The position numbers were made by a program, and so were the translations under genes. Source: an uncultured bacterium (GTDB lineage: Bacteria > Acidobacteriota > Vicinamibacteria > Vicinamibacterales > UBA2999). From it: a DNA stretch of 64,000 nucleotides. Under the pieces are notes generated by a model that worked only from the letters and a program-made list of their open reading frames with translations, ran no database searches and was not told the DNA's origin. How positions within the stretch are numbered: position 1 is the first letter of the stretch; every line of letters begins with the position of its first letter. Location: the NCBI GenBank assembly GCA_963923455.1, contig CAWULT010000005.1, forward strand, positions 3,003 through 67,002, read 5' to 3'. Positions 1 through 64,000 of the stretch are shown one piece after another.

Positions 1-71
1 CCGGTGAACCGGAGTCCGGCCCGGCTCCAGACCTAGGTCCTGGGGCGCAAGTTCTCAGGGATACAGTCGAT

Positions 72-99
72 GGCACAGCTCTCGCGCTCGAGCTGTGCC
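72..99. terminator. Perfect 10-bp GC-rich inverted repeat (GGCACAGCTC / GAGCTGTGCC, 8-nt loop). It may be a terminator or boundary of whatever lies upstream of the window.
   Basis: Read directly from the sequence: 72-81 pairs with 90-99. No U-tract follows, so the function is uncertain. Confidence 0.25.
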
Positions 100-437
100 G
101 TAGAGCTCGCCTCCTGCCGATAGACCGAGTGGGTTTTCGGATTCTGTCAGGCACGTCGGAGTTGAGCACCATTTTGTGTCAGGTGCCGGAGACGTAGAGA
201 CGAATGTTCAAGCTGGCACCGATGAAAGTCCGGCTAAGGGAAGACATCTTGGCGAATCTTTGGTGAGCCAAGGCCAAATTTTCGAGCCATTGGGCGTTTT
301 CTCAACCATTTCCAGCACGGCAGGATTCTTGGAAGTGGATAGGTCGCCGGCGGGTTCAGGCAGGGCCCGAGTCGTTTTCGCCCGAGCCTGACGCTCCTTC
401 GAAGGGGCCTTGGCAGTCGCGAATATGTGACTGAGAG

Positions 438-449
438 AGCGGTAGCCTG
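438..449 (+). promoter_or_regulatory. ops-like element (AGCGGTAGCCTG) in the untranslated leader of the EPS operon
   Basis: It matches the enterobacterial RfaH-recruiting ops element (GGCGGTAGnnTG as I recall it) at every fixed position except the first. It lies on the coding strand about 110 nt upstream of the first gene. It could be chance. Confidence 0.25.
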
Positions 450-557
450 TCCACCCTTCGACCCGAGCCGTCCGCATCACTTGTTTGGCTATACGTACAA
501 TTGGTGTTTTTCTCCGTTCCTCGGTCAGCAGAATCGGAAAGAAGGAAGTGAGGCGTC

Positions 558-2720
558 GTGAGTAACATCGTCAGGCGAGACCAGGTCGATCTGCCCTCAC
601 GCCGGCCCCTGGCCGAAGACTCGGGGTTCGACTGGCAGGACCAGTTGAACGCCCGCCGGTTGGTCTCGCGGCTGCTCAAGCGCAAGCGCCAGGTCCTGTT
701 CGTCTTCCTTGCCGTCGTGGCGCCGGCGGTCGCGGTCACCTACCTGACGACGCCGCTATACAAATCGAGCGCGCTGGTGCAGGTGAACCCCGACCCCGTT
801 CAGGTCCTGCCCTACCGGGACGTCGCTGATGCAGTTGCCGGCGCCGGCAGCAACAACTACGACAACTACGTTGGCACCCAGGACCAGATCCTTCGGGGTG
901 CCGCGCTTCGTACGCGCGTCGCTCGTCGGCTGCAGAGCGACTTCAAGGAGAAGCCCGAGGCCGCCGAGGCGGCCAGGCTGGCGGACAACTTCGACGTCAG
1001 GAAGGTCGAGCGCAGCGAGCTATTCGAGCTCAGTTACTTGGCCCCCAACCCAAGCGTCGCTGCCACTGTGGTGAACCTCTACGCGGAGGAGTACGCGAAG
1101 CAGAACTTCGAGTTGCGCCAGGCCACCCGTGTCAAGGCCGAGGAGGATCTCAAGAAGGAACTCACCGCGCTCGAGTCACGGATGCAGCTCTCGGAAAAGG
1201 AGTTGATGACCTACGCCCGCACGAACGACATCCTCAGTCTGGAGCAGGGGCAGGTCGATCCTCTGCAGGAGAGGCTGTCGGCGCTGACACAGCAGGTGAC
1301 GGAGGCGGAGGCCACGGTTGCGACCGCGCGCTCCGGCTACCAGAAGGTCCAGCAGGCGTCGCTCGACGACTTCCCGCAAGGCCTGGTCACGGACCAGATC
1401 AGTCAGGTCGAGGGCAAGCTCCTCACCTTGGAGCAGGACCTGACGAACCTGCGCGCGACCTTCGGCGAGAACTGGCCGGCGGTGAAGGAGAAGCGTGGAG
1501 AAGTCAACGTGGTGCGGGAACAGCTGGCCCGTGAGAAGACGCTGGCGTTGGCAAGGAGCCGCGAACAGGCCCGCCTCGATCTCGAGGCCGCAGAGGTCAG
1601 GCGCCAGCTGGCGACACAGTCCCTCGACCAGCAGAAGACGCTCGTCAACCGGTTCCACGACGCGTCCATTCAGTACAACATCCTCAAGCGCGACGTCGAC
1701 ACGAACCGGAACCTGTACGAGGGTCTGCTCGAGCGCCTCCGCCAGACCGGCGTGATGACGGGATTCCAGTTCGGGAACATCCAGGTCATCGAGCCCGGCC
1801 GCCCCAGCCGCATCGCAGACAGTCCCAAGGTCGTGCTGATCGTGGGCCTGGCCGCGCTGCTCGGACTTGCGCTCGGCGTGTGCCTGGTCGTGCTCCAGGA
1901 GTTCTGGGACAACTCGATCTCGACGCTCGAGGACGCGGAACAGCTCGCGCCGCTGCCCAGCCTCGGCAGCATTCCGCTGATGGTCGAGAGCAAGCCGGGC
2001 CGGGCGCTGCTGTCGCGCAGGGCGGCACCGTCTCCCAACCCGCCGAACACCAGTGTCGCCCTGCAGCCGGCGGTGCCGTTCCACGTCACCGAGTCCATGC
2101 GGTCCATTTGCGCCTCGATCCTGCTGTCGCGGTCGGACGAGCGGCCGCGGGTGATCGTCGTCACGTCGTCCACGCCGTCCGAAGGCAAGACCACTCTGGT
2201 CACGCATCTCGGGCGAGCCTTCGCCGAGGCGGGATCGCGGACCCTGCTGATCGAGGCGGACATGCGGAAGCCCGATCTGGCCAAGGCGTTCTCCGTCGGC
2301 AACGAGGACGGGCTCAGCCTGTACCTGGCCGGGCACGTGTCCCCGTGGCCCAAGATCCACGAAACGGCGATCCACAACCTGTTCGTGACCTCGGGCGGGC
2401 CGGTGCCGCCCAACCCCGCCGCGCTGCTGCACTCGGAGCGCCTGTCCAACTTCCTGAGGGCCGCTGCCGCGGACTATCAGGTGGTGATCGTCGACGCGCC
2501 GCCGCTGTCGATGGCCGACGCGCGCATCCTCGGCGCCAACGCCGACGGTGTCGTGCTGGTCGTCCGTGCCGGCCGTACGGCCCGCAATCTCGTGCGCCGC
2601 TCGTACGCGCAGCTCGAGGCGGCCGGGGCCAACGTGCTCGGTATGGTGCTGAACGGCGAGGAGCCGGACGCGGTGAGCTCGAGCTACTACCAGCGCTACC
2701 ACTACTCGCAGTCCGCCTAG
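558..2720 (+). CDS. Polysaccharide co-polymerase / chain-length regulator fused to a BY-kinase (Wzc/GumC/EpsG-like, PCP-2a type)
   Basis: 720-aa ORF with a GTG start 4 nt after GAGG. It has an N-terminal TM helix ([14 protein letters not shown]), a long coiled-coil region and a second TM helix. The P-loop kinase follows: Walker [12 protein letters not shown]' [19 protein letters not shown], and a Tyr-rich tail [14 protein letters not shown]. Confidence 0.9.
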
Positions 2721-2724
2721 CGCC

Positions 2725-3462
2725 GTGTCCGGCGTCCTTTCGCAACTTGGGCTCTACATCAGCCGGCAGGCATCCAGCCCGTGGCGGTACCTGCTGGAGA
2801 CGCTGGTGCTCGAGACGTGCGGCTGGGTGCCGTCGCTCCCGGGAATCGGCCTCCGGGCGCTGGCCTATCGCGCGATCCTCAAGATGCACGGGCTGGCGGC
2901 GATCGAGAAGGGCGTGCGAATCCGCTTCGCCGGCAACGTCGAGCTGGATCACGGGGTGTACCTGGATCAGAACGTGTACTTGCACGCGTGTCCGAACGGC
3001 ATTCACATCGGCCGCGACACGCTCGTCATGCACGGCTCGGTCCTGCACGTCTACAACTTCCGTGGCATTCGGCACGCAGGCATCACGATCGGAGACGGCA
3101 CGCTGATCGGTGAATACAACGTGATTCGCGGCCAGGGCGGGGTGCGGATCGGCAACCGCGTCTACACGTCGCCGATGGTGCAGATGCTGGCGGTGAACCA
3201 CCTGTTCGACGACCCGGAACGCCCGTTCGTGGACCAGGGCATCACGGCCGAGGGCATCACGGTCGAGGATGACGTGTGGATCGGTTCGGGGGCGGTCGTG
3301 ACGGACGGCGTCACGATCGGCCGGGGATCGGTCGTCGCGGCGGGCGCGGTCGTGACGCGAGACGTGCCGCCGAGGACCGTGGTGGCCGGCTCGCCGGCCA
3401 AGGTGATTCGCGAAGTCGGGGCCTCGCGCAGCACGCGCGCCCCGCAGCAGGTCTACTTCTAG
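2725..3462 (+). CDS. Hexapeptide-repeat (left-handed beta-helix) acetyl/acyltransferase
   Basis: 245 aa. The C-terminal [45 protein letters not shown] is the classic LbH acetyltransferase signature. Confidence 0.85.
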
Positions 3463-3473
3463 GAGCCTTCGAG

Positions 3474-4751
3474 ATGGCACAGAACGCAGAAGGGCTGACG
3501 CTTTCCGTCGTGATCCCGGCCCTCAACGAGGAAGACGGCATCGCCGAGATCGCCCAGCGGGTGCTGGCGACGCGGAGCGCCTTGCGGGACGCCGGCGTGT
3601 CCGACCTCGAGCTGATCGTGGTCGACGACGGTTCGGTCGACGGCACGGCCCGCATCGTCCAGCAGATGGAGGGTGTGGTGCTGGTCCGGCACACCGTGAA
3701 CCAGGGCTACGGTGCCGCGATCAAGACCGGGTTCGGCAAGGCACGCGGCGAACTGCTGGCGTTTCTGGACGCCGACAGCACGTACCCGCCCGAGTACTTC
3801 ACGAAGCTCTGCCAGGCGATCGTCCGCGACGGCGCCGACGTCGCGATCGGTTCGCGCCGATCCGGCGAGAGCAGCGGCATGCCGGCGATTCGGCGGCTCG
3901 GCAACATGATCTGGTCGAACCTGCTCACCCTCATCGGCAACGCGCGCGTGCAGGATCCGGCCAGCGGCATGCGCGTGCTGCGCCGCGAGTGTCTGCAGCA
4001 GCTCTACCCTCTCCCGGACGGCCTCAACTTCACACCCGTCATGAGCACCCGGTCGCTGCACGAGGACCTGGTCGTCTCCGAGATTCCGATTCCGTACGCC
4101 GAGCGATCGGGACGGTCGAAGCTGAGCGTGGTCCGCGACGGCCTCCGCTTCCTCGGCACGATTGTCTGGACCGCGCTGCAGTACAACCCGGCCCGCATCT
4201 TCGAATTGGCGGGATTCGTGGCGTTCAGCGTGGCCGCGCTCATCGGCGGGTTGTTCGTCGTGGCCCGCTTGCAGGGCGTGACCGACCTGGGACCGTGGGG
4301 TGTCTTCGCGGGGTACGTCAGCCTGATCCTCGCGGTTGGCGGCGTCAGCCTGTTCTCACTCGGCACCTCGTTCAACCGGCTCGTGGCCCTGGTCCATCAC
4401 CGGCCGATCCGCCAGGCGAACCTCGTCGGCAGCGTGCTCGGCCCGGCCCCGGAGCGTCATTTCGGCTGGGTCGGGTTCGTCCTGGTCCTGGTCGGCGTCA
4501 TGATGGGCATCGCGAGCCTCGTGCTGGGGCTGAACGGCTGGCAGATCACCCGCCTCTGGTTCTGGCTGCTCGGAAGCGCCCTGTTCACGCTCGTCGGCGG
4601 ACAGCTCATGCTGTTCCGCATGCTGATCCGCGTCGTCGACACGCTCGACGAGCGTGAGGACCGCATCGGCGCCGACCTGGAGCGGTCGAACCGGGCGGTG
4701 GCGACCGTGCACGTCGGCCAGCCCGCACTGACGGGGTCTCGCGTCAACTAG
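3474..4751 (+). CDS. GT2 polyprenyl-phosphate glycosyltransferase (ArnC/GtrB/DPM1-like) with a C-terminal TM bundle
   Basis: ATG at 3474, in frame within the 3276 ORF. The upstream extension is Arg/Gly-rich and overlaps the previous gene. Motifs are LSVVIPALNEEDGI, IVVDDGSVDGT, NQGYGAAIKTGF and LDADSTYPP, followed by about 4 hydrophobic helices. Confidence 0.8.
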   Translation: MAQNAEGLTLSVVIPALNEEDGIAEIAQRVLATRSALRDAGVSDLELIVVDDGSVDGTARIVQQMEGVVLVRHTVNQGYGAAIKTGFGKARGELLAFLDADSTYPPEYFTKLCQAIVRDGADVAIGSRRSGESSGMPAIRRLGNMIWSNLLTLIGNARVQDPASGMRVLRRECLQQLYPLPDGLNFTPVMSTRSLHEDLVVSEIPIPYAERSGRSKLSVVRDGLRFLGTIVWTALQYNPARIFELAGFVAFSVAALIGGLFVVARLQGVTDLGPWGVFAGYVSLILAVGGVSLFSLGTSFNRLVALVHHRPIRQANLVGSVLGPAPERHFGWVGFVLVLVGVMMGIASLVLGLNGWQITRLWFWLLGSALFTLVGGQLMLFRMLIRVVDTLDEREDRIGADLERSNRAVATVHVGQPALTGSRVN

Positions 4752-4775
4752 GTCTCTTCCGCAAGCGAGGGAATC

Positions 4776-6506
4776 GTGTCCTCCAACGACGAACAGCAGT
4801 CCACCGTCATCTCCGTCAACGACCTGCGCCACAACCTCGGCACGCGGCCGGTCAAGCCCGTGAGGAACCTCGGGTTCCCTGACGCGGGGTCCGTGGTGCG
4901 CAACCTCACGCAGCGCCGGCCGGCCGACGCCGTCGACGTCCTGCTGGTCAATCCGCCGTCGCCGGACGGCGGCATCTGGATCCGGACGCAGCACCGCGTC
5001 GGCCGCCGCAGCCGCGAGGAGATGGTGTGGCCACAGTGCTCCCTCGCGCAGCTGGCCGCGATGCTGCACCCCGACTACTCGGTGGCCGTCATCGACGCCA
5101 TCGCCGAGCGCATGGGGTGGGAGGAGTTCGAGCAGCGTGTCCGCAAGCTGGCGCCCAAGTACTACCTGACGCAGGCCACGGCGCCGACGCTGACCAATGA
5201 CATGTACGGCGTGATGCTCGCCAAGAGCATCGGCGCGCGGACAATCGCGTTCGGCACGCACGTCACGCCGATGCCCTTCGAGACGATGCGCGACTATCCG
5301 GCGCTCGACTTCGTGCTCCGAGGCGAGCCCGAGCTGACACTGCGCGAACTCATCGACGTCCTGGAACCGCCGAGAAGCGAGCGCCCGGCGTGGGTCACCG
5401 CGATGTTCAGGGAGACGGACCCGACCTGGCAGCCATCTCAGCCGGGAGCGCCGGAGCGCGAGTCGCTGGCCGACATCAAGGGGCTCGTGTGGCGCGACGG
5501 CGCCGAGTACCGGCAGAATCCCGACCGGCCGTTCTTCCCGAGCCTCGACGCGTTGCCGGTCCCGATGTACGACCTGCTACCGCTGCAGACGTACCGGATG
5601 CCGCTGATGAAGGGCCCGTTCTGCTTCATCGTGACGAGTCGCGGCTGCCCGGCCGGCTGCAAGTACTGCATCAAGCACGTCTCCTACCAGTGGTCCGTTC
5701 GCCTGCTGTCGCCGGAGCGTGTCGTCCACGAGATCGAGCTGCTCTACAGCCGGGGTATCCGCAACATCCACATGTACGCCGACCTGTTCACCGTGAACCG
5801 CGAGCAGGTCGTCGGCATCTGCAACCTGATCATCCAGAAGGGCCTCAAGATCCGGTGGACCTGCAACAGCCGCGTCGACTACGTCGACGAGGAGATGCTC
5901 ACGCTGATGGGCAAGGCCGGCTGCTGGCTGATCTCATGGGGCATCGAGAGCGGCAACGAGCTCGTGCTGCGGAAGGCCGCGAAGGGCGCCAACCCGAAGA
6001 AGGCCCACCAGGCGCTCACGTGGTCGCGCAACGCGGGAATCAAGAACTGGGGCTACTTCATCATCGGCCTGCCGGGGGAGACGGTCGAGACGATCCGCGA
6101 GACGATCGACCTGGCCAAGTCGCTGCCCCTCGAGATCGCGCTGTTCCACGTGGCTGCGCCCTATCCGGGCACCCCGTTCTTCTTCGAGGTGGTCGAGAAC
6201 GGCTGGTTCCGGGAAGGCACGCAGTGGGAGCAGGTCGACATGGACAAGGGCACCGTGCTCCAGTACGACAACCTGTCCGCTGAGGACCTGCTCTACTGGC
6301 AGCGCCGCGCGTTCCGCGAGTGGGCCTTCCGGCCGGGACCGATGCTGACGTACCTGAAGATGCTCTGCTCCGATCCCCAGACCTTCAAGCGGGCCGTGCG
6401 CGTCGGCGTCGAGCACCTCGGCTGGGCGCTCGGGACCTCGAAGCACGGGGCGGCCCCGGCCGACGGCGGTGGGCGCGGCGCGCCAGCCGGCACGCAGGCG
6501 GTCTGA
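4776..6506 (+). CDS. B12-binding-domain radical SAM enzyme
   Basis: 576 aa with a GTG start 5 nt after GAGG. An N-terminal VLLVNPPSP...-type cobalamin-binding-like domain precedes the CxxxCxxC cluster (SRGCPAGCKYC, 5646-5669). Confidence 0.8.
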   Translation: MSSNDEQQSTVISVNDLRHNLGTRPVKPVRNLGFPDAGSVVRNLTQRRPADAVDVLLVNPPSPDGGIWIRTQHRVGRRSREEMVWPQCSLAQLAAMLHPDYSVAVIDAIAERMGWEEFEQRVRKLAPKYYLTQATAPTLTNDMYGVMLAKSIGARTIAFGTHVTPMPFETMRDYPALDFVLRGEPELTLRELIDVLEPPRSERPAWVTAMFRETDPTWQPSQPGAPERESLADIKGLVWRDGAEYRQNPDRPFFPSLDALPVPMYDLLPLQTYRMPLMKGPFCFIVTSRGCPAGCKYCIKHVSYQWSVRLLSPERVVHEIELLYSRGIRNIHMYADLFTVNREQVVGICNLIIQKGLKIRWTCNSRVDYVDEEMLTLMGKAGCWLISWGIESGNELVLRKAAKGANPKKAHQALTWSRNAGIKNWGYFIIGLPGETVETIRETIDLAKSLPLEIALFHVAAPYPGTPFFFEVVENGWFREGTQWEQVDMDKGTVLQYDNLSAEDLLYWQRRAFREWAFRPGPMLTYLKMLCSDPQTFKRAVRVGVEHLGWALGTSKHGAAPADGGGRGAPAGTQAV

Positions 6507-6530
6507 GCGCGAACGGCTCCGTACTGCACG

Positions 6531-7994
6531 ATGGGCAACCGTACCTTCTGGATCGCCGGGGCGGCGCTGGCGACGCTGGCGGCGCTCGCTGGCGTCGCGC
6601 TGCCGTCGACGGCGTACGCGAACGCGTACATCGGCGTCGTAGCGCTGCTAGCGGTTTCCTTGGTCGGCGTCGTGGGGCTGGTGGTGCAGATGGAGGCGCC
6701 GCTGCTCGGCTACGCGCTGCTCGTGGTCATGGGTGTCTTCTATCCCCTAGAGTTCCGGGCGCCGGGGTTGGGCGTGTCGGTGGGAGCGGCATTTCCGCTC
6801 GCGGCCCTGCTGTGCGGGGTCTGGTTGCTGCACTTCGCGTTCGTGTCGCGAATTCCGCTGGACCGGTCGCGGCTGGTCGCATCCAGCCTGGTGTTCGTGG
6901 GACTGACGATGGTGTCGTTCCTCGCGGGGCAACTGCCGTGGTTCGACTCCGGCGGCGCCCCGGTCCCGGCCCAGATCGCCGAACTGGCGCTGTTCCTGGT
7001 GTCGGTGCTCCTGTTCCTGGCCGTCGGTCATCAGCTGACGTCGCTGCGTGACCTCAAGTGGCTCACGTGGCTGCTCATCGTCACGGGTATGGCCGCAGCC
7101 GTGATCCAGAGCGTGCCGTCGCTCGAGTCCTTCGGCCGCATGACGACCCACCAGGGGTCTGTGGGCAGCCTCTTCTGGACGTGGCTGGCGGCGGTGAGCT
7201 TCGCGCAGGCGCTCTACAACCGCGGCCTGCCGTGGAAGGTTCGTGGCTTCGCCCTGTCCGTGACCGCACTCGTCTTCTTCCACGGCCTCTATCAGGCGCG
7301 CGATTGGGCCTCGGGGTGGCTCCCCCCGCTCATCGCGGTGGGGGTGATCGCGCTGCTCCGCTTCCCGCGCACGACCGCCGCTGCCGTCGTCGTCGGCGGG
7401 CCCGCCGTGCTGCTGCTGGGCCGCGCATTGGTCGGGGACATCGAAACGGACGAGCAGTACAGCATGAGCACCCGCTGGGGCGCGCTGCTGACGCTGTGGA
7501 ACCTGGTCAAGCGCAGTCCCATCCTCGGCACCGGTCTCGCCAACTACTACTACTTCGCGGAGAACCTGCCCATCATGGGCTGGTACGTGCGGTTCATCTC
7601 GCACAACAACTACCAGGACCTGCTGGTGCAGACGGGGCTCCTGGGGCTGCTGGCGTTCTGCTGGTTCGCGTTCGAGGCGATCTGGCTGACGCTCTACGTC
7701 TATCGCAAGGCTCCGGCCGGATTCCCGAAGGCCTACGCCGTCGCCGTGCTCGGCGGTATTGCGGGCTCGCTTGCCTCGGGCATGCTGGGCGACTGGGTGA
7801 TTCCGTTCTACTACAACGCCGGCATCCTCGGCTTCCGCTCGAGCCTGTTGTTCTGGGTGTTCGCCGGCGGCATCCTGACGATCAAGCGCCAGATCGAGTC
7901 GGAGGCCTGGGTTGGCGCGGAGCGGCTGCGGGCGACGCCGGCCGCGCCCAGGCGGCTGGGCGTACAGCCGGCCGCGTCATCGATCGCGTCATGA
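6531..7994 (+). CDS. O-antigen ligase/polymerase-family polytopic membrane protein (Wzy-like)
   Basis: 487 aa, roughly 10-12 hydrophobic helices. The loop motif ISHNNYQDLLVQTGLLGLLAF is typical of the Wzy_C/O-antigen-ligase family. Confidence 0.7.
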   Translation: MGNRTFWIAGAALATLAALAGVALPSTAYANAYIGVVALLAVSLVGVVGLVVQMEAPLLGYALLVVMGVFYPLEFRAPGLGVSVGAAFPLAALLCGVWLLHFAFVSRIPLDRSRLVASSLVFVGLTMVSFLAGQLPWFDSGGAPVPAQIAELALFLVSVLLFLAVGHQLTSLRDLKWLTWLLIVTGMAAAVIQSVPSLESFGRMTTHQGSVGSLFWTWLAAVSFAQALYNRGLPWKVRGFALSVTALVFFHGLYQARDWASGWLPPLIAVGVIALLRFPRTTAAAVVVGGPAVLLLGRALVGDIETDEQYSMSTRWGALLTLWNLVKRSPILGTGLANYYYFAENLPIMGWYVRFISHNNYQDLLVQTGLLGLLAFCWFAFEAIWLTLYVYRKAPAGFPKAYAVAVLGGIAGSLASGMLGDWVIPFYYNAGILGFRSSLLFWVFAGGILTIKRQIESEAWVGAERLRATPAAPRRLGVQPAASSIAS

Positions 7995-8950
7995 GCCGCC
8001 CCTCGCCTCTCCCATCACACGACGGCCAGACCCTGGCGTCGGTCGTGATCGTCAACTGGAACACGAAGCAGCTCCTTCGGGACTGTCTCGAGTCGGTCGA
8101 CGCTGCGGCGCGCGCGCTGCCCGGCGCCGTCGAGGTCGTCGTCGTCGACAACGCGTCGACCGACGGGAGCGACTCGCTCGTGCGCGACGAGTTCCCGCGC
8201 GTGCGTCTCATTCGCAACGAGACCAACAATGGCTTCGCCGCCGCCAACAATCAGGGCCTGCGCGAGTGTCATGGCCGCTTCCTGCTGCTGCTGAATCCGG
8301 ACACGAAGGTGGCCCCGGACGCGTTCGCCGCGCTCGTGTCGTTCCTCGATACCAATCCCCGTGCCGGGGCGGTCGGACCGCGCATCGTCGGGGGCCAGGG
8401 CGAGCTCCAGGTGTCGTGCTCACCGCTGCCGACGCTGGGCCGGGAGCTGTGGCGCCTGCTGCACCTGGACGCACTTCGGCACGTGTCAATGTATCCCGGC
8501 GGCTGGTGGGCGTCCGACCGGCCGCGGGCGGTCGACATCATCCTCGGCGCCTGCATGCTGATTCGGCGCGATGTGATCGAGCAGGTCGGATCGCTCGATG
8601 AGCGCTTCTTCATCTACACGGAAGAAGTCGACCTGTGCCGGCGGATCCTCGAGGCGGGCTGGGAGATCTACTGGTTGCCGGCGGCCGAGATCGTGCACTA
8701 CGGCGGCGCCAGCACGAGTCAGGTGAGTAGCCGCATGTTCCTCGAGCTCTATCGCAGCAAGGTGCAGTATTTCCGGAAGCACTTCGGTGTGTGGGGCGCG
8801 CTGGCCTACAAAGGCGTTCTGCTGGCCGGGGCGCTGCCGCGGCTGGTGCTGATGCCTGCCGTGGCGGCGCTGGTGCCGTCACGTCGGCGCCGCTCGCTCG
8901 GCGTGCTCAGGAACTATTCGTCGCTGCTCGTGCAACTCCCGGCGCTTTGA
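7991..8950 (+). CDS. GT2 glycosyltransferase (rhamnosyltransferase-like)
   Basis: ATG 7991 overlaps the previous stop (ATGA). Motifs are SVVIVNWNTKQLL, VVVDNASTDGS, NNGFAAANNQG and FFIYTEEVDLCRR. Confidence 0.85.
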   Translation: MSRPSPLPSHDGQTLASVVIVNWNTKQLLRDCLESVDAAARALPGAVEVVVVDNASTDGSDSLVRDEFPRVRLIRNETNNGFAAANNQGLRECHGRFLLLLNPDTKVAPDAFAALVSFLDTNPRAGAVGPRIVGGQGELQVSCSPLPTLGRELWRLLHLDALRHVSMYPGGWWASDRPRAVDIILGACMLIRRDVIEQVGSLDERFFIYTEEVDLCRRILEAGWEIYWLPAAEIVHYGGASTSQVSSRMFLELYRSKVQYFRKHFGVWGALAYKGVLLAGALPRLVLMPAVAALVPSRRRRSLGVLRNYSSLLVQLPAL

Positions 8951-10140
8951 TGCGGATCCTCTTTCTGACGCAGTTGCTGCCGCTTCCGTTGGACGCTGGC
9001 CCGAAGGTCCGGTCGTTCCACGTCCTGCGGTATCTCTCGCAGGCCGGCCACGACGTCCATCTCGTGTCGTTCATCCGGCCCGGCGAGCACGAGCACGTCG
9101 TCGACCCGCTGCGCCGGCTCTGCGCCTCGATCGACCTCGTGCCCCTGAGGCGCTCGCGCCTGCGCGACGCCCGTGACGGTGTTCGCAGTCTGCTGACGTC
9201 GATGCCGTTCCTCGTGTTGCGCGATCAGGTGGCGCCGATGCACGAGCGCCTCGAGCAACTGGCGGGCAGCCGGTCATTCGACGCGATCCACGCCGACCAG
9301 TTGTGGATGGCGCCCTACGGCATGAACGGCGTCGGAGCAGGGTTGCGGGTCCTCGACCAACACAACGCCGTCTACCTCGTGCCGCAGCGGATGGCCCAGC
9401 ACCACGCCAATCCGGTGGCCCGCGCGCTGCTTCGGAGCGAAGCGTGCAAGCTCGCGGCATTCGAGCGAGACGCCTGTCGCCGCTACGACAGGGTGGTGTG
9501 GGTCACGGACGAGGATCGCCGCGCGATCGTCGACCCGACGGAAGACCGGGCTGGGCGCGACACCGTGATTCCGATCGCCACCGATCCCGACATGCACCCG
9601 CGGATTCGTCGAGATCGTCCGTTCCGCGTAACGTTCCTGGGCGGGCTGCACTGGCCGCCGAACAGCGAAGGCGTGTCCTGGTTCGTCGAACACTGTTGGG
9701 CGCGCGTCGCCGAGGCCGTACCGTCGGCAGTGCTGACGATCATCGGGAAGGGCGGCGAGAAGGCGGTCCCCGGGCTCGACGGCAGCGACCGCGTCGAGAT
9801 TACCGGCTACGTGAATGACCCACTGCGGTATCTCTCCGAGACAGCCGTGTTCGTAGTGCCCCTGCTGTCCGGCGCGGGCATGCGCGTCAAGATTCTGGAC
9901 GCCTGGTGCTGGGGACTGCCGATCGTGTCGACGACCATCGGAGCCGAAGGACTCCAGGCCGTGGACGGCGACAACCTGCTGCTCGCCGACGAGCCCGAGA
10001 CGTTCGCCGACAGCGTGATCCGGATCATGCGGAACGAGGTCATGGCCCGGCGGTTGGTCGACAACGGCCGCGCGACAGTCGAGACCAGCTACGACTGGAA
10101 GGCGGTCTACCGGGCCTGGGACGGGGTGTACTCGTCATGA
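8950..10140 (+). CDS. GT4 (GT-B fold) glycosyltransferase
   Basis: ATG 8950 overlaps the previous TGA (TGATG). N-terminus is MRILFLTQLLPLP. The C-terminal VPLLSGAGMRVKILDAWCWGLPIVST is a Glycos_transf_1-type motif. Confidence 0.85.
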   Translation: MRILFLTQLLPLPLDAGPKVRSFHVLRYLSQAGHDVHLVSFIRPGEHEHVVDPLRRLCASIDLVPLRRSRLRDARDGVRSLLTSMPFLVLRDQVAPMHERLEQLAGSRSFDAIHADQLWMAPYGMNGVGAGLRVLDQHNAVYLVPQRMAQHHANPVARALLRSEACKLAAFERDACRRYDRVVWVTDEDRRAIVDPTEDRAGRDTVIPIATDPDMHPRIRRDRPFRVTFLGGLHWPPNSEGVSWFVEHCWARVAEAVPSAVLTIIGKGGEKAVPGLDGSDRVEITGYVNDPLRYLSETAVFVVPLLSGAGMRVKILDAWCWGLPIVSTTIGAEGLQAVDGDNLLLADEPETFADSVIRIMRNEVMARRLVDNGRATVETSYDWKAVYRAWDGVYSS

Positions 10141-11405
10141 CGGTGCTCTTCGTCGTGCCGTACGCACCCAACCTCATCCGCGTGCGTCCCTACAACCTGA
10201 TCCGCTCCCTGTTGCGGCGGGGGCACCGCATCGTCGTCGCTACTCTCTGGACCAACGAGCGGGAGCGGGAAGACCTCGAGGCGCTGGCCCGGTTCGGGGC
10301 CGACGTCCGGGCCCACTACCTGCCGGCTTGGCGCTCGATCGTCAACTGCGTCGAGGGCTTCATCGGCGGGGACCCGCTCCAGGTCCGCTACTCGTGGTCT
10401 GCCGCGCTCCTGCGCGAGATCCTCGAGCTCGCGCCCCAGGCCGACGTCGTTCACGTGGAGCACCTGCGCGGGGCCCGGTTCGGTCTGGCTGCGCTGGCGG
10501 CGCAGGCCGACGATCCGTCCGCGACGCCCGTCGTCTGGGACGCGGTGGACTGTATTACCCACCTCTTCGAGCAAGCCGCGCAGAAGCGGCCCGATTTCGT
10601 GGGGCGGCTGATCAACCAACTGGAGCTGCCGCGTACCCGTCGGTTCGAAGGCGCGTCCGCGGGCCGGTTCGACCGGGTTCTCGTGACGTCCTCGGTGGAC
10701 CGCGAGGCGTTCCTGCGGCTCGCTGGAGACCGCCACGACGACCAGGCGGAGAGCCGGTTGGCCGTGTTGACGAATGGCGTGGACCTCGACTACTTCACGC
10801 CGGACCCGGGTCAGGCGCGTGACGCCGACATGCTCGTGTTCAGCGGCAAGATGAGCTACCACGCCAACGAAAGCGCGGCGCTCCATCTGCTGGGCGAGAT
10901 CATGCCTCGCATATGGGCGCGGCGCCCGTCGACCAGGCTGCAGATCGTCGGGAAGGACCCGTCCGAGCGACTCCGGGCGGCACTGGCGCGGCACGCGTCG
11001 CGAGCTTCGTTGACGGGGACGGTACTCGATCTCCGGCCGTTCCTCCGCGGGGCTGCTGCGGCCGTGGTGCCGCTCGTCTACGGCACGGGCTGCCAGAACA
11101 AGGTCCTCGAGGCGATGGCGTGCGCCACGCCGGTCGTTGCCACCTCCCAGGCCGTCTCGTCACTGCGCGTGCTGCCGGGGCGTGACGTGTTCGTGGCTGA
11201 CGCGCCGGACGTCTTCGCGGACGCCGTGCTCGAGTTGTTGGATGCCCCTGCCCGCCAGCGGGAGGTGGGAGAGGCTGGCCACCGCTACGTGCAGGCCCAC
11301 CACCGATGGGACGACGTCGCCGGGCAGCTCGAATCCGTGTACCTCGAACTGGCTGGGCGTCGTGGCGCCCTGGTGCGTCGGGATGGTCGCCGCCGGAGCG
11401 CCTGA
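10137..11405 (+). CDS. GT4 (GT-B fold) glycosyltransferase
   Basis: ATG 10137 overlaps the previous stop (ATGA). Motifs are MTVLFVVPYAPN and VPLVYGTGCQNKVLEAMACATPVVAT. Confidence 0.85.
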   Translation: MTVLFVVPYAPNLIRVRPYNLIRSLLRRGHRIVVATLWTNEREREDLEALARFGADVRAHYLPAWRSIVNCVEGFIGGDPLQVRYSWSAALLREILELAPQADVVHVEHLRGARFGLAALAAQADDPSATPVVWDAVDCITHLFEQAAQKRPDFVGRLINQLELPRTRRFEGASAGRFDRVLVTSSVDREAFLRLAGDRHDDQAESRLAVLTNGVDLDYFTPDPGQARDADMLVFSGKMSYHANESAALHLLGEIMPRIWARRPSTRLQIVGKDPSERLRAALARHASRASLTGTVLDLRPFLRGAAAAVVPLVYGTGCQNKVLEAMACATPVVATSQAVSSLRVLPGRDVFVADAPDVFADAVLELLDAPARQREVGEAGHRYVQAHHRWDDVAGQLESVYLELAGRRGALVRRDGRRRSA

Positions 11406-11450
11406 AACTCACGTCGGCCGCGCGGCGGCCGGACCCTTCGACACCGACTT

Positions 11451-12782
11451 GTGACAGATCATCCCGCTCCTCGACGAAGCCAGGCCGCACCGATACGCGT
11501 GCTTGCCGTCATTCTGGCGATCTCGGTGTTCGCTCGCGTCGGTTCGTCGTTATACCAGGGGGCGGGGATCGAGCCACTGCCCGGCGTGACGGACCAGATT
11601 TCCTACCACGAACTCGCCATTCGGGTGGCGACGGGGCACGGGTTCACGTTCGGGCAGGACTGGTGGCCGGCCACAAAGGCCAACGAGCCCACGGCCCACT
11701 GGAGCTTCCTCTACGTACTGATGCTGGCCGGTATCTACTCGCTGTTCGGTCCGTCCGTGCTGGTCGCGCGGTTGCTGCAGGCGGTCGTCGCCGGTGCCCT
11801 GCACCCGTGGCTGACGTGGCGGATCGCGAACCGGTTGTTTGGCCCGAGGGCCGGAGTGTTCGCCGCCGCGAGCAGTGCGGTCTATGGCTACTTCGTCTAT
11901 TACGGCGGAGCGCTGCTGACCGAGCCGCTCTACATGGTGGGCTTCCTGTGGGTGCTCGACCGTCTGACGGCCATCGCGCACGACCGACGCGAGGGGCGCC
12001 GGACAGGCCTGGGAGCGTGGGTACTCCTCGGCGTGTCGCTTGCGGTGACGACGCTGCTCCGGCAGGTGTTCCTCCTCGTCGTGCCGGCCATGCTGCTCTG
12101 GCTCGCGTGGGAGGTCTGGCGCCCGGGTGCCAAGGGCGCCGCGCCGCGACTGCAGCTGCCCGCGCTCATCGGGCGAGGGGTGATCGTCGTTGCGATCGTC
12201 ATCGCAGCCGTCCTGCCCTGGACGATGCGGAACCAGCGCGTGTTCGGGCACTTCGTGCTGCTCAACACCAACGCCGGATTCGTCCTCTACTGGGGTAACC
12301 ATCCGGTCCACGGGACGAACTTCATCCCGATCATGTCCACGGGCGAAGTCAACTACATGACCCTGATTCCGCCGGCCCTGTTCCGCCTGAACGAGGCTGC
12401 ACTCGACCGCGAGCTGCTTCGCCGCGGACTCGGGTTCATCGTCGCAGACCCAGGGCGGTTCGCGCGACTGTCTGCGAGCCGCGCGCGAGAGTACTTCAAG
12501 TTCTGGCCGTCATCGGACTCGGGCGCGGTCAGCAACGCGATCCGCGTGCTCTCGTTCGGCGTGCTCCTGCCGCTGATTCTCGGCGGGCTGTTCGTGACGG
12601 CGCGCTGGGCGGGGGAGGGGGACAAAGAGGTGTGGACGTCCGGCGCCGCGCTTCTGCTGGGCGTCGCCGCGATCTACGCGCTGGTGCACCTGTTGACGTG
12701 GACGCTGGTGCGCTACCGATTGCCAGTGGACGCCGTGCTCGTCCCCTTCGCTGGTGTCGCGCTGTCGCAGTTGGCCGAGTAG
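11451..12782 (+). CDS. GT-C fold membrane glycosyltransferase (ArnT/PMT, GT39/GT83-like)
   Basis: 443 aa, polytopic. The first-loop segment TDQISYHELAIRVATGHGFTFG resembles the acidic loop of lipid-carrier-dependent GT-C enzymes. The family call is made by eye only. Confidence 0.6.
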   Translation: MTDHPAPRRSQAAPIRVLAVILAISVFARVGSSLYQGAGIEPLPGVTDQISYHELAIRVATGHGFTFGQDWWPATKANEPTAHWSFLYVLMLAGIYSLFGPSVLVARLLQAVVAGALHPWLTWRIANRLFGPRAGVFAAASSAVYGYFVYYGGALLTEPLYMVGFLWVLDRLTAIAHDRREGRRTGLGAWVLLGVSLAVTTLLRQVFLLVVPAMLLWLAWEVWRPGAKGAAPRLQLPALIGRGVIVVAIVIAAVLPWTMRNQRVFGHFVLLNTNAGFVLYWGNHPVHGTNFIPIMSTGEVNYMTLIPPALFRLNEAALDRELLRRGLGFIVADPGRFARLSASRAREYFKFWPSSDSGAVSNAIRVLSFGVLLPLILGGLFVTARWAGEGDKEVWTSGAALLLGVAAIYALVHLLTWTLVRYRLPVDAVLVPFAGVALSQLAE

Positions 12783-12866
12783 ACCAGGGGGCGGATGTCC
12801 ACGGCCCTGGCGCCGATACATCCCACAGCGGGTTGACCGCGCTCACCAATGTGCACGTGCTGACTC

Positions 12867-14354
12867 ATGACTGTTGAAGCCCAGGCTGCCTCGATGCTGC
12901 GGTCGGCCGCCTATCCCAAGTCGCCCGACTGGTCGCTGCACGCGCAGCGGCTCGCGTTGCGCCTCTGGCTCCTGGCGACCGACGCCGCGGCGCTGGCCGG
13001 GGCGTATTTCATCGCCTATTGGGTCCGGTTCGGGCTCGAGGTGACGGTATCGCCCGGCGTCGTTCCACCACCGAACTTCTACCTGTTCGTCGGCTTGATC
13101 CTCATCCCGGTGCTGCTCGGCGTGTTCGCGTCGTTCCGGCTCTACGACACGGAGAGCCTGCTCGGCGGTGTCTCCGAGTACTCCAAGATCTTCAACGCCT
13201 GCACTGCAGGGACGATGATCCTGGTGCTGGCGACCTTCGTCGTGCCCCAGCTGGCGCTCTCGCGCGTCTGGGTGGTGGCGGCGTGGCTGCTGTCCTTCGT
13301 GCTGGTCTCACTGAGCCGCTTCCTGTGCCGGCGGCTGGTGTATCCGCTCAGGGCCCGGGGCTACTTCCTGACGCCGGCGGTGATCATCGGTACCAACCAG
13401 GAGGCCGCCACGCTGGCGGTCGAGCTCAGCAACTGGCGGTCGTCCGGCCTGCGCATCGCCGGTTTCGTGGCCAACGACGGCTCGCCGTCGAAGGGCGAAA
13501 GTCTTCCGGTGCTCGGCGATGTACGCGACATCCGCCGCCTGGTCGAGGCGCACGGAATCGAGGACCTGATCGTCGCCATCACCGCCCTCAAGCGGGAGGA
13601 ACTGCTCCTGCTGTGCGAAGAGGTGAACGCGCTGCCTGGCGTGCACCTGCGGCTCAGCTCGGGCGTCTACGAACTGCTGACGACCGGGCTCACCGTACAG
13701 ACCAAGGGAAGCGTGCCCCTCGTCAGCTTGAACAAGGTGCGGCTGCGTCCCGGCGAGGCGTTCGTCAAGTCCACGCTCGAGTACTCGCTGACCATCCTGG
13801 GGCTGCTGTTCACGTGGCCGTTCTTCCTCCTGATCGCGGTCCTCGTGCGGCTCGACTCGCCAGGGCCGATCCTGCACCGGCGCCGGGTGCTCGGCGTGTC
13901 CGGCCACCAGTTCGACGCGTTCAAGTTCCGGACCATGTACGTCAATGGGAACGAGATGCTCCACGATCGGCCGGATCTGCTCAAGCAGCTGCAGTCGGAT
14001 CACAAGCTCAAGGAGGATCCGCGGGTGACCCGCATGGGGCGCTTCCTCCGCAAGTTCAGCCTCGACGAGTTGCCGCAGCTGTTCAACGTGCTGCGCGGTG
14101 AGATGGGGCTCGTCGGCCCCCGGATGATCACCGCGGAGGAAGGCGAGAAGTACGGTCGCCATCGAATGAACCTGCTGACCGTCAAGCCCGGCATCACCGG
14201 GTTGTGGCAGGTGTCCGGCCGATCCGACCTGTCGTACGACGAACGGGTGCAGCTCGACATGTACTACATCCGCAACTACAGCGTCTGGATTGACCTGCAA
14301 ATTCTGTTCGTCCAAACGATTCCAGCGGTCATCAAGGGCCGCGGCGCCTACTGA
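12867..14354 (+). CDS. Initiating polyprenyl-phosphate glycosyl-1-phosphate transferase (WbaP/EpsB-type bacterial sugar transferase)
   Basis: 495 aa. N-terminal TM helices and a linker precede the C-terminal domain with [39 protein letters not shown] and [14 protein letters not shown]. Confidence 0.9.
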
Positions 14355-14388
14355 GTACACGTCAGCCCGAGCAACCTTCGCTCATCCG

Positions 14389-15558
14389 ATGAAAGTGCTC
14401 TTCCTCTCGCGCTGGTATCCGTACCCGGCCGACAACGGCTCGAAGCTCCGGGTGTCGGCACTGCTGCGCGGCTTGTGCGAGCGCCACGAGGTCACGCTCA
14501 TCAGCTTCTGCAACCCCGACGAGCCGCGCGAAGACGGACCGGCCGAGGGGCCGCGTCCGGTCCGGGTCGAGGCGTGCCCGTTCCGTGAGTTCGAACGCGG
14601 CAGCCGGCGCGCCCTGCTCGGCTACCTGAGCGGCACGCCGAGGTTCCTGGTGGACACCCACAGCACCGAGATGGAGGCGCGCATTCGCCAGGCGGTCGCC
14701 ACGACCCGCTTCGACCTGGTGATCGCGTCCCAGCTGTCGATGGCCGCCTACCACGACGCGTTTCCCGACATTCCCGCGGTCTTCGACGAGGTCGAACTCG
14801 GGGTGTACTGGCCGGAAGCGGCCGGGACCTCGTGGGCGCGCGCCCGTCATCGCCTGACCTGGGCCAAGCACAGCCGATTCATGGCGCGGCTGCTCCAGCG
14901 ATTCGCGTTCGCGACGGTTGCGTCGGAAGCCGAACGGACTCTCGTGGCGCGGGCCGCGCCCGGGTACGGCGCCGTGCACGTCGTGCCCAATACGGTCGAC
15001 ACCAGCCCAGACGGCCCCGAAGTCGGGCGGCGTCCAGAGTCGTTGATCTTCACTGGGTCGATGCGCTTCGCTCCGAACCGCGATGCGATGCACTGGTTCG
15101 TGCGAGAGATCTTTCCGCGGGTTCGGGCCCGGGTGCCGGGTGCGACGCTGACGATCACGGGCGATCCCGGCCCCGAGCCTCCGCCCGAGACCGAAGGCGT
15201 TGCACTGGCCGGGCGAGTGCCCGATGTGCGTCCCCTGCTTGCGTCCTCGGCTGTGAGCCTGGCGCCGATCAGGACCGGGGGAGGCACGCGGCTCAAGATT
15301 CTGGAGGCGATGGCGCTCGGCACGCCGGTCGTGTCGACGACCAAAGCGGCAGAGGGACTGGACGTGCGGAACGGGGAGCACCTGCTGCTGGCCGATACGC
15401 CCGAAGATTTCGCGGCCGCCGTCGAGCGGCTATTGCGCGATCAGGGCGAGGCGCGGGCGATGGCGGCGCGCGCACGAGAACTGTTCAAGGCGAAGTACGG
15501 CGCCGACGTCGTCGTGGGGAACTTCCTGCGTCTGGTGGAGCATGCGGTTGCGGCCTGA
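14389..15558 (+). CDS. GT4 (GT-B fold) glycosyltransferase
   Basis: ATG 14389, in frame within the 14290 ORF. Motifs are MKVLFLSRWYPYPADNGSKLRV and APIRTGGGTRLKILEAMALGTPVVST. Confidence 0.85.
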   Translation: MKVLFLSRWYPYPADNGSKLRVSALLRGLCERHEVTLISFCNPDEPREDGPAEGPRPVRVEACPFREFERGSRRALLGYLSGTPRFLVDTHSTEMEARIRQAVATTRFDLVIASQLSMAAYHDAFPDIPAVFDEVELGVYWPEAAGTSWARARHRLTWAKHSRFMARLLQRFAFATVASEAERTLVARAAPGYGAVHVVPNTVDTSPDGPEVGRRPESLIFTGSMRFAPNRDAMHWFVREIFPRVRARVPGATLTITGDPGPEPPPETEGVALAGRVPDVRPLLASSAVSLAPIRTGGGTRLKILEAMALGTPVVSTTKAAEGLDVRNGEHLLLADTPEDFAAAVERLLRDQGEARAMAARARELFKAKYGADVVVGNFLRLVEHAVAA

Positions 15559-18082
15559 CGCCGTGAACGGCCGCGGCCACGGGCGGCGGCTCTCTCCGGG
15601 CGTCGCCGTGTGCGCAGCTGCCGGCCTGACGGTCGCCCTGGCGGGCGTGGGGGCGGCGGTGAGCGTCGTGCGCGCGCAGGCGCGGCCCGCCGGTACGGGA
15701 GCGGCCGGGCCGGGCCCGCGTTCGGTCTCGGCCGAACCGGAGGCATCGCCGCTCCGCATCGAAATGCTCCGGTCGGAGCCGGCCGGTGACGTGCCGCGCT
15801 ACGGCAAGTTCGAAGTGAGCTTCACCATAGCCGGAACGGCGGCATCGATGCTGCAGTGGCCTCACGACGCGTCGCCGCCGCGCGGCGTGCCTGCCGGGGT
15901 CGGCATCTCGGTGGACGCCGTGTTCGCGGACCCGTCTGGACGCGAGTACCGCCAGCCGGCGTTCTACTACCAGCATTTCGAGGACGACGTGCGGAATGGC
16001 CGGGACTGGCGGTACCCGACCGACCGGTTCGAGTGGAAGGTCCGGTTCGCGCCGAACCGCCCCGGGGCCTGGAAGTACAAGCTGGTCGCGCGTGATCGTC
16101 GGGGCTCGGCCGAGACGGAGTGGAAGAGCCTCACGGTCGTCCCGTCCGCCAGTCACGGCTTCGTGCGGGTGAGCCAGGCCGACCGGCGCTACTTCGAGTT
16201 CGATGACGGCGCCTTCTTCTCGGGGCTCGGGTTGCAGGTGCCGGAGCATCTCGACGCGCCGGTCACGCGGGGCGCCCCCCTGTATCAGCGCCTGCAGGCC
16301 AACGGTATCAACTTCGCCCGTCTCTGGATCAGCTCGCTGTTCGGCGCCTCGTGGACGCCGTGGGTGGGTGGCCGCAACCAGTACGGCGGCTACCTCCCGA
16401 TCTCCGGAATCGTGCCGTTCCGTTCGGGGCCGCAGGACGAGGGCACGCTGGTGTTGCGGCTCGACTACGAGGCTGGCGGCGATACGGGCTGGTTCGATGC
16501 GTGCCGGCTGCAGTGGGCCGACGAGGCCGAGGCCGTCAAGCCGAACACCCGTTACCGCGTGCGAGCGGTCTACGCAGGGCGCGGCATCGTGGGGCCGCGC
16601 GCGGGGCAGAGCCCACGGTTCGGGTTCGTGGTCAAGATGGGCGGGATGTTCCCGAACTGCTACGAGCCCGGGACCAGCCAGGTGGTGTCGTCGTACGGCA
16701 GCACCAGCGATGGGTGGTCGCAGGTGGACGGCACCTGGTTCTCCGGTAACCGGCAGTTCCTGCCGAAGATTCACCTGGCACTCGAGAACGTCCGGGCCGG
16801 CGCGGCGCTCGTGCGGTCGGTGTCGGTGCGCGAAGTTCGCCCTGATGGAGCAGAGGGGCCCGAGGTGTTGACGCGACCGTCGATGGAGGCGCACCTCTAC
16901 GTGCCTCAGGCGCGCGCGCACGCCTTCGACACCATTCTCGAGCAGGCCGAACGGCAGGGCGTGTACTTGAAGCTCGTCGTCATGGAAAAGGGCGACGAGA
17001 TGTATCAGAAGTTCGCCGACGACGGATCGTTCGTCACCGACCAGGACAACGCCAACGGCGTCTACGGAACGGCCCGCGTCGTGAACCGCACACGGTGGCT
17101 GCAGCAGGCGTGGTGGCGGTACCTGCAGGCCCGATGGGGGTATTCCCCGGCCGTGCACTCGTGGGAGCTGCTGAACGAGGGCGACCCGGCGTCGACGCGG
17201 CACTACGAGCTGGCCGAGGCCTTTGGACAGTTCATGCACTACCGCGTGTTCGGGGTGGAGCCCGGTGCCGGTTTCGATCACCCGGACGACCACCTGGTCA
17301 CGACGTCGTTCTGGCACTCGTTTCCGGCGGCGGCCTTCTGGGCCAACGCTGCGTATCCCCACGTCGATTACGCGGACCTGCACGCCTACGTGAGCACCTC
17401 GACGGCGTCGCCGGCCGAGAAGCAGCAGATGCAGTCCGACACCGCCTTCTATCACCTCTGGCACAGCCGCCTGGTGGCCGCCGCCAGGGTCGGCAAGCCT
17501 GTGGTCAGGGGCGAGGCCGGACTCGATACACCCGGCAGGCAGGACGAACAAGTCCTTGGAGTACAACGAGATCGAACAGGCCAGTGGCTCCACGACTTCC
17601 TGTGGGCGGGGCTGGACTCCGGGGCGTTGCACGAGGTGTACTGGTGGCGGTCCCACGTCTGGAACGGCCAGGCAGACCATCGCGGCGTCTACAAGTCCGT
17701 CGGGCAGTTTCTCGACGCGCTCGACCTGAACAAGGGCGGCTATAGCGACTGGGGTGGCAGCGTCAGCAGTCCCGCTCTTCGCGTCGTCGGGCAGAAGAAC
17801 GCCGGGGCCGGAGCGATGCACCTCTGGATTCAGAACACTGGCCACACCTGGCGGAGCGTCCTCGACGGCCGGCTGGTGGAGCCTGCGTCCGGCACCGTCC
17901 GCGTGCCGGGCTTCCGCCCGCGCGCCAGCTTCGACGTCGAGTGGTGGGACACCTACGCGCCCCAGAAGACCGTCGTGTCACACGAGACGGTCAGCGCGGA
18001 TCCGAGCGGCACCGTCAGTCTGGCCGTGACCGCGCTCGAAACCGACGTCGCCGTGATGCTGCGCCCCAGGGGCGCCGCCTGA
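15542..18082 (+). CDS. Secreted clan GH-A (GH5-like) glycanase with an N-terminal Ig-like (DUF5060-like) domain, copy 1
   Basis: 846 aa with an RR-containing signal sequence. HSWELLNEGDP (NE at 17174-17179) and VVRGEAGLD fit the acid/base and nucleophile strands of clan GH-A. It is a paralog of 59500-62157. Confidence 0.7.
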   Translation: MRLRPDAVNGRGHGRRLSPGVAVCAAAGLTVALAGVGAAVSVVRAQARPAGTGAAGPGPRSVSAEPEASPLRIEMLRSEPAGDVPRYGKFEVSFTIAGTAASMLQWPHDASPPRGVPAGVGISVDAVFADPSGREYRQPAFYYQHFEDDVRNGRDWRYPTDRFEWKVRFAPNRPGAWKYKLVARDRRGSAETEWKSLTVVPSASHGFVRVSQADRRYFEFDDGAFFSGLGLQVPEHLDAPVTRGAPLYQRLQANGINFARLWISSLFGASWTPWVGGRNQYGGYLPISGIVPFRSGPQDEGTLVLRLDYEAGGDTGWFDACRLQWADEAEAVKPNTRYRVRAVYAGRGIVGPRAGQSPRFGFVVKMGGMFPNCYEPGTSQVVSSYGSTSDGWSQVDGTWFSGNRQFLPKIHLALENVRAGAALVRSVSVREVRPDGAEGPEVLTRPSMEAHLYVPQARAHAFDTILEQAERQGVYLKLVVMEKGDEMYQKFADDGSFVTDQDNANGVYGTARVVNRTRWLQQAWWRYLQARWGYSPAVHSWELLNEGDPASTRHYELAEAFGQFMHYRVFGVEPGAGFDHPDDHLVTTSFWHSFPAAAFWANAAYPHVDYADLHAYVSTSTASPAEKQQMQSDTAFYHLWHSRLVAAARVGKPVVRGEAGLDTPGRQDEQVLGVQRDRTGQWLHDFLWAGLDSGALHEVYWWRSHVWNGQADHRGVYKSVGQFLDALDLNKGGYSDWGGSVSSPALRVVGQKNAGAGAMHLWIQNTGHTWRSVLDGRLVEPASGTVRVPGFRPRASFDVEWWDTYAPQKTVVSHETVSADPSGTVSLAVTALETDVAVMLRPRGAA

Positions 18083-18092
18083 TTTTCGTTTC

Positions 18093-19265
18093 ATGAAGAC
18101 GAGAGGACAAGCACCCATGCGCCGTCAATTCTTCTTCGCGCTGTGCGTCGGTCAGCTATGGGCCGGGCCGGCCTGGGCCCAGGCCACCGCGGGCTCGTCG
18201 GGCCAGTCGTCGACGTCGACGACCACCTCCTCGACGTCGTCTGGCACGTCGTCGGCCACCGTAACCGCTCCGGGCGCGATGGCGGAGGCCGTGTTCACCA
18301 ACTTGAGCGGCTTCTCGGAAGACTATCGGGTCGGGGCGGGGGACCTGCTGGACATCCAGGTGGTCGGGCACAGCGACCAGAATCAATCCCTTCGCGTCGC
18401 GCTGTCGGGTGACGTCAGCTTCCCCGGCATCGGGCTCGTCTCGGTCGCGGAGAAGACCGTATTCGAGCTCGAAGACATGTTCTCGGATATGTTCCGGCAG
18501 AAGGGCCTGCTGAACGACGCGCAGGTCCTGGTGTCGGTTGCCGAGTTCCAGGCCAAGCCGATCTACGTCTCGGGCGCCGTGGTCAACCCAGGCGAGTTCA
18601 TCATGTCGCAGGCGCTCACGGTGGCGGATGCGATTCTGCTCGCGGGCGGGCTCCGGGCCAACGCGTCCGACCATGCGATGCTGCACCGGCGCGTGTCACC
18701 CGAGGGTGATGCTCTGCCGGTTGCCGCGATCACCGAGAATCCCGAGGTCGCCAAGCCGGGCATCGAGATCGTCAAGGTCGACATCCGCCCGGCCAAGGAG
18801 GGTCGGTTTTCGGAACTCGCCATTCCTCTGAAGCGCGGGGACGCGCTGATCGTCACCACACAGCCGATGCACGCCTTCTACGTCGTCGGAGAGGTGAACG
18901 AGCCGAAGAACTACTTCATCCCGCCGGGCCGCACGATGACGGTCAGCCAGGCCATCTCCCAGGCCCAGGGGCCGAGCCCGTACGCGAAGCTGTCGGCCGG
19001 CATGTTGATCCGCCACGACGCGACGGGCAAGCGGCAGGAAATCCTGGTCAACTATGCCGCGATCCTGCAGGGCGAGCAGGCGGACATGCCGATTCAGGAG
19101 AACGACATCATCTACATCCCTAACAGCAGAGGCCGCCGGTTCACCTACGACCTCGTGGGCATGACGGACCTGATGATGATGCAGCAGTCGTTCGCAATGG
19201 GCCGCCGGATGCAGCGCGGGATACGCGAGCAGGCCTCGCAACAGCAAATGCAGCAGGGCCGCTGA
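18093..19265 (+). CDS. Outer-membrane polysaccharide export protein (OPX, Wza-like), copy 1
   Basis: Signal peptide present. An alternative ATG at 18117 gives MRRQFFFALCVGQLWAGPAWAQ, 9 nt after GAGAGGA. A Ser/Thr-rich linker follows. Motifs are YRVGAGDLLDIQV (Poly_export), SLBB-like VSGAVVNPGEF and VVGEVNEPKNY, and DIIYIPN. Confidence 0.8.
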   Translation: MKTRGQAPMRRQFFFALCVGQLWAGPAWAQATAGSSGQSSTSTTTSSTSSGTSSATVTAPGAMAEAVFTNLSGFSEDYRVGAGDLLDIQVVGHSDQNQSLRVALSGDVSFPGIGLVSVAEKTVFELEDMFSDMFRQKGLLNDAQVLVSVAEFQAKPIYVSGAVVNPGEFIMSQALTVADAILLAGGLRANASDHAMLHRRVSPEGDALPVAAITENPEVAKPGIEIVKVDIRPAKEGRFSELAIPLKRGDALIVTTQPMHAFYVVGEVNEPKNYFIPPGRTMTVSQAISQAQGPSPYAKLSAGMLIRHDATGKRQEILVNYAAILQGEQADMPIQENDIIYIPNSRGRRFTYDLVGMTDLMMMQQSFAMGRRMQRGIREQASQQQMQQGR

Positions 19266-19274
19266 GCGAGCGTC

Positions 19275-20402
19275 ATGAGTGCCACCATGAAGACACTGAA
19301 CCTGTGCATCGTACTGCTCTGCTCCGTGGCCGCTTCAGCCACGGCCCAGACGACGCCCAGCCCGGCCGCGGGCGTTACCCAGACCGCCACGTCTTCGCCG
19401 GCACCGGCCTCCGTCAGACAGGCGTCCGACTACCTGGTGGGCCCAGGCGACGTACTCGCCATCTCCGTGTCCGGCCTGCGGGAGTTCGAGCAGAGCGCCC
19501 GGGTCAGCAACTCGGGCCGGATTCGCGTGCCCTACATCGGCGTCATGTTCGTGGCCGGCATGACGACCTTCGGGATCGAGGCGGACGTCGCGCGGCTCAT
19601 CAAGGAGCACGAACTGGTGACCGAGCCGACGGTCCGGGCGCGCCTGTCGCAGCGGCGCGCTCGTCCCGTCTACGTGGTCGGCGAGGTGACGACACCGGGA
19701 CAGTACGTGATCACCGGGGACATGTACCTGGTGGACCTCGTCAGCAAGGCCGGTGGCTTCGGCGGCGGCGCCGATGACGTCGGCTATCTCTACCGTCGCG
19801 CGCGGCGGGAGCCGTCGGTGCAGGCGCGGCTGGTCGACGTCGGTCCCGGCGGACGCGCTCCCGCAGGGGCCGCCCCGAAGCCGCCCGCTCCGGTCCCGGT
19901 ACCGGAGGCCGCGGTCGCCGGCACGATGCCCGCCTCGCCCGCGCCTCTTGTCTCAGGAGAGGAGGGCGAGATCATCAAGGTCGACATCGCCGGCCTCAAG
20001 CTGGGCACCCGCCCGGAGATGAACCTCCGGCTCGAGGGCGGTGACGTACTCTTCGTGCCGCGCCGCGTGTCCCAGAACTTCTACGTGATCGGGGATGTGT
20101 CGGTGCCCGGAGCGTACGACCTGCCGCGCGACGTCGAGCTGACCGCGGCGCAGGCCATCGTCTACGCGGGCGGCACGCTCCCGCAGGCGAAGACCGGCAA
20201 GGCCTTCCTGATGCGCTACGACGCGGAGGGCCGGCGGGAGGCGATTCCCGTGGACTTCAAGGCCATCCTCGCTGGCAAACAGCAGGACATCCCGGTCAGG
20301 AAGGACGACATCATCTTCGTTCCGAACAGCGCAGCCAAGACCGTTGGGGTCGGGTTGCTGGACATGCTGCCGACACTGCTGCAGCAGTGGCTGATCTTCT
20401 GA
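19275..20402 (+). CDS. Outer-membrane polysaccharide export protein (OPX, Wza-like), copy 2
   Basis: Signal peptide MKTLNLCIVLLCSVAASATAQ. Motifs are YLVGPGDVLAISV, VVGEVTTPGQY, VIGDVSVPGAY and DIIFVPN. A Pro/Ala-rich insert lies between the domains. Confidence 0.8.
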   Translation: MSATMKTLNLCIVLLCSVAASATAQTTPSPAAGVTQTATSSPAPASVRQASDYLVGPGDVLAISVSGLREFEQSARVSNSGRIRVPYIGVMFVAGMTTFGIEADVARLIKEHELVTEPTVRARLSQRRARPVYVVGEVTTPGQYVITGDMYLVDLVSKAGGFGGGADDVGYLYRRARREPSVQARLVDVGPGGRAPAGAAPKPPAPVPVPEAAVAGTMPASPAPLVSGEEGEIIKVDIAGLKLGTRPEMNLRLEGGDVLFVPRRVSQNFYVIGDVSVPGAYDLPRDVELTAAQAIVYAGGTLPQAKTGKAFLMRYDAEGRREAIPVDFKAILAGKQQDIPVRKDDIIFVPNSAAKTVGVGLLDMLPTLLQQWLIF

Positions 20403-20461
20403 GGCCACCCGTGCTTTCGACGGGCGATCATCACGCTGGCGCGGGTGCAGACAGGACCGTT

Positions 20462-21094
20462 ATGAACACACAGACACGAGGCAACGATTCCATCAACGGC
20501 TACGTCCGCGAGTTCCAGCGCGCGTTGGAGGGCACTCCGCCGGAGGCCATCCAGGCAACGGTCGAGTGCCTGTTTCGCGCGTGGACGACCGACAACCAGG
20601 TGTTCATCCTGGGCAATGGCGGCAGCGCCTCGACCGCCTCGCACATGGGGAACGATTTCTCGAAGGCGACGATCGTGGCCGGGAAGCGGAGGATGCGCGT
20701 CATCTCGCTGACCGACAACGTGGCGCTGATGACCGCCTGGGGCAACGACTCGTCGTTCGACGTGATCTTCTCCGAGCAGCTCGAGAACCTGCTGAACGCC
20801 GGCGACGTCGTTGTCGCGATCAGCGCGAGCGGCAATTCGCCGAACGTGCTACGTGCGATGGAATTCGCGCGGAGGACGGGCGCGGTGACCATCGCGTGGA
20901 CCGGGCGCTCCGGCGGCCGTGTGAAGGACCTGGCGGACCACTGCCTGCGGGTGCCCAGCGACGACGTGGGGCTCATCGAGGGCGTGCACCTCGTGATCGA
21001 TCACATCGTCACCGGAGAACTGCGGCGGGCGATCGACGCCAGCGACGTGCGCGTGGCCGACGACCTCCCGGCCACAGCCGGCGCGCGCGCCTGA
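20462..21094 (+). CDS. SIS-domain sugar-phosphate isomerase (GmhA/phosphoheptose-isomerase-like)
   Basis: ATG 20462, 5 nt after AGGA. Motifs are GNGGSASTASHMGNDFSK and VVVAISASGNSPNVL. Confidence 0.75.
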   Translation: MNTQTRGNDSINGYVREFQRALEGTPPEAIQATVECLFRAWTTDNQVFILGNGGSASTASHMGNDFSKATIVAGKRRMRVISLTDNVALMTAWGNDSSFDVIFSEQLENLLNAGDVVVAISASGNSPNVLRAMEFARRTGAVTIAWTGRSGGRVKDLADHCLRVPSDDVGLIEGVHLVIDHIVTGELRRAIDASDVRVADDLPATAGARA

Positions 21095-21179
21095 TCCACC
21101 GCTCACGCCCGGGTGACCGCCGGGCGACACCGAACCGGCTCTCCATCGAGCTCGACATCCCACTTCCAGGACAAGTCGC

Positions 21180-22745
21180 ATGGTTTCCGCTCTTCACGAT
21201 CTGCTCGTGCAGTCCGCAGCGCGCCTGCCCGACAAGACGTGCCTCGTGCACGGCTCGCAGTCGCTGACCTTCGCCGGCCTCGAGGGGCAGGCGCGGCGCC
21301 TGGCGCAGGTGCTGATCGACGCAGCCGTCCTGCCCGGTGACCGCGTCGCCATCCACCTGGACAAGTCGATCCCGGAGGTGGTGGCCATCCTCGGCACGTC
21401 GATGGCGGGCGCCGTCGGCGTCAATGTCAACGCGCTGCTCAAGGGGCGTCAGGTCCGGCACATCCTGTCGGACAGCGGGGCCAAGGTCCTGATCACGTCC
21501 TATCCACGCCTGAAGACGCTCGGGACGGAGGTGGCCGGCATCGACACCCTGCGGACGCTCGTGCTCAGCGGCAAGGGCGCCGTGCCGGAGGGAACCTTCG
21601 ACGGCCTGCGGATCGTCGACATGACCGCCGCCGATTCCCTGGCAGGCGTCGCCCCGGTGCGACGGATCGACAGCGATCTCGCGGCGATCATCTACACCTC
21701 GGGATCGACTGGATTGCCCAAGGGCGTGGTGCTGTCGCACCGCAATCTCGTCGCAGGTGCCGAGAGCGTATCGACCTACCTGGGCAATACGAGCGACGAC
21801 CGCATCCTGAGCATCCTGCCCTTCAGCTTCGACTACGGATTCAACCAGCTGACGACGGCCCTTCGGGTGGGCGCGACGATCGTGCTGAAGAATCACCTGA
21901 GTGCCGGAGACACCCTGAGGACGCTGGCGGCCGAGCGCATCACCGGGCTCGCGGGCATCCCCACGCTCTGGTCGGCGCTGCTGCAGGCAGATTGGACTGG
22001 CGCGACGCTGCCGGACCTTCGGTACATCACGAATTCTGGCGGGCGCTTCGCCGAGCAGCACGTCAGAGAGTACCGGACGCGGCTGCCGCACACGCGCATC
22101 TTCCTGATGTACGGCCTGACCGAGGCGTTCCGCTCGACCTTCCTGGATCCCGATCAAGTGGACGTGCGCCCGAGCTCGATCGGGAAGGCGATCCCGAACG
22201 CCGAGATCCTCGTGATCAACGATGAAGGCCGGCCGTGCCAGCCGCACGAGGTGGGTGAGCTGGTGCACCGCGGTGCGCACGTCTCGCAGGGCTACTGGAA
22301 CGCGCCGGAACTGACCCGCGAGCGCTTCCGGCGCAATCCCCTGCAGCCGCCAAACGTACCCCACGACGAATGGGCCGTCTTCTCCGGCGACCTCGTGACG
22401 GCCGACGAGGAGGGGTATCTGTACTTCGTCGGGCGCAAGGACCACATGATCAAGACCTCGGGCTTCCGGGTGAGCCCGACGGAGGTCGAGGAGTATTTCT
22501 ACAACACCGGCCTCGTCCAGGACGCGGTCGCGTTCGGCGCCGATGACCCGGTGCTCGGCGAGCGCATCGTCGTCACCCTGTCCCTTCGCCCGGACGTCAC
22601 GATGACCGGCGACGAACTCCTGGCGACGATCGCACGACAGATGCCCAGCTTCATGGTGCCCAAGGAGATTCGCGTGGTGCCAAGGCTGCCCAGGACGTCG
22701 AGCGGCAAGCTCGATCGGCCGGCCGTCTGCGCGGGCGCGTTCTGA
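21180..22745 (+). CDS. Free-standing ANL-family adenylating enzyme (acyl/aminoacyl-AMP ligase), copy 1
   Basis: 521 aa. Motifs are IIYTSGSTGLPKGVV, FSFDYG, SGGRF, YGLTE, FSGDLV, GRKDHMIKTSGFRV and PRTSSGKLDR. No C, T or TE domain is fused. Confidence 0.85.
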   Translation: MVSALHDLLVQSAARLPDKTCLVHGSQSLTFAGLEGQARRLAQVLIDAAVLPGDRVAIHLDKSIPEVVAILGTSMAGAVGVNVNALLKGRQVRHILSDSGAKVLITSYPRLKTLGTEVAGIDTLRTLVLSGKGAVPEGTFDGLRIVDMTAADSLAGVAPVRRIDSDLAAIIYTSGSTGLPKGVVLSHRNLVAGAESVSTYLGNTSDDRILSILPFSFDYGFNQLTTALRVGATIVLKNHLSAGDTLRTLAAERITGLAGIPTLWSALLQADWTGATLPDLRYITNSGGRFAEQHVREYRTRLPHTRIFLMYGLTEAFRSTFLDPDQVDVRPSSIGKAIPNAEILVINDEGRPCQPHEVGELVHRGAHVSQGYWNAPELTRERFRRNPLQPPNVPHDEWAVFSGDLVTADEEGYLYFVGRKDHMIKTSGFRVSPTEVEEYFYNTGLVQDAVAFGADDPVLGERIVVTLSLRPDVTMTGDELLATIARQMPSFMVPKEIRVVPRLPRTSSGKLDRPAVCAGAF

Positions 22746-22782
22746 CCCGCCGTCCACCCTTCCCAAGGAATCGAACGACATC

Positions 22783-24777
22783 ATGTGCGGGATCGCTGGA
22801 CAGGTTGGCCCGGCTGCGTGCGGGCGTGAGCCGCTGCTCACGATGATGGGCACGCTGACACACCGCGGACCCGACGAGGCTGGTCTGCTGCTGGCGCGAG
22901 GGCTCGCCTTCGGGCACCTGCGGCTCAGCATCGTCGACCTGCGGCACGGCCAGCAGCCGATGGCGACAGCAGACGGCCGGCACTGGATCGTCTTCAACGG
23001 CGAGATCTTCAACCACGTCGAGCTGCGCGTCGAACTGGAGGGCCTCGGGCACGTCTTCCGCACGCGGTGCGACACCGAGGTGATCCTGAACGCCTACCGC
23101 CAGTGGGGCCGCGACTGCCTGTCCCGCTTCAACGGGCAGTGGGCCTTCGCGCTGTGGGACCGGCAGGAAGACACGGTGTTCCTGGCCCGCGACCGCTTCG
23201 GCGTGAGGCCGCTCTTCTACAGCGTTCTCGCCGACGGCCGCACGCTGGTGTTCGCCTCGGAGATGAAGGCACTGCTGACGGATGCCCGCGTCCCGCGCGA
23301 GTGGGACACCGACGCCCTGCGGGACATCTTCGTCTCGTGGGTCACCCACGGCGAGCGGACGCCGATACGGGCCATTCGCCAGCTGCCCGCCGGCTGCTGG
23401 ATGGAGGTCACCCGCGAGGGGCACCGGGTGCAGCGCTACTGGGACGTGGACCTGTCACCGGATGCCGTGGACTGGTCCCGGCCGGAGGCGAGCTGGAGCG
23501 AGGAGCTTCGATCGACCCTGGACGAAGCCTGTCGAATCCGCCTGCGCGCGGACGTCACGGTCGGCACGTACCTCTCGGGCGGACTCGACTCGAGCATCAT
23601 CACCACGCTGTCGAAGCGGAACCACCAGCCGGACCTGATGACGTTCTCGCTGGCGTTCCGGGATGCGGGCTACGACGAGTCGGCGTTCCAGCAACTCGTC
23701 GCGGATCAGATCGGGACCGAACATCACACGGTGTCGGTCAGTCGCGAGCTCATCGCGGAGCGCTTCCGCCTGGCGATCTGGCACACCGAGACGCCCATGC
23801 ATCGAACGGCGCCCATTCCCTTGATGGAGCTCTCCGCCCTGGTGCGGAGCACCGGCCTGAAGGTGGTGCTGAGCGGGGAGGGCGCGGACGAGGTCTTCGG
23901 CGGCTACGACCAGTTCCGCGAGAACAAGATCCGCCGGTTCTGGGCGCGCGTGCCGACGTCGGCCTGGCGCAAGCGGCTGCTCGACCGGCTCGAGCCCAAC
24001 ATCGCGCGTTCGGGCCCGCGCACGCGGGCGTTCTGGTACGCCTTCTACCAGGAAGGGCTCCAGGCCACCGGTCGGCCCGCCTACTCCCACTATCCGCGGT
24101 GGCGCAACGGCGCCAGCCTGCTGCCGCTCATCTGCGCGGGTGACACACGGACGAGCGGCCCCTCGTGGATCGAGCACGTGGAGGCAACCGCGCCCGATGG
24201 CTTCGCCTCCTGGGACCCGCTGTCGCAGGCGCAGTACTGGGAGATCCGGCAGTTCCTCGCCGGGTACCTGTTGTCGTCGCAGGGCGACCGGGTCGCGATG
24301 GCGAACTCCGTCGAAGGGCGCTACCCGTTCCTGGACGCCAACGTGTTCGCGCTGTCGCGCCGGATTCCGCCGCGCCTGAAGATGCGCGTGCTGCAGGAGA
24401 AGTACCTCCTGAAGCGCACGTTCCAGTCCGACCTGCCGCCGGCGATCGTGGAGCGCAAGAAGTACCCGTATCGCGCGCCTGACGCGCTCGCCCTGTATCG
24501 CGGCGCGCTGCGCCGGCAGCTGCTCGACAGCCTGAACCCGGAGGCCGTGCAGCGCCGCGGCCTGTTCCATCCCGAGGGCATCCGGAAGCTGCTCGAGCGG
24601 GTGGACCGGACGGAGGACCCGTCCGCCAGGGACAACATGGCGCTCGTGCTGGTGTACTCGGCCCACACCTTCCACGAGCAGTTCATCGAAGGCAGGATGG
24701 AGACGTCCGCGCTGCCTCCGCTCAACACAGACGTCGATTTGACACACATCACGAACCAGGTGGAACGCGCCTCATGA
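22783..24777 (+). CDS. asnB: Asparagine synthase (glutamine-hydrolysing) family amidotransferase
   Basis: 664 aa. It has the MCGIAG N-terminal Cys nucleophile, HRGPDE, NGEIFN and a YLSGGLDSS PP-loop. The RBS AAGGAA lies upstream. Confidence 0.9.
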   Translation: MCGIAGQVGPAACGREPLLTMMGTLTHRGPDEAGLLLARGLAFGHLRLSIVDLRHGQQPMATADGRHWIVFNGEIFNHVELRVELEGLGHVFRTRCDTEVILNAYRQWGRDCLSRFNGQWAFALWDRQEDTVFLARDRFGVRPLFYSVLADGRTLVFASEMKALLTDARVPREWDTDALRDIFVSWVTHGERTPIRAIRQLPAGCWMEVTREGHRVQRYWDVDLSPDAVDWSRPEASWSEELRSTLDEACRIRLRADVTVGTYLSGGLDSSIITTLSKRNHQPDLMTFSLAFRDAGYDESAFQQLVADQIGTEHHTVSVSRELIAERFRLAIWHTETPMHRTAPIPLMELSALVRSTGLKVVLSGEGADEVFGGYDQFRENKIRRFWARVPTSAWRKRLLDRLEPNIARSGPRTRAFWYAFYQEGLQATGRPAYSHYPRWRNGASLLPLICAGDTRTSGPSWIEHVEATAPDGFASWDPLSQAQYWEIRQFLAGYLLSSQGDRVAMANSVEGRYPFLDANVFALSRRIPPRLKMRVLQEKYLLKRTFQSDLPPAIVERKKYPYRAPDALALYRGALRRQLLDSLNPEAVQRRGLFHPEGIRKLLERVDRTEDPSARDNMALVLVYSAHTFHEQFIEGRMETSALPPLNTDVDLTHITNQVERAS

Positions 24778-25037
24778 GCAACGTCGACACGAACGACCTG
24801 ATGAACCAGATCCGGGACCACATCTGCGGCACGATGCTGATCGGCCTGTCCGATCAGTCGATCGAGCCCGACGAGTCCCTCGTCCAGCGCGGTGTCGTGG
24901 ACAGCACCGGAGTACTGGAGCTGGTGGAGTTCCTGCAGCAGCGATTCGGCATCACGGTAATGGATGACGAAATCACGACCGATAACCTGGACACGCTGAA
25001 TTCCATCACGGCGTTCGTGCAGCGAAAGCTCGGATAG
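24774..25037 (+). CDS. Acyl/peptidyl carrier protein 1
   Basis: 87 aa. The start overlaps the asnB stop (ATGA). GVVDSTGVLELVEFLQQRFG contains the DS(T/L) phosphopantetheine attachment motif. Confidence 0.8.
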   Translation: MSNVDTNDLMNQIRDHICGTMLIGLSDQSIEPDESLVQRGVVDSTGVLELVEFLQQRFGITVMDDEITTDNLDTLNSITAFVQRKLG

Positions 25038-25083
25038 ACCGCTTCGAGGCCTGGATTCGGGCCTGGGCAAAGGACAAGCATCG

Positions 25084-25338
25084 ATGGACTACAAGACTCC
25101 CCTCATCGAATTCATCAAGCAGGACATCCTGCACGGCCGCAACGTGCCGCTGGACGACGAGCAGGATCTGCTCAGCGCGGGTGTCCTGGATTCCCTGGGC
25201 ATCCTCCGCGTCGTGGCCTTCCTCGAGGAGCGGTTCGGCGTGCGCGTGCCGGACGAGGACGTCGTGTTCGAGAATTTCCAGAGCATCCGGGCGATGACCG
25301 ACTACGTGACGCAACAGAAGGCCGTCGGCAAGGCCTAG
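25084..25338 (+). CDS. Acyl/peptidyl carrier protein 2
   Basis: 84 aa. The motif is GVLDSLGILRVVAFLEERFG. It is paralogous to the preceding gene. Confidence 0.8.
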   Translation: MDYKTPLIEFIKQDILHGRNVPLDDEQDLLSAGVLDSLGILRVVAFLEERFGVRVPDEDVVFENFQSIRAMTDYVTQQKAVGKA

Positions 25339-25350
25339 CGTCGGCGCGCC

Positions 25351-26907
25351 ATGAGATACCTGCTGTCGCACGTCGTCGACGAGGCGGCCCGGACGCAGCC
25401 GACGCACGACGCCGTTCGGTTCTCGGGCCTGAGCCTCTCGTACGCGGAGCTCGCGCGCCGGAGCAACGGTCTGGCCCGGATCCTGGTCGACCGCGGGGTG
25501 CGCCGTGGAGACCGGGTCGGGATCTTCATGAACAAGAGCCTCGACTCGGCCGTGGCGATCCACGGCATCATGAAGGCCGGCGGCGCCTACGTGCCGCTCG
25601 ACCCCTTCGCGCCGCCGGCCCGCGTCGCCTTCGTCATTCGCGACTGCGGCATCCGCCACCTGGTCACCTCGGATCTGAAGCTCGATCAGTCGCAGCTGCT
25701 CGCCGAAGGGCTCGACCGGATGACCCTGGTCGGGGCCTCGCCGCGCGACGGGCACGACGCCGTCGGATGGGTCGAGGTGGAGGCCTCGGCGTCCGACTCG
25801 GCGCCGGCCATCGAGCTCACCGAGCAGGATCTCGCCTACATCCTCTACACGTCCGGATCCACCGGGACGCCGAAGGGGATCATGCACACGCATCGCAGCG
25901 GCCTGAGCTTCGCCGAGTGGGCCGCCGCCACCTACGGCCTGACGCCGTCGGATCGCGTCAGCAACCACGCGCCGCTGCACTTCGACCTGTCGACGTTCGA
26001 CTTCTTCGCGACGGCGGTGGCCGGGGCCACCACCGTGGTCGTGCCCGAGGCGCTCACGAAGCTCCCGGCCGACCTGGCCAGGCTGATGGCGAAGGAGCGG
26101 CTGACGGTCTGGTACTCGGTGCCGTTCGCGCTGATGCAGATGCTCGAACGGGGCAGCCTGGCGAAGCTGGATCTCTCGACGCTGCGGTGGTTGCTGTTCG
26201 CCGGCGAGGTGTTTCCCGTGAAGCACCTGCGCGAGCTGATGGCGGCGCTGCCGCACGTGCGCTTCAGCAACCTCTACGGACCCACCGAGACCAACGTCTG
26301 CACGTTCTACAACCTGCCGCCGACCCTGCCGCCCGGCGACGAGCCGATCTCCATCGGGCGCCCCTGCGAGAACGTCGAGTCGCTGATCGTCGACGAAGAC
26401 GGCCGGCCGGTTGCCGAGGGTGAGGCGGGCGAGCTGCTGATCCGGGGAGGGGTCGTGATGCGGGGCTACTGGGGACGGCCCGACCTCAACGAGAAGGGCT
26501 TCTTCCGACGGCCCGTGTTCGGCCGCCACTACGAGGACGTGTTCTACAGGACGGGAGACCTCGTCGAGCGCATGCCGGACGGCAACCTGACGTACCTGGG
26601 CCGGAAGGACCGGCAGGTCAAGACGCGCGGGTATCGGGTTGAGCTCGACGAGGTCGAGGCGGTGATCCTGTCGCTGGTCTCGATCGAAGAGGCGGCGGCA
26701 TTCGTCGTGCCGGATGGGCAGGGCAGCAACCTGATCGAGGCGGCGGTCACGGTGAAGGCCGGGTTCCAGCTGACGCCTGAGGCCGTGATGAACCATGCCT
26801 CAGCCAGGTTGCCGCACTATGCGGTGCCGGCGACGATTCGCGTGATGGAGGTCTTTCCACGGACGTCGACCGGGAAGATCGACCGTCGCGAGCTGCAGGC
26901 CCGCTAG
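25351..26907 (+). CDS. Free-standing adenylation enzyme (DltA / NRPS A-domain-like), copy 2
   Basis: 518 aa. Motifs are LAYILYTSGSTGTPKGIMHTH, HFDLSTFD (A4 with Asp), NLYGPTE, YRTGDLV, GRKDRQVKTRGYRVEL and PRTSTGKIDR. Confidence 0.85.
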   Translation: MRYLLSHVVDEAARTQPTHDAVRFSGLSLSYAELARRSNGLARILVDRGVRRGDRVGIFMNKSLDSAVAIHGIMKAGGAYVPLDPFAPPARVAFVIRDCGIRHLVTSDLKLDQSQLLAEGLDRMTLVGASPRDGHDAVGWVEVEASASDSAPAIELTEQDLAYILYTSGSTGTPKGIMHTHRSGLSFAEWAAATYGLTPSDRVSNHAPLHFDLSTFDFFATAVAGATTVVVPEALTKLPADLARLMAKERLTVWYSVPFALMQMLERGSLAKLDLSTLRWLLFAGEVFPVKHLRELMAALPHVRFSNLYGPTETNVCTFYNLPPTLPPGDEPISIGRPCENVESLIVDEDGRPVAEGEAGELLIRGGVVMRGYWGRPDLNEKGFFRRPVFGRHYEDVFYRTGDLVERMPDGNLTYLGRKDRQVKTRGYRVELDEVEAVILSLVSIEEAAAFVVPDGQGSNLIEAAVTVKAGFQLTPEAVMNHASARLPHYAVPATIRVMEVFPRTSTGKIDRRELQAR

Positions 26908-26913
26908 TTGTCG

Positions 26914-27006
26914 ATGGTCAGGCGGCTGCTGGTGCTGAACGGCCTCGCCACGATTGCAGCCACGTGGTGCTGGTGGTCGTTGGCATCGCCGTGCCGGTGT
27001 CACTGA
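26914..27006 (+). pseudogene. 30-codon remnant of an AT3 acyltransferase 5' end
   Basis: It reads ATGGTCAGGCGGCTGCTGGTGCTGAACGGC... = MVRRLLVLNGLATIA. This matches the N-termini of the intact AT3 genes at 30362 (MARRLLLLNGVAIIF) and 51521 (MVRRLLALNGIAAIF, first 17 nt identical). It then diverges and stops at 27004-27006. Confidence 0.5.
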
Positions 27007-27113
27007 TGGTGGCGGTCAGCCGGTCGCCTGCCCGCCAGACCTGCAACTACCTGTTCGGCTGACGACCCGACGAGCGAACGCGTGCTCCGTTTCGACCCGA
27101 GGAAGGACGTTCC

Positions 27114-28679
27114 GTGAACAGCAAGCTCGACTATCTCGTCATTGGCGCTGGGCCGGCAGGCCTGCAGCTCGGCTACTACCTGCAGAAGAACGCCCGCAGC
27201 TACCTGATCCTGGAACGCGGCCGGGGAGCCGGCACGTTTTTCGAGACGTACCCACGGCACCGGATGCTCATCTCGATCAACAAGGTGCACACCGGCACCG
27301 ACGACCGTGACGCGAACCTGCGGTGGGACTGGAATTCACTGCTCACCGACGGCGACGATCCGCGCTTCGGCGCCTACACGACTGAGTACTTTCCCGGCGC
27401 CGACGACCTCGTCCGGTACCTGCGAGACTTCGCCGCCCGCCACGGGCTCAGGGTGCAGTACGACACCGATGTGACGAGGGTTGCGCGCGATGCCGATGGA
27501 ACCTTCGTGGTGACCGACCGCGCCGGGCGCACCTACAGGGCCAGCCGGCTGTTCGTTGCGTCCGGGTTCACGAAGGAGAACGTGCCGACGTTCCCCGGCG
27601 CCGAGCTGTGCGAGCGCTACGGCACGCATGACACCGACGCGGCGCGCTTCACGAACAAGCGGGTGCTGATTCTCGGCAAGGGCAACTCGTCGTTCGAGAC
27701 TGCCAACCATCTCACCGGGACGGCGGCCGCGATTCACGTCTGCAGCCCCGAGTCCATCCAGATGGCGTGGCAGACCCACTACGTGGGCAACCTTCGGGCG
27801 GTGAACAACAACTTCCTCGACACGTACCAGCTCAAGTCACAGAACACCGTGATCGACGGGACGGTCACGAAGGTGGAGCGGCTGGGCGACCAGCTGGCCG
27901 CGCACATCGCCTACTCGCACGCCGCCGGCCAGACGACCGTACGGCTCTACGACGCGATCATCGCTTGCACTGGATTCAAGTTCGACCCGTCGATCTTCGA
28001 CGCGTCCTGCCAGCCCGAGCTGGTGTACGAAGGCAAGTTCCCGGCGCAGACCGCCGAGTGGGAGTCGGTGAACGTGCCTGGCCTCTACTTCGCAGGCACG
28101 CTGATGCACGCCTGTGACTTCCGCCGGACGATGTCGGGCTTCATCCATGGCTTCCGGCACAACGTGCAGGTGATGAGCCGCCTGTTCGAGATGAAGTACC
28201 ACGGGCGCGAGTGGCCGTACACGGAGTGCCCGGCGACGCCCGACGGCGTCCTCGTGGCGATCATGAATCGGCTGCGTCACGGCGCCGGCATCTACCTGCA
28301 GCCGGGCTTCCTGCGCGACGTCATCGTGGTGGACGAGGCATCCGGGCAGGCGCGGTGCTACACGGACATGCGGAACGACTACATCCCCGGGAGCTTCATC
28401 GGGACGTCCCACCACTACTACACGGTGAGCCTGGAGTACGGCCACTTCGACGGCGACCCGTTCGCGGTCGAACGGAACCCCGATCCGATGAAGGGCGGCG
28501 AGGCGTCGTACCTGCATCCGGTGATTCGACGGTACGACCGGGCGGAGCTGAAGGCCGAGTATCACATCCAGGACGATCTGGAGAACGAGTGGTGGCTCGA
28601 GGAGTATGCGCGGCCCGCGCGCGCGTGGTTCGACGCGCAGCTGAGCCGTGGCGCCGTGCCGGCTGGGGCGGCGCGCTGA
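27114..28679 (+). CDS. Two-dinucleotide-binding-domain flavoprotein (FMO / pyridine-nucleotide-disulfide-oxidoreductase-like)
   Basis: 521 aa with a GTG start after GAGGAAGGA. Motifs are DYLVIGAGPAGLQLG (FAD) and RVLILGKGNSSFE (second Rossmann). The C-terminal ~150 aa are unassigned. Confidence 0.65.
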   Translation: MNSKLDYLVIGAGPAGLQLGYYLQKNARSYLILERGRGAGTFFETYPRHRMLISINKVHTGTDDRDANLRWDWNSLLTDGDDPRFGAYTTEYFPGADDLVRYLRDFAARHGLRVQYDTDVTRVARDADGTFVVTDRAGRTYRASRLFVASGFTKENVPTFPGAELCERYGTHDTDAARFTNKRVLILGKGNSSFETANHLTGTAAAIHVCSPESIQMAWQTHYVGNLRAVNNNFLDTYQLKSQNTVIDGTVTKVERLGDQLAAHIAYSHAAGQTTVRLYDAIIACTGFKFDPSIFDASCQPELVYEGKFPAQTAEWESVNVPGLYFAGTLMHACDFRRTMSGFIHGFRHNVQVMSRLFEMKYHGREWPYTECPATPDGVLVAIMNRLRHGAGIYLQPGFLRDVIVVDEASGQARCYTDMRNDYIPGSFIGTSHHYYTVSLEYGHFDGDPFAVERNPDPMKGGEASYLHPVIRRYDRAELKAEYHIQDDLENEWWLEEYARPARAWFDAQLSRGAVPAGAAR

Positions 28680-28814
28680 CGACGAGAGTCGAGTGAGGTG
28701 GAACCCATCCGAGCCGGGCGGGTACCGGGGCGGTCACACGAGAGGCCAGGGGATCGGACACCGAACCCGCCGGGGCCTGAGGGGCAAGGCAGACCTTGCT
28801 GGGGAGAGCGCGCA

Positions 28815-30359
28815 GTGACGACGACAATCCCTGAGACGAGTCGGATTCTGGTGATCGGTGGTGGCCCCGCGGGCGCCAGCGCGGCCACGTTGCTGGCGCG
28901 GCAGGGGTACGAGGTGACCGTTTTGGAACGGGACTACTTCCCGCGGTATCACATCGGCGAGTCGCTCCTGCCGTCGGTCCTCGAGATCCTCGATCTGATG
29001 GGGCTGCGCGAGCAGATGGAGAACTCGGGCTTCGTCAAGAAGCACGGTGCCTTCCTCGAGTGGGGGTCGGAGCGCTGGGGGCTGAACTTCGGCGAACTGG
29101 GAGAAGGGCGCACGCACGCCTTCCAGGTGGAGCGGGCAGACTTCGACAAGATGCTGCTCGATCATGCGGCACGCTGTGGCGTCCAGGTGTTCGAAGGCGT
29201 GGAGGTGCAGTCGCTCGAGTGCGACGGTGACCGCCCGCGCGCGGCGAACTGGGCGATGAAGGCGCAGGCCGAGGGGCAGGTCAACGGCCGGGCGCGCGAC
29301 ATCGCGGCGAGCGGCCGCATCGCGTTCGACTACCTGATCGACGCGTCCGGGCGTGCTGGCGTGATGGCGACGAAGTACCTGCAGAACCGCAAGTACCACA
29401 AGATCTTCCAGAACGTCGCCGTGTGGGGTTACTGGAAGGGCACCGATCGGATGGTGACGGGGCGCGAGGGCGACATCGCCGTGGGCTCGGTCGAGAACGG
29501 CTGGATCTGGGCCATTCCGCTGCGGGACGACACGACGAGCGTGGGCCTGGTCATGCACCGCGACACCGTGGTCAAGCGCGGCGCCGCGTCGCTCGAGCAG
29601 CTCTACTTCGACGCCCTCGACGAGTCGCCCATCATCAAGCGCGCCATCGCGCCCGGAAGGCTCGAATCGAAGCTCCACACCGAGCAGGACTACTCCTACG
29701 CGTCACAGGTGTTCAGCGGTCCCGGCTTCTTCATGGCCGGTGACGCGGCGGCCTTCCTCGATCCACTGCTCTCGAGCGGTGTCCACCTGGCAACCTACAG
29801 CGGGCTGCTGGCAGCCGCGTCCATCGGCAGCACGATCCGGGGCGAGGTCGACGAGGCCGAGGCCGCGCAGTTCTTCGAGAAATGCTACCGCCAGGCGTAC
29901 CTGCGCTTCCTGGTGTTCCTGTCGGCCTTCTACGACGTCGGCCGCAAGAAGGAGTCGTACTTCTGGGAAGCGCAGCGCCTGACCGAGGACGACGCCGAGA
30001 CCAAGGACCTCAACGGTGCCTTCCTGAAGCTGGTGACGGGCGTGAAGGACATGGCCGACGCCAAGACCAACGCGCACCGGCTGGTGCTCGACACGATGAC
30101 CAAGCGCATCGACGAGAACCTGAAGTTCCGCAAGGACAAGATGAAGCTCGCCTCGCTCGAGGGCGAGGAAAAGGACAAGGCGAGGGCCAACGCGCGCTTC
30201 TTCAGCTCGGTCGAAGGGCTGTTCGCGCTGAGTGCCGAGGAGGCCATCGAGGGCATCTACGTCGTCACCAGGCCGGTGCTCGGTCTGGCACGGGTCGACC
30301 AGCGCGCGGTCGCAGACGAGGCGCTGGCGGGGGCCGGGCGGGCTGAGGCGGTGCACTGA
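28815..30359 (+). CDS. Flavin-dependent halogenase (CndH/PltA-like, non-tryptophan type)
   Basis: GTG 28815 is preceded by GGGGAGAG. Motifs are ILVIGGGPAG (28857-28874), FPRYHIGESLLP (28938-28973), GWIWAIP = WxWxIP (29499-29519) and FLDPLLSSG = FxxPxxSxG (29754-29780). Confidence 0.8.
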   Translation: MTTTIPETSRILVIGGGPAGASAATLLARQGYEVTVLERDYFPRYHIGESLLPSVLEILDLMGLREQMENSGFVKKHGAFLEWGSERWGLNFGELGEGRTHAFQVERADFDKMLLDHAARCGVQVFEGVEVQSLECDGDRPRAANWAMKAQAEGQVNGRARDIAASGRIAFDYLIDASGRAGVMATKYLQNRKYHKIFQNVAVWGYWKGTDRMVTGREGDIAVGSVENGWIWAIPLRDDTTSVGLVMHRDTVVKRGAASLEQLYFDALDESPIIKRAIAPGRLESKLHTEQDYSYASQVFSGPGFFMAGDAAAFLDPLLSSGVHLATYSGLLAAASIGSTIRGEVDEAEAAQFFEKCYRQAYLRFLVFLSAFYDVGRKKESYFWEAQRLTEDDAETKDLNGAFLKLVTGVKDMADAKTNAHRLVLDTMTKRIDENLKFRKDKMKLASLEGEEKDKARANARFFSSVEGLFALSAEEAIEGIYVVTRPVLGLARVDQRAVADEALAGAGRAEAVH

Positions 30360-30361
30360 CG

Positions 30362-31468
30362 ATGGCCAGGCGGCTGCTGCTGCTGAACGGGGTCGCGATC
30401 ATCTTCGTGATCCTGTTCCACACGACGGGCTACGGCTTCACCGCGCTGTTCTTCTGGGCGCACCGCTACCGTCCCGTCGCCGCGCCGAACTTCGACGCGG
30501 CCGGCACCGCCCCCTATTGGGCTCTCCGGCTGATGGAGGAGCTGGTCTGCGTGGCCATTCCGATCTTCCTGTTCGTCTCCGGCTACTTCGTGTCGGTGAT
30601 GGCCGGGCGGACGCGCGTGGTCGGCGCGGGCACGATGCGCACGCGGATCGCGGCGCTGATACCGCCGTACCTCCTCTGGTCCGGCATCGTGCTGCTGGGC
30701 CTGGCCCTCGAGGGGCGGGTGTATCCACTCAGGCGATACGCGGTGATGCTGGCGACCGGCTCGACTAACCCGAACTACTACTACGTCCCCCTGCTGGTCC
30801 AGCTCTACCTCGTGGCGCCCGTCGTCGTCCGGCTGCTGGCGTGGAACTGGCGGGTGACGCTGGCCGTGACGGGACTCATGCAGGCCTGCGTCTACGGCCT
30901 GCAGTATGCAATCGTGCTGGCGCCACAGAGCCCCACGGTCCTGCTGGCCGCCACCCTGGCGCAGAAGTGGGTCTTCCTCGTGCACCTCTTCTGGTTCACG
31001 TTCGGAGCCTTCGTCGGGCTGGAGGCCCAGCGATTCCGGACGCTGGTCGACCGCGCCCGGCCATTCCTCGTGCCGGCCACGGTCGTCTTCTTCGCGCTGG
31101 GCGTGATCGAGTGGGAGATGCTCCTCGCCTGGTCCGGGCAGCCCTGGACCGAGAACCGGACGACGCTGGTCGACGGCGCCTACTCGGCGTCGTTCCTGAT
31201 GTCGTTCCTGGCGTACGCCGAGATCCCGGCGCCGTGGTCGTCCTGGCTGACGACGCTCGGCAGCCGGTCCTTCGGGATCTACCTGGTACACGGGCTCGTG
31301 ATGGAGTACTTCTCGCGCGGGCTGTATCACCTCGCGCCATGGGCGCTCGGCCGGCAGGCCCTCTTCCTGCCCGCATTGATCGCGGTCGGCATGGCCGTAC
31401 CGCTGATGCTGATGGACGTCGTGAACCGCTCGCCGGCGCGGCGTGCCTATGCGTACGTGTTCGGCTAG
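30362..31468 (+). CDS. Acyltransferase family 3 (AT3, OafA/WecH-like) polytopic membrane O-acyltransferase
   Basis: 368 aa, about 10 TM helices. It begins MARRLLLLNGVAIIFVILFH (conserved His in TM1) and starts 3 nt after the halogenase stop. Confidence 0.8.
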   Translation: MARRLLLLNGVAIIFVILFHTTGYGFTALFFWAHRYRPVAAPNFDAAGTAPYWALRLMEELVCVAIPIFLFVSGYFVSVMAGRTRVVGAGTMRTRIAALIPPYLLWSGIVLLGLALEGRVYPLRRYAVMLATGSTNPNYYYVPLLVQLYLVAPVVVRLLAWNWRVTLAVTGLMQACVYGLQYAIVLAPQSPTVLLAATLAQKWVFLVHLFWFTFGAFVGLEAQRFRTLVDRARPFLVPATVVFFALGVIEWEMLLAWSGQPWTENRTTLVDGAYSASFLMSFLAYAEIPAPWSSWLTTLGSRSFGIYLVHGLVMEYFSRGLYHLAPWALGRQALFLPALIAVGMAVPLMLMDVVNRSPARRAYAYVFG

Positions 31469-31525
31469 CGATCGGTCCGGTGGCGCCCGGAGGGGCGGGG
31501 CCGGCCACGTCGGAGAGGCAGTGAG

Positions 31526-32545
31526 ATGAGCAGGATTCTTGTCACGGGCGGAGCGGGCTTCATCGGGTCGCACGTCGCCGAGGCACTGGTGGCGCGCGGG
31601 CACGACGTGCTCGTGCTGGACGATCTCAGCGGGGGCTTCGAGGAGAACGTGGTCCCCGGCGCACGGTTCGTCGAGGGCAGCATCAACGACGTCGCGCTGG
31701 TCGACCGGCTGTTCGCGCAGCACCGCTTCGAGTACGTGTTCCACCTCGCGGCCTACGCCGCCGAGGGGCTGAGCCACTTCATCAAGCGGTTCAACTACAC
31801 GAACAACCTGATCGGAAGCGTCAACCTGATCAACGCCTCGATCAACACTGGCGTCAGGTGCTTCGTGTTCACGTCGTCAATCGCGGTGTACGGCACCAGC
31901 CCCGAGCTGCCGATGACGGAGGAGACGCCGGCGCGCCCGGAAGATCCCTACGGCATCGCGAAGTATGCCGTCGAGCAGGAGCTGCACGCCTGCAAGGCGA
32001 TGTTCGGCCTCGACTCGATCGTCTTCCGGCCGCACAACGTCTACGGCGAGCGACAGAACATCGGCGACAAGTACCGCAACGTGGTCGGCATCTTCATGAA
32101 CCAGTTGCTGCAGGGCAAGCCGATGAGCGTCTTCGGCGATGGCTCACAGACGCGCGCGTTCAGCTACATCGGCGAGGTGGCACCGATCATCGCCGAGTCG
32201 ATCGACGTGCCAGCCGCCTACAACCAGACGTTCAACATCGGCGCCGATGAACCGTACGCCGTGAAGGACCTGGCCCTGGCCGTCGCCAGGGCGATGGGCG
32301 TGGCGCCGAACATCGCGCACCTGCCGGCCAGGAACGAGGTGCTCGACGCCTACTCGTCGCACGAGAAGGTGTCGCGGGTGTTCGGTCAGCACCGGAAGTA
32401 CTCACTCGACGAGGGCCTGGCGCGCATGGCCGCGTGGGTGAAGCAGCACGGCGCCCGCGCCAGCAGCGAATTCGGCGACATCGAGGTGATGAAGAACTTT
32501 CCCGCGGCCTGGGCGCCATCGGCGACGCCGGCGGCGCGAGGCTGA
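31526..32545 (+). CDS. NAD-dependent sugar-nucleotide epimerase/dehydratase (extended SDR)
   Basis: Motifs are ILVTGGAGFIGSHV and the catalytic PYGIAKYAVE (YxxxK). The RBS GGAGAGG lies upstream. Confidence 0.85.
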   Translation: MSRILVTGGAGFIGSHVAEALVARGHDVLVLDDLSGGFEENVVPGARFVEGSINDVALVDRLFAQHRFEYVFHLAAYAAEGLSHFIKRFNYTNNLIGSVNLINASINTGVRCFVFTSSIAVYGTSPELPMTEETPARPEDPYGIAKYAVEQELHACKAMFGLDSIVFRPHNVYGERQNIGDKYRNVVGIFMNQLLQGKPMSVFGDGSQTRAFSYIGEVAPIIAESIDVPAAYNQTFNIGADEPYAVKDLALAVARAMGVAPNIAHLPARNEVLDAYSSHEKVSRVFGQHRKYSLDEGLARMAAWVKQHGARASSEFGDIEVMKNFPAAWAPSATPAARG

Positions 32546-32562
32546 GGTCCAGGACGCGCAGC

Positions 32563-33468
32563 GTGGCCCAGCCCTTCGTCATCTCGGTCATCCTGAACAC
32601 GAACCGGCGCGACGACACGCTCGAGTGTCTCGCGTCGCTGGTGGCGTCCGACTATGGCCACCACAAGGCGATCGTCCTCGACAACGCCTCGACCGACGGT
32701 TCGGTCGAGGCGATCCGGTCACGGTTCCCGCAGGTCGAGATCGTCCGGTTGACCGATAACCTCGGGTATGCCGGCAACAACAACGTGGGCATCGCGCACG
32801 CGATGGCGCAGGGCGCCGACTGGGTGTTCGTGCTCAACGAGGACACGGTGCTGGCGCCGGACTGCCTGCGCAGGCTCGTCGAGACGGGTGAGGGGGATCC
32901 GCGGATCGGCGTGGTCGGGCCGATGGTGTACCACCACGACGAGCCCGACGTCATCCAGTCCGCTGGCGGCGCCCTGAGCCGCTACTGGAACTCGGTGCAC
33001 ATCGGCCAGAACGTCCGTGACGCCGGGCAGTACGTCCAGCCCCACGACGTCGACTGGATTTCCGGGTGCGCCATCATGGTCCGGCGCGGCGTGATCGACG
33101 CCGTCGGCGTGATCGACGTCCGCTACTTCTACTTCTGGGAGGAAACGGAGTGGTGCATTCGCGCCGGCCGGGCCGGCTGGCGGATCGTCCAGGTGCCGGC
33201 CGCCAGGCTGTGGCACAAGGGCGTGCAGCGCGACTACCGGCCGAAGCCGACCGTGACGTACTACGCCACGCGGAACCGGCTGCTGACGCTGGCGAAGCAC
33301 CGGGCGCCGCTGCACGTGTGGCTGGTCGTCGTGCTGCAGATCGCGCGGACCCTGACCAGTTGGACCGTGAAGCCGAGGTGGCGGGAGATGCGCGAGCACC
33401 GGGCCGCCATGCTGCGCGGCGCCACCGATTTCCTTCGGGCCAGGTGGGGTGGCCCCGTCCGGCTGTGA
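32563..33468 (+). CDS. GT2 glycosyltransferase
   Basis: Probable GTG start at 32563, just downstream of the epimerase stop. Motifs are FVISVILNTNRRDDTLECL, IVLDNASTDGS, NLGYAGNNNVG and YFYFWEETEWCIR. Confidence 0.8.
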   Translation: MAQPFVISVILNTNRRDDTLECLASLVASDYGHHKAIVLDNASTDGSVEAIRSRFPQVEIVRLTDNLGYAGNNNVGIAHAMAQGADWVFVLNEDTVLAPDCLRRLVETGEGDPRIGVVGPMVYHHDEPDVIQSAGGALSRYWNSVHIGQNVRDAGQYVQPHDVDWISGCAIMVRRGVIDAVGVIDVRYFYFWEETEWCIRAGRAGWRIVQVPAARLWHKGVQRDYRPKPTVTYYATRNRLLTLAKHRAPLHVWLVVVLQIARTLTSWTVKPRWREMREHRAAMLRGATDFLRARWGGPVRL

Positions 33469-33493
33469 CCGGACTCGCGGCGATGCACCAGTC

Positions 33494-34348
33494 ATGACTC
33501 CACTTCCGCCCTCGGTCGTCTACACGCCGGGCTCTCAGGTCCGGTCCCCACTGTCGCTGCTCGCGGCGATCTGGCGCGACATGATCGAGTCGCACGAGCT
33601 GTCGTGGCGCCTCTTCGTCCGCGACGTCTCCGCCCAGTACCGCCAGAGCCTGCTCGGCGTCGTCTGGGCGTTCGTGCCGCCGATCGTCACGAGCCTGATC
33701 TTCGTCGTGCTGCAGTCGCGCAACGTCGTGGACTTCGGCGAGGTCGACATCCCGTATCCGGTGTACGTGCTGGTCGGGGCCCTGCTCTGGCAGATGTTCG
33801 TCGAGGCGATCAACGCGCCGCTCAAGACCGTCACGGCCGCCAGGCCGATGCTGGCGAAGATCAACTTCCCCCGGGAGGCGCTCGTCGTCTCCTCGTTCTA
33901 CATGGTGCTCTACGGGGTGGCGATGAAGCTGGTCGTGATCCTGGCGGTCCTGCTGATCTTCGGCGTGCCGTTGCACTGGACGCTGCCGGCGGCGCTCGGA
34001 CCGATCCTGATCCTCGTCTTGTGCGGCCTGTGCCTGGGGCTGCTCGTCACGCCGTTCGGCATGCTCTACGGTGACGTCGCCTCGGGCCTGCCCGTGGCGA
34101 CGCAGGTGCTCTTCTTCGTCACGCCGGTCGTCTACGTGCCGCCGCAGACGTTTCCGTTCTCGCTCATCGGCACCATCAATCCGGTGAGCCCGCCACTGGT
34201 CGCGAGCCGCGACCTGCTGACGAAAGGCGTGCTGACCAACCCCGAGGCCCTGGCCGGACTGACGGGCGTGGTCCTCGTCGGCCTGGCCGTGGCCCTCGTG
34301 ATCTACCGGGCCGCGATGCCGATTCTCATCGAACGGACGAGCGCGTGA
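33494..34348 (+). CDS. ABC-2 type polysaccharide exporter permease (Wzm/KpsM/TagG-like)
   Basis: About 285 aa with about 6 TM helices. It lies immediately upstream of, and overlaps, the ATPase gene. Confidence 0.8.
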   Translation: MTPLPPSVVYTPGSQVRSPLSLLAAIWRDMIESHELSWRLFVRDVSAQYRQSLLGVVWAFVPPIVTSLIFVVLQSRNVVDFGEVDIPYPVYVLVGALLWQMFVEAINAPLKTVTAARPMLAKINFPREALVVSSFYMVLYGVAMKLVVILAVLLIFGVPLHWTLPAALGPILILVLCGLCLGLLVTPFGMLYGDVASGLPVATQVLFFVTPVVYVPPQTFPFSLIGTINPVSPPLVASRDLLTKGVLTNPEALAGLTGVVLVGLAVALVIYRAAMPILIERTSA

Positions 34349-35592
34349 TGCAGGACACGCTGGTGACCGTCGACGGGGTCGGCAAGAAGTTCTGCCGCAG
34401 CCTGAAGCGCTCGCTGTGGTACGGGTTGCAGGACCTCGGGTCCGAGCTGGCCGGCCGCGGCGATCGGCCGCGCGAACTGCGCAAGGGCGAGTTCTGGGCC
34501 GTGAAGGACGTCTCCTTCCGGCTTCACCGCGGCGAAACGCTGGGCCTCATCGGCCACAACGGTGCGGGCAAGACGACCCTGCTCAGGATGCTCACGGGCC
34601 TGATCAAGCCCGATGCGGGGCGCATCGAGGTGGTGGGGCGCCTCCAGGCGCTCATCGCGCTCGGCGCCGGGTTCAACCCGCTGTTGACCGGCCGTGAGAA
34701 CATCTACGTCAACGCGTCGATCCTGGGCATTCCGAAGCAGCAGATCGACCGCATCTTCGACCGCATCGTCGATTTCGCCGGCGTCGAGGAGTTCATCGAC
34801 ATGCCGGTGCAGAGCTACAGCTCCGGCATGGCCGTGCGGCTGGGCTTCTCGATCGCGGCGCACCTTGACCCCGACATTCTGCTCGTGGACGAGGTCCTGT
34901 CGGTCGGCGACCTGGCGTTTCGCACCAAGTGCCAGGTGCGCATCAACGAGATGAAGGAGCGGGGCGTCGCCATCATCCTGGTGTCGCACAACCTCCACAC
35001 CATCAGCCACGTCTGCACGCGCGGCGTGGCGATCGACCGCGGCCGGGTCCTGTTCGACGGTGACACCGAGACCGCGATCGACGTCTATCGTGAGTCGCTG
35101 ATCGCGAGGAACGGCAAGGCCGCGGCCGAGGGGCTCCGCGGCGGGACGGGCGAGATCCGGATCGCCCGCGTCGAGGTGCTCGGCCGCGACGGCACTCCGA
35201 CGCCCGTGCTGGGCGTCGGCGACTTCGTGACGCTGCGGCTGCACTATCACGCGCACCAGCCCGTTGTCGATCCGGTGTTCAACCTGGCGGTGCACGTGCT
35301 GAACGGCAACCAGGTCACCGGCGTTCGCACCGACGTCGACGGGCTGCGCCTCGGGCGCCTCGAGGGCGAGGGATACGTCGACGTCGAGATTCCGCACCTG
35401 AACCTGCTGCCGAACGTGTACACGGTGGACGCGGTGGCGTTTCACGCCGACGGCGTGACCTTCTACGATCGGCTCAACGCCGCCGCGAGCCTCAAGATCC
35501 GGGGCGGGCTGCCCATCAACGGCACGGTCTACCTGCCCCATGAATGGCGGCGTGGAGACGTCCGGCAGGACGCGCTGGCGGGGTCACGCTGA
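34345..35592 (+). CDS. ABC polysaccharide exporter ATPase with a C-terminal extension (Wzt/TagH-like)
   Basis: Walker A is GHNGAGKTTLLRML, the signature is YSSGMAVRLGFS and Walker B is ILLVDEVLSVGD. An extra ~165-aa beta-rich C-terminal domain follows from about 35095, as in Wzt carbohydrate-binding domains. Confidence 0.9.
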   Translation: MMQDTLVTVDGVGKKFCRSLKRSLWYGLQDLGSELAGRGDRPRELRKGEFWAVKDVSFRLHRGETLGLIGHNGAGKTTLLRMLTGLIKPDAGRIEVVGRLQALIALGAGFNPLLTGRENIYVNASILGIPKQQIDRIFDRIVDFAGVEEFIDMPVQSYSSGMAVRLGFSIAAHLDPDILLVDEVLSVGDLAFRTKCQVRINEMKERGVAIILVSHNLHTISHVCTRGVAIDRGRVLFDGDTETAIDVYRESLIARNGKAAAEGLRGGTGEIRIARVEVLGRDGTPTPVLGVGDFVTLRLHYHAHQPVVDPVFNLAVHVLNGNQVTGVRTDVDGLRLGRLEGEGYVDVEIPHLNLLPNVYTVDAVAFHADGVTFYDRLNAAASLKIRGGLPINGTVYLPHEWRRGDVRQDALAGSR

Positions 35593-35593
35593 C

Positions 35594-36802
35594 GTGTCGA
35601 ACGAACCCGTGTTCATCGTGGGCGTCCAGCGGTCGGGCACGACGCTCCTGGCGGCGATGCTGGCCGCGCACAGCCGCCTGAGCTGCGGGCCCGAGACGCA
35701 CTTCTTCCGGCGGCTCGCCGCCGCAGACGTCGCCCGGCTCTGCCAGCGGGCGACGTGGCCGGAGGCGGCCGCGGACTTCCTGGCCTCGATCACCCACGTC
35801 GGCTTCTCGAGCGACGCCCGGGTGCCGCTGCTGGCCAAGTATCAGCTCGATCCGGCCGTGGTCCGCGCGTACCTCGCGGCGCACGAGCCGCGGGTCGCGA
35901 GCATCCTGGGCGCGGTCACCGAGCCGTACATGCTGGCCCGCCAGAAGGCCCGGTGGGTCGAGAAGACGCCCGATCACCTGCTGCACCTGCCGGCGATCCG
36001 CGAGCACTTTCCGCGGTCGCCGATCATCCGCATCGTCCGCGACCCGCGCGACGTGTCGCTGTCCCTGATGAACGTGCCCTGGGGGGTGCGCTCCTTCGCC
36101 GAGGGCCTCTTCTACTGGGAGCGCCTCGACCGCGCGAGCCGGCAGTTCTTCACCACCGACACGGGCTCCCTGACCGTCCGCTTCGAGGACCTGGTGTCGG
36201 CGCCCGAGGCGACGCTGGGCCGCATCTGCGACTTCATCGGCGAGCGCTTCGAGGAGGGGATGCTCGACACGTCGAGCACCGGCGCCGAGATCAACGCCCG
36301 CAACGTGCCGTGGAAGGAGAAGGTCGCCAAGGCCGTCGACCGCAGCCGCGTCGAGGCCTGGCGGGCCAGCGTGTCGCCGCGGGAAGACCGCATGGCCGAG
36401 GCCCTGCTCGGGGACCGGCTGCAGGCGTTCGGGTACGCCCGCGACCATGCCTTCTCGCACGTGGCCGATGTACTGCCGTCGATTGCGCTCGCGGAACGGT
36501 ACCCGGGGGCCATCGAGACCCTCGCCGCAGAGGGCGTCCGGTTCTGGCGTGAGCGTCCGGACGAGCCCACGAGCGTCACGGTGTACCTGGGCGACCCGGG
36601 CAGCCGCGACTGGTTCGGCGGCGCCGCCCCGATCGGCCCGGCGCGTGTCCTCGCAGACGTGGCGCGGGCGGCGGCATCGGGACGACGCCTGTACTGGGTC
36701 ACGGACACGGCCGCGAACCAGTGGACGGGTTCGGTTCCGTTCCTGCTGAAGACGTGTCTCACGCCCTTCCGCGTACAAGGGTGCGCGCCGGTGAGCGCGT
36801 GA
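35594..36802 (+). CDS. PAPS-dependent sulfotransferase
   Basis: GTG 35594 lies 1 nt after the wzt-like stop (alternative ATG at 35540). The 5'-PSB-like motif is FIVGVQRSGTTLLAAML and the 3'-PB-like motif is IIRIVRDPRDVSLSL. Confidence 0.8.
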   Translation: MSNEPVFIVGVQRSGTTLLAAMLAAHSRLSCGPETHFFRRLAAADVARLCQRATWPEAAADFLASITHVGFSSDARVPLLAKYQLDPAVVRAYLAAHEPRVASILGAVTEPYMLARQKARWVEKTPDHLLHLPAIREHFPRSPIIRIVRDPRDVSLSLMNVPWGVRSFAEGLFYWERLDRASRQFFTTDTGSLTVRFEDLVSAPEATLGRICDFIGERFEEGMLDTSSTGAEINARNVPWKEKVAKAVDRSRVEAWRASVSPREDRMAEALLGDRLQAFGYARDHAFSHVADVLPSIALAERYPGAIETLAAEGVRFWRERPDEPTSVTVYLGDPGSRDWFGGAAPIGPARVLADVARAAASGRRLYWVTDTAANQWTGSVPFLLKTCLTPFRVQGCAPVSA

Positions 36803-38382
36803 CCGACTCGGCGGTGGCTGGCCCGGCGCACGACGCGCCGGTGGCCGGCTCGCGCGCAAGTTCCCAGGCGTCGCTTCGTTCCGTCCTGCCGCTGGCGGTC
36901 GCCACCTCGATCGCCGGCATGGTGCTGCTGATGCTCACGACCGCGTGGGGCATCGGCACCTCTCCTGACTCGGTCCACTACATCCGGACCGCCCGCCAGT
37001 GGCTCGGCGAGCCGGGCCCGGCCGGCTCGGCGCAGTTCGCCCCGTTCTATCCGTGGCTGCTCGCCGTGCTGGGGCGGCTGTCCGGAGTCGATCCGATCTC
37101 GGCCGCCCGCGGGCTCAACGTGGCCGTGTTCGGCGCCAACATCCTGCTCGTCGGGCTGGTCGTGCGCCACGCCACGCACAACATCCGCTGGATCTGGCTG
37201 GCCGCAGCCTGGACCGTGCTCGCTGCCCGGCCGGTGCTGACCGTGCACGCGTATGCGCTGAGCGAGCCGGTGTTCCTGACGGTCGGCCTCCTGGGTCTGT
37301 TTCTGCTTGGCCGGTACCTGCAGGAGGGGCGCCTCGTGCTGCTCCTGGGCGCCGGCGCCGCGATCGGTCTCGCGTTCCTGACGCGCTACGCCGCCGCCGC
37401 GCTGCTCCTCTCCGGCGGGCTGGCCCTGCTGCTGTTCGAGCGCGCGGCCTGGCCGCGGCGCGTCGTCCGCGCCGCGCTCTTCGGCGTCGTCGCACTGCTG
37501 CCGATGCTGGCGTGGATGTGGCGCAACATGAGCGCGACCGGCACCGCCACCGGCCGGGAGCTCGTGCTGCATCCGCTGACACGCGCCCAGATCTGGCAGG
37601 GTGTCTACACGACGGCGGACTGGCTGTTCATTCCCCGCGGCGCCCCCGACGCGGTCCGGCTCGCCGCGTGGGCCGTCGTGGGAGGCGCCGTGGCGTTCGT
37701 CGTGGTGCGCCAGGTCGTGGTTCGCGACCGGGCGAGCACCGTCCCGGCGGTGCTCGCCCTGTTCGTCGCGACCTACGCCGCCTTCCTCGCCACGTCGATC
37801 TCGCTCCTCGACGCGAACACCGAGCTCGACGACCGAATCCTGATGCCGGCGTTCGTGGCGGTGGTCCCCGTGCTGTGCTGGCTGGCCGACCGGGCGTGGC
37901 CCGTGCTTCAGCGCGTGCGTCCGGCCCTGATGGCCCTGGTGGTGGCCGCCGCGGCGTTCTGCGGTGTCACGGTTCAGGCGGGAGTCGGCCTCGCCGCGGC
38001 GGGCCGGGAGAACGGGTGGGGCTTCAGCAGCCGGGCCTGGGCGGAGTCGCCGACGATCGACGCCATCGAGGCGCTGCCGGCCGGGACGGTCGTGTACAGC
38101 AATGCGCCGGAGATCGTCTATCTGCACACCGGGAGGGCCGCCGAGGCGCTGCCACGGAAGATATTTCTGATGAACGGGCGCCGGAACGGTCAGTTCGCCG
38201 GGCAATTGGCCGATACCGGAGACAGGCTGAGCCGTACGTGCGGCGTCATTGCCTATTTTCGCACCCTCACGGACCAGAAGTCGGTGCCGACCGAGGCGGA
38301 GCTGCAGTCGCGGCTGTCGCTGGGCGTGCGCGCCGAAGGGCGTGACGGTGCGTTGTTGAGCGCGAGCACATGCCGCCCCTAG
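36799..38382 (+). CDS. Polytopic membrane protein, probable GT-C fold (ArnT/PMT_2-like) transferase
   Basis: GTG 36799 overlaps the sulfotransferase stop (GTGA). It has about 11-13 hydrophobic helices, a TSPDSVHYIRTA first loop and a soluble C-terminal domain. The family assignment is tentative. Confidence 0.5.
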   Translation: MTDSAVAGPAHDAPVAGSRASSQASLRSVLPLAVATSIAGMVLLMLTTAWGIGTSPDSVHYIRTARQWLGEPGPAGSAQFAPFYPWLLAVLGRLSGVDPISAARGLNVAVFGANILLVGLVVRHATHNIRWIWLAAAWTVLAARPVLTVHAYALSEPVFLTVGLLGLFLLGRYLQEGRLVLLLGAGAAIGLAFLTRYAAAALLLSGGLALLLFERAAWPRRVVRAALFGVVALLPMLAWMWRNMSATGTATGRELVLHPLTRAQIWQGVYTTADWLFIPRGAPDAVRLAAWAVVGGAVAFVVVRQVVVRDRASTVPAVLALFVATYAAFLATSISLLDANTELDDRILMPAFVAVVPVLCWLADRAWPVLQRVRPALMALVVAAAAFCGVTVQAGVGLAAAGRENGWGFSSRAWAESPTIDAIEALPAGTVVYSNAPEIVYLHTGRAAEALPRKIFLMNGRRNGQFAGQLADTGDRLSRTCGVIAYFRTLTDQKSVPTEAELQSRLSLGVRAEGRDGALLSASTCRP

Positions 38383-39590
38383 TCAGCATCATCGTCCCGG
38401 CGTACAACCAGAGCCACTATCTGGAGGCGGCCGTCCAGAGCGCGCTCGCGCAGACCTACGCCGACGTCGAGGTGATCGTCGTCGACGACGGCTCGACCGA
38501 CGACACGCGCGCGGTGGCGCAGCGCCTGACCGATTCCCGCGTCCGCTACGTGTACCAGGAGAACCGCGGCCTGCCGGCCGCGCGGAACACGGGCATCCGT
38601 CACGCGCGCGGCTCGCTGCTGTCGTTCCTCGATTCAGACGACCTCTTCCTGCCCGACAAGGTTCGGCTGCTCCTCGCGGCGATGGAGGCAGACCCGTCGC
38701 TCGGGCTGGTCGCCGGCCAGGCAGTCGTGATCGACGAGGGTGGCCGCCCGGTGGGCGAGGTGTTCGACGCAGAACTGCCGGCCGACGGTGCGGAACTGCT
38801 GCTGGGCAATCCACTCCACGTGGGCAGCGTTCTGCTGCGGCGCGATTGGCAGGAGCGCGTGGGCCTGTTCGACGAGACGCTCCGCTCGTACGAAGACTGG
38901 GACCTGTGGCTGCGTCTGGCCCGCGCCGGCTGTCCGATGGGGTGGGTTCCGAGGCCGGTCTCGCAGTACCGGTTCCACCTGGCGCAGATGACGCGCATCG
39001 GCCGCCAGATGACCACGGCGACGTTCGCCGTGCTGGAGAAGACCTTCTCCGATCCGTCGCTGCCGGCGGCATGGCGTGCCCGGAAGGATGCCGCCTACAG
39101 CCGCGCCTACCTGCGGGCGGCAGCCCAGGCGTACACCGCCTCGGCGTTCGACCTGGCCGAAGACTGCATGCGCCGCGCGGTTGCCCACGATCCCGGTCTG
39201 GTCGCGGCCGATGCCCAGCCGATCGCCGACATCGTCGCCGGGTGGGCCAACCACGTGAAGACCGCGGACGCGATGGGCCTGCTCGAAGGTGTCTACGACC
39301 ATCTGCCGGCGGAGCTGGCGGCGCTGCGCGCGCGACGGTCGCGCGACCTCGCCCGCGAGGCCCTGCAGCTGACCTTCGCGGCCTACCAGCGCGGCGACAG
39401 GGCGGCCGCCCGGACGTTCGTCCGTCGTGCCGTCGGGCTGCAGCCGAGGGCGGCCCTCGACCGGGGCGTTCTCTCGATCCTCCTGCGCACATTCATCCCC
39501 GGGACCGGGGCCACTGCGGGCGGGGACACGCCCGCCTCGGCGCGCTGGGTCCCTGGTTCCGGCCGCGTGCCTTCTGAAGGGAACTCATGA
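38370..39590 (+). CDS. GT2 glycosyltransferase with a helical C-terminal domain
   Basis: Motifs are VSIIVPAYNQSHYLEAAVQSALAQTYADVEVIVVDDGSTDDT and LDSDD. It overlaps the previous gene by 13 nt. Confidence 0.85.
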   Translation: MPPLVSIIVPAYNQSHYLEAAVQSALAQTYADVEVIVVDDGSTDDTRAVAQRLTDSRVRYVYQENRGLPAARNTGIRHARGSLLSFLDSDDLFLPDKVRLLLAAMEADPSLGLVAGQAVVIDEGGRPVGEVFDAELPADGAELLLGNPLHVGSVLLRRDWQERVGLFDETLRSYEDWDLWLRLARAGCPMGWVPRPVSQYRFHLAQMTRIGRQMTTATFAVLEKTFSDPSLPAAWRARKDAAYSRAYLRAAAQAYTASAFDLAEDCMRRAVAHDPGLVAADAQPIADIVAGWANHVKTADAMGLLEGVYDHLPAELAALRARRSRDLAREALQLTFAAYQRGDRAAARTFVRRAVGLQPRAALDRGVLSILLRTFIPGTGATAGGDTPASARWVPGSGRVPSEGNS

Positions 39591-40324
39591 GCCCCCTGAT
39601 TCCACGTTTCCAGGTCACTCCGTTCGTCATCCTCTTCGTCGAGCGCGCCGGCAGCACGTACCTGATCACGGCCCTGAAGTCGCACCCGGAGATCACCGCC
39701 CTGACGGAGAAGTTCGACGCGATGCGCCAGGAAGGCAAGGGCGCCACCGAGCAGCTCGCGTGGGCGCGGGAGTTCCTGACGCCGCCGCTCGTCGGGCAGC
39801 ATCGCGCCATCGGCTTCAAGACGAAGCTCGTCGACGTGCTCGACCGGGAGGGGTTCGCCGACCTCGTGCGCGCGCGCAAGTGCAAGATCATCAAGATGCG
39901 TCGCCTCAACACGGTGAAGGCGGTCGTCTCGACGCTGAACGCGCGCCGGCAGTGGCAGGCCTCCGGCAACTGGAACCTGCTGAGCGAGGCGACCCGCCTC
40001 TCGGAACTGACGGTCGACCTCGACGAGTTCGACCGCATGCTGCACGAGCGGGAGGAGCTCGACCGCGACCTGGAGGACTACGTCAAGAGCCTCGGGCTGC
40101 CGACGCTCGAGCTGTACTACGAGGAGCTGCTGCGCGACGAGAAGGGCTTCGTCGACCGCACGCTGGGCTTCCTCGGCGTGGAGCGCGGGCCGCTCCAGAG
40201 CATGACCCTCAAGAACACGAAGGACGACCTGCGGGAGGCGATCGCCAACTTCGACGCGCTTCGCGCCAAGTACACCGGCACGAAATACGAGGCGCTCTTC
40301 GACGAGGTGCTGGCCCCGGCGTAG
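39587..40324 (+). CDS. Small sulfotransferase (NodH/Stf0-like)
   Basis: 245 aa with an ATGA overlap. FVILFVERAGSTYL (P-loop-like PAPS 5'-phosphosulfate site) and IKMRRLNTVKAVVS resemble NodH/Stf0 motifs. The call is made by eye only. Confidence 0.55.
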   Translation: MSPLIPRFQVTPFVILFVERAGSTYLITALKSHPEITALTEKFDAMRQEGKGATEQLAWAREFLTPPLVGQHRAIGFKTKLVDVLDREGFADLVRARKCKIIKMRRLNTVKAVVSTLNARRQWQASGNWNLLSEATRLSELTVDLDEFDRMLHEREELDRDLEDYVKSLGLPTLELYYEELLRDEKGFVDRTLGFLGVERGPLQSMTLKNTKDDLREAIANFDALRAKYTGTKYEALFDEVLAPA

Positions 40325-40371
40325 GGTCCCAGCCCCAGACACGACGAGAGGAGGATAGCGCTACGCCCGGG

Positions 40372-42204
40372 TTGGTGGGTTTCGTGAAGCCGGCGCTCGC
40401 CGGCGACCAGGCAGGGGAGTTGCTCGGCCGGATGGCACGTGCGCTCGAGTCGGCGCCGCGCTTCGACGCGGTGCTGCACCACGAGCCTGGCACCGGCGTC
40501 GGGTGCGTCGCGCTGAAGACGGCCGAGGCGGCCCAGCGCCTGACCTGGAACACCGACCGCAGCGTCGCCGTGGCGCTCGAAGGGGAGCTGTTCGACCTCG
40601 AGCCGGTCGCGCGGCGCCTCGGCGAGCCGGTCGGGGCACGCACGCAGGCGGCGCTGGTGCTGGCGTTGTACGAGCGGTTCGGCGGCGACTTCGCCCGCGA
40701 TCTGAACGGCGCGTTCGCGGCAGCCATCTGGGACCGCCGGGAGCGGACGCTCCTCGTCGTCAACGATCGCCTGGGCCAGTGCCCCGTCTACTACGCGCAG
40801 GCCGGGGGCGGCCTGCTGTTCGCGTCTGGCGTGCGCGCGGTGCTGGCCGACCCCGCCGTGTGCCGGACCGTCGACCGGGTCGCGATCAACCAGTTCCTGG
40901 TCTTCGACCATGCGCTCGGGGACCGTACGCTGCTCGCATCCGTCCGGCTGCTGCCCCAGGCCTCCGTGTTGCGGTGTCGCGACGGACACGTCGACATCCG
41001 ACCGTACTGGACGCTGCAGTACCCGGACGCGTACGAACCGCGGTCCGAGGCGGACTACGTAGAGGCCTTCACGCACCATATGCGCCAGGCCGTTGCGCGC
41101 CAGGCGCCGAACGGCCGCCGCGCGGGCGTACTGCTGAGCGGGGGGCTCGACTCGCGCGTGATTCTCGGCGCGCTCGCCGAGCGCGGCGAGGCGGTCGAGA
41201 CGCTGACCTTCGGCATACCCGGCTGTGACGACGCGCGCGTGGCCGCCGAAGTCGCCGCGACCGTGGGCTCGACGCATCGCTTCGTGGAACTCCGGCCCGA
41301 CTGGCTGTCGTCGCTGGCCGAGGAAGCCGTCCGCAGCACCGACGGCCTGGGCAACCTCGTCAACCTGCACGCGCTCGCGCCGCTCGCATCGACGTCGGGC
41401 TACGCGCCCGTCCAGTACAAGGGCTTCCTCGGCGACGCGCTGCTCGGGTACGCGCTGACCCGCGGAATGTGGGGCGGCTACCGGCCGGACGACCGCTACC
41501 GCGTGCACCTCGACGCCCACCGCGGGCACGGCGTGGTGAACTACGAGGCCGACGAGCAGGCCCGGCTGTTCACCGATGCATTCCGCGCCGACGTCGGCGA
41601 CGGCGTGATGGAGGCCTACCGCGCGGGGTTGGACAGGGCGGGAAGCGCGCAGCTCGCCAACCAGCGGCTGTTCTTCGACCTGACCCAGCGTGTCCCGCGG
41701 ATGACGCTCAACGGCGTCGAGGTGGCGAGAAGCCACGCCACCGTCCGCCTGCCGTTCTGCGACAACGACCTGGTCGACTTCATCCTGCAGGTGCCGCCCG
41801 GCTTCCTGTTCGAGCGGTATCTGCCCAGGCAGTCGTTCATCCGGCACTACCCGCGGCTGGCGCAGATCCCGCTGGAGGGCACGGGCCGTCCGATGACGTC
41901 CTGCGCGCGGGACGTCTGGATCCAGATGCGGAGCCTGGCCTCGTGGCACCTGCGCCGCCGGGGCCTCGGATGGGTGCTGCCGGATACGGTGCGCCCGTAC
42001 AAGGACTACAACGGGTGGTTCAGGACGAACCTCCGCCCATGGGTCGAGGGCCTGCTGCTGGACCGGCGCGCGCTCGATCGGGGCTACTTCCAGCCAGCGT
42101 TCGTCCGCCAGCTGCTTGCCGAGCACGACGCGGGAGCTAATCACGCCGTACGAATCGGGGCCCTGCTCACGATCGAGCTCTGGCACCGGCAGTTCGCGGA
42201 CTAG
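40372..42204 (+). CDS. Asparagine-synthase-family protein with a degenerate glutaminase site
   Basis: The start is TTG 40372 or GTG 40375, the first start codons after the previous stop. The N-terminus reads (M)VGFV where AsnB has MCGI. LEGELFD replaces NGEI(F/Y)N. The synthetase PP-loop LLSGGLDSR is intact. Confidence 0.75.
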   Translation: MVGFVKPALAGDQAGELLGRMARALESAPRFDAVLHHEPGTGVGCVALKTAEAAQRLTWNTDRSVAVALEGELFDLEPVARRLGEPVGARTQAALVLALYERFGGDFARDLNGAFAAAIWDRRERTLLVVNDRLGQCPVYYAQAGGGLLFASGVRAVLADPAVCRTVDRVAINQFLVFDHALGDRTLLASVRLLPQASVLRCRDGHVDIRPYWTLQYPDAYEPRSEADYVEAFTHHMRQAVARQAPNGRRAGVLLSGGLDSRVILGALAERGEAVETLTFGIPGCDDARVAAEVAATVGSTHRFVELRPDWLSSLAEEAVRSTDGLGNLVNLHALAPLASTSGYAPVQYKGFLGDALLGYALTRGMWGGYRPDDRYRVHLDAHRGHGVVNYEADEQARLFTDAFRADVGDGVMEAYRAGLDRAGSAQLANQRLFFDLTQRVPRMTLNGVEVARSHATVRLPFCDNDLVDFILQVPPGFLFERYLPRQSFIRHYPRLAQIPLEGTGRPMTSCARDVWIQMRSLASWHLRRRGLGWVLPDTVRPYKDYNGWFRTNLRPWVEGLLLDRRALDRGYFQPAFVRQLLAEHDAGANHAVRIGALLTIELWHRQFAD

Positions 42205-42221
42205 GAGTCGGGACCGGACAC

Positions 42222-43232
42222 ATGCGCCTGGGCGTCTTCATCGAAGAGACATGGGACTTCTTCCACGAGGTCTACGCCGACTTCGGTCAGCATCACTCGA
42301 CCACGCTCTACAAGCGGCCGGAGCCCGTCCGGTTGCCGGTGTTCACGGAGCGGGTCAACCGGCACCGCTTCCGTTCGGACCTGAGCGACTTCATCCGCCG
42401 CCAGGACGTGCTGTTCTTCGAGTGGGCGAGCGAGCTGCTCGCGGTGGCATCGCAGATGCCGAAGACGGCCGGCATCGTCACCCGGCTCCACCGGTACGAG
42501 ATGTACGAGTGGGCGGAGCGCATCAACTGGGACGCCGTCGATCGCGTGATCCTGGTCAGCGACGCGAAGCTCCGGACGTTCACCGAAACGTTTCCCTCGC
42601 ACGCCCACAAGGCCGTCGTGATCCCCGAGGCCGTGTCCGTCACGCGCTTCCAGCCAGGTGACCGCAAGCCGTTCGGCGGCGACATCGGGATCCTGTGCCA
42701 CCTGAAGCCGCGCAAGCGGGTCTACGACCTGGTGTTGACCTTCGCGGAGCTCCTCGAGGAGGGGCACCAGTTCCACCTCCACATCGGCGGCGGCCTGGCA
42801 CCCGGCTCCGAGGATTACTACGAGGCCCTGCACGGTCTGGTCGGCCGGCTGGGCCTGCAGGACAAGGTGACCTTCTACGGGCACCAGTCGAAGCCCGAGC
42901 AGTGGTACCCACTGATCGACGTCTTCGTGTCCAACAGCTTCTCGGAAGGCCTGCAGGTGTCGCCGATGGAGGCGATGGCGTCGGGCTGCCACTGCGTGTC
43001 GCACCGGTGGGCGGGCGCGGAGGAACTGCTGCCCGACTCGCACCTGTACGACACCAACGCGCAGCTCAAGCGCCTGCTGGTGGATCACGCGCGCCTGCCA
43101 GACGCCGAACGGGCGGCCCTGCGCACGCGGATGCGCAACATGGTCACCGAGCGATTCAACGTCGACGTGACGAAGGCGCAGATCCGGGGCGTGGTCGAGG
43201 ACGTGTACGCGGCGCGCGGCGGGGGGCGCTGA
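42222..43232 (+). CDS. GT4 (GT-B fold) glycosyltransferase
   Basis: 336 aa. The C-terminal motif is VFVSNSFSEGLQVSPMEAMASGCHCVS (EX7E-type). Confidence 0.75.
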   Translation: MRLGVFIEETWDFFHEVYADFGQHHSTTLYKRPEPVRLPVFTERVNRHRFRSDLSDFIRRQDVLFFEWASELLAVASQMPKTAGIVTRLHRYEMYEWAERINWDAVDRVILVSDAKLRTFTETFPSHAHKAVVIPEAVSVTRFQPGDRKPFGGDIGILCHLKPRKRVYDLVLTFAELLEEGHQFHLHIGGGLAPGSEDYYEALHGLVGRLGLQDKVTFYGHQSKPEQWYPLIDVFVSNSFSEGLQVSPMEAMASGCHCVSHRWAGAEELLPDSHLYDTNAQLKRLLVDHARLPDAERAALRTRMRNMVTERFNVDVTKAQIRGVVEDVYAARGGGR

Positions 43233-43258
43233 GGATGGGCGGCGAGGGGAACAGGCAG

Positions 43259-44410
43259 ATGATGACGGTGCTCACGGTGTTCGGCACCCGGCCAGAGGCC
43301 CTGAAGATGGCGCCTGTCGTGCAGCAGCTCGCGCGGCAGCCGGAGCGGATTCGCTCGGTGGTGTGCGTCACGGGCCAGCATCGCGAGATGCTCGACCAGG
43401 TGCTGGGGTTGTTCTCGATCCGGCCCGACTTCGACCTCGACGTGATGCGGCCGAACCAGACTCTGGCGCAGGTGACGTCCGCCATCATCCAGCGGCTCGA
43501 CCCGGTCCTGGCCGAGGTGAGGCCCGACTGGGTCCTCGTGCAGGGTGACACGACCACGGCCATGGTGGCATCACTCGTCGCGTACTACCACGGCGTGCGA
43601 ATCGGGCACATCGAAGCCGGGCTGCGTACGTTCGACAAGCGGCGCCCGTTCCCGGAGGAGATCAACCGGCGGATCACCGATGTCGTCGCCGATCTGTGCT
43701 TCGCGCCGACCACGTGGGCCCAGCAGAACCTTCGCAGGGAAGGCGTGCCCGAGGCGCAGATCCTGCTGACTGGAAACACCGTGATCGACGCGCTGCTCCA
43801 GGTGCGCGATACGCCGTACCGCTGGGACGAGGGCCCCCTGGCCCAGGTGCCGGTCGACCGCCGGCTCGTGCTGATCACGGCGCACCGCCGGGAGTCGTTC
43901 GGCGAGACGTTCAAGGGCATCTGCCAGGCCATCCGGGACCTGTCGGAGCGTTATGCGGGCGACGTCCATTTCGTGTACCCGGTGCATCCCAACCCGAACG
44001 TCCGCACCCCCGTGCACGCGATGCTGAGCGGGCGGCCGAACGTCTCGCTGATCGACCCCCTCGAGTACGTGCCACTCGTCCACCTGATGAAGCGGGCGAC
44101 GATCGTGCTGACCGACTCCGGCGGCATTCAGGAGGAGGCGCCCAGCCTGGGCGTGCCCGTCCTGGTGCTGCGTGAAGAGACGGAGCGCCCCGAAGGCGTC
44201 GAGGCCGGCGTGGCGAGGCTGGTCGGCACCGATCCAGCCCGGATCGTGGCCGAGGCTCGGCGGCTGCTGGACAGCCCCGCCGAGCACGCGCGGATGTCGC
44301 GCGCCACCAATCCCTACGGCGACGGCCTGGCGTCGGCGCGGATCGTCGATGCCCTGCTGGCCGCGGAACACGATCGGACGCCGGCGGCGGCGCTGTCCGG
44401 CGCCCACTGA
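43259..44410 (+). CDS. wecB: UDP-N-acetylglucosamine 2-epimerase (non-hydrolysing)
   Basis: Motifs are MMTVLTVFGTRPEALKMAPV, VQGDTTT, HIEAGLRTF, PFPEE(I)NRR and TDSGGIQEEAPSLGVPVLVLRE. ATG 43259 lies 8 nt after GAGGGGA (alternative ATG at 43235). Confidence 0.9.
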   Translation: MMTVLTVFGTRPEALKMAPVVQQLARQPERIRSVVCVTGQHREMLDQVLGLFSIRPDFDLDVMRPNQTLAQVTSAIIQRLDPVLAEVRPDWVLVQGDTTTAMVASLVAYYHGVRIGHIEAGLRTFDKRRPFPEEINRRITDVVADLCFAPTTWAQQNLRREGVPEAQILLTGNTVIDALLQVRDTPYRWDEGPLAQVPVDRRLVLITAHRRESFGETFKGICQAIRDLSERYAGDVHFVYPVHPNPNVRTPVHAMLSGRPNVSLIDPLEYVPLVHLMKRATIVLTDSGGIQEEAPSLGVPVLVLREETERPEGVEAGVARLVGTDPARIVAEARRLLDSPAEHARMSRATNPYGDGLASARIVDALLAAEHDRTPAAALSGAH

Positions 44411-44420
44411 CAGGCTGGCG

Positions 44421-45659
44421 ATGGCGTTGAAGCAGGCGGTGCAGGCGGTGTATCGCGGGGTGGTCGACGACCGCCTCCGCGACGCGTTCTGGGCCTGGCG
44501 CAGCCGGGGCGACTCGTCGGTCGCGAGCGGGGTGACCCGGGGGTTGGTCGGGGCCTCGTACCCCGTCGGTTCCGCCGAGGAGCACCTGGCCGCGACGCTC
44601 GACTGGCTTCGCGCCGCGCAGGACGCGTGCGGCGACGGCGTGTCGGCGTTCTACGACATGCGGGAGGGCCGCTGGTGCCCGCCGTATCCCGAGACGACCG
44701 GCTACATCATCCCGACGTTCTACGACGCCGCAGCCGACGGACGCGGAGAGGAGTACCGCGATCGCGCCCGGCGGATGGCGGAGTGGCTGCTGGGGCTGCA
44801 GCTCGCCGACGGGGCGTTTCCCATCGGGCCCCTGTGGCCAGGCTGGGAGCGGCGTCCCCTGGTGTTCGACACCGGCCAGATCATCCACGGGCTCGTTCGT
44901 GCCCACGAGGAGACGCGCGACTCGCGGTACCTCGATTCGGCGGCCCGAGCGGGACGGTGGCTGGCTTCCGTGCAGGACGAGGACGGTGCCTGGCGGCGGT
45001 TCACCCCGTTCGGCGTCGTGCAGACCTACGACGTCCGCACGGCGTTCGGCCTCGCGCGACTGTATCAGGCCACTGGCGAGGAAGCGCATCGGCGTACGGC
45101 GATGCGCAACCTGGAGTTCGCCGTCCGCCAGCAGGGGCCGGACGGCTACTACCGTCACATGGAGTTCCGCGCCGGCGAGGATGCGCTGACCCATACCATC
45201 GCCTACACGGTCGAAGGGGTGCTCGAGTCGGGCGTGCTGCTGGGGGAGACCGCGCTCGTCGCGTCCGCGACACTCGCAGCCGGCGCTCTGGCCGAGCGGC
45301 AGCACGCGCAAGGATACCTGACGGCCCGCTACGGTGAGCGCTGGGAGAGCGCCACCTGCTGGAGCTGCCCCACGGGCACGGCGCAGATGGCGATGTGCTG
45401 GTTCCGGCTCTTCGAGCTGACCGGGCAGACACGCTTCCGGGACGCGGCCGTCGACGCCAACCGCCACGTCAAGTCGCACCAGCGGCGCGACGCCGCGGCG
45501 CACGCCGGGGTCAGAGGCGGGGTATCGGGCTCGTGGCCGATCTGGGAGGCCTATGAGCCGTATCGGATGCTGAACTGGGCTGCGAAGTTCTTCGCCGACA
45601 GCCTGCGGCTCGAGAAGCGTCTCACGGGGAGTCACGGCCACGCGCGTCCTGTTCATTAA
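44421..45659 (+). CDS. Hypothetical protein, possibly an alpha/alpha-toroid (prenyltransferase/squalene-oxidase-repeat-like) fold
   Basis: 412 aa starting at ATG 44421. It has repeated aromatic/Gly motifs (ADGAFPIGPLW, EDGAWRRF, PDGYYRHM) and PYPETTGYIIPT. The fold guess is weak. Confidence 0.35.
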   Translation: MALKQAVQAVYRGVVDDRLRDAFWAWRSRGDSSVASGVTRGLVGASYPVGSAEEHLAATLDWLRAAQDACGDGVSAFYDMREGRWCPPYPETTGYIIPTFYDAAADGRGEEYRDRARRMAEWLLGLQLADGAFPIGPLWPGWERRPLVFDTGQIIHGLVRAHEETRDSRYLDSAARAGRWLASVQDEDGAWRRFTPFGVVQTYDVRTAFGLARLYQATGEEAHRRTAMRNLEFAVRQQGPDGYYRHMEFRAGEDALTHTIAYTVEGVLESGVLLGETALVASATLAAGALAERQHAQGYLTARYGERWESATCWSCPTGTAQMAMCWFRLFELTGQTRFRDAAVDANRHVKSHQRRDAAAHAGVRGGVSGSWPIWEAYEPYRMLNWAAKFFADSLRLEKRLTGSHGHARPVH

Positions 45660-45741
45660 CGCGAGGCCGGACGCGCTCCGGAACCCCGGCGGCGACACGG
45701 TCCAGGTCAGGGAGACGAAGGCCGCGCTCGAGCGGATCGGC

Positions 45742-46797
45742 GTGAGGGTCGAACTGCGTGACCCGGGCGATCTGGCGACGCTGCCGCCGTTCGACCTGGC
45801 GCACGTCTTCAACCTGCAGATGCCCGACACGGCCGCGGAGGTGTTCGGCGCCGTCGCGGGCAGGCCGGTCGCGTTCTCGCCGATCTACTGGGACACCTAC
45901 GCGTTCTGGTTCGAGGCTGCGTCCGAGTCGCGTCCGCTGTGGCGCTGGGCGGCCCGACTGCTCGGCAAGGAGCGGGCCCGCGCGAAGTACATCGCGTGGC
46001 AGCGTTCGAAGGAGCCGAGGAACGCCTCGTGGCGGCTGCAACGGTCGCTGCTGGAGCAGGCCGGCCGCGTGCTGCCGAACTCGGCCGTCGAAGGCGAGCT
46101 GCTGCGCGACATCTTCGCGCTGCCGGCGTCGTTCAGGGACCGGATCGACGTGATCCCGAACGCGATCGACACGGCCGCGTACGGCGAGCGCCCCGCGCCG
46201 AGCGCCGCGTTCCTGGCGCAGCACGGTCTGCGCGACTTCGTGATGCAGACGGGCACGATCTCGCCCGTCAAGAACCAGCTCGGGCTGATCGAGGCGCTCT
46301 TCGACCTGCCCGTGCCGATCGTGTTCGTCGGTCACACGCCGGAGGCGATGCAGCCCTACGCCGAGCGCTGTCGCGCCCGGGCGCGCGAGCGCGGTAACGT
46401 CCTCTTCATCGATCACCTGCCGGCGAGCGAGCTGCCCGGCATCTACGCGCTGGCGGCGGTTCACGTCCTGCCCAGCTGGCGGGAAACGCCCGGGCTCGTC
46501 TCGCTCGAGGCCGCCGCCTGCGGCGCGCGGATCGTCAGCACGTCGATCGGGTCGGCGCAGGAATACTTCGGCGAGATCGCGTGGTACTGCCATCCGAGCG
46601 ACACCGCATCGATCCGGCGCGCGGTCGAGGCGGCGCTCGCCGCACCACCGACCGACGCGCTGCGGCGCCGCGTGATCGACACCTTCACGTGGCAGCGGAC
46701 GGCCGAGGCGACGCTGGCGTCGTACGAGCGGCTGCTCGGGCGCGTGGCGCCGCGGTCGCCGGCCGACACCCTTCATCCAGAACCCACAGGACGGTAG
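45742..46797 (+). CDS. GT4 (GT-B fold) glycosyltransferase whose conserved N-terminus lies upstream of the first canonical start
   Basis: The first ATG/GTG/TTG in frame is GTG 45742. The in-frame upstream translation from 45640 (T-RVLFINARPDALRNPGGDTVQ...) is the normal GT4 N-terminus. The C-terminal motif is VLPSWRETPGLVSLEAAACGARIVST. Confidence 0.7.
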   Translation: MRVELRDPGDLATLPPFDLAHVFNLQMPDTAAEVFGAVAGRPVAFSPIYWDTYAFWFEAASESRPLWRWAARLLGKERARAKYIAWQRSKEPRNASWRLQRSLLEQAGRVLPNSAVEGELLRDIFALPASFRDRIDVIPNAIDTAAYGERPAPSAAFLAQHGLRDFVMQTGTISPVKNQLGLIEALFDLPVPIVFVGHTPEAMQPYAERCRARARERGNVLFIDHLPASELPGIYALAAVHVLPSWRETPGLVSLEAAACGARIVSTSIGSAQEYFGEIAWYCHPSDTASIRRAVEAALAAPPTDALRRRVIDTFTWQRTAEATLASYERLLGRVAPRSPADTLHPEPTGR

Positions 46798-46802
46798 CGG
46801 AT

Positions 46803-47948
46803 ATGGACTTCTCCTGGTCTGACGATCAACTGGCCTTCAAGGACGCCGTGGTGGAGTTCGCGCGGCAGCAGCTCAATCACGACATCATCGAGCGCGACCG
46901 GGACTCACGATACTCGCGCGAGCTGTGGAAGGAGTGCGCGAAGTTCGGCATCCAGGGACTGCCGTTCCCGGAGGAGTACGGCGGTGGCAACGCCGACATC
47001 CTCACGACGATGCTGACGATGGAGGGCATGGGTTACGGCTGCAAGGACAACGGCCTCATCTTCGGCCTCAACGCGCAGATGTGGGCGGTCCAGATGCCGA
47101 TCCTGACGTTCGGCACCGACGAGCAGAAGCGGAAGTACCTGCCCGGTCTCATCGGCGGCGATCTGGTCGGCGCCCACGGCATCTCGGAGCCCGACTCGGG
47201 CTCCGACGCCTTCAGCCTGCGGACGCGCGCGCAGAAGGTGGACGGCGGCTACGTGCTCAACGGCACGAAGACGTTCGTGACGAACGGGCCGATGGCCGAC
47301 CTTCATCTCGTGTTCGCCACGGTCGATCCGGCCCGCAAGATGATGGGCGTCACCGGCTTCCTGGTCGAGACCGGCACTCCAGGGTTCGTCATCGGCCCGA
47401 AGATCGACAAGATGGGCCTCCGCACGTCGCCGATGTCGGAACTGATCCTGACCGACTGCTTCCTGCCGGAGTCCAGCCGGCTGGGCCGGGAGGGGATCGG
47501 GTCGCGGATCTTCGGTGATGCGATGGAGTGGGAGCGGGCGTGCATCCTCGGCAGCCACCTGGGGGCGATGCAGCGCCTGATCGAGCGGTGCGTCGAGCAC
47601 TCGCGCGATCGCAAGCAGTTCGGCGAGTCGATCGGCCGATTCCAGTCGGTGTCGAACCGCATCGTCGACATGAAGGTGCGGCTCGAGACCGCCCGCCTGC
47701 TGCTCTACAAGGTGGCGTGGCTGAAGAAGACGGGGAAGCCGGCGGTGATGGAGGCGGCGCTCGCGAAACTGTATCTGAGCGAGGCGTTCGTCCAGAGCGG
47801 GCTGGACGCCGTGCGCACGATGGGTGGCTACGGGTACACGACGGAGTACGAAGTGGAGCGCGACTTCCGCGACTCGATCGGAGGCATCCTCTACTCCGGG
47901 ACCTCCGACATCCAGCGCAACATCATCGCGAGGTTGATGGGCCTCTGA
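46803..47948 (+). CDS. Acyl-CoA dehydrogenase-family flavoenzyme
   Basis: 381 aa starting at ATG 46803. Motifs are GAHGISEPDSGSDA, TKTFVTNG and GGYGYTTEYEVERDFRD (catalytic-Glu region). Confidence 0.85.
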   Translation: MDFSWSDDQLAFKDAVVEFARQQLNHDIIERDRDSRYSRELWKECAKFGIQGLPFPEEYGGGNADILTTMLTMEGMGYGCKDNGLIFGLNAQMWAVQMPILTFGTDEQKRKYLPGLIGGDLVGAHGISEPDSGSDAFSLRTRAQKVDGGYVLNGTKTFVTNGPMADLHLVFATVDPARKMMGVTGFLVETGTPGFVIGPKIDKMGLRTSPMSELILTDCFLPESSRLGREGIGSRIFGDAMEWERACILGSHLGAMQRLIERCVEHSRDRKQFGESIGRFQSVSNRIVDMKVRLETARLLLYKVAWLKKTGKPAVMEAALAKLYLSEAFVQSGLDAVRTMGGYGYTTEYEVERDFRDSIGGILYSGTSDIQRNIIARLMGL

Positions 47949-48111
47949 CACGCCCGCGGCTGCGCCCCTGCGCGGCCGGCGCGCCTGCCCTTGGGCATCG
48001 ATCGGGCCGGCCCAGATCCTCGGCCAGTCGAGTGCGCGGGCGCCTCCCCCGCGCCATGGCGGCTGCCCAACCGAGGAAGAATCCCTCCGCCCGCAGACTA
48101 TTGTCTCAAAT

Positions 48112-48134
48112 ACCCGGCCGACAGCCGGGTGTTT
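48112..48134 (+). terminator. Possible intrinsic terminator at the end of the long + strand operon
   Basis: The hairpin is ACCCGGC-cgaca-GCCGGGT (7-bp stem) followed by GTTTCG. It lies 164 nt after the ACAD stop. The U-tract is weak. Confidence 0.3.
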
Positions 48135-48295
48135 CGCGTGCGCCGGTGCCTGTCGGTGCGCGTGGTTTCCTTGCCTCAAGCCAATTTCGTAATTGGCGCG
48201 AATGTTGACTCTGGACTGCTCGCGAGACGGGCCGGAGTGCGACAATAGCGGAGCGTCTCGCGGGGATCGTTTACTGCGTTTCGAATGGTCGAGAG

Positions 48296-50356
48296 ATGAA
48301 GATATCGAGCATCGTCGGGTTCGTATTCGCTGTCGGGGCGTCAGTTGCGGCAGTCCCACAGGCTTCGTTCGGTCAGGGCGTGGACTACGCGCTGCGCTTC
48401 GATGGACGCAGCGACTTCGTGACGCTCGCACCGACGGCCTCGATGATGGCCGCGACGTGGCCGTCGACCAAGTCGGTGAGCCTCTGGGTCAATCCCGTCG
48501 GAACCCCTTTCTGCTCGGCACCGTCGCCGGCGTCCTGCGACGCGATCTTCGGTGACAGGCCGCGGAGCTGGGGCATTTCGCGAGGGGTGATCAACGGCAA
48601 CGATCGGATCTGGGTCTGGAACTACGACGGGACGATGGACATGATCGGCGTGCCCTACACGGCCGGTCAATGGACGCACATCGCCCTCGTGCATGGCGGT
48701 GGCGTGCTGAGCGCCTACAAGAACGGCGCGCTCGTCTCGAGCATTCCGAGCGGAAACACCGTCGTCGTGACCGGCCAGGCGTTGCAGTTCGGCGGCATCA
48801 TCAGCAACTCGACGTCCAATTGGACGTTCGAGGGCGACGTGGACGAGCTGCAGATCTGGAATACCGCGCGAACTGCGGTCGAGATTTCGCAGACCTACAA
48901 CGTGATGCTCACGGGTGCCGAGGCCGGACTGGCAGCCTACTATCGCATGTCGAACGGCTCGGGCACGGCGCTGACGGACAACTCGGGTCGTGGCTGGTCG
49001 GGCTCACTCAGGGATGGAGCCAACGGAGTGCCGGCCGACGGGGCGATCGCCTGGGTGACGCCTGGGCCGCTCAGCGGGGGCGTGTCGATCAACAATCCCC
49101 CGGTCGCCAATCCCCAAAGCGTGGTCACGGACGAGGATGTCGCGCTCGGTATCACGCTGACGGGTGCTGATCCTGACAACAATCCAATCACCTTCCGCGT
49201 CGTCGTCCCGCCGTCGCGCGGAACGTTGTCGGGGGCTGCGCCCAATCTGACCTACACGCCGGGCGCGAATCTCAACGGACCGGACAGCTTCACATTCGTG
49301 GCCAACGACGGCTTTGTCGACTCGGCGCCGCAGACCGTGTCGATTTCGGTCGTGCCGGTCAACGACGCTCCCGTCGCCAACGCCGATTCGGCGTCGACGG
49401 CCCAGGACACGCAGGTGCTCATCAACGTGCTGACGAACGACACCGACGTCGAGGGAGGCCCCCTGAGCGTCGTTAGCGTCGGCACGGCCGCACACGGAAC
49501 CCTGGCGCACGATGGAACCGTGATCACCTACCTGCCCGAGGCCGGCTTCGCCGGGACCGACACGTTCACCTACACGGTGTCCGACGGCGCTGCCACGGCA
49601 TCCGCGATCGTCAGCGTCAACGTGCGTCGCCCGGGGGGGGACCCGGGGTATGCCGTTCGCTTCGACGGCGTGAGCGACATCGCCCGGATGACCTACACCG
49701 CCACGGTCATGGGTCCCGGCTGGGAGAGCCGCAAGACCGTGAGCATGTGGCTGAAGCCGACGGGCACCGCCCAGTGCATCAGCAACGCCACGCAGTGCGA
49801 CGAGATCTTCGGCGACACGCCGGAGTGGTGGGGCATTTCGCGCGGGCCCTATCTCAACGGTCCCGACAAGATCTGGGTATGGAATTTCTCGAACAACCGC
49901 CTGCAGATCATCGGGGTGCCCTACGTGGTCGACCAGTGGATGCACCTGGCCATGGTCCACGAGAACGGTGTTCTCTACGCCTACAAGAACGGCGTGCTGG
50001 TCGGCAGCGTCGCCAGCGGGGCCACGCAGCAGCCGTCGACGGGCGGGTTGCCGATCCTGGGCTTCGGCGGCATCATCATGGGCTCGCGTGCGCCAGCCTT
50101 CTCCGGCGAGATCGACGAGCTGGCCCTGTGGAACGTCGCTCGCACGGCCGAGCAGCTGCAGAAGGACATGTCGCAGGGCATGGTCGGCGACGAACTCGGC
50201 CTGCGGGCCTACTACCGGATGTCGAACGGCTCGGGCATGACGATCACCGACGACACGGGCCACGGGTTCACCGCCACGCTCTACGACGGCGTGCAGCAGG
50301 TTCCGCCGGACGGCCCTCCGCAGTGGGTGCCGTCAGGGGCGTTCTCGCTGCCGTAG
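48296..50356 (+). CDS. Secreted LamG(ConA-like lectin)-cadherin-like-LamG protein
   Basis: Signal peptide MKISSIVGFVFAVGASVAAVPQA. There are two about 235-aa LamG_3-like copies (from Y31 and Y452) with DELQIWN/DELALWN and YYRMSNGSG. Two Ig/cadherin-like repeats lie between them (NPPVANPQSVVTDED..., NDAPVANADSAST...TNDTDVEG). Confidence 0.7.
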   Translation: MKISSIVGFVFAVGASVAAVPQASFGQGVDYALRFDGRSDFVTLAPTASMMAATWPSTKSVSLWVNPVGTPFCSAPSPASCDAIFGDRPRSWGISRGVINGNDRIWVWNYDGTMDMIGVPYTAGQWTHIALVHGGGVLSAYKNGALVSSIPSGNTVVVTGQALQFGGIISNSTSNWTFEGDVDELQIWNTARTAVEISQTYNVMLTGAEAGLAAYYRMSNGSGTALTDNSGRGWSGSLRDGANGVPADGAIAWVTPGPLSGGVSINNPPVANPQSVVTDEDVALGITLTGADPDNNPITFRVVVPPSRGTLSGAAPNLTYTPGANLNGPDSFTFVANDGFVDSAPQTVSISVVPVNDAPVANADSASTAQDTQVLINVLTNDTDVEGGPLSVVSVGTAAHGTLAHDGTVITYLPEAGFAGTDTFTYTVSDGAATASAIVSVNVRRPGGDPGYAVRFDGVSDIARMTYTATVMGPGWESRKTVSMWLKPTGTAQCISNATQCDEIFGDTPEWWGISRGPYLNGPDKIWVWNFSNNRLQIIGVPYVVDQWMHLAMVHENGVLYAYKNGVLVGSVASGATQQPSTGGLPILGFGGIIMGSRAPAFSGEIDELALWNVARTAEQLQKDMSQGMVGDELGLRAYYRMSNGSGMTITDDTGHGFTATLYDGVQQVPPDGPPQWVPSGAFSLP

Positions 50357-50422
50357 GCCGTCCGCGACGAGCCTCGAGCGGCAGGGCGTCAACCCTGCCG
50401 TTCGAGGTGTCGCACGCCTCAC

Positions 50423-51508
50423 ATGAACCGCCAGTACAGCGCGATGAGCGGAGCGGCGATCGTCCTGATCGTCCTCAATCACGCCATCCATTTCGGGTTG
50501 CAGGCTTCGCCGGCGAGCGGTCCGTGGCCGTACATCCTGACGGTGCTGCAGGCGCTGGGCGGCTTCGCCGTGCCGGCCTTCTTGTTCATTTCCGGGGCGT
50601 TCCTGTCCTACTCGGCCGGGCGGCTCTCGCCGGAGTTCATCAAGACCAACCTTGGCCGGCTCCTCTGGCCGTACCTGATCTGGTCGCTGCTGTTCTACGG
50701 CCTCGTCTTCGTGGTCGGCGCGGAGCGCTACTCGGTGGCGGGCTACGCGAAGAACCTGATCGTCGGCTATCCCTACCACTTCGTGCCGCTGCTCGTGTTC
50801 TGGTACCTGTCGGCGCCGCTGCTCGTGAAGATCGGACGGCGGCACGCCTGGCCGCTGCTGGTGGGCATTGCCGCGTACCAGGCGGTGCTGCTCGTCGGGC
50901 GGTATCCCGATCTGTTCGGCGTGCCGGGCCTGGCGCCGTGGGCGAAGCTGGTGCGCGTGCCCGTGTTGGCGACGCCGATGTCGGACTGGGCGGTCTTCTT
51001 TCCGCTGGGGCTCGTGGTCAGCATGCACGACCGGGAGCTCAAGCCGAGACTCATGGGCCGTCGGCTGCTGATGGCGCTGCTGACCGGGTCGCTGCTGTGC
51101 CTGGGGCTGCTCGACGCGTTCAGGATGGTGTCGGCCCCGTGGGCGCGGTTCGTGGCGCCGCTGCCCCTGATGTTCGTGCTGCCGGTGATCAGCCGTGACG
51201 CCATCCCGTACTGGCGCGGTCTCGAGGCTCTCGGCAAGCGAAGTTACGGCATCTACCTGAGCCACTTCATCGTGATCAATCTGGCGGCCTACGCGGTATC
51301 GGCCCTTGGTCTGGCGGCGGGCATCGGCGCCGTGCTGGTGTATCCGGCGCTGCTGATCGTGGCGATCGGCGTGCCCGTGCTGATGATGGATGTGCTGACA
51401 CGCCCGGTCTCAGTGCGGCGCGTCTACCGGCACCTGTTCGGGATCGCCCCGCCCCCACCGCCTGCGCCGGTTCAGCGCTCCGGCGCCAAGGCGCCGATGC
51501 CGGCCTAG
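50423..51508 (+). CDS. Acyltransferase family 3 (AT3) membrane acyltransferase
   Basis: 361 aa, about 10 TM helices. Motifs are AAIVLIVLNHAIHFG and a C-terminal YGIYLSHF. Confidence 0.8.
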   Translation: MNRQYSAMSGAAIVLIVLNHAIHFGLQASPASGPWPYILTVLQALGGFAVPAFLFISGAFLSYSAGRLSPEFIKTNLGRLLWPYLIWSLLFYGLVFVVGAERYSVAGYAKNLIVGYPYHFVPLLVFWYLSAPLLVKIGRRHAWPLLVGIAAYQAVLLVGRYPDLFGVPGLAPWAKLVRVPVLATPMSDWAVFFPLGLVVSMHDRELKPRLMGRRLLMALLTGSLLCLGLLDAFRMVSAPWARFVAPLPLMFVLPVISRDAIPYWRGLEALGKRSYGIYLSHFIVINLAAYAVSALGLAAGIGAVLVYPALLIVAIGVPVLMMDVLTRPVSVRRVYRHLFGIAPPPPPAPVQRSGAKAPMPA

Positions 51509-51520
51509 CCGCACCCCCGG

Positions 51521-52633
51521 ATGGTCAGGCGGCTGCTCGCACTGAACGGGATTGCGGCCATCTTCGCCGTGGTCCATCACTCGGTGAACTGGGGCATCAC
51601 GGCGATGTTCTGGTGGGCGCCGCAGTATCGCACGGGGGCATCTGTTCCGGACTACGCGGCGTTGGGCGGGCTGCAGTACTTCGCCATCCGAGCCATCGAC
51701 CAGGTGGTCGTGTCGGCCGTGCCCGCGTTCCTGTTCGTGAGCGGCTACTTCGTGGCGAGCAGCGTCGGCGCCCGCCCGACGCTCGCGTGGGACAACGTGG
51801 TCAGCCGTGTCAGGACGCTGTTGCCTGCGTACCTGCTGTGGTCGCTGCTCGTGATCGGGTTCAACATGGTCAACGGCGCGCAGTACACCTGGTCTCGGGT
51901 GGCCTGGGCGCTGGTGACCGGCGGTGCCGCGGCGCCGTTCTACTACGTGCCGCTGGTCGTCGAGCTCTACGTGCTTTCCCGCTGGCTCGCGCCATGGGTC
52001 CGCCGTTCCGCGGGCCTGGTGCTGCTGGTGACGGGCCTCGCCCAGGCGTCGGTGGCGCTCGTCAGGAGTTGCTCCGTCGCCGCCCTCGACGCCTGCACGC
52101 CCGATCACGCCGTCGCGCGCCTGGCGGTGAATTCCCAGTTGCTGTCCTACTGCTTCTGGTTCGCGCTCGGCCTGGCGGCCTCGTTCCACATGCCCGCGTT
52201 CAAAGCCACGCTGCGTCGATTGCGCCCAGTGCTGCCCTGGCTGCTGGTCGCACTGTTCGTGGCGGCTGCAGGAGAGTGGGAGGTCGTGCGGAGGCTGTCG
52301 GGCCGCACGTGGGTGCCGAGCGGCGTGGGAATCGGCGACAACCTGTTCGAGCTCGCGCTGCTGCTGACGTACCTCGCGCACGATGACGGGCCGCTCCCGT
52401 GGGCGGCCCCGCTCGAGCGGGTTGGGGTGATGTCGTACGGCATCTACCTCGTGCACATGCCCGTGCTCGAAGTGGCGGCCCGGGTGCTCTATCACCTCAG
52501 CCCGTTTCTGCTCGCCTATCAGGTGGTGCTGATGGCCGCCGTCTCGGCGGTTGGCGTGGGGGCTCCGATGCTGCTGATGAGGTTCGCGAAGAGTTCCCCC
52601 CTGCGCCGGTACTACGCGTACGCCTTCGGGTAG
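51521..52633 (+). CDS. Acyltransferase family 3 (AT3) membrane acyltransferase
   Basis: 370 aa. Motifs are MVRRLLALNGIAAIFAVVHH and YGIYLVHMP. It is paralogous to 30362-31468 and 50423-51508. Confidence 0.8.
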   Translation: MVRRLLALNGIAAIFAVVHHSVNWGITAMFWWAPQYRTGASVPDYAALGGLQYFAIRAIDQVVVSAVPAFLFVSGYFVASSVGARPTLAWDNVVSRVRTLLPAYLLWSLLVIGFNMVNGAQYTWSRVAWALVTGGAAAPFYYVPLVVELYVLSRWLAPWVRRSAGLVLLVTGLAQASVALVRSCSVAALDACTPDHAVARLAVNSQLLSYCFWFALGLAASFHMPAFKATLRRLRPVLPWLLVALFVAAAGEWEVVRRLSGRTWVPSGVGIGDNLFELALLLTYLAHDDGPLPWAAPLERVGVMSYGIYLVHMPVLEVAARVLYHLSPFLLAYQVVLMAAVSAVGVGAPMLLMRFAKSSPLRRYYAYAFG

Positions 52634-53004
52634 CCCACGTAGTCCCCGCCCACCGCACCTCCATGCAGGCCGGCGTGACAGAAGCCGACGGCGCTGCATC
52701 GTGTCGAGACAGTGCCGACGGCCGCGCCGTTTCGTCCGGGCGGCCGGCCTGGCGGCCAAGTCCAAGAAATCTCCGGCATTTCCTTCGTCTTCCGCCGCAA
52801 TGCCGGACGGGCACTCTTCTTGCACGCTTCCCCTTCGAAATTCGGTGTCGAGGCCGTAGACTGACGAGTGGCGGGTAGTTGCGTCCATTCGGACGTCGGG
52901 GCGACCGACCGATTCTGAAAACGCCGTTACAGAGTCGCCGGGCCCGCCGAACGCGGCCCGCCAATTCGGGCAGTCTGGGCCGGAGCCGGACTCTCTTCGG
53001 AGGA

Positions 53005-54081
53005 ATGCGCGTGAGGACGTCCGTCAGAGGAACGCTTGTCTGTGTGCTGCTGCTGCTCCCCGCGGTGGCGCGTGCCCAGGCGATCGTGGTCGATCACACC
53101 TCGATCGGCCTGTTCGACCAGATACCCGACCAGTACTTGCAGGCCGCCCGCAACCTGCGGTTCCTGTTTATGGACCGGTCGGTGGGCGTCAACACGAACG
53201 ACGCACTGAACTGCCTGACGGCCTCCGCGTACGGGACCTCGGCGTCCCCGTGCCGGCAGGATTACCAGTTCGTCAACGGCGCCTGGCAGCAGACGCTGCG
53301 CAACGATGCCGCAAAGGCGGCCGGGCAGGTGCACCCGTACATCGACTTCTCGCCGAGCCCGACCAGGTACAACCGCAGCAACTGGGACTTCTACCTGTTC
53401 TACGGCCCCTGGGAGACGATGACCTCCAACTTCGTCTCGGGACTCCACAACTCGTCGATCCCGGCCCAGGAGCATCCGACCAACGCGAACGTCCAGGTGA
53501 ATCCGCTGAACTACGACGTCGTGTCGTTCCAGTTCAGCTACCTCAACGTCGACAACGGCAGCCGGATCATGGAGTTCTTCTCGAACCGCTCCGGTGAACT
53601 GAACGACGCCTACGAGCTCGAGCGCGAGATCGCCGACCACCTCACGTCGAACGGCAACCGCAAGTTCGTCTACTTCACGACGAGCCTGGCGCGTTCCATC
53701 GGCACCCAGGTGTCCATGGACTTCAATGCGCGGATGCGCGAGTGGTGCCGGACGACCAACTGCATCCTGTTCGACTTCGCCGACATCGAGGCGTATGACA
53801 TGGCCGGCCGTCCGTGCTACGACGACCGCGACGGCGTGCCGTACACGCAGCCGAACAACGCCAGCCTCAACGAGAACTACCCGGACGACGGGCTGAACAT
53901 CCCGGCGATCTGCCAGGAGAAGACGACCGAGGCCATCAACGGGCACCTGACGACGGCCCAGGGGAACATCAGCATCGCCAAGGGGCTGTGGGTGCTGCTG
54001 GCCCGGATCGCCGGCTGGAACCCGGGCGGGACCTCTCAGGGTCCGGCCCCGCCCACCAATATCCGGATTCTGGGCGAGTGA
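53005..54081 (+). CDS. Secreted hypothetical protein
   Basis: The start is ATG 53005 or GTG 53011, the latter 6 nt after GGAGGA. The signal peptide is [23 protein letters not shown]. It has several Cys pairs and no motif I recognise. Confidence 0.5.
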
Positions 54082-54089
54082 GTTCGGGC

Positions 54090-54749
54090 ATGATGCCGCT
54101 GGACTTCCTCCGGTACCCGGAGGAAGAGCAGCGGGCCAGGGCGCGCGCGTTCAGGCAGGAACTGGGCCGGCGCCGGACGGTCCGGGATTTCAGCAACCGG
54201 CCCGTCCCGCTCGACATCCTCGAGGACTGCATCGCGGCGGCTGCGACGGCGCCTTCCGGGGCGCACAAGCAGCCGTGGACCTTCGTGCTGGTCACGGACC
54301 CCGTGCTGAAGTCGAGGATTCGGGCGGCGGCGGAGCAGGAAGAGCGCGCGTTCTACGGCCATCGCGCACCCGAGCGCTGGCTTCGCGATCTCCAGCCGTT
54401 CGGCACCAACGCCAGCAAGCCGTTCCTCGAGATCGCCCCAGCCCTGATCGTCGTGTTCGCCCAGAAGCACGGCAGCGACACCGACGAGCGGCACTACTAT
54501 GTGAACGAGTCTGTCGGCATTGCCGTGGGGTTCCTGCTGGCCGCCCTCCATCACGCCGGCCTCGCCACCCTCACCCACACGCCGAGCCCGATGCAGTTCC
54601 TGGCCGACGTGCTCGAGCGGCCGGCCAACGAGCGTGCGTTCGTGCTCATCCCGGTTGGCTATCCCGCGGATGGGGCCCTGGTACCGTCCATCGAGCGCAA
54701 ACCGCTCTCCGAGGTCCTCGTCGTCCGGGCCCCGGCTCCGGGCCGCTAA
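54090..54749 (+). CDS. Nitro-FMN-reductase superfamily protein, iodotyrosine deiodinase (halotyrosine dehalogenase)-like
   Basis: 219 aa. [61 protein letters not shown] and LIPVGYP...ERKPL are collinear with IYD as I remember it. Confidence 0.7.
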
Positions 54750-54806
54750 CGACCCAGCCCAGCCGGGCCGATAGTCCCTGACGGGAGTACCATAACGGCA
54801 CAACCC

Positions 54807-54850
54807 CTCGCCTTCCGGGCGCATCCGGCGCCCTGGCGAGCGCGTTTCTT
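54807..54850 (+). terminator. Probable intrinsic terminator after the IYD-like gene
   Basis: Two-tier hairpin: CTCGCC..GGGCGC-atccg-GCGCCC..GGCGAG (54807-54840), followed by CGCGTTTCTT. Confidence 0.45.
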
Positions 54851-54877
54851 CCATCCCCGCAGGGCCGCTCACGCGTC

Positions 54878-56116
54878 ATGAAGATTGGCTACGTCATGCA
54901 GGAGGGAGGGCCGGACGTCCGGCAGCTCCCCCGCACCGGCCCTGCGAACCACGTCCTGAAGGTCTTTGCCGAACTGCAGAGGCTGGGGCACGACGTCCGG
55001 CTGCTGGCCCGGTGGGACGGTGTCATCTGGAAGTCGGACGACCTGGTCACGTACGAGCCCGTCGTCGTCCGGGACTGGGACTCGGGGCCGAGGCGGGCGC
55101 TCGAGCGTCTCGTGCGGGGCCTGCAGGCCAGGCTCGCCCTGCCGTACTTGAACCTCTTCGAGAGCCTCCGCTTCGCCAGCGCGTGCCGGCAGGAACTCGG
55201 CGATCGGGACGTCTACTACGAACGCATGGGCTGGATGGGTTACGGCGCCGGGCTGTGGTCGCGGCGATCGGGCATTCCCCTCGTGCTCGAGGTCAACAAC
55301 GGCGACTTCGTCACCGAGCTCGAGATGCTCGGCGTGGCGCCCACCGGCTTCCAGCGCTGGCTGGCCGTGCGCCTGATGGCCGCCGCAGTCGGCCGCGGCC
55401 GGATGGTCGTCGCCACCGGAGAGGGACACCGCCGGCGCTTCATCGAGCACTGGCGCGTGACGCCCGACACCGTCGTCACCATCGAGAACGGCAGCGAGCT
55501 CGTGGAGCTGCTCGACCGCGGCCAGCTGGGTCCGTTCACCGGGCGCAGCCGCGGCTCCGCGCCCGTCGAGGTCGTGTTCGTCGGCGCCTTCGAGCCCTGG
55601 CACGGGGTGCTGAAGCTGCTCGAGGCGATGGAGGGCGTCGTGGCGGCGGGCGCCAACGTCCATCTCGTGCTGATCGGATCGGGCACCCTGCAGCGGCAGA
55701 TCCGTGAGTTCATCGACGCGCGCGGCCTCGCGCCGCACGTCACGATGACCGGCCAGCTGCCGATCGACCAGGTCGCGGCTCGCCTGGCCCACGCCGACAT
55801 CGGCGCCGCGCCGTACTGCGGGTGGATGGAATACTCCGGCCTCAAGCTGTTCGACTACAAGGCGGCCGGCCTCGCGATCATCGCGTCCGGCGAGAACGGC
55901 CAGCCCGATACCCTCTCGCACGAACGCACCGCGCTGATCGTACCGCCGTGCGACGTCCAGGCGCTGGCCGCCGGCATTGTCCGCCTGGCCGGCGACGAGG
56001 CGCTGCGCCGGTCGATGGGCCATGCCGGACGCCTGGAGGCTGAAGAGCAGCATTCCTGGCGCCACACGGCCCTGCAGCTGCAGGGCGTCTTCGAACGGGT
56101 GACCCGTGGGCGCTGA
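54878..56116 (+). CDS. GT4 (GT-B fold) glycosyltransferase
   Basis: 412 aa beginning MKIGYVMQEGGPD. The C-terminal half has the GT-B donor-binding pattern (VFVGAFEPWHG..., KLFDYKAAGLAIIAS). Confidence 0.75.
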   Translation: MKIGYVMQEGGPDVRQLPRTGPANHVLKVFAELQRLGHDVRLLARWDGVIWKSDDLVTYEPVVVRDWDSGPRRALERLVRGLQARLALPYLNLFESLRFASACRQELGDRDVYYERMGWMGYGAGLWSRRSGIPLVLEVNNGDFVTELEMLGVAPTGFQRWLAVRLMAAAVGRGRMVVATGEGHRRRFIEHWRVTPDTVVTIENGSELVELLDRGQLGPFTGRSRGSAPVEVVFVGAFEPWHGVLKLLEAMEGVVAAGANVHLVLIGSGTLQRQIREFIDARGLAPHVTMTGQLPIDQVAARLAHADIGAAPYCGWMEYSGLKLFDYKAAGLAIIASGENGQPDTLSHERTALIVPPCDVQALAAGIVRLAGDEALRRSMGHAGRLEAEEQHSWRHTALQLQGVFERVTRGR

Positions 56117-56159
56117 GCCGGCGTCCTCTCCAGTTCCGCCGCCCGCCGGGCGGCGTGGC

Positions 56160-57239
56160 ATGGTCAGCGTCGTGATGCCGGTGTTCAATGGCGCCGCCCT
56201 GATCCGCCAGTCGCTCGAGAGCGCCCTGGCGCAGACCTATGCGAACTGGGAGCTCATCGTCGTCGACGACGGCTCGACCGACGACACGGCGGCCATCGTC
56301 GCGCAGTACACCGACCCGCGCATCCGCTACGTTCACCAGGAGAACCGGGGGCAGGCCGCCGCGCTGAACCGGGGCCTCGACGCCGCCGAGGGCGAGTACG
56401 TCACGACACTCGACGCCGACGATTGGTACGAGCCCGCGGCGCTGGCGTGTCGCGTCGACCTGCTCGTGCGCGATCCGGGGATCGGCGTCGTGTACGGCAA
56501 CGGCGTCTACCGTTACGCCACCGGCGACACGGGGCCGAAGTTCACCGAGCTGATGCCGGCGGGCGTGTCGGGCGACGTGTTCGACACGCTGATCGTGGCG
56601 CCGTTCTACGGCACCGGGGCGGCGGTGATCGTCCGGCGCAGCGTGCTCGCCACGTACGGCATCCGGTACGATGAGGCCATCTCCTGGTGCCAGGACTGGG
56701 ACATCTACATCCGGCTGGCGGCCGTGACACGGTTCGGTTTCGTCGACGACGTCGTAATCAACTATCGTGTCCACGCCGACGGCATGACCGTGACGATGCC
56801 GAGCGAGCGCCGGCTGACGTCGCTGTTCCGGCTGCGCGACAAGGTGCTGGCCATGCCCCGTTTCGCCGCGGTGCCGGCGGCGCAGCAGTACGCGTTCTTC
56901 TACGACTACCTCACCCGGGATCTCGACGGCCGCGTCGAGCCGCAGTCCGCGGTGCTGGCCTGCCCGGCCTTCGCGGCCATGCCGCCCGACTCACGGGCCA
57001 GACTGCTTCGTCTGACGGCCAACGGGAGCCTCCTCGAGGGCGGCGCGCCGGCACCCATTCGATCGTGGCTGAGGGCCGCGCTCCGCATTCGTCCGGCCGA
57101 TCCCAAGACCTGGCTGGTGTACCTGCTGGTGTGCCTCAGCCCCGCCGCCGCCCGTCGGGTGGTCGCCGCCTGGCAGGGCCGCCGGCAGCCGGACGCGCCG
57201 GTGTCCCCGTTCGAGCAACTCTCGGCCGGTCAGTCGTAG
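56160..57239 (+). CDS. GT2 glycosyltransferase with a C-terminal helical domain
   Basis: Starts at ATG 56160. Motifs are VSVVMPVFNGAALIRQSLESALAQTYANWELIVVDDGSTDDT and LDADDW. Confidence 0.85.
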   Translation: MVSVVMPVFNGAALIRQSLESALAQTYANWELIVVDDGSTDDTAAIVAQYTDPRIRYVHQENRGQAAALNRGLDAAEGEYVTTLDADDWYEPAALACRVDLLVRDPGIGVVYGNGVYRYATGDTGPKFTELMPAGVSGDVFDTLIVAPFYGTGAAVIVRRSVLATYGIRYDEAISWCQDWDIYIRLAAVTRFGFVDDVVINYRVHADGMTVTMPSERRLTSLFRLRDKVLAMPRFAAVPAAQQYAFFYDYLTRDLDGRVEPQSAVLACPAFAAMPPDSRARLLRLTANGSLLEGGAPAPIRSWLRAALRIRPADPKTWLVYLLVCLSPAAARRVVAAWQGRRQPDAPVSPFEQLSAGQS

Positions 57240-57278
57240 AATGGTCTGGGTGGCCCCTGACAGCGTCGCGGGGAGCGG

Positions 57279-58469
57279 GTGGTGAGCCGCGGCATCACGC
57301 TGCCCGAGGGTGCCCGCTTCACCTGCCAGAGCTGCGGCAGGTGCTGTCAGGGCTGGGACGTGCCGGTCGACGCCGAGACGGCGGCCCGCCTGCGCGCACA
57401 CGACTGGGGCACGGAGCCCTTCGAGCCGATGGGCTCGACCGGCCAGTTCCGGATTCGCCAGGTCGACGGGCGGTGCTACTTCCTCCGTCCGGACAACCAC
57501 TGCCGCATCCACGTCGAACTGTCCTACGACGCCAAGCCTCCGGTGTGCCGGGGGTTTCCGCTGAGCGTGCTCGAAGTGGAGGGGCGCCAGTTCGCGCGGC
57601 TCAGCTACTGGTGTCCCACGGTTGTGGCGAACACGGGCAAGCCGCTCGAACAGCAGGGTCGGTGGGTCCGCGACACAGCCCGCCACGCCGACGTGCGTAC
57701 GGCTGCGCTGCGGCTCGAGCCCGGGGTGGAGATCTCGGGCGGAGACTTCGACCGATTGCACCACGCCCTGCGCGAAGTGGTGCACGACGGTGCCCATCCG
57801 ATCGGCGACCGGGTCGCGGCACTGGCCGGTCTGGTGCGCCGGCTGGCGTCGTCCCCCGGATTGCCTGTCGAGGCGGCGGTGCAGCAGGCTCGGCGTGATG
57901 GCATCGGCCGCTTGGCCGCCGATGCGCGTCGGGGAGGCGCCCCTGCCGCCGGGCGCCGCGCGATCTCGCTGTATCTGCTGCACGATCGGCCGCGCGGACG
58001 CATGGCCGGCATCCGGCGTTTCGCCGAAGTCGCGCTGTTCACGGCCGGGCTGGCCAGGCTTCGCACGCGCGCGGTGCCGGCCTGCGCGAGCCGGCGAATG
58101 GCTCGCCGGGTGACGTTCCAGCCCTCGCGGGTTGCCGGTGATCTGCTGGCCCGCTACCTCGCCTCCAAGATTGATTCCCGCCGCTACGTTGCCGGCGAGG
58201 CAACCGTGGTCGGGGGCATCAATCTGCTGCTGGTGGCCTACGGGTTGATCAGCGAATTGTCCCGCCTGCGGGCGGCGACGGACCGGCGCACCGAGTGCAG
58301 TGACGAAGACGTCACGCTGGCCGTGCAGGCGGCCGACCTGCTCGTCGTGGAGCACTCGGACCTGCGGCAGGGCGCCGTGCAGCGCCGCCTCGTCGACGGC
58401 GTGCTCGAGCGCCCAGATCTCGGAGCCGACGTCCTGGCGTTCGTCCACCCGGCCGGCCGCCCCTCCTGA
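57279..58469 (+). CDS. YkgJ/UPF0153-type cysteine-cluster (CxxCxxCC) protein with a long C-terminal extension
   Basis: The N-terminus has FTCQSCGRCCQGW, GRCYFL..DNHCRIH and PPVCRGFP. About 250 further residues have no recognisable motif. Confidence 0.6.
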   Translation: MVSRGITLPEGARFTCQSCGRCCQGWDVPVDAETAARLRAHDWGTEPFEPMGSTGQFRIRQVDGRCYFLRPDNHCRIHVELSYDAKPPVCRGFPLSVLEVEGRQFARLSYWCPTVVANTGKPLEQQGRWVRDTARHADVRTAALRLEPGVEISGGDFDRLHHALREVVHDGAHPIGDRVAALAGLVRRLASSPGLPVEAAVQQARRDGIGRLAADARRGGAPAAGRRAISLYLLHDRPRGRMAGIRRFAEVALFTAGLARLRTRAVPACASRRMARRVTFQPSRVAGDLLARYLASKIDSRRYVAGEATVVGGINLLLVAYGLISELSRLRAATDRRTECSDEDVTLAVQAADLLVVEHSDLRQGAVQRRLVDGVLERPDLGADVLAFVHPAGRPS

Positions 58470-58495
58470 CGCCCGTCCGCCCCTGAAAACGACAC

Positions 58496-58525
58496 GAGGG
58501 CATCCGGCTCACGCCGGACGCCCTC
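58496..58525. terminator. Bidirectional terminator hairpin between convergent genes
   Basis: GAGGGCATCCGGC-tcac-GCCGGACGCCCTC forms a 13-bp stem with one mismatch, which is a G-U wobble on the minus-strand RNA. It sits between stops at 58469 (+) and 58563 (-). Confidence 0.5.
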
Positions 58526-58562
58526 GCGAGGTCCGCAGGTCCGCACCCCGGAGCCGGGTCCT

Positions 58563-59123
58563 TTACATCTGCTTGAGGAACGTGCCCGAGAAGTCCGCCG
58601 GATTGTTGAAGTGGATCTGCACGTGCTCCAGCATGACGCTGTTGTAGAACGCCGCCATGCTCATGAACGGCCCGGCCGGGAGCATCGACTGCGTGATCGA
58701 ACCGTCGATGTCGAGGTTCCCGTGGCCGAGGGTGGTGTCCGAGTCGTCGTAGACGCAGTCGTCGTCGATGTCGGCATTGGTGCTGTCGCAGAGGACGATT
58801 TCACCAGCCCAGTCGCTCGACGTCAGGCTGACCCGCCTGACGAGGTGCTCGTAGGAGTCACCGACCGCCGCACCGCCCAAGTTGAAGCTGCGGACCATGT
58901 AGTCGAACTTGAAGCTCATGACGTTGCCGGACCTGCTGGACACCGTCAGCATCTGTCCGCTGCCGCCCTGGTTGGTCGCCCAGTTGGTGCTCGTCCGCGT
59001 CAGCTTGGCGACGAACACGTTCTTCTTCGTGATCGTCTGTGCCCACGCCGGCAAGGCCACGGACACGATCAGCAGCACCCAGAAAAGAACTCCACTCTTC
59101 TTGAACCGTTCCATGTTGATCAC
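58563..59123 (-). CDS. Small secreted hypothetical protein (acidic Cys-bounded loop)
   Basis: GTG 59123 lies 6 nt after GGAGGA. The track start at 59129 abuts the SD, and ATG 59114 is also possible. The signal peptide is FKKSGVLFWVLLIVSVALPAWAQ, and the loop is CDSTNADIDDDC. GC content is visibly lower than in neighbouring genes. Confidence 0.55.
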   Translation of the reverse strand: MINMERFKKSGVLFWVLLIVSVALPAWAQTITKKNVFVAKLTRTSTNWATNQGGSGQMLTVSSRSGNVMSFKFDYMVRSFNLGGAAVGDSYEHLVRRVSLTSSDWAGEIVLCDSTNADIDDDCVYDDSDTTLGHGNLDIDGSITQSMLPAGPFMSMAAFYNSVMLEHVQIHFNNPADFSGTFLKQM

Positions 59124-59442
59124 AATCACTCCTCCGGCGGACGGACCCGGCCTGATAACAAGGTTCGTTTGAGACGCACGCGGTCAGCGATGGCGGCCGT
59201 GAGCCTCAGTTCCCGCTGGGGTCCCACCTTACCTACGGCCTACCGCTCTTCCTGGCCGCAACAGGAGCAAAACGGCCGCCATGCCGGACGGCATCCATGC
59301 TGCCCATGTATGTTACTCAGGATGAATGGTTTATCCGATCGTCGTGGAGATCGAGCGGCCAGCCAGATTGACCGAAAGTCCCTGAACTGAGAAACAAAAG
59401 TCGCTGGGATGCCGATCAAGGAAAACTTGGAGGGGGCTCGCG

Positions 59443-59478
59443 TCGGCGCTGGCGTCCCAGGACGGGCGCCAACGCCGA
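59443..59478 (-). terminator. Possible terminator of the minus-strand glycanase unit
   Basis: TCGGCGCTGGCG / CGCCAACGCCGA forms a 12-bp stem (one G-U on the minus-strand RNA) with a 12-nt loop, starting 22 nt past the stop at 59500. The T-run is only distal. Confidence 0.4.
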
Positions 59479-59499
59479 TTCTCATTGTAGGACAGAGAC

Positions 59500-62157
59500 T
59501 TACGGCGTCGTGCCGATCTTGACGCCAGCATCGACAGCCGAGGACGGCAGCGAGCCCAGGTTCAATGCCAGGTTTCCCGCGCCATCGGCCGTGACGGTCG
59601 TCGCGGCCGGCTGTGTCGCCGAGCCCGCGTTGTCGAAGTACACCCACTGGGCCGGGTAGGAGGCCCCGGGCACGAAGCCCGTGACGGTGACGGTACCGTT
59701 CAACCGCGAGCCGTCCCAGGTGTACGGGCAGTTCTGGACGCCGCCGACGACGGCGCACCACGTGTGCTTGCGGTTCTGGATCCAGAGGTGCGCCCGACGA
59801 TTCGTGACGTCCTTCTGACCCAGCACCCGCACGTCGTTGGGATTCGACACCGCCGCGCCGGCGTTCTGGTAGCGGCCGTTGTTGACCGGCAGGCCGGTCA
59901 TGAAGTCGTAGTAGGGCCGGAAGACCTCGTGCAGCCCGTTGGCGGTCGACCCGTCGGGACCCGGCTGGCGTCGGAGGTTCTCGAACCACCAGTAGAGGTC
60001 GTGCATCGCGCCGGCGTCGATCTGGCTCCAGACGAGATTGTGCAGCCAGACGCCCCTGGTGTCGCGCTGCAGGTTCACGTCCTCCTGCTGGACGGTCGGG
60101 GAGTCGAGGCCCGTCTCACCGCGCACGAGCGGCTTGCCGATCAGGCGGTCCAGCGACTGCAGGCTGTGCTCGCTGTGGTTCAGCGCCGCGTCGAAGGCCA
60201 TGGCCTGCTTGAAACAGCTGTTGCTGGTGCCGCACCGCGCGACGACCACCGGATCCTTGGCCGCGGCGATGTTGACGTCGCCGGTCTGGCTCGTGCTGAC
60301 GTAGGCGTGCAGGTCGGCGTAGTCGATGTTGGGATAGCTCGCGTTCCTCCAGAACGCCGCGACCGGCAGCGAGTGCCAGAACGACGTCGTCACGAGGTGA
60401 TGGTTCGGTGCGAACTGCCGCATGTACTTGCCGAACTCGTCGGCCAGCACGTAGTGGCGGTCGAGCGACGGGTCGCCCTCGTTCACCAGTTCCCACGAGT
60501 GGACGCTCGTCGCGTAGCCCCACCGCGCCTGCAGGTAGCGCCACCACGCCTGCTGCAGCCAGCGGCCCGCCGTGACGCTGCGGTAGTTGCCGTAGAAGTT
60601 GGCCCCGCTGCCGGAGCCGAGCACGCCGTTGGCGTCGAGCCACTGGAAGATGTCCTCGCCCGCCTCGAGCACCACCACCTTGAGGAACACGTTGTTCTGC
60701 CGCGCGCTCTCGATGACCTGGTCGAACGCATACGAGAAGCGCTGCTCGAAGTACTTGTGGTGCTCCATCGACGGCTTCGCCACGATGTTCGGACCCGGCG
60801 TGCCACCCGTCTGCTCCCGGATCTCGACCTGCGTCACGTACACGGCCGGCGGCCGGCCGGTCGCGGGGTTGCTGCCGCGGACGTTCTCGAGCGCCATGTA
60901 GAAAGGAGGCAGGAAGTCGTTGCTGCCCGAGTTCCAGGTGCCCTCGAGCACCTGCTCACCGGAGGTGTTGCCGGCGTAGGGCGAGATCACCAGGCCGGTG
61001 CTGTTCGAGCTCCCGGGCTCGTAGCAGTCCGTGTGCCACGTCCCGTTCGCCGGGTTCTGCATCTTCAAGACGAAACCGTAGTTCGGGAAGCTGGCGTTGC
61101 GCGGGCCCGTGATGTCGAAGGCGGTGTAGCGCACGGTGACCCGGTACGAGGTGTTCCGCTTCACCGCCGTCACGGCCTGGAAGCCGCCGATGAAGCGACA
61201 GGCCTCGAAGAAGCCCGTATTCTTGTTGCCCGCCGCGTCCTCCGCGTAGGTCATCCGAAGCTTGACGGTCGCGGGGTCGCCCGCCGGTGTCAGGCCGGTC
61301 CGGGGTATGTAGCCGCCGTAGTCCCCGCGCAGGCCGTACCACGGGTTCCAGGCCGAGCCGAAGATGGCCGACTGGGTCAGCCAGATCCGCGAGAGTTCCA
61401 CGCCGCTCTGGTTGAACGTCGCGAAGCGGGCGGCACTCGTGCGGACCGGGTTGAACCAGTCGATACCCGCGTTGTAGCCGAGACCGGTGAAGGGCGTGCC
61501 GTCCTCGAACTCGAAGTAGCGCGTGTCGCGGCTGGACACGCGCAGGAAGCCCTTGCCCGACGACGGCGTCACCGTGAACGAGCGCTCGGCGCTCCGGGCG
61601 GTGCCGGCCGCGTCGCGCGCGGTCAGCCTGAACTGCCAGGTGCCCTCGCGAGGCGGCGCGAACCGCACCTTCCACGAGTACTGATCCAGGGGGTTGAACC
61701 AGTCGCGGTTGCCCTTCACCTGGTAGTCGAACGCCTGGTAGAGGAACGCCGGAATCGTGTGGATGGTCTGGAACCCGTCCTGGCTGAATTCGCCGTTGAC
61801 CGTGATGCCCCACCCCGCCGGGATACCCGCCGGCGGCGCCGAGTCGTACGGCATCTGCGGGTTGGTCGCGACCGTACCGGACACCGCGAAATCCACCTCG
61901 AACTTGTCGTACTTGCCGACCGTGTCCGGGGCCGTCACGGCACTGATCTGCAGGTTGCCGGACGTCGGCGGCGGAGGCGGCTCCGAGCCAGCGTAGATGC
62001 GCAGGTTCGAGGGCGGCTGTGGCGCCGTGGACTGTGCTTGCAGCGCGCCCGTGCCGGACGCGAGCGCGATGACGGAGCCCGCGGCGGCGGCGAGCAGCAG
62101 ACGGCCGGTCCACGACCGGCTGGCGTCAGGGGCTGGGGTGCGAGACGTCCGAGACAT
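59500..62157 (-). CDS. Secreted clan GH-A (GH5-like) glycanase with an N-terminal Ig-like (DUF5060-like) domain, copy 2
   Basis: 885 aa with a Sec signal peptide. Motifs are KYDKFEVDF, RYFEFEDGTPFTGLG, WWRYLQARWGYATSVHSWELVNEGDP and LVRGETGLD. It is collinear with 15542-18082. Confidence 0.7.
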   Translation of the reverse strand: MSRTSRTPAPDASRSWTGRLLLAAAAGSVIALASGTGALQAQSTAPQPPSNLRIYAGSEPPPPPTSGNLQISAVTAPDTVGKYDKFEVDFAVSGTVATNPQMPYDSAPPAGIPAGWGITVNGEFSQDGFQTIHTIPAFLYQAFDYQVKGNRDWFNPLDQYSWKVRFAPPREGTWQFRLTARDAAGTARSAERSFTVTPSSGKGFLRVSSRDTRYFEFEDGTPFTGLGYNAGIDWFNPVRTSAARFATFNQSGVELSRIWLTQSAIFGSAWNPWYGLRGDYGGYIPRTGLTPAGDPATVKLRMTYAEDAAGNKNTGFFEACRFIGGFQAVTAVKRNTSYRVTVRYTAFDITGPRNASFPNYGFVLKMQNPANGTWHTDCYEPGSSNSTGLVISPYAGNTSGEQVLEGTWNSGSNDFLPPFYMALENVRGSNPATGRPPAVYVTQVEIREQTGGTPGPNIVAKPSMEHHKYFEQRFSYAFDQVIESARQNNVFLKVVVLEAGEDIFQWLDANGVLGSGSGANFYGNYRSVTAGRWLQQAWWRYLQARWGYATSVHSWELVNEGDPSLDRHYVLADEFGKYMRQFAPNHHLVTTSFWHSLPVAAFWRNASYPNIDYADLHAYVSTSQTGDVNIAAAKDPVVVARCGTSNSCFKQAMAFDAALNHSEHSLQSLDRLIGKPLVRGETGLDSPTVQQEDVNLQRDTRGVWLHNLVWSQIDAGAMHDLYWWFENLRRQPGPDGSTANGLHEVFRPYYDFMTGLPVNNGRYQNAGAAVSNPNDVRVLGQKDVTNRRAHLWIQNRKHTWCAVVGGVQNCPYTWDGSRLNGTVTVTGFVPGASYPAQWVYFDNAGSATQPAATTVTADGAGNLALNLGSLPSSAVDAGVKIGTTP

Positions 62158-62202
62158 GTGCGGTTTCCTTGTGTGTCCTGTGCTGAGCGGTCCGCAGACG
62201 AC

Positions 62203-64000
62203 CTACGAGCCGCCGCCCGCCTGGACGGCCGCGATGAGGTTCTGGATGTGATACAGGTCCCCGAGCATCCAGGGCACGTCGATCCACTTGCTCAGCTCCG
62301 CCTGCGACTGCCCGGCCACGTACGCCTTCGCCAGGAACAGGGCGTGCGAGTCGAAGATGTGGTGGGCCGATGCCTCCTGGAAGGAGTTGTTGTCCCGCGT
62401 CATGAACCAGTGGGGGCAGACGTAGAGGTATTCGTTCAGCGCCGTGGTGATGCTGCCGGCCTGCGCGCTGGACCTCATCGCCCGGCCCAGGTCCGGCGTC
62501 ATGTACAGGAAGTTCCGCGTGCAGTTGAAGCGTCGCGTGTAGTTGTTCGCCATCAGCCCGGACGGGTTGTCGACGCTGCCTTCCCAGGGATGGTCCTTCG
62601 CGAAGCCGGTCAGCCGCGTGTTCAGCAGCGACGAGAGCTGGGTCGCCACGGTGGCCCGTGTCGCCGGATCGGGATTGCCGGCCAGGTCGGCCAGGTTCAG
62701 GAAGCCCTGATACCCGTTGATGTACTCGTTGTAGACGGCGGGGCCGCGGGTGATGTCGAGCACCTGCGCCGGCGGCGGCACGATGAGCAGGGGCCGTACG
62801 GCCGCGTATATGCTCGCCGCCTGCGCCGGCACCACCTGCGCGTACTTCCACGCCGCGTAGAAGACGCGCGGCGACGCCGCACCACCCGTGGTGTCGCCGA
62901 TCTGGGTCATCCGCGTCTCGACTTCCGGCGGGTACTGCATCGCCTCGCGCGGCGTGCCGCTGTTCCAGCCGATGACGCGGACTGCGGTGCCGGCGAAGTA
63001 CCGCTGCCAGTAGGCGGCGAGGTACTGCAGCAGGTCGGCCTTCAGGCCCGCCGACACGTACGGATAGGCGGCCGACAGGGTGTAGAGCGTGTCGGCCGGA
63101 GACCGGAAGTAGACGTTGCTCTCCGGCATGTCGGTCGTGTTGCTCGTGCCGCCGCCGTCGTTGATGTAGGCGGGCCTCAGGAAGCCGTTGGTGCCGTTGG
63201 CGCGCCACACGTCGACGATCTTGCGGACCTCGGTCTCGAGCCGGTTCGAAATCTCGGGGGCCGAGAGCGTCGTGCCCGTGTTCGGTGGATTGTTGTTGAT
63301 GGTCACGAGCGGCAGCGGCGTCTTCGTCGCGCTCGGGCCGAGGGCGATGATCGCGTTCGAGCGGTGCGTGAACAGGCGCTCCACCCGCTGCCCCGCGCCG
63401 TTGGTGAAGGCCAGCGGGACGAGCGGGTTCTGCATCCCGTGGTTGTGGTACACGCCGTTGCGGCTGTTTCGCGTCCCCTTGTAGTAGCCGCCGAGGCGCT
63501 GCAGGAACTCCTCGCCGTCGTAGAAGGCCCACATCGGATCGTACGGGTTGGCGTCACCCTGCGACGGCAGCTGGTAGTTCAACATGTTGCCGCCGTACGA
63601 CCAGAAGGTGGCGGCGCCGCCCTCGAGGGCGCGCGCCTCACGGTCGCAGCAGAGGTTGGCGAAGACCCGGCCGGCGGCGGCCGACAGGATCAACGGCTCG
63701 TCGGCCGCGAAGGTGATGCCGCCCACCATTCGCAGCCACGAGGTGCCCTCTTTCCACGCCATGGCGCGCGACCGCGGGATGTTGGCGCCGGCCTTCTGGA
63801 ACGGTCCCTCGAAGTAGAGTGCCGTCCCGTCGGACACCGGCGGGTGCATCTGGCCCTGTTCGTTCTGGCCCGACTGGATCCACGGCAGGTTGAACGGCTC
63901 GACTCCGTTCGACCGGTTGACGATGGCGTAGACGCGCCGGGCCGGGAACTGGTCGGCGTAGCCCTGCAGCGAGTACGGCCCCCCGTTGCCGGCCGTCGTG
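62203..64000 (-). CDS. Large hypothetical protein, 5'-truncated by the window edge, co-transcribed with the glycanase
   Basis: The frame stays open from 63849 to 64000 with no stop, so the ATG at 63849 is probably internal. I recognise no motif. It lies 45 nt upstream of the GH5-like gene. Confidence 0.5.
   Translation of the reverse strand, partial: TTAGNGGPYSLQGYADQFPARRVYAIVNRSNGVEPFNLPWIQSGQNEQGQMHPPVSDGTALYFEGPFQKAGANIPRSRAMAWKEGTSWLRMVGGITFAADEPLILSAAAGRVFANLCCDREARALEGGAATFWSYGGNMLNYQLPSQGDANPYDPMWAFYDGEEFLQRLGGYYKGTRNSRNGVYHNHGMQNPLVPLAFTNGAGQRVERLFTHRSNAIIALGPSATKTPLPLVTINNNPPNTGTTLSAPEISNRLETEVRKIVDVWRANGTNGFLRPAYINDGGGTSNTTDMPESNVYFRSPADTLYTLSAAYPYVSAGLKADLLQYLAAYWQRYFAGTAVRVIGWNSGTPREAMQYPPEVETRMTQIGDTTGGAASPRVFYAAWKYAQVVPAQAASIYAAVRPLLIVPPPAQVLDITRGPAVYNEYINGYQGFLNLADLAGNPDPATRATVATQLSSLLNTRLTGFAKDHPWEGSVDNPSGLMANNYTRRFNCTRNFLYMTPDLGRAMRSSAQAGSITTALNEYLYVCPHWFMTRDNNSFQEASAHHIFDSHALFLAKAYVAGQSQAELSKWIDVPWMLGDLYHIQNLIAAVQAGGGS

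Follow-up and report, generated by a model that had tools for sequence, protein, structure and literature searches.

A putative proline-to-halopyrrole carrier-protein cassette associated with AT3 acyltransferases in a bacterial polysaccharide locus

We suggest that a gene cassette set in a polysaccharide locus joins two thiotemplate modules to a specialised clade of AT3 membrane acyltransferases. One module would turn proline into a (halo)pyrrole thioester on a carrier protein (CP2), the other would provide an acid handled by the adenylase A1, the amidotransferase AsnB and the carrier protein CP1, and both acyl groups would end up as glycan esters. We regard this reading, which is drawn from sequence comparison and gene neighbourhoods, as modestly probable. 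The original prediction for this 64-kb stretch of DNA (hereafter the window), which probably comes from a Vicinamibacterales acidobacterium, was a Dlt-like tailoring cassette of eight genes (21180-31468, + strand), and Pfam and NCBIfam profile searches recovered all eight where they had been placed (Table 1). It had overlooked a dehydrogenase gene, two further AT3 genes (50423-52633), the relic of another, and the fact that the two adenylases are not duplicates.

Table 1. Cassette genes and related features of the window
Feature	Position	Strand	Match or remark
A1, free-standing ANL adenylase, TIGR03098 family	21180-22745	+	AMP-binding 277 bits; AMP-binding_C
AsnB-type glutamine amidotransferase	22783-24777	+	GATase_7; Asn_synthase 294 bits
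CP1, 87-aa carrier protein, VDSTG	24774-25037	+	PP-binding 26.9 bits
CP2, 84-aa type II peptidyl carrier protein, LDSLG	25084-25338	+	PP-binding 36.9 bits
A2, free-standing putative L-proline adenylase, PltF-like	25351-26907	+	AMP-binding 308 bits
AT3 gene relic	26914-27059	+	N-terminal 17 and C-terminal 26 codons left; about 1 kb of interior deleted
Flavoprotein, two dinucleotide-binding domains (YpdA / type II FMO / TrxR-like fold)	27114-28679	+	Pyr_redox_3 163 bits
Flavin-dependent halogenase, CndH/RadH/CmlS clade	28815-30359 (or start 28698)	+	Trp_halogenase 139 bits
AT3a, AT3-only membrane acyltransferase	30362-31468	+	Acyl_transf_3 95.9 bits
Sugar epimerase/dehydratase, NAD-dependent	31526-32545	+	Epimerase 180 bits
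Putative prolyl-carrier-protein dehydrogenase, ACAD family (AnaB/PigA/RedW/PltE-like)	46803-47948	+	PDB and NCBIfam matches
AT3b	50423-51508	+	Acyl_transf_3 115 bits
AT3c	51521-52633	+	Acyl_transf_3 79 bits
Hexapeptide transferase	2725-3462		
Iodotyrosine-deiodinase homolog	54090-54749		

The intergenic gaps of the cassette are 37, -4, 46, 12, 206, 135, 2 and 57 nt, the stop of AsnB overlapping the start of CP1 by 4 nt. On its flanks are Wzc, Wzy, two Wza, a priming transferase, many glycosyltransferases (GTs), Wzm/Wzt and sulfotransferases, and our best explanation takes the locus to make a surface polysaccharide that is sulfated, with both Wzy/Wzc/Wza and Wzm/Wzt. The sulfotransferase genes lie inside the window and PAPS-synthesis genes just past its edge. 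The locus also holds the deiodinase homolog, the hexapeptide transferase and several proteins without a Pfam match. As had been claimed, domain searches of about 55 ORFs covering the window found no Condensation, ketosynthase (KS) or Thioesterase (TE) domain, and tblastn queries taken from related loci (a KAS III, a C-PCP-TE protein and a type II TE) had no match in the window at E<=1e-3. The lack of an exosortase that had been noted held for the window and for the 10 kb past its end; a TIGR03099 decarboxylase was not found in the window either.

The identity of A2 is central to our reading. It passes the amino-acid adenylation domain model TIGR01733 (408 bits, cut-off 317), and its top single-domain PDB match is an L-proline--[L-prolyl-carrier protein] ligase (6o6e, 319.6 bits; the next single-domain match scores 257.7). 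Alignment to GrsA-PheA, which the original prediction had proposed as a check and whose reference gives the textbook PheA code DAWTIAAICK, yielded the pocket code DLFYLALVCK. This code is identical in 55 of some 80 relatives; a string search with it gave no matches. We infer that A2 is a PltF-like proline adenylase rather than a generic amino-acid loader. The CP2 ortholog adjoins A2 in 52/53 close relatives, and by homology and this conserved pairing A2 would adenylate L-proline and load it onto holo-CP2.

The dehydrogenase fits the same module. Its top three PDB matches are all prolyl-carrier-protein dehydrogenases, namely the prolyl-ACP dehydrogenase AnaB (4irn, 453.8 bits), PigA (340.7) and 6cxt (328.5), followed by a match at 278.8 bits. 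The NCBIfam models PigA and RedW lead with scores that are under their equivalog cut-offs (447.9 vs 500 and 409.3 vs 650 bits), the next model reaching 301.5. In 47/56 close relatives its ortholog immediately precedes A2, and a prolyl-carrier-protein dehydrogenase is paired with A2 in 17 of 18 distant ones; in Bellilinea-type loci the gene does not adjoin A2. Distant relatives also carry an ornithine cyclodeaminase, a proline-forming enzyme. From these arrangements, the dehydrogenase of the window appears to be the displaced third part of the A2/CP2 module, 20 kb off. It would oxidise prolyl-S-CP2 to pyrrole-2-carboxyl-S-CP2, or alternatively stop at the pyrroline after two electrons, as AnaB does. 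Together with the halogenase, A2, CP2 and the dehydrogenase likely form a thiotemplated pathway from proline to a (halo)pyrrole-2-carboxyl thioester. Given a proline adenylase and a prolyl-carrier-protein dehydrogenase, we therefore predict that a pyrrole is formed and halogenated, and not that an aminoacyl group is esterified in the Dlt manner.

The halogenase has the motifs GGGPAG (GxGxxG), WIWAIP (WxWxIP) and FLDPLLSSG (FxDPxxSxG), as well as a Lys aligned with the catalytic Lys76 of CndH. It matches CndH (3e1t, 262.6 bits), RadH (256.8) and CmlS (229) in the PDB, the pyrrolyl-carrier-protein halogenases Mpy16 and PltA reaching only 155 and 141 bits. An ortholog (71%) lies between two AT3 genes in locus L082 (L numbers designate the loci compared), and the family is otherwise solitary, in unrelated genome contexts (L088). 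The halogenases found in the cassettes of relatives show WxWxIP and FxDPxFSxG motifs, and their top PDB matches are Mpy16 (421.9 bits), ChlB4 (405.7) and PltA (398.7). As far as is known, PltA/Mpy16-type halogenases need an aromatic pyrrolyl-S-CP. The CndH-like enzyme appears to be a recent recruit in the slot of the PltA/Mpy16-like halogenases of Chloroflexota. Judging from this slot, between two AT3 genes, it would chlorinate or brominate the ring tethered to CP2. Yet its substrate could be another one, e.g. a phenol, since it belongs to the CndH/RadH/CmlS clade and its family is usually solitary.

One might thus imagine the same logic with an AnaB-like two-electron oxidation only, giving a dehydroprolyl (pyrroline-carboxyl) or prolyl ester, and with a halogenase acting elsewhere, e.g. 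on a group that A1 loads and that is phenolic or resembles tyrosine. AnaB is indeed the best structural relative of the dehydrogenase, several cassettes (L084, L002, L003) have no halogenase at all, CndH is a tyrosyl-type halogenase, and the locus encodes a homolog of iodotyrosine deiodinase. But the top-scoring NCBIfam profiles of the dehydrogenase are those of pyrrole-forming enzymes, a PltA/Mpy16-type halogenase lies within the cassette in 32/48 close relatives, and the A1 code is unlike known tyrosine codes. We consider this variant distinctly unlikely, and retain the halopyrrole route.

The second flavoenzyme is harder to place. Its FMO-like domain scores only 26 bits, its C-terminal ~150 residues have no matches, and its AlphaFold model (pLDDT 86) finds 7a7b, 3d1c and 4a9w as best Foldseek hits at 18-20% identity. 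L082 and L084, which have the closest cassettes, lack the gene; in loci of Chloroflexota it is placed upstream, behind a GT2. Hence the flavoprotein seems to belong to the wider glycan locus and not to the core of the carrier-protein cassette, and we give it no step.

A1 and A2 had been described as duplicated adenylase/carrier-protein pairs. This did not hold: because they are only about 30% identical, they are not duplicates, and A1/CP1 and A2/CP2 are different modules. Both do retain the core Asp and terminal Lys that had been claimed (Asp235 and Lys517 in the PheA-referenced alignment). The A1 pocket code is DYFATSMRSK. A1 passes TIGR03098, "acyl-CoA ligase, exosortase A system-associated" (651.6 bits, cut-off 592.35), and its homologs, up to 78% identical, are all named as this ligase. 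The exosortase-associated trio of ligase, ACP and amidotransferase that the original prediction had mentioned is real. AsnB begins with MCGIAG, so that the predicted nucleophile Cys2 is kept; this residue would be lost in the public gene call (644 aa), which is probably wrong. The protein passes TIGR01536 (474 bits, cut-off 267) and stays under the cut-off of TIGR03108 (423.5 vs 816.9). In L082 and L084, A1 and CP1 flank orthologs 70-71% identical to AsnB, the A1-AsnB-CP unit is also seen in L085, L090, L140, L148 and L162, and CP1-A1 pairs without A2 occur in L028, L029, L108, L111, L117 and L123. CP1 is presumed to be the partner of A1 and AsnB. Speculatively, A1 would load an acid, possibly an acidic or amino acid, onto CP1, where AsnB would amidate it.

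The link between these modules and the AT3 enzymes comes from comparative genomics. We analysed 80 GTDB loci seeded with A2 (L002-L081), counting the close clade apart and with denominators that differ per gene. In the close clade, AT3 genes occur in 45/48 loci, some halogenase in 32/48 and GTs in 27/38, and AT3 stays by the module even where GTs are not near (35/38 vs 27/38). The reverse test, seeded with AT3 (n=23), found a carrier protein in 21/23 loci and an adenylase in 20/23, three of the loci being of the A1-AsnB-CP type only. That the AT3 subclade also occurs with A1-AsnB-CP1 trios lacking A2 speaks for a Dlt-like route, in which a membrane acyltransferase takes over from the carrier protein and passes the acyl group to the glycan. 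The claimed Dlt parallel thus survives as a logic of adenylase, carrier protein, AT3 and glycan, but neither as aminoacyl esterification nor by Dlt family criteria. Likewise, the proposed conserved block recurs as A1-AsnB-CP-CP-A2-AT3(-halogenase-AT3), without the FMO-like gene as a constant member, in Vicinamibacterales relatives (L082, L084, L089, L090), whose cassette proteins are about 60-78% identical to those of the window and whose context is also EPS. Cassettes of this kind are found widely among Chloroflexota and Acidobacteriota.

AT3b and AT3c cluster with AT3a and the AT3 genes of relatives as paralogues of one subclade, and L130 has the order AT3-ACAD-AT3b. The relic is 75% identical in DNA to the first AT3 gene of L082 (tblastn: residues 1-17 at 59% and 342-367 at 65% identity, E 1.7e-8), and an intact AT3 holds its position in L082 and L084. 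The AT3a subclade is narrow: a search of 1.84 billion representatives matched only 725 clusters. His20 is invariant. The epimerase is the best-conserved AT3 neighbour (70-82% identity) and follows the AT3 genes in 28/43 close relatives of the A2-seeded set. AT3a, and perhaps AT3b and AT3c, would accept carrier-bound acyl groups at the cytoplasmic face and, by the parallel of DltC and DltB and the two-way gene neighbourhood, attach them as esters to sugar hydroxyls, either while the glycan is being exported or afterwards.

The main competitor is a diffusible or lipid-bound halopyrrole metabolite whose cluster is nested in or near the glycan locus, the AT3 proteins being ordinary acyl-CoA O-acetyl- or O-succinyltransferases. 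Modules of PltF/PltL/PltE/PltA type are classically natural-product enzymes, as their PDB names tell, and extra A domains surround the modules of distant relatives. In Promineifilaceae/Leptofilum the module has genes for C-PCP-TE and a type II TE beside it and is therefore not exclusively glycan-directed. Characterised AT3 enzymes (OafA/OafB, Oac, OatA, ExoH/ExoZ, OpgC, IcaC, CmmA, TmaT), of the same Pfam family as AT3a, are thought to use acyl-CoA, and ACP donors are deemed unlikely in the field (PMC9558356). Like them, AT3a lies in a glycan locus and is stand-alone; it is about 370 aa long, has a conserved His in its N-terminal part and is predicted to contain many membrane helices. What sets it apart is the genomic link of its subclade to carrier proteins and their adenylases. 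No AT3-CP fusion was found among the AT3 sequences and loci searched. Still, neither C, KS, TE nor any other off-loading enzyme occurs in the window or in its closest relatives, and the AT3 clade that follows the carrier-protein modules in both directions, over two unrelated module types, is not generic. Carrier-protein and AT3 genes are interleaved (AT3-CP-AT3, AT3-FDH-AT3). On balance, we find a metabolite cluster unlikely.

The acyl group could also N-acylate an amino-sugar nucleotide or lipid-linked repeat unit in the cytoplasm, through a non-AT3 enzyme such as the hexapeptide transferase or one of the proteins without a Pfam match. Carrier-protein-dependent tailoring of O-antigen sugars in the cytoplasm has been proposed before, and the ACP-dependent tetronate route of Vibrio cholerae O1 perosamine resembles such a pathway. 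Yet AT3 is conserved by the carrier-protein modules and none of these candidate enzymes is, the hexapeptide gene having no tblastn match in L002-L081, so that we see very little chance for this explanation.

Esterification by AT3, which we favour, would combine features of several known systems. The cassette shares proline adenylase, type II carrier protein, ACAD dehydrogenase and flavin-dependent halogenase with the pyrrole pathways (pyoluteorin PltF/PltL/PltE/PltA; PigI/PigG/PigA; RedM/RedO/RedW; Bmp1-4; Mpy15/16) and is strongly similar in sequence to their solved members. It differs in the distant dehydrogenase, in the clade of its halogenase (CndH/CmlS, not PltA) and in having AT3, epimerase and GTs as neighbours instead of a KS, C or TE to accept the pyrrolyl group. 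DltABCD, which D-alanylates teichoic acids, and AlmEFG, which adds glycine to Vibrio lipid A, share the logic of adenylase, dedicated carrier protein, membrane acyltransferase and esterified surface polymer. Their membrane enzymes are an MBOAT (DltB) and an LpxL-like protein (AlmG) instead of AT3 (PF01757), and the acyl group of the cassette would be modified while still on its carrier, by oxidation, halogenation or amidation. A2 and both carrier proteins score under the DltA and DltC cut-offs and DltD is absent, which leaves the cassette outside the Dlt family. In clorobiocin and coumermycin, CloN1-N7 and CouN1-N7 move a pyrrole-2-carboxyl unit to noviose, so that a proline-derived pyrrolyl-S-CP esterifies a sugar hydroxyl as in our model. 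That route uses the soluble KAS III-like CloN2, the alpha/beta-hydrolase CloN7 and a second ACP with an aminocoumarin acceptor, whereas the cassette lacks CloN2/CloN7-type enzymes and its acceptor is presumably a polysaccharide. With the XrtA/PEP-CTERM set (TIGR03098, TIGR03099, TIGR03108) it has in common a TIGR03098 ligase, an ACP and an AsnB-type amidotransferase in an EPS locus, but not the decarboxylase, the exosortase or a TIGR03108-level AsnB, and its trio is joined to a proline/pyrrole module and AT3 genes.

We found no description of such a cassette in the literature. If our reading is true, the decoration of the glycan would likewise be one without a description that we could find: a halopyrrole acid passed from a carrier protein onto a sugar polymer.

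The conserved unit in and around this cassette is ACAD-A2-CP2-(halogenase)-AT3, i.e. a putative prolyl-carrier-protein dehydrogenase, a predicted proline adenylase, its carrier protein, an optional halogenase and a membrane acyltransferase. The eight genes of the original prediction, from the adenylase A1 to the acyltransferase AT3a, were all recovered with the coordinates and domains claimed; the spacing between neighbours ranges from -4 to 206 nt. Their signatures also hold: all four motifs in the halogenase, the Ser of DSxG in both carrier proteins (CP1 and CP2), Asp235 and Lys517 in both adenylases, and Cys2 in the amidotransferase AsnB. As predicted, no condensation, ketosynthase (KS) or thioesterase (TE) domain occurs in the window. 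The prediction had overlooked the probable proline-to-pyrrole module, including the dehydrogenase ACAD. Profile searches of the ORFs show that the window is a large surface-polysaccharide locus, with a G+C content of about 68% and nearly all genes from 558 to 58469 on the + strand (see table).

Features of the polysaccharide locus and of the cassette that it contains
Feature	Position	Strand	Basis or remark
Wzc-like kinase	558-2720		profile search
B12-binding radical SAM enzyme	4776-6506	+	best match HpnJ-like, 207 bits, below cut-off
Wzy	6531-7994		profile search
Priming Bac_transf	12867-14354		profile search
Large protein, 846 aa	15542-18082	+	weak DUF5060 match only
Wza, two genes	18093-20402		profile search
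A1, adenylase	21180-22745		cassette
AsnB, amidotransferase	22783-24777		cassette
CP1, carrier protein	24774-25037		cassette
CP2, carrier protein	25084-25338		cassette
A2, proline adenylase (putative)	25351-26907		cassette
AT3 relic	26914-27059	+	first 17 and last 26 codons remain
FMO-like flavoprotein	27114-28679		profile search
Halogenase	28815-30359		cassette
AT3a, membrane acyltransferase	30362-31468		cassette
GalE-like epimerase	31526-32545		profile search
Wzm/Wzt	33449-35592		profile search
Sulfotransferase	35540-36802	+	profile search
Second sulfotransferase-like ORF	39587-40324	+	by eye only, PAPS-loop-like motif
AsnB2, second AsnB-like protein	~40372-42204	+	without Cys nucleophile
ACAD, prolyl-CP dehydrogenase (putative)	46803-47948		PDB matches
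AT3b and AT3c, two additional AT3 genes	50423-52633		profile search
Iodotyrosine deiodinase homolog	54090-54749	+	PDB matches
CxxCxxCC protein, kin to flagellin lysine-N-methylase FliB	57279-58469	+	53.6 bits, below cut-off
ORF, looks spurious	58611-59390		
Large protein, 885 aa, paralog of 15542-18082	59500-62157	-	weak DUF5060 match only
Hexapeptide acyltransferase	glycan locus		profile search
GmhA-like SIS protein	glycan locus		profile search
GT1/GT2/PMT_2 transferases, many	glycan locus		profile search
UDP-GlcNAc 2-epimerase	glycan locus		profile search
Big_9/LamG secreted protein	glycan locus		profile search

The best single-domain PDB match of A2 is a PltF-type L-proline--[L-prolyl-carrier protein] ligase (6o6e, 319.6 bits; next single-domain match 257.7), and A2 passes TIGR01733. 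Its ten-residue specificity code, obtained with an alignment in which the reference fragment yields the textbook DAWTIAAICK, is DLFYLALVCK. This string, identical in 55 of some 80 relatives (the best 80 of 488), gave nothing relevant in a literature search. We infer that A2 is a free-standing proline-specific adenylation enzyme. CP2 (PP-binding 36.9 bits, LDSLG motif) is the discrete carrier protein beside it, adjoining A2 in 52 of 53 relatives of the close clade (A2 identity of at least 58.5%). The three best PDB matches of ACAD are prolyl-carrier-protein dehydrogenases (AnaB 453.8, PigA 340.7 and 6cxt 328.5; next match 278.8), so that among PDB matches it is far closer to prolyl-ACP/PCP dehydrogenases than to any acyl-CoA dehydrogenase. 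Its best NCBIfam profiles are PigA (447.9, below the equivalog cut-off of 500) and RedW (409.3, below 650). ACAD may thus be regarded as the ACAD-family prolyl-carrier-protein dehydrogenase of a thiotemplated pyrrole module; it would carry out either a four- or a two-electron oxidation. In the window the genes that usually precede it (PecL-GT1e) still do so, and it was parted from A2 through rearrangement. The likeness to thiotemplated pyrrole modules thus covers the proline adenylase, the adjacent carrier protein and the dehydrogenase; the downstream KS, C or TE is absent from the window and among relatives is found only in those of the Promineifilaceae type.

When one genome per GTDB species was scanned with A2, 488 relatives were retrieved. 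Of the best 80, most belong to Chloroflexota (Anaerolineae, Ardenticatenaceae, Caldilineales, Promineifilaceae and Bellilinea caldifistulae, whose strain GOMI-1 is a cultured carrier of the locus) and a few to Acidobacteriota; the more distant ones come from cyanobacteria, Phycisphaerae, Gemmatimonadales and Gammaproteobacteria. In the close clade the gene order is AsnB2 - GT1 - GT1 - GT2 - FMO - (PecL-GT1) - ACAD - A2 - CP2, followed by zero to two halogenases, one to three AT3 genes, and then epimerase - GT2 - GT1 - Wzy - GT2 - GT1. ACAD adjoins A2 in 47/56 of these loci, and A2 has near it an AT3 gene in 45/48, a halogenase in 32/48 and an epimerase in 28/43. Distant relatives have an AT3 gene in 1/14 and contain extra A domains and a proline-forming ornithine cyclodeaminase. 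The latter, often with a HupE/UreJ-type membrane protein, precedes the A2/ACAD pair in L060, L063, L069, L071, L072, L074, L076 and L077, a group from cyanobacteria, Phycisphaeraceae and Calditrichia, which suggests a dedicated supply of proline to the module. In Promineifilaceae/Leptofilum (L010, L038-L056), ACAD-A2-CP-AT3 lies beside a sulfotransferase and C-PCP-TE and type II thioesterase genes (e.g. L039 9761-12274, L047 6644-7411), and the halogenase-like gene has FVDPIFSHG and lacks WxWxIP. Such an arrangement resembles a small-molecule pathway in which AT3 has been retained.

The halogenase of the window has the GxGxxG (GGGPAG), WxWxIP (WIWAIP) and FxDPxxSxG (FLDPLLSSG) motifs and a Lys, in GFVKKHG, that aligns with Lys76 of CndH. 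It falls outside the PltA/Mpy16/Bmp2 clade of pyrrolyl-S-carrier-protein halogenases, scoring 262-229 bits against CndH, RadH and CmlS, 155 against Mpy16 and 141 against PltA. The halogenases of the Chloroflexota relatives, with WxWxIP and FxDPxFSxG, match Mpy16 at 421.9 and PltA at 398.7 bits, and we therefore argue that an aromatic pyrrolyl-S-carrier protein is the intermediate. A 71% ortholog of the window halogenase lies between two AT3 genes in the Vicinamibacterales locus L082, and in the one Chloroflexota genome checked 470 kb separate the family member from the A2 locus, and its surroundings are unrelated. Our reading is that in the window a non-orthologous replacement, whose substrate is uncertain, fills the AT3-halogenase-AT3 slot. 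The FMO-like flavoprotein had been predicted to tailor on the carrier, and we also considered it as a flavin reductase for the halogenase. Neither role is supported: the closest cassettes, L082 and L084, lack it, and the halogenase-free L002 and L003 have it. A fold search gave it only generic relatives of the YpdA / type II FMO / TrxR-like fold, and its C-terminal domain has no match. Between it and A2 remains the relic of an AT3 gene, and since L082 and L084 have an intact AT3 at that site, the FMO-like gene appears to have come in beside a deletion.

A1 and A2 had been taken for a duplicated pair. They are about 30% identical, belong to separate families and keep separate neighbours. A1 scores 651.6 bits on TIGR03098 ("exosortase A system-associated acyl-CoA ligase"; cut-off 592.35), a name borne by all its close homologs. 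We know of no explanation, since the set was defined, for the role of the TIGR03098 ligase/ACP/amidotransferase genes of EPS loci. Their canonical context, as in Massilia (L086), includes an Orn/DAP decarboxylase, an ACP, hydrolases and AsnB. Of the XrtA/PEP-CTERM set the window has the ligase, A1. Tblastn with the Massilia decarboxylase found no TIGR03099 PLP-dependent decarboxylase in the window (it is present in L086), and AsnB and AsnB2 score 423.5 and 147.6 bits on TIGR03108 (cut-off 816.9). Neither an exosortase nor PEP-CTERM proteins occur in the window or in the 10 kb past its end. A1-AsnB-CP is joined to CP2-A2-AT3 in the Vicinamibacterales-type loci L082, L084 and L090; elsewhere it accompanies a small fatty-acid-like gene set (L085). 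The pocket code of A1, DYFATSMRSK, has an Arg at position 330, which hints, speculatively, at an acidic substrate that AsnB might amidate. The public gene call of AsnB (644 aa, start 22843) begins 60 nt late and drops the catalytic Cys2; a start at 22783 (MCGIAG) is plausible.

AT3a matches Acyl_transf_3 (PF01757) with 95.9 bits (cut-off 31) and belongs to a narrow subclade: phmmer against 1.84 billion representatives matched only 725 clusters, nearly all of about 370 aa. Its termini are characteristic, and the N-terminal conserved His20 is invariant in 33 members. A reverse search of metagenome contigs with the subclade alignment gave 23 informative loci (no less than 5 kb of upstream sequence and an identity of 37% or more), with a carrier protein in 21 and an adenylase in 20. 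The module was of the A2 type in 17, and three (L140, L148 and L162) had only CP-A1-AsnB, beside AT3 and Wzm/Wzt. Together with the A2-seeded results, the association is therefore two-directional and spans two unrelated loading modules. Carrier protein, halogenase and AT3 genes are interleaved in gene order. Neither the loci nor the 150 best AT3 representatives contained an AT3-carrier-protein fusion; the sole long match, P0363, results from reading through two AT3 genes in tandem. The physiological donor of AT3 enzymes is considered to be acyl-CoA rather than ACP (2022 AT3 review, PMC9558356). For this subclade, the genomic association suggests carrier proteins as the donors.

Carrier-protein-dependent tailoring of surface polymers has so far been represented by Dlt and AlmEFG. 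Membership in the Dlt family itself can be rejected, as A2 scores 254.2 bits on TIGR01734 (DltA, cut-off 559.85), CP1 and CP2 28.5 and 25.0 bits on NF003464 (DltC, cut-off 68), and the scanned ORFs contain AT3 instead of the MBOAT DltB and no DltD. The Dlt-like logic originally proposed is still the best-supported reading of the cassette, but the chemistry would be a thiotemplated conversion of proline to (halo)pyrrole. Tentatively, then, this AT3 clade, not recognised before, might be a counterpart of DltB that takes acyl groups from dedicated carrier proteins and not from acyl-CoA, possibly decorating surface polysaccharides of many Chloroflexota and Acidobacteriota with non-canonical acyl groups, among them chlorinated or brominated pyrrole-2-carboxylate made from proline and an amidated acid from the TIGR03098 trio. 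Each functional step proposed here draws on homology and gene neighbourhood.

Other parts of the locus deserve mention. Just past the end of the window lie a GHMP kinase, a nucleotidyltransferase and the CysD/CysN-CysC genes for PAPS synthesis (L087 1-2426). With the sulfotransferase genes of the locus, they make sulfation of the polysaccharide probable. In 23 Chloroflexota relatives, too, the dehydrogenase has a sulfotransferase upstream of it. The presence of a radical SAM enzyme and of a FliB-related CxxCxxCC protein in a glycan locus makes more unusual tailoring possible. AsnB2, whose orthologs (46-55%) head the conserved locus of many relatives, starts with VGFVKP and lacks the N-terminal Cys nucleophile, which rules out the usual glutamine hydrolysis. 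The protein at 54090-54749 is closely related to iodotyrosine deiodinase (IYD), a reductive dehalogenase that depends on flavin. It scores 261.7 bits against 5ko7, the enzyme from Haliscomenobacter, and 186-194 bits against mouse and human IYD, and by eye keeps the halotyrosine-binding Glu/Tyr/Lys. It forms an odd pairing with a halogenase within one locus, and no ortholog was seen in the flanks of the A2-seeded relatives. For both A1 and the halogenase, the closest named relatives come from Vicinamibacterales MAGs. The loci of these MAGs run collinear with the window; their proteins are 49-80% identical to those of the window, and 63-74% within the cassette. In Vicinamibacterales relatives the first of the two large paralogous proteins has a homolog with 64% identity in the same place before the Wza genes. 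A scan of 18-33 kb gave no promoter or terminator signals above chance.

The system is widespread, and we found no prior description of it; literature searches on pyrrole carboxylate as a substituent of polysaccharide or O-antigen, and on halogenases in Anaerolineae, gave nothing relevant. If our reading is true, carrier-protein-dependent polymer tailoring reaches the AT3 family, contrary to the view of acyl-CoA as donor (PMC9558356), and the TIGR03098 ligase/ACP/amidotransferase trio gains a first functional handle and a testable role. It would also predict a class of glycan substituents, proline-derived and often halogenated pyrrole carboxylates, and the first halogenated-pyrrole modification of a glycan. 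This prediction is chemically testable directly in cultured Bellilinea caldifistulae GOMI-1. The locus is widespread in environmentally abundant, little-studied lineages: in sludge and sediments these are the Anaerolineae together with other Chloroflexota, in soils the Vicinamibacterales. Polymer-bound organohalogen would, if the reading is true, be a large and overlooked sink of biological halogenation.

Follow-up and report, generated by a model that had tools for sequence, protein, structure and literature searches.

We analysed a 64,000-nucleotide stretch of DNA (hereafter the window) from an uncultured bacterium of the Vicinamibacterales (GCA_963923455.1, contig CAWULT010000005.1, positions 3,003 to 67,002), most of which is occupied by a roughly 58-kb, almost entirely co-directional polysaccharide locus. 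A 514-aa flavin-dependent halogenase (FDH) is encoded at 28815-30359 (+), and an AT3 membrane acyltransferase gene (AT3-1, 30362-31468, +; Pfam Acyl_transf_3, 95.9 bits) starts 2 nt after its stop codon (TGA-CG-ATG). Upstream of the halogenase lie AMP-ligase 1 (21180-22745, +), an AsnB-type glutamine amidotransferase (AsnB1, 22783-24777, +), two carrier proteins, ACP1 (24774-25037, +) and ACP2 (25084-25338, +), and a second stand-alone adenylation enzyme, AMP-ligase 2 or ProA (25351-26907, +). Between ProA and the halogenase we found a class B flavin monooxygenase-like gene (27114-28679, +; Pfam Pyr_redox_3, 163 bits), which gave only weak PDB matches to type II FMOs and appears to be a window-specific insertion, since it had no orthologue in any fetched locus and relatives have an AT3 gene at this position.

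Downstream of AT3-1 lies an NAD-dependent sugar epimerase/dehydratase gene (31526-32545, +; Pfam Epimerase, 180 bits), a conserved partner with 77-79% identity in relatives. This is followed by a GT2 glycosyltransferase gene and the Wzm (ABC-2) and Wzt (ABC ATPase with a Wzt_C domain) genes (together 32563-35592, +), the predicted export module of the glycan, which are syntenic in all glycan-linked relatives; the GT2 start may be either 32434 or 32563. Next are genes for a sulfotransferase, a PMT_2 (GT-C) protein, a GT2 and a 245-aa sulfotransferase-like protein (together 35540-40324, +), and then a second AsnB-type amidotransferase (AsnB2, with Pfam matches on ORF 39427-42204) and a GT1 (together 40420-43232, +; start approximate), with orthologues at 50-63%. 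A conserved gene of unknown function with weak lyase/GH127-like matches and a further GT1 gene (together 44172-46797, +) precede an acyl-CoA-dehydrogenase-fold flavoprotein gene (ACAD, 46803-47948, +; start at ATG 46803). Two further AT3 genes, AT3-2 (50423-51508, +; 115 bits) and AT3-3 (51521-52633, +; 78.9 bits), complete the set of three AT3-only proteins of about 365 aa, and the locus also contains Wza.

The halogenase belongs to the non-tryptophan branch

Translation of 28815-30359 (+) gave an uninterrupted protein carrying four motifs: GGGPAG at residues 15-20 (28857-28874), FPRYHIGESLLP at residues 42-53 (28938-28973), GWIWAIP at residues 229-235 (29499-29519) and FLDPLLSSG at residues 314-322 (29754-29780). 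The GTG at 28815 follows a Shine-Dalgarno-like string, GGGGAGAG, and matches the N-termini of homologues and of the 514-aa database gene call, whereas an upstream in-frame GTG at 28698 is less likely to be the start. The protein matched Pfam Trp_halogenase (PF04820) with E = 1.9e-40 and 139.5 bits against a cutoff of 21, and FAD_binding_3, DAO and NAD_binding_8 were also hit. In a sequence search of the PDB, the best matches were CndH (5.7e-77), RadH (3.4e-75), FasV (8zop; 3.3e-74) and CmlS (8.8e-67), scoring 263, 257, 254 and 229 bits, respectively, compared to 142-156 bits for PltA, Mpy16 and ChlB4, below 40 bits for Trp halogenases and 45 bits for a GG reductase. Consistent with this placement, an AlphaFold model (pTM 0.81) retrieved only FDHs at the top of a Foldseek search.

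In addition, a lysine (K76) aligns with CndH K76, probably the catalytic residue of that enzyme. Alignment of 30 family members showed that K76, the glycine-rich residues G15, G16, G17, P18 and G20, the residues W230, W232, I234 and P235 of the WxWxIP motif, and F314 to G322 are all invariant. These results confirm the halogenase described in the earlier note, which had called its N-terminal string typical of the non-tryptophan FDH branch, and support the note's inference that a halogenated aromatic or heteroaromatic acyl group is built on a carrier protein and transferred to the glycan. Every testable element held, with caveats: the two carrier protein genes lie 3.5-4 kb upstream rather than about 2 kb, and a tyrosyl substrate, which the note had mentioned among those of related enzymes, is not supported.

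The locus encodes a predicted proline-to-pyrrole carrier pathway

The genomic context is stronger than the earlier note recognised. ProA passes the NCBIfam AA-adenyl-dom model (408 bits, cutoff 317), and its best single-domain PDB hit is PltF (6o6e) at 320 bits, compared to 257 bits or less for other single A-domains, which suggests that it is an L-prolyl-carrier-protein ligase. It has an amino-acid-type pocket (D235, K517), and the pocket code, tentatively read off a GrsA fragment as DLFYLALVCK, is identical in the orthologues of seven of the fetched loci containing halogenase relatives or the associated genes (designated by L numbers; here L001, L005, L006, L066, L089, L090 and L091), although this string was not found in the searchable literature. 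ACP2 is a type II peptidyl carrier protein (PP-binding, 36.9 bits) with a DSL serine motif and PDB hits to type II PCPs, DltC, PltL and PigG, and its gene is always adjacent to ProA in relatives.

The ACAD gene, 16 kb downstream of the halogenase and not noticed in the earlier note, is PigA/RedW-like and is predicted to encode an L-prolyl-S-carrier dehydrogenase that makes pyrrolyl-2-carboxyl-S-ACP. It scored 447 bits with the NCBIfam PigA model and 408 bits with the RedW L-prolyl-PCP dehydrogenase model, against 301 bits for the next ACAD family, but both scores fall below the equivalog cutoffs of 500 and 650. In relatives this gene lies directly upstream of ProA-ACP, and orthologues of the conserved unknown and GT1 genes lie directly upstream of ACAD in L089 and L090 (51-58%). 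Together these genes resemble the classic pathway from proline to pyrrolyl-2-carboxyl-S-carrier, embedded with three AT3 genes in an ABC-transporter/Wza polysaccharide locus that also has sulfotransferases.

A second carrier module of unknown substrate is formed by AMP-ligase 1, AsnB1 and ACP1. AMP-ligase 1 passes the NCBIfam model TIGR03098 ('acyl-CoA ligase, exosortase A system-associated'; 651.6 bits, cutoff 592.35). AsnB1 matches Pfam Asn_synthase/GATase_7 and NCBIfam asn_synth_AEB (474 bits), with the XrtA/PEP-CTERM amidotransferase model scoring 423 bits, below its cutoff, while ACP1 is a PP-binding protein (26.9 bits) with a DST serine motif. No flavin reductase was identified in the window, and it contains no other FDH.

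The halogenase is linked to the pyrrole cassette in many related loci

We next asked whether this gene set recurs. The same set was recovered in at least 20 metagenomic or MAG loci in four or more architectures, and of 46 distinct family loci with at least 8 kb of flank, 20 are linked to orthologues of these genes while 26 show no linkage within the available flank. Type II loci (L001, L005, L006, L009, L010 and the P0004 contigs) read ligase1-AsnB-ACP-ACP-ProA-AT3-HAL-AT3-epimerase-GT2-Wzm-Wzt, where HAL is the halogenase, and on the L006/L094 contig the ACAD lies 17 kb downstream, as in the window, where the distance is 16.4 kb. Type I loci (L007, L008, L014-L018, L022, L027, L048, L052 and L092) read PMT_2-GT2-245aa-HAL-AsnB2-GT1, with ACAD-ProA-ACP lying about 12 kb downstream on the same contig in L091/L092 and a 70%-identical ACAD at the edge of L008. 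L089 reads ACAD-MT-ProA-ACP-AT3x3-epimerase-HAL, whereas L076 has three FDHs interleaved with five AT3 genes. Type I and type II FDHs form one clade.

An orthologue of AT3-1 follows the halogenase in L001, L005, L006, L009 and L010, orthologues of AT3-2 are found next to the FDH in L045, L050 and L076, and orthologues of AT3-3 are present in L007, L014, L066/L089 and L076, while epimerase orthologues occur in L006, L009, L010 and L066/L089. Notably, relatives place PltA/ChlB4/Mpy16-like (379-388 bits) and Bmp2-like (234 bits) FDHs directly after ACAD-ProA-ACP, so that halogenation of the carrier-bound pyrrole is evidently part of this system, but it is not settled that the CndH-like enzyme is the one acting on the pyrrole. 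In contrast, the Anaerolineae locus L090 has the glycan genes plus ACAD-ProA-ACP-AT3 with no FDH within 10 kb.

A possible role in polysaccharide decoration

Based on these results, we favour, with moderate confidence, a model in which the halogenase is a tailoring enzyme in a polysaccharide-decoration pathway. In this model, ProA loads L-proline onto ACP2 and the PigA/RedW-like flavoprotein oxidises prolyl-S-ACP2 to pyrrolyl-2-carboxyl-S-ACP2. The CndH-like halogenase would then, in the cytoplasm, use FADH2, O2 and halide to make a lysine-held hypohalite equivalent (K76) and chlorinate or brominate the electron-rich pyrrole ring while it is still on the carrier. Finally, one or more of the three AT3 enzymes would move the (halo)pyrrole-2-carbonyl group from the phosphopantetheine thioester onto a sugar hydroxyl of the glycan made and exported by the adjacent GT/Wzm-Wzt/Wza genes, which is probably also sulfated. 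The product chemistry is entirely inferred, as are the substrates of the ligase and the halogenase, the use of a carrier-bound donor by AT3 enzymes, the glycan acceptor and the halide. In support of the model, no other gene in the locus predicts an FDH-competent (electron-rich aromatic) substrate. However, only acyl-CoA donors have been demonstrated for AT3 proteins (PMC9558356).

The main alternative, which we consider possible but less likely, is that the CndH-like enzyme acts in the same glycan pathway on a substrate other than the pyrrole, in which case the pyrrole ester of the window would be unhalogenated. The enzyme belongs to the CndH/RadH/FasV/CmlS branch and not to the PltA/Bmp2/Mpy16 pyrrolyl-carrier branch (263 bits compared to 118-156 bits), and members of the former appear to act mostly on phenolic or enol substrates. 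In L091, L094 and L076, where PltA-like and Bmp2-like FDHs are present next to the cassette, the CndH-like enzyme is a third, separately placed halogenase and may therefore have a different substrate. Furthermore, in L045 and L050 the FDH follows ACP-ligase1-like-AsnB1-like-x-AT3 with no ProA seen, and in type I loci it is sandwiched between a sulfotransferase-like gene and AsnB2. On the other hand, nothing in the locus predicts a phenolic building block, and the substrate of AMP-ligase 1 is unknown, so this reading has no positive chemical candidate. In addition, L089 and the L091/L092 contig carry the CndH-like FDH with ProA, ACP and ACAD but show no ligase1/ACP1/AsnB1 module in 21-29 kb, and in the window and its closest relatives the halogenase gene lies between ProA-ACP and the AT3 genes.

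It is unlikely that the product is instead a small secreted glycoside or a lipid-linked oligosaccharide, with the surrounding polysaccharide genes being only neighbours or supplying sugars. AT3 proteins do also acylate small glycosylated antibiotics (CarE, CmmA and Asm19; PMC9558356), pyrrole-2-carboxyl transfer to a sugar seems to be known only from small molecules (clorobiocin, coumermycin), and we found no report of a pyrrole-acylated polysaccharide. Nevertheless, in four or more architectures the cassette is interleaved with Wzm/Wzt (carrying a Wzt_C glycan-binding domain), Wza, GT-C, GT1/GT2 and amidotransferase genes rather than merely adjacent to them, no PKS/NRPS scaffold genes are present, and the gene array is co-directional with overlapping or near-abutting genes.

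That the halogenase is an unrelated passenger acting on a free small molecule, as its many orphan homologues in Chloroflexota presumably do, is very unlikely: although the family is very large (more than 5,900 proteins at E<=1e-20) and the 26 unlinked loci show no glycan or acyl genes nearby, linkage is retained across 58-71% identity, GC contents of 46-68% and at least four gene orders, AT3-1 nearly abuts the halogenase, and orphans may still work with an unlinked cassette, which also exists in Anaerolineae. It is equally improbable that the protein is an FDH-fold monooxygenase or reductase resembling QhpG or the geranylgeranyl reductases, although these are secondary hits (NCBIfam QhpG monooxygenase 204 bits, cutoff 240; GG-reductase superfamily 114 bits) and no activity data exist, since the solved QhpG structure scores only 52 bits, halogenases outrank all monooxygenases by more than 200 bits in the sequence search and top the fold search, and the aligned lysine, the WxWxIP motif, which probably blocks substrate access to the flavin, and FxxPxxSxG are invariant.

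More tentatively, Acidobacteriota (Vicinamibacterales), Chloroflexota (Anaerolineae) and other environmental bacteria might make a previously unrecognised class of surface or extracellular polysaccharide carrying covalently bound chloro- or bromo-pyrrole-2-carboxyl esters, halogenated by up to three different FDHs and delivered by AT3 enzymes that take a carrier-protein thioester rather than acyl-CoA. We found no literature precedent for a pyrrole-acylated or halogenated bacterial polysaccharide, and this would be the first enzymatically halogenated bacterial glycan, the first carrier-dependent AT3 system and possibly a polymer-bound source of natural organohalogen in soils and sludge. Bacterial polysaccharide decorations known so far are small aliphatic groups such as acetyl, succinyl, pyruvyl, sulfate and amino acids, and a heteroaromatic, halogenated ester would have consequences for charge, hydrophobicity, UV absorbance, phage or predator recognition and resistance to degradation. 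It would also move the proline-to-halopyrrole machinery, so far a hallmark of antibiotics such as pyoluteorin, prodigiosin and clorobiocin, into cell-envelope biology. The halogenase and the predicted prolyl-carrier dehydrogenase each belong to families with thousands of members, and the carriers of the gene set include Vicinamibacterales and Anaerolineae, which are common in soils, sediments and wastewater granules.

Comparison with known systems

The closest solved relative is CndH, the chondrochloren halogenase of Chondromyces crocatus (PDB 3e1t; 'variant B' FDH), which matched best (262.9 bits, aligned over residues 3-413) and, like RadH, FasV and CmlS, has the same fold. CndH and the window's enzyme share the GxGxxG, lysine, WxWxIP and FxxPxxSxG motifs. 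There is a long C-terminal region beyond the catalytic core, modelled at low confidence. However, the family studied here is a separate, very large environmental clade, its strongly conserved C-terminal 130 residues have no counterpart in the solved structures, and the gene sits in a glycan locus and not in a PKS/NRPS cluster, with a pyrrole rather than a phenol as the predicted substrate. The pyrrole module of pyoluteorin and prodigiosin biosynthesis, PltF (or PigI/RedM), PltL (PigG/RedO), PltE (PigA/RedW) and PltA, has the same predicted enzyme set. Here, however, the only FDH in the window is not of the PltA clade, so that the window would work like this pathway without being a canonical member in this respect, the predicted dehydrogenase gene is 16 kb away from the ligase and carrier genes, and AT3 and glycan genes are present instead of a PKS or condensation enzyme to take up the pyrrole.

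AMP-ligase 1, AsnB1 and ACP1 recall the TIGR03098 ligase, TIGR03108 amidotransferase and ACP of XrtA/PEP-CTERM (exosortase A) EPS loci, which are likewise an uncharacterised carrier-based module. That described set has no prolyl-dehydrogenase or halogenase component, and none of the 40+ window proteins scanned, which left a few short gaps, matched an exosortase (EpsH/XrtA) family. The presence of AT3 genes in a glycan locus is as for O-antigen and EPS acetylation, but a heteroaromatic acyl group would be new for the AT3 O-acyltransferase family (OafA/Oac/CarE/CmmA).

The aminocoumarin (clorobiocin, PMC11218499; coumermycin) CloN1-N7 system, in which a pyrrolyl-2-carboxyl group appears to be transferred from a carrier protein to the 3'-OH of the sugar noviose, is probably the only precedent for a carrier-made pyrrole-2-carboxylate ending up as an ester on a sugar. 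There the acceptor is a small-molecule antibiotic, the pyrrole is methylated and not halogenated, and transfer seems to use soluble acyltransferase and alpha/beta-hydrolase proteins (CloN2/CloN7), not AT3 membrane proteins. The overall logic of our model is that of D-alanylation of teichoic acids by the Dlt system (DltA/DltC/DltB/DltD), in which a stand-alone adenylation enzyme loads a small carrier protein and a polytopic membrane acyltransferase passes the acyl group to a cell-surface glycopolymer. Here the membrane enzyme is AT3 and not MBOAT, the acyl group would be oxidised and halogenated on the carrier before transfer, and the predicted acceptor is a polysaccharide and not teichoic acid. 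In line with this parallel, ProA and ACP2 both hit DltA and DltC models.

The halogenase gene and its setting in a polysaccharide locus

Window 28815-30359 (+) translates without interruption into a 514-aa protein carrying GGGPAG (residues 15-20), FPRYHIGESLLP (42-53), GWIWAIP (229-235) and FLDPLLSSG (314-322), each at exactly the nucleotide coordinates reported in the earlier note, which had proposed a flavin-dependent halogenase (FDH). The GTG at 28815 follows a GGGGAGAG ribosome-binding-like string and matches the N-termini of homologues, whereas an upstream in-frame GTG at 28698 is less likely to be the start. The protein scores 139.5 bits on Pfam Trp_halogenase, against a cutoff of 21. 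In a search of all PDB sequences, the best matches were CndH (5.7e-77), RadH, FasV/8zop and CmlS, followed by the pyrrolyl-carrier halogenases Mpy16, ChlB4, PltA and Bmp2 at 118-156 bits, while tryptophan halogenases scored below 40 bits and geranylgeranyl reductase scored 45 bits. In that alignment, K76 of the query sits opposite CndH K76, and K76, the WxWxIP residues and the whole F314-G322 stretch are invariant in a 30-sequence family alignment. Consistent with this, an AlphaFold model (pLDDT 75, pTM 0.81) retrieved only FDHs at the top of a Foldseek PDB search. The earlier observation is confirmed, and neither of the features that the note had named as evidence against it, a missing lysine or placement with UbiH/GG-reductase enzymes, applies. 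Judged by these scores, the gene is a bona fide FDH of the CndH-type branch.

The window has 68% GC and, from about 560 to 58,500, forms an almost entirely co-directional gene array. In order, this array contains a Wzz/tyrosine-kinase gene, glycosyltransferases (GTs), a B12-radical-SAM gene, Wzy and an initiating sugar transferase, followed by two Wza genes and an SIS isomerase, and then by AMP-ligase 1, AsnB1, ACP1, ACP2 and AMP-ligase 2. Next come a flavin monooxygenase (FMO), the halogenase, AT3, an epimerase and a GT2, and then Wzm, Wzt (with a Wzt_C domain), a sulfotransferase, PMT_2 (GT-C), a GT2, a 245-aa sulfotransferase-like protein, AsnB2 and a GT1. The array continues with an unknown gene, a GT1 and an acyl-CoA-dehydrogenase-like (ACAD) gene, and finally a Big_9/LamG protein, two more AT3 genes, an unknown gene, a GT1 and a GT2. 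The AT3 gene next to the halogenase starts 2 nt after the halogenase stop codon, and the two carrier proteins lie 3.5-4 kb upstream, rather than about 2 kb as the earlier note had stated.

Neighbouring genes resemble a pyrrolyl-carrier pathway

We next examined the genes surrounding the halogenase. AMP-ligase 2 (hereafter ProA) passes the amino-acid-adenylation model, and its best single-domain PDB match is PltF, the L-proline-[L-prolyl-carrier-protein] ligase, at 320 bits. In contrast, all other single A-domains score 257 bits or less, and the LgrA entries rank higher only because two domains are summed. ACP2 is a type II PCP with a DSL serine and hits DltC, PltL and PigG. The ACAD gene (46803-47948) scores best on NCBIfam PigA (447 bits) and RedW "L-prolyl-[peptidyl-carrier protein] dehydrogenase" (408 bits), which is 100-150 bits above any other ACAD family, although below the strict equivalog cutoffs. 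A ligase, a carrier, an ACAD-fold dehydrogenase and an FDH together constitute the established proline to pyrrolyl-2-carboxyl-S-carrier to halopyrrole logic of pyoluteorin, prodigiosin, clorobiocin and the Bmp pathway.

Anchoring provisionally on a GrsA fragment, we read the ten pocket residues of ProA as DLFYLALVCK. This code is identical in the orthologues of L001, L005, L006, L066, L089, L090 and L091 (L numbers denote the recovered loci), with a single F-to-L change in L009, but the code string was not found in the searchable literature. Proline specificity and dehydrogenase function rest on similarity. A tyrosyl or other phenolic carrier-bound substrate, which the earlier note had entertained, is not supported, since ProA is PltF-like with a non-Tyr pocket code and no aromatic-acid or tyrosine-modifying genes were found. 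Hits to DltA also led us to consider a small aliphatic amino acid, as in D-alanylation, as the cargo of ACP2, but this was outweighed by the PltF and PigA/RedW matches and by the PltA/Bmp2-type neighbours found in relatives. No flavin reductase was identified in the window.

A second carrier module is present at 21180-25037 (+), comprising AMP-ligase 1, an AsnB-type amidotransferase and ACP1. AMP-ligase 1 passes the curated cutoff of TIGR03098, "acyl-CoA ligase, exosortase A system-associated", although no exosortase gene was seen in the window. The same module lies at the end of an Anaerolineae locus, L090 (19865-21146). In addition, a 521-aa class B flavin monooxygenase-like gene (27114-28679 (+); Pyr_redox_3, weak similarity to type II FMOs) lies between the predicted prolyl ligase and the halogenase. 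It has no orthologue in any fetched locus, and relatives have an AT3 gene at this position. It could further oxidise the pyrrole/proline unit or be an unrelated insertion.

The gene set recurs in several architectures

The halogenase belongs to a very large family of more than 5,900 proteins at E<=1e-20, of which the top 120 are 59-72% identical. The closest members (68-72%) come from Vicinamibacterales MAGs and soil or sediment metagenomes. A scan of genome contigs with the single protein returned only one locus, L005, a near-duplicate of L001. Using BLAST-guided, non-overlapping gene selection in the recovered loci, we found four recurrent architectures.

The first, type II, is that of the window, with the order Wza-Wza-SIS-ligase1-AsnB-ACP-ACP-ProA-AT3-HAL-AT3-epimerase-GT2-Wzm-Wzt (HAL, halogenase), and is found in L001, L005, L006, L009, L010 and the two P0004 contigs (P numbers denote database gene calls). 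On the L006/L094 contig, the PigA-like gene lies 17 kb downstream of the halogenase, compared with 16.4 kb in the window. The second, type I, has the order Wzm-Wzt-...-PMT_2-GT2-245aa-HAL-AsnB2-GT1-GT1-GT2 and is found in L007, L008, L014-L018, L022, L027, L048, L052 and L092/L093. Because L007 and L008 showed the halogenase between the 245-aa gene and AsnB2 with no ACP in the flank, we considered whether the halogenase is linked to the glycan module but not to carrier proteins. We rejected this for three reasons: a 70%-identical PigA-like gene sits at the edge of L008, L091 and L092 are one contig on which ACAD-ProA-ACP follows about 12 kb downstream, and the contig of the close type II relative (L006/L094) has the same layout as the window.

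The third architecture, in L066/L089 (GC 47%), reads AsnB2-GT1-GT1-GT2-...-ACAD-methyltransferase-ProA-ACP-AT3x3-epimerase-HAL-GT2. Class I SAM methyltransferases (407-440 aa) are inserted in the cassette in some relatives, either between ACAD and ProA or after the epimerase (L089 11215-12438 and the P0004 contigs), where they may methylate the pyrrole or the sugar; the window has none at these positions. Between L089 and the window, the epimerase (79%), the predicted prolyl-carrier dehydrogenase (74%) and the predicted prolyl ligase (63%) are highly conserved across a 20-point GC difference and between Acidobacteriota and Chloroflexota, which suggests lateral spread of the module. In the fourth group, L045 and L050 have ACP-ligase1-like-AsnB1-like-x-AT3-HAL, and L076 has three FDHs interleaved with five AT3 genes.

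Of 46 distinct family loci with at least 8 kb of flank, 20 carry orthologues of the glycan or acyl genes and 26 do not. The unlinked loci are mostly of GC 43-58%, like the one identified Chloroflexota example (L003/L004, GC 49%). In a neighbour-joining tree, the type I and type II enzymes form one clade, while the other linked loci sit in more distant clades. The PigA-like dehydrogenase family is likewise large and 71-85% conserved. In the Anaerolineae genome represented by L090, it lies in the same glycan context (...x404-GT1-ACAD-ProA-ACP-AT3-GT2-sulfotransferase...), with no FDH within 10 kb.

Relatives carry additional halogenases

On the L091/L092 contig, ACAD-ProA-ACP is followed directly by two more FDHs (L091 13063-15760), one Bmp2-like (234 bits) and the other ChlB4/PltA/Mpy16-like (388, 379 and 378 bits). 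The close type II relative, L094, has a PltA-like FDH (11178-12440) right after its ACAD, 70% identical to that of L091, and L076 has both types (1-1218 and 4686-6077), giving up to three FDH types per glycan locus. These are canonical pyrrolyl-S-carrier halogenases, so halogenation of the carrier-bound pyrrole is evidently part of this system. In contrast, a tblastn search revealed no second FDH in the window, which has lost, or never had, these enzymes. Instead, its ACAD is followed by a Big_9/cadherin-like/LamG secreted-type protein (48296-50356 (+)) with orthologues next to the cassette in L091 (51%) and L094, which may be a lectin or adhesin for the decorated glycan.

A possible pyrrole-based decoration of the glycan

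Given that the locus encodes PltF-like, PCP and PigA/RedW-like proteins together with three AT3 proteins, we infer, in the absence of chemical or expression data, that proline is converted to pyrrolyl-2-carboxyl-S-ACP2 and halogenated, and that AT3 enzymes transfer the acyl group to the glycan exported by Wzm/Wzt and Wza. We consider it somewhat more likely than not that the CndH-like enzyme of the window is itself the pyrrole halogenase. A less likely but possible alternative is that it halogenates another, unidentified substrate of the same pathway. This version is favoured by the fact that its solved relatives are CndH/RadH-type rather than pyrrolyl-carrier halogenases, by the existence of dedicated pyrrole halogenases in relatives, and by its position adjacent to the ligase-1 module in L045 and L050. 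The other readings, namely a small-molecule product, a passenger gene and a non-halogenating enzyme, are unlikely.

Known AT3 donors are acyl-CoAs only (PMC9558356). A carrier-protein donor would therefore be new, and mechanistically analogous to DltC to DltB in teichoic-acid D-alanylation. The enzyme kinds are all known, but the combination of a pyrrole-forming carrier cassette, FDH(s) and AT3 inside an ABC-transporter/Wza glycan locus with sulfotransferases is not known to us. We did not find it in the searchable literature, and searches for pyrrole-carboxylated or halogenated polysaccharides likewise returned nothing relevant. A 2024 study of Sphingomonas EPS in J Bacteriol mentions both a halogenase and an exosortase, but the halogenase there was a single transposon hit in an unlinked Trp halogenase gene. 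The nearest precedent for a carrier-made pyrrole-2-carboxylate esterified to a sugar is clorobiocin/coumermycin, a small-molecule case that appears to use soluble transferases. The locus predicts a new class of glycan decoration, possibly organohalogen-bearing, in abundant but poorly studied environmental phyla.

Accessory genes of the locus

The glycan is probably also sulfated, since the window contains two sulfotransferase-like genes (35540-36802 and 39587-40324 (+)), one a clear Sulfotransfer_3 and the other encoding the 245-aa protein with only a P-loop match, whose counterpart directly precedes the halogenase in type I relatives. A B12-binding radical SAM enzyme (4776-6506 (+); best NCBIfam match HpnJ-like, 207 bits, far below cutoff) sits inside the polysaccharide locus, has a 62% orthologue in L045, and may catalyse C-methylation or ring chemistry on a sugar. 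Two large (846 and 885 aa), paralogous-looking proteins with only a DUF5060 match are encoded at 15542-18082 (+) and 59500-62157 (-), one inside the locus and one just beyond its end on the opposite strand, and may be glycan-processing hydrolases. Finally, a 400-aa protein with no Pfam or NCBIfam match (52879-54081 (+)) has 57-63% orthologues in L050 (two copies) and L076 and a 39% orthologue in L008, and is an unknown that travels with the system.

Follow-up and report, generated by a model that had tools for sequence, protein, structure and literature searches.

An iodotyrosine deiodinase homologue inside an acidobacterial polysaccharide locus that also carries halogenation genes

A protein of 219 residues encoded in the window (the whole stretch of 64,000 nucleotides that was analysed) belongs, within the nitroreductase superfamily, to the iodotyrosine deiodinase (IYD) subgroup, and its gene is probably co-transcribed with the polysaccharide locus that takes up the entire + strand from 552 to 58469. 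The lineage is probably Vicinamibacterales (Acidobacteriota). The protein is most likely a canonical dehalogenase of free halotyrosines that sits in the operon rather than a step of polymer biosynthesis, and we consider it reasonably probable that it scavenges halotyrosine to tyrosine and halide. The enzyme type is already known and the protein sequence itself is ordinary.

Table 1. Features of the window discussed in the text (positions are those of the window)
Feature	Position	Strand	Evidence or remark
Carrier protein	25000-25338	+	PF00550
Stand-alone adenylation enzyme	25339-26907	+	AMP-binding 1e-91; code DLFYLALVCK
Flavin-dependent halogenase	28680-30359	+	PF04820 2.9e-40; 23.7 kb upstream of IYD
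Acyl-CoA dehydrogenase-family enzyme	46800-47948	+	Pfam ACAD domains
Acyl_transf_3 (AT3) membrane acyltransferase, first of tandem pair	50357-51508	+	PF01757 5e-33
AT3 membrane acyltransferase, second of tandem pair	51509-52633	+	PF01757 4.8e-22
Secreted protein, weak SGNH/GDSL-like fold	53011-54081	+	Immediate upstream neighbour of IYD, conserved
IYD-subgroup FMN flavoprotein gene (halotyrosine dehalogenase homologue)	54090-54749	+	219 aa, then stop; translation
A58 codon	54261-54263	+	
E85 codon	54342-54344	+	
Y89 codon	54354-54356	+	
K110 codon	54417-54419	+	
T164 codon	54579-54581	+	
GT4	54878-56116	+	Pfam
GT2	56106-57239	+	Pfam
CxxCxxCC/FliB-like protein	57261-58469	+	NCBIfam FliB-like, weak
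Strong terminator-like hairpin, 16 pairs	58493-58528	-	Junction of the + array with convergent - strand genes

Enzyme identity and active site

The translation of the IYD gene contains all strings that an earlier reading made from the sequence alone had quoted for a 219-residue frame, and it has E at residue 85, Y at 89, K at 110 and T at 164. A longer frame from a GTG at 53814 was ruled out by GC3 and homologue lengths. GC3 falls from 0.89 within the gene to 0.50 in the possible extension (53814-54089), this extension overlaps the preceding gene, and the homologues are 214-225 residues long, so the ATG at 54090 was taken as the start.

Pfam assigns residues 27-191 to the nitroreductase family (PF00881, 4e-22). 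When the protein was compared with the PDB by phmmer, the IYD of Haliscomenobacter (5KO7) matched at an E-value of 4e-77 with 57% identity over 206 residues, the mouse enzyme at 2e-56, the human enzyme at 2e-54 with 46% identity and the Thermotoga enzyme at 5e-27, while the next entry that is not an IYD followed at 5.6e-17 and BluB (2ISJ) matched at 4e-4 with 19% identity. The NCBIfam model for BluB (TIGR02476) scores 55.5 bits, below its equivalog cut-off of 150, and the NfsA and NfsB models (NF008033 and NF008275), which match at the N-terminal FMN motif only, score 18.3 and 23.6 bits, below cut-offs of 223 and 227. The AlphaFold2 model (pLDDT 88.9) superposes best on IYD structures with bound iodotyrosine (TM 0.90 for 5KO8), and the best 25 Foldseek matches are all IYDs. 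BluB (5,6-dimethylbenzimidazole synthase), which shares the superfamily fold, appears at rank 49 (TM 0.73). NCBIfam scores, PDB E-values and fold ranking together rule out both BluB and a generic or classical nitroreductase such as NfsA or NfsB, in agreement with the assignment proposed by the sequence-only reading. The human IYD strings given in that reading match the human sequence in the PDB but for one residue (VVVKDP, not VVVQDP).

In characterised IYDs the E1 lid carries a Glu/Tyr/Lys triad and binds the substrate zwitterion, a Thr side chain comes next to FMN N5 upon lid closure (human T239, as in PDB 5YAK), and triad and Thr make these enzymes halotyrosine-specific dehalogenases; a bond from an Ala backbone NH to the phenolate is usual, not essential, and with the lid open the enzyme performs hydride-type nitroreduction (PMC8668982). 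E85, Y89, K110, A58 (in APSGAH) and T164 pair with human E157, Y161, K182, A130 and T239 in an alignment free of gaps, the human numbering having been cross-checked against D172, T178 and Y212 quoted in PMC8668982, and none of the five varies among the 120 nearest homologues. Gap-free alignment and invariance thus confirm the retention of the triad and of the Thr near N5 that had been claimed from the sequence. The IYDs of mouse, human, Drosophila and Thermotoga dehalogenate iodo-, bromo- and chlorotyrosine in vitro (PMC11126969). As judged from the solved homologues, the protein would be a homodimeric FMN enzyme that reductively takes I, Br or Cl off free 3-halo-L-tyrosine, where E85, Y89 and K110 of the E1 lid would clamp the alpha-amino acid zwitterion, the backbone NH of A58 and the FMN 2'-OH would hold the phenolate, and lid closure would put T164 beside N5 and so favour the one-electron chemistry of dehalogenation. 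We know of no reductant partner for any bacterial IYD.

Among known enzymes, the IYD of Haliscomenobacter hydrossis (5KO7, 5KO8, 5KRD) shares with the protein the length class, the E1 lid and the E2 loop, identical motifs ([12 protein letters not shown] and LTHTPSP), the triad and the Thr (model TM 0.90), and the two differ by an E2 loop that is three residues shorter. The human and mouse enzymes (DEHAL1; 4TTC, 3GFD) have the same fold as the model (TM 0.89-0.90); however, the bacterial protein is without their N-terminal membrane anchor or extension, and their role, iodide salvage for thyroid hormone, cannot be its role. The Thermotoga neapolitana enzyme, the weakest match among the IYDs above, has no E2 loop. 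Together with that of Drosophila, which serves bromotyrosine control, it is a non-chordate IYD that acts on halotyrosines generally, and such enzymes show that the family clears halotyrosines beyond thyroid biology (PMC11126969, PMC8668982).

The polysaccharide locus and its halogenation genes

That the gene lies in an exopolysaccharide locus, as stated earlier, holds for the + strand throughout the interval given above. The stop codon of the secreted SGNH-like protein lies 8 bp before the IYD start, and the GT4, GT2 and FliB-like genes that follow on the same strand place IYD inside the gene array and not at its edge. Between 53011 and 58469 no terminator-like sites were found besides two weak intragenic ones. 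The probable co-transcription with the locus is based on the 8-bp gap and on the stretch free of terminators up to 58493.

The secreted SGNH-like protein has no Pfam or NCBIfam match and 274 homologues, some of them fused to LamG or dockerin. Its AlphaFold2 model (pLDDT 88.3) finds 4Q7Q as the best Foldseek match at an E-value of 6e-4 and a TM of merely 0.35-0.46, with Axe2, a sialate esterase and PatB among the further matches. It and the AT3 genes make up an O-acylation module upstream of IYD, and since it is secreted and pairs with these acyltransferases, not with the cytoplasmic IYD, it was set aside as evidence on what IYD does.

The flavin-dependent halogenase reported at a distance of about 24 kb is genuine. 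It carries GGGPAG, a Lys aligned to K76 of CndH, GWIWAIP and GDAAAFLDP, and its best PDB matches are CndH (3E1T, 3.4e-76), then RadH and CmlS. The adenylation enzyme matches PltF (6O6E) at 3.5e-94, and its code, as extracted by alignment to a GrsA fragment, is one that we take to be of the proline/pyrrole type. The window has no other adenylation enzyme of the amino-acid type. A second AMP-binding gene (21117-22745) was rejected as a tyrosine activator, as it is of the exosortase-A-associated acyl-CoA ligase type, and no tyrosine-activating enzyme was found in the window. The dehydrogenase scores 448 bits with the PigA model and 409 bits with the RedW model, both under their curated cut-offs, and 301 bits with the next family; PigA and RedW are prolyl-carrier-protein dehydrogenases. 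Furthermore, it is 77-79% identical to the product of a gene that in relatives stands beside a PltA-like halogenase. This halogenase, which there adjoins IYD, matches Mpy16, PltA and ChlB4, all of them pyrrolyl-carrier-protein halogenases, at about 1e-120 and is of another type than the halogenase of the window. By sequence similarity, the carrier-protein-dependent halogenation cassette of the locus probably forms pyrrole, and the halogenation genes seem to be aimed at proline/pyrrole and not at tyrosine, yet the halogenase of the window is closest to CndH and RadH. The cassette, which is the more unusual object of the window, predicts a polysaccharide bearing a halogenated pyrrole-type acyl group. 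Literature searches for a link between halogenases and exopolysaccharides, or for the code strings DLFYLALVCK and DLLYLALVCK, gave nothing relevant.

Bromopyrrole biosynthesis likewise brings together in one locus a flavin-dependent pyrrolyl-carrier-protein halogenase (Bmp2) and a dehalogenase of the reductive kind (Bmp8). Bmp8 has a thioredoxin fold and works on the halopyrrole itself, whereas the present protein is an IYD with a conserved triad that indicates a free amino acid as substrate.

Gene neighbourhoods of bacterial IYDs

The closest relatives were sampled one by one from their encoding contigs. Of nine contexts with an identity of 76% or higher, eight (the window and seven of eight relatives) have IYD after an AT3 gene and the secreted SGNH-like protein, the latter adjoining IYD in L003, L164, L166, L167, P0030, P0031, P0012 and P0037, and in all five relatives with long enough contigs a halogenase and a PigA-like dehydrogenase lie within 7 kb of IYD. 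The neighbours are far more diverged than IYD, the SGNH-like one being 40-72% identical, and L003 and L164 have the gene blocks in inverted order, so that the linkage has outlasted rearrangement. The association of IYD with the locus has a single origin in one clade with one loss nested inside. P0007, the closest homologue (82% identical), lies outside any polysaccharide context, and P0007, P0044 and P0057 all keep the IYD gene without the locus.

A wider scan covered the 10-kb flanks of 80 loci from GTDB species-representative genomes and 80 metagenome loci among the matches listed, and the metagenome loci among these did not include the closest relatives. Around these 160 other bacterial IYD loci among the matches listed, neither polysaccharide genes nor a true halogenase were found within 10 kb. 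Four weak FAD-protein matches near them are without WxWxIP and look geranylgeranyl-reductase-type, and a general association of IYD with halogenases was accordingly rejected. Clustering of 4161 open reading frames flanking bacterial IYDs gave lineage-specific housekeeping genes only and hence no recurrent informative neighbour; elsewhere IYD stands beside FabF, RNase III, Mla-type ABC and PurE/PurK genes. The Bacteroidota relatives, too, lie among housekeeping genes, in contrast to the polysaccharide and halogenase setting of the gene described here. Hence the co-occurrence with halogenases that the sequence-only reading had proposed to look for in related genomes stands for the closest clade and fails at the 160 other loci among the matches listed, so that co-localisation is confined to a clade of single origin and is not repeated in independent lineages. 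A search for literature linking IYD to halogenase clusters found nothing relevant.

Role of the enzyme and significance

A cell with active flavin-dependent halogenases would benefit from a scavenger of free halotyrosine. Several observations weigh against this preferred role: with one evolutionary origin the association may reflect no more than descent of the gene order, the closest homologue lies outside a polysaccharide context, the 160 more distant loci among the matches listed lie among housekeeping genes, and the halogenase of the window is 23.7 kb away and of another type than the one beside IYD in relatives. Another possibility, which we regard as rather unlikely, is that a housekeeping halotyrosine dehalogenase was trapped once in the locus and kept by descent, functionally unrelated to halogenation or to the polymer. 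The single origin with its nested loss, the three cases of the gene without the locus, the housekeeping neighbours elsewhere and a sequence not specialised relative to other bacterial IYDs are all consistent with such a passenger. However, IYD has stayed beside its neighbours through inversions and although these have diverged strongly, it lies close to the upstream gene or overlaps it, and a chance landing beside halogenases seems unlikely by a rough, uncomputed estimate that becomes marginal when the number of lineages examined is taken into account.

Originally, the two enzymes had been thought to be coupled, with the dehalogenase salvaging, proofreading or remodelling a halogenated tyrosine-type substituent of the polysaccharide through halotyrosyl or halophenol chemistry. 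Co-localisation across the clade, the conserved triad, which implies a substrate with a free amino acid zwitterion, and the proximity of the window halogenase to CndH and also to the phenol halogenase RadH would fit such a coupling, CndH acting on a tyrosine-derived unit. Against it stand the absence of a tyrosine-activating enzyme from the window, the PltF-like code of the sole amino-acid adenylation enzyme, the PigA/RedW-like dehydrogenase and the Mpy16/PltA/ChlB4-type halogenase adjacent to IYD in relatives, as well as an association that arose once and is lacking at the 160 other loci among the matches listed. Moreover, an enzyme that needs the free zwitterion could not act on a carrier- or polymer-bound residue. 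A halotyrosyl link between the two enzymes is thus not borne out, and we consider the coupled scheme improbable.

It is very improbable that the protein instead serves the halogenase as a flavin reductase, or is a general nitroreductase. In favour of such a reading, flavin-dependent halogenases depend on a supply of reduced flavin, no gene of the window was recognised as a dedicated reductase, the nitroreductase fold includes some flavin reductases, and open-lid IYD can reduce nitro groups. Against it, all IYD-specific residues, needless for a flavin reductase, are invariant, the NfsA and NfsB matches are far under their cut-offs, and IYDs are not known either to release reduced flavin or to use NAD(P)H directly.

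Homologues of the protein occur in more than 574 species-representative genomes, and according to the literature the natural substrates and the role of IYD outside chordates are unknown, the encounter of bacteria with halotyrosines being unstudied (PMC8668982). A lineage whose IYD gene shares an operon with flavin-dependent halogenases gives a concrete and testable setting for the bacterial role of the enzyme. The value of the finding lies in the gene context and not in the enzyme, and this context rests on one evolutionary event. It is doubtful, though conceivable, that IYD is a dedicated part of a halogenating polysaccharide-decoration pathway in this acidobacterial clade, where it might dehalogenate a halogenated amino acid that the pathway makes as collateral damage or as a transient (cryptic) intermediate; if true, a bacterial IYD would for the first time have a physiological context and an endogenous source of its substrate. 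As the position in the locus is confined to one small group of soil bacteria, the gene provides a modest lead on the function of IYD in bacteria.

Identity of the deiodinase-like protein

All peptide strings quoted in the sequence-only reading are found in the translation of 54090–54749, which carries Glu, Tyr, Lys and Thr at positions 85, 89, 110 and 164, as that reading had stated. A longer frame in the ORF listing, opening with GTG at 53814, can be discarded in favour of the ATG at 54090, since third-position GC is 0.89 in the gene and 0.50 in the extension, since the extension runs into the preceding gene and since homologues from the protein search measure 214–225 aa.

Pfam assigns only the general nitroreductase domain (4e-22) and no NCBIfam model passed, the top match being BluB (55.5 bits; cut-off 150), with NfsA and NfsB at about 20 bits (cut-offs above 220). 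Decisive for the sequence-based assignment is the comparison with solved structures, in which the best PDB match is iodotyrosine deiodinase (IYD) of Haliscomenobacter hydrossis (HhIYD; 5KO7, E 4e-77; 57% identity over the whole fold) and other IYDs follow from mouse (2e-56), human (2e-54; 46% identity over the whole fold) and Thermotoga (5e-27), whereas the best entry from outside the IYDs reaches 5.6e-17 and BluB (2ISJ) 4e-4. The first 25 PDB structure matches of an AlphaFold2 model (27 homologues in the alignment, pLDDT 88.9) are likewise all IYDs, led by iodotyrosine-bound HhIYD (TM 0.90), whereas BluB ranks 49th (TM 0.73). The earlier preference for IYD over BluB thus holds, a BluB or classical nitroreductase identity can be rejected, and the assignment is secure at the level of sequence and modelling.

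A HMMER alignment with human IYD, gapless through the lid, pairs E85 with E157, Y89 with Y161, K110 with K182, A58 with A130 and T164 with T239; the human numbering was checked on D172, T178 and Y212 (PMC8668982), all at their predicted places, and the title of PDB 5YAK names a Thr239 mutant. Across an alignment with the 120 nearest database homologues among the matches listed, none of the five residues varies, which bears out the claimed retention of the triad and the Thr. The Glu/Tyr/Lys triad is near-universal and contacts the halotyrosine zwitterion, while the Thr close to FMN N5 promotes one-electron steps in dehalogenation (PMC8668982). Judged by alignment and model, the protein shows every testable hallmark of the IYD subgroup. 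The conserved triad implies that the substrate of the predicted enzyme would be a free halogenated amino acid, which would exclude a carrier-bound or polymer-bound group as its target and makes a halopyrrole carboxylate unlikely.

The polysaccharide locus and its halogenation cassette

Nearly all genes between 552 and 58469 lie on the + strand (window G+C 63–73%), and their Pfam and NCBIfam assignments mark this stretch as one large polysaccharide locus, of the exosortase type (Table). The IYD gene starts 8 bp past the stop of the upstream secreted-protein gene and is followed at 128 bp by a GT4 gene, then a GT2 gene and the CxxCxxCC protein gene; because + strand genes continue downstream and the sole strong terminator-like hairpin lies where convergent − strand genes start, it sits within the array, not at its edge. 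Wzx/Wzy-type machinery and an ABC-type exporter share this array, which may represent two fused polysaccharide pathways or one hybrid locus. The presence of two sulfotransferases, two AsnB-like amidotransferases and a B12-binding radical SAM enzyme points to extensive decoration of the polymer by sulfation, amidation and possibly methylation.

Table. Features of the polysaccharide locus and their basis
Feature	Coordinates	Strand	Basis or remark
Wzc-like kinase	552 (start)	+	Pfam/NCBIfam
B12-binding radical SAM enzyme	4752–6506		Pfam/NCBIfam
Wzy-like polymerase	6507 (start)	+	Pfam/NCBIfam
Two Wza-like exporters	18057–20402	+	Pfam/NCBIfam
Two AsnB-like amidotransferases	22606–24777; 40327–42204		Pfam/NCBIfam
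Carrier protein	25000–25338		Upstream of halogenase
Stand-alone adenylation enzyme	25339–26907		Upstream of halogenase
FMO-like flavoprotein			With the previous two, immediately upstream of halogenase
Flavin-dependent halogenase	28680–30359	+	PF04820
AT3 (Acyl_transf_3) acyltransferase			Immediately downstream of halogenase
Wzm/Wzt ABC exporter	33371–35592	+	Pfam/NCBIfam
Two sulfotransferases	35459–36802; 39578–40324		Pfam/NCBIfam
Acyl-CoA dehydrogenase	46800–47948		NCBIfam best PigA (448 bits), then RedW (409 bits)
Secreted protein	53011–54081		356 aa; family without Pfam or NCBIfam model
IYD gene	54090–54749	+	219 aa, stop at end
CxxCxxCC protein	57261–58469		Weak match to flagellin lysine N-methylase FliB
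Terminator-like hairpin	58493–58528
Priming sugar transferase; many GT2 and GT4 glycosyltransferases			Pfam/NCBIfam
UDP-GlcNAc 2-epimerase			Pfam/NCBIfam
AT3 acyltransferases (three in all); cadherin/LamG surface protein			Pfam/NCBIfam
Acyl-CoA ligase			Above cut-off of exosortase-A-associated model TIGR03098

The family of the secreted protein comprises 274 homologues, with LamG or dockerin fusions among them. The protein's AlphaFold model is confident (pLDDT 88.3), but it resembles SGNH/GDSL-type esterases and PatB, a peptidoglycan O-acetyltransferase, only weakly (TM 0.35–0.46). Its gene always follows AT3 acyltransferase genes, and the protein is most plausibly a partner of AT3 proteins in extracytoplasmic O-acylation; it tells nothing about the function of the cytoplasmic IYD.

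The halogenase, placed by the earlier reading about 24 kb away in the same locus, indeed lies 23.7 kb upstream of the IYD gene. Its closest solved structures are CndH (3.4e-76), RadH and CmlS, and it carries GGGPAG, a Lys aligned to CndH K76, GWIWAIP and GDAAAFLDP; it is a genuine flavin-dependent halogenase. The adenylation enzyme aligns with PltF, a prolyl-carrier-protein ligase (3.5e-94); its ten-residue specificity code, DLFYLALVCK, extracted by alignment to a GrsA fragment that we assume to be correct, is one we take to belong to proline-activating enzymes feeding pyrrole formation, and a literature search for the string found no confirmation. The PigA and RedW scores of the acyl-CoA dehydrogenase, RedW being an L-prolyl-carrier-protein dehydrogenase model, are both under the curated cut-offs, with the next family at 301 bits. 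The window holds no tyrosine-activating enzyme, its other AMP-binding gene being the exosortase-type acyl-CoA ligase. On these three grounds, the cassette (25000–31468 and 46800–47948) looks like a halopyrrole pathway and not a halotyrosine pathway, so that of the proposed halotyrosyl chemistry the halogenase stands and the tyrosine part is not supported, although the halogenase, with its resemblance to CndH and RadH, still gives some scope for a phenolic substrate. The route may run from proline over prolyl-S-carrier, pyrrolyl-S-carrier and halopyrrolyl-S-carrier to transfer onto the polymer.

Neighbourhoods of close and distant relatives

The protein search returned at least 8000 clusters, and among the matches listed the best are 70–82% identical and from soil metagenomes, the nearest named relative is from a Vicinamibacterales MAG, and many top clusters carry the JGI label iodotyrosine deiodinase. 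On the contigs of eleven close homologues, with genes compared by tblastn, the order AT3, secreted protein, IYD recurs in 8 of 9 contexts at ≥76% identity (window counted), often with a tight or zero gap upstream of IYD (in locus L167, stop and start share a coordinate). All five relatives with long enough contigs (P0013, P0030, P0031, P0033, P0034) have a 420-aa halogenase and a PigA-like dehydrogenase within 7 kb of IYD. The dehydrogenase is 77–79% identical to that of the window. The halogenase directly adjoining it carries the motif GWCWQIP and resembles Mpy16, PltA and ChlB4, which halogenate pyrrolyl-carrier protein (E about 1e-120; cassette regions L167:4178–6654, L003:13916–16155, L164:13027–15729). 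L003 and L164 carry this block in reverse orientation on the opposite flank of IYD, and the secreted protein is just 40–72% identical across these loci, so the linkage survived rearrangement and considerable divergence. Several neighbouring genes are split in these two loci, and on the low-coverage contig of L003 (13916–15178) the halogenase reads GWCCQIP against GWCWQIP in L167; these are probably assembly or sequencing errors, not pseudogenes.

For the closest homologue among the matches listed, P0007 (82%), the neighbourhood lacks polysaccharide genes, and a DAHP synthase gene in the same orientation precedes it by 170 bp (L002:8764–10648, a single case). This synthase opens the pathway to the aromatic amino acids. 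The CxxCxxCC gene is still nearby there, as it is near IYD in L003, L164 and the homologue P0037, even where polysaccharide genes are lacking. P0044 (74%) and P0057 (72%) have unrelated contexts. In a neighbour-joining tree the polysaccharide-context proteins form one clade with P0007 nested within, which means one gain and one loss of this context. The expected co-occurrence with a halogenase is thus found in the relatives, as a single evolutionary event.

Scans gave at least 574 confirmed relatives in GTDB species representatives and at least 554 on metagenome contigs. None of the 160 loci kept for neighbour analysis (53–74% identical; Myxococcota, Bacteroidota, Planctomycetota, Acidobacteriota, Actinomycetota and others) has polysaccharide-locus genes within 10 kb of IYD. 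Four weak halogenase matches within this distance were rejected, as they lack WxWxIP and resemble geranylgeranyl-reductase-type flavoproteins, and clustering of the 4161 ORFs in the flanks brought up no neighbours other than housekeeping genes tied to particular lineages (FabF, RNase III, Mla-type ABC, PurE/PurK). Proximity to a halogenase is therefore not general in bacterial IYDs. Genes of the IYD subgroup that keep the triad intact are themselves very widespread across these phyla, far above the "limited number of bacteria" described previously (PMC11126969).

Role of the enzyme in the locus

The positional link between IYD and halogenation genes is real but based on one evolutionary event. 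By a rough, uncomputed estimate, the chance of a random gene falling this close (10 kb) to a halogenase is of the order of 1e-3, so one such case over the dozens of independent contexts sampled is only marginally surprising. Given the secure assignment and this single-event link, a predicted canonical halotyrosine dehalogenase, probably co-expressed with the polysaccharide locus, is favoured; it may possibly clear free halotyrosine arising in a halogenase-expressing cell. Nearly as good is a passenger gene with no functional tie to the locus. The earlier proposal of a halotyrosyl polymer is less likely. Of the earlier reading, what was seen in the sequence holds, and the interpretation as a whole has partial support.

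The cassette, together with the PltA/Mpy16-type halogenase beside the same dehydrogenase in the relatives, predicts a polysaccharide O-acylated with halogenated pyrrole-2-carboxylate, of which the literature searched gave no report; nor was a paper found tying IYD to halogenase clusters or polysaccharide loci. According to PMC11126969, the function and natural substrates of IYD were not known beyond Chordata; that study shows a role in bromotyrosine control in Drosophila. While the kind of enzyme is already known, its clade-restricted context offers a modest, testable lead on the role of IYD in bacteria.
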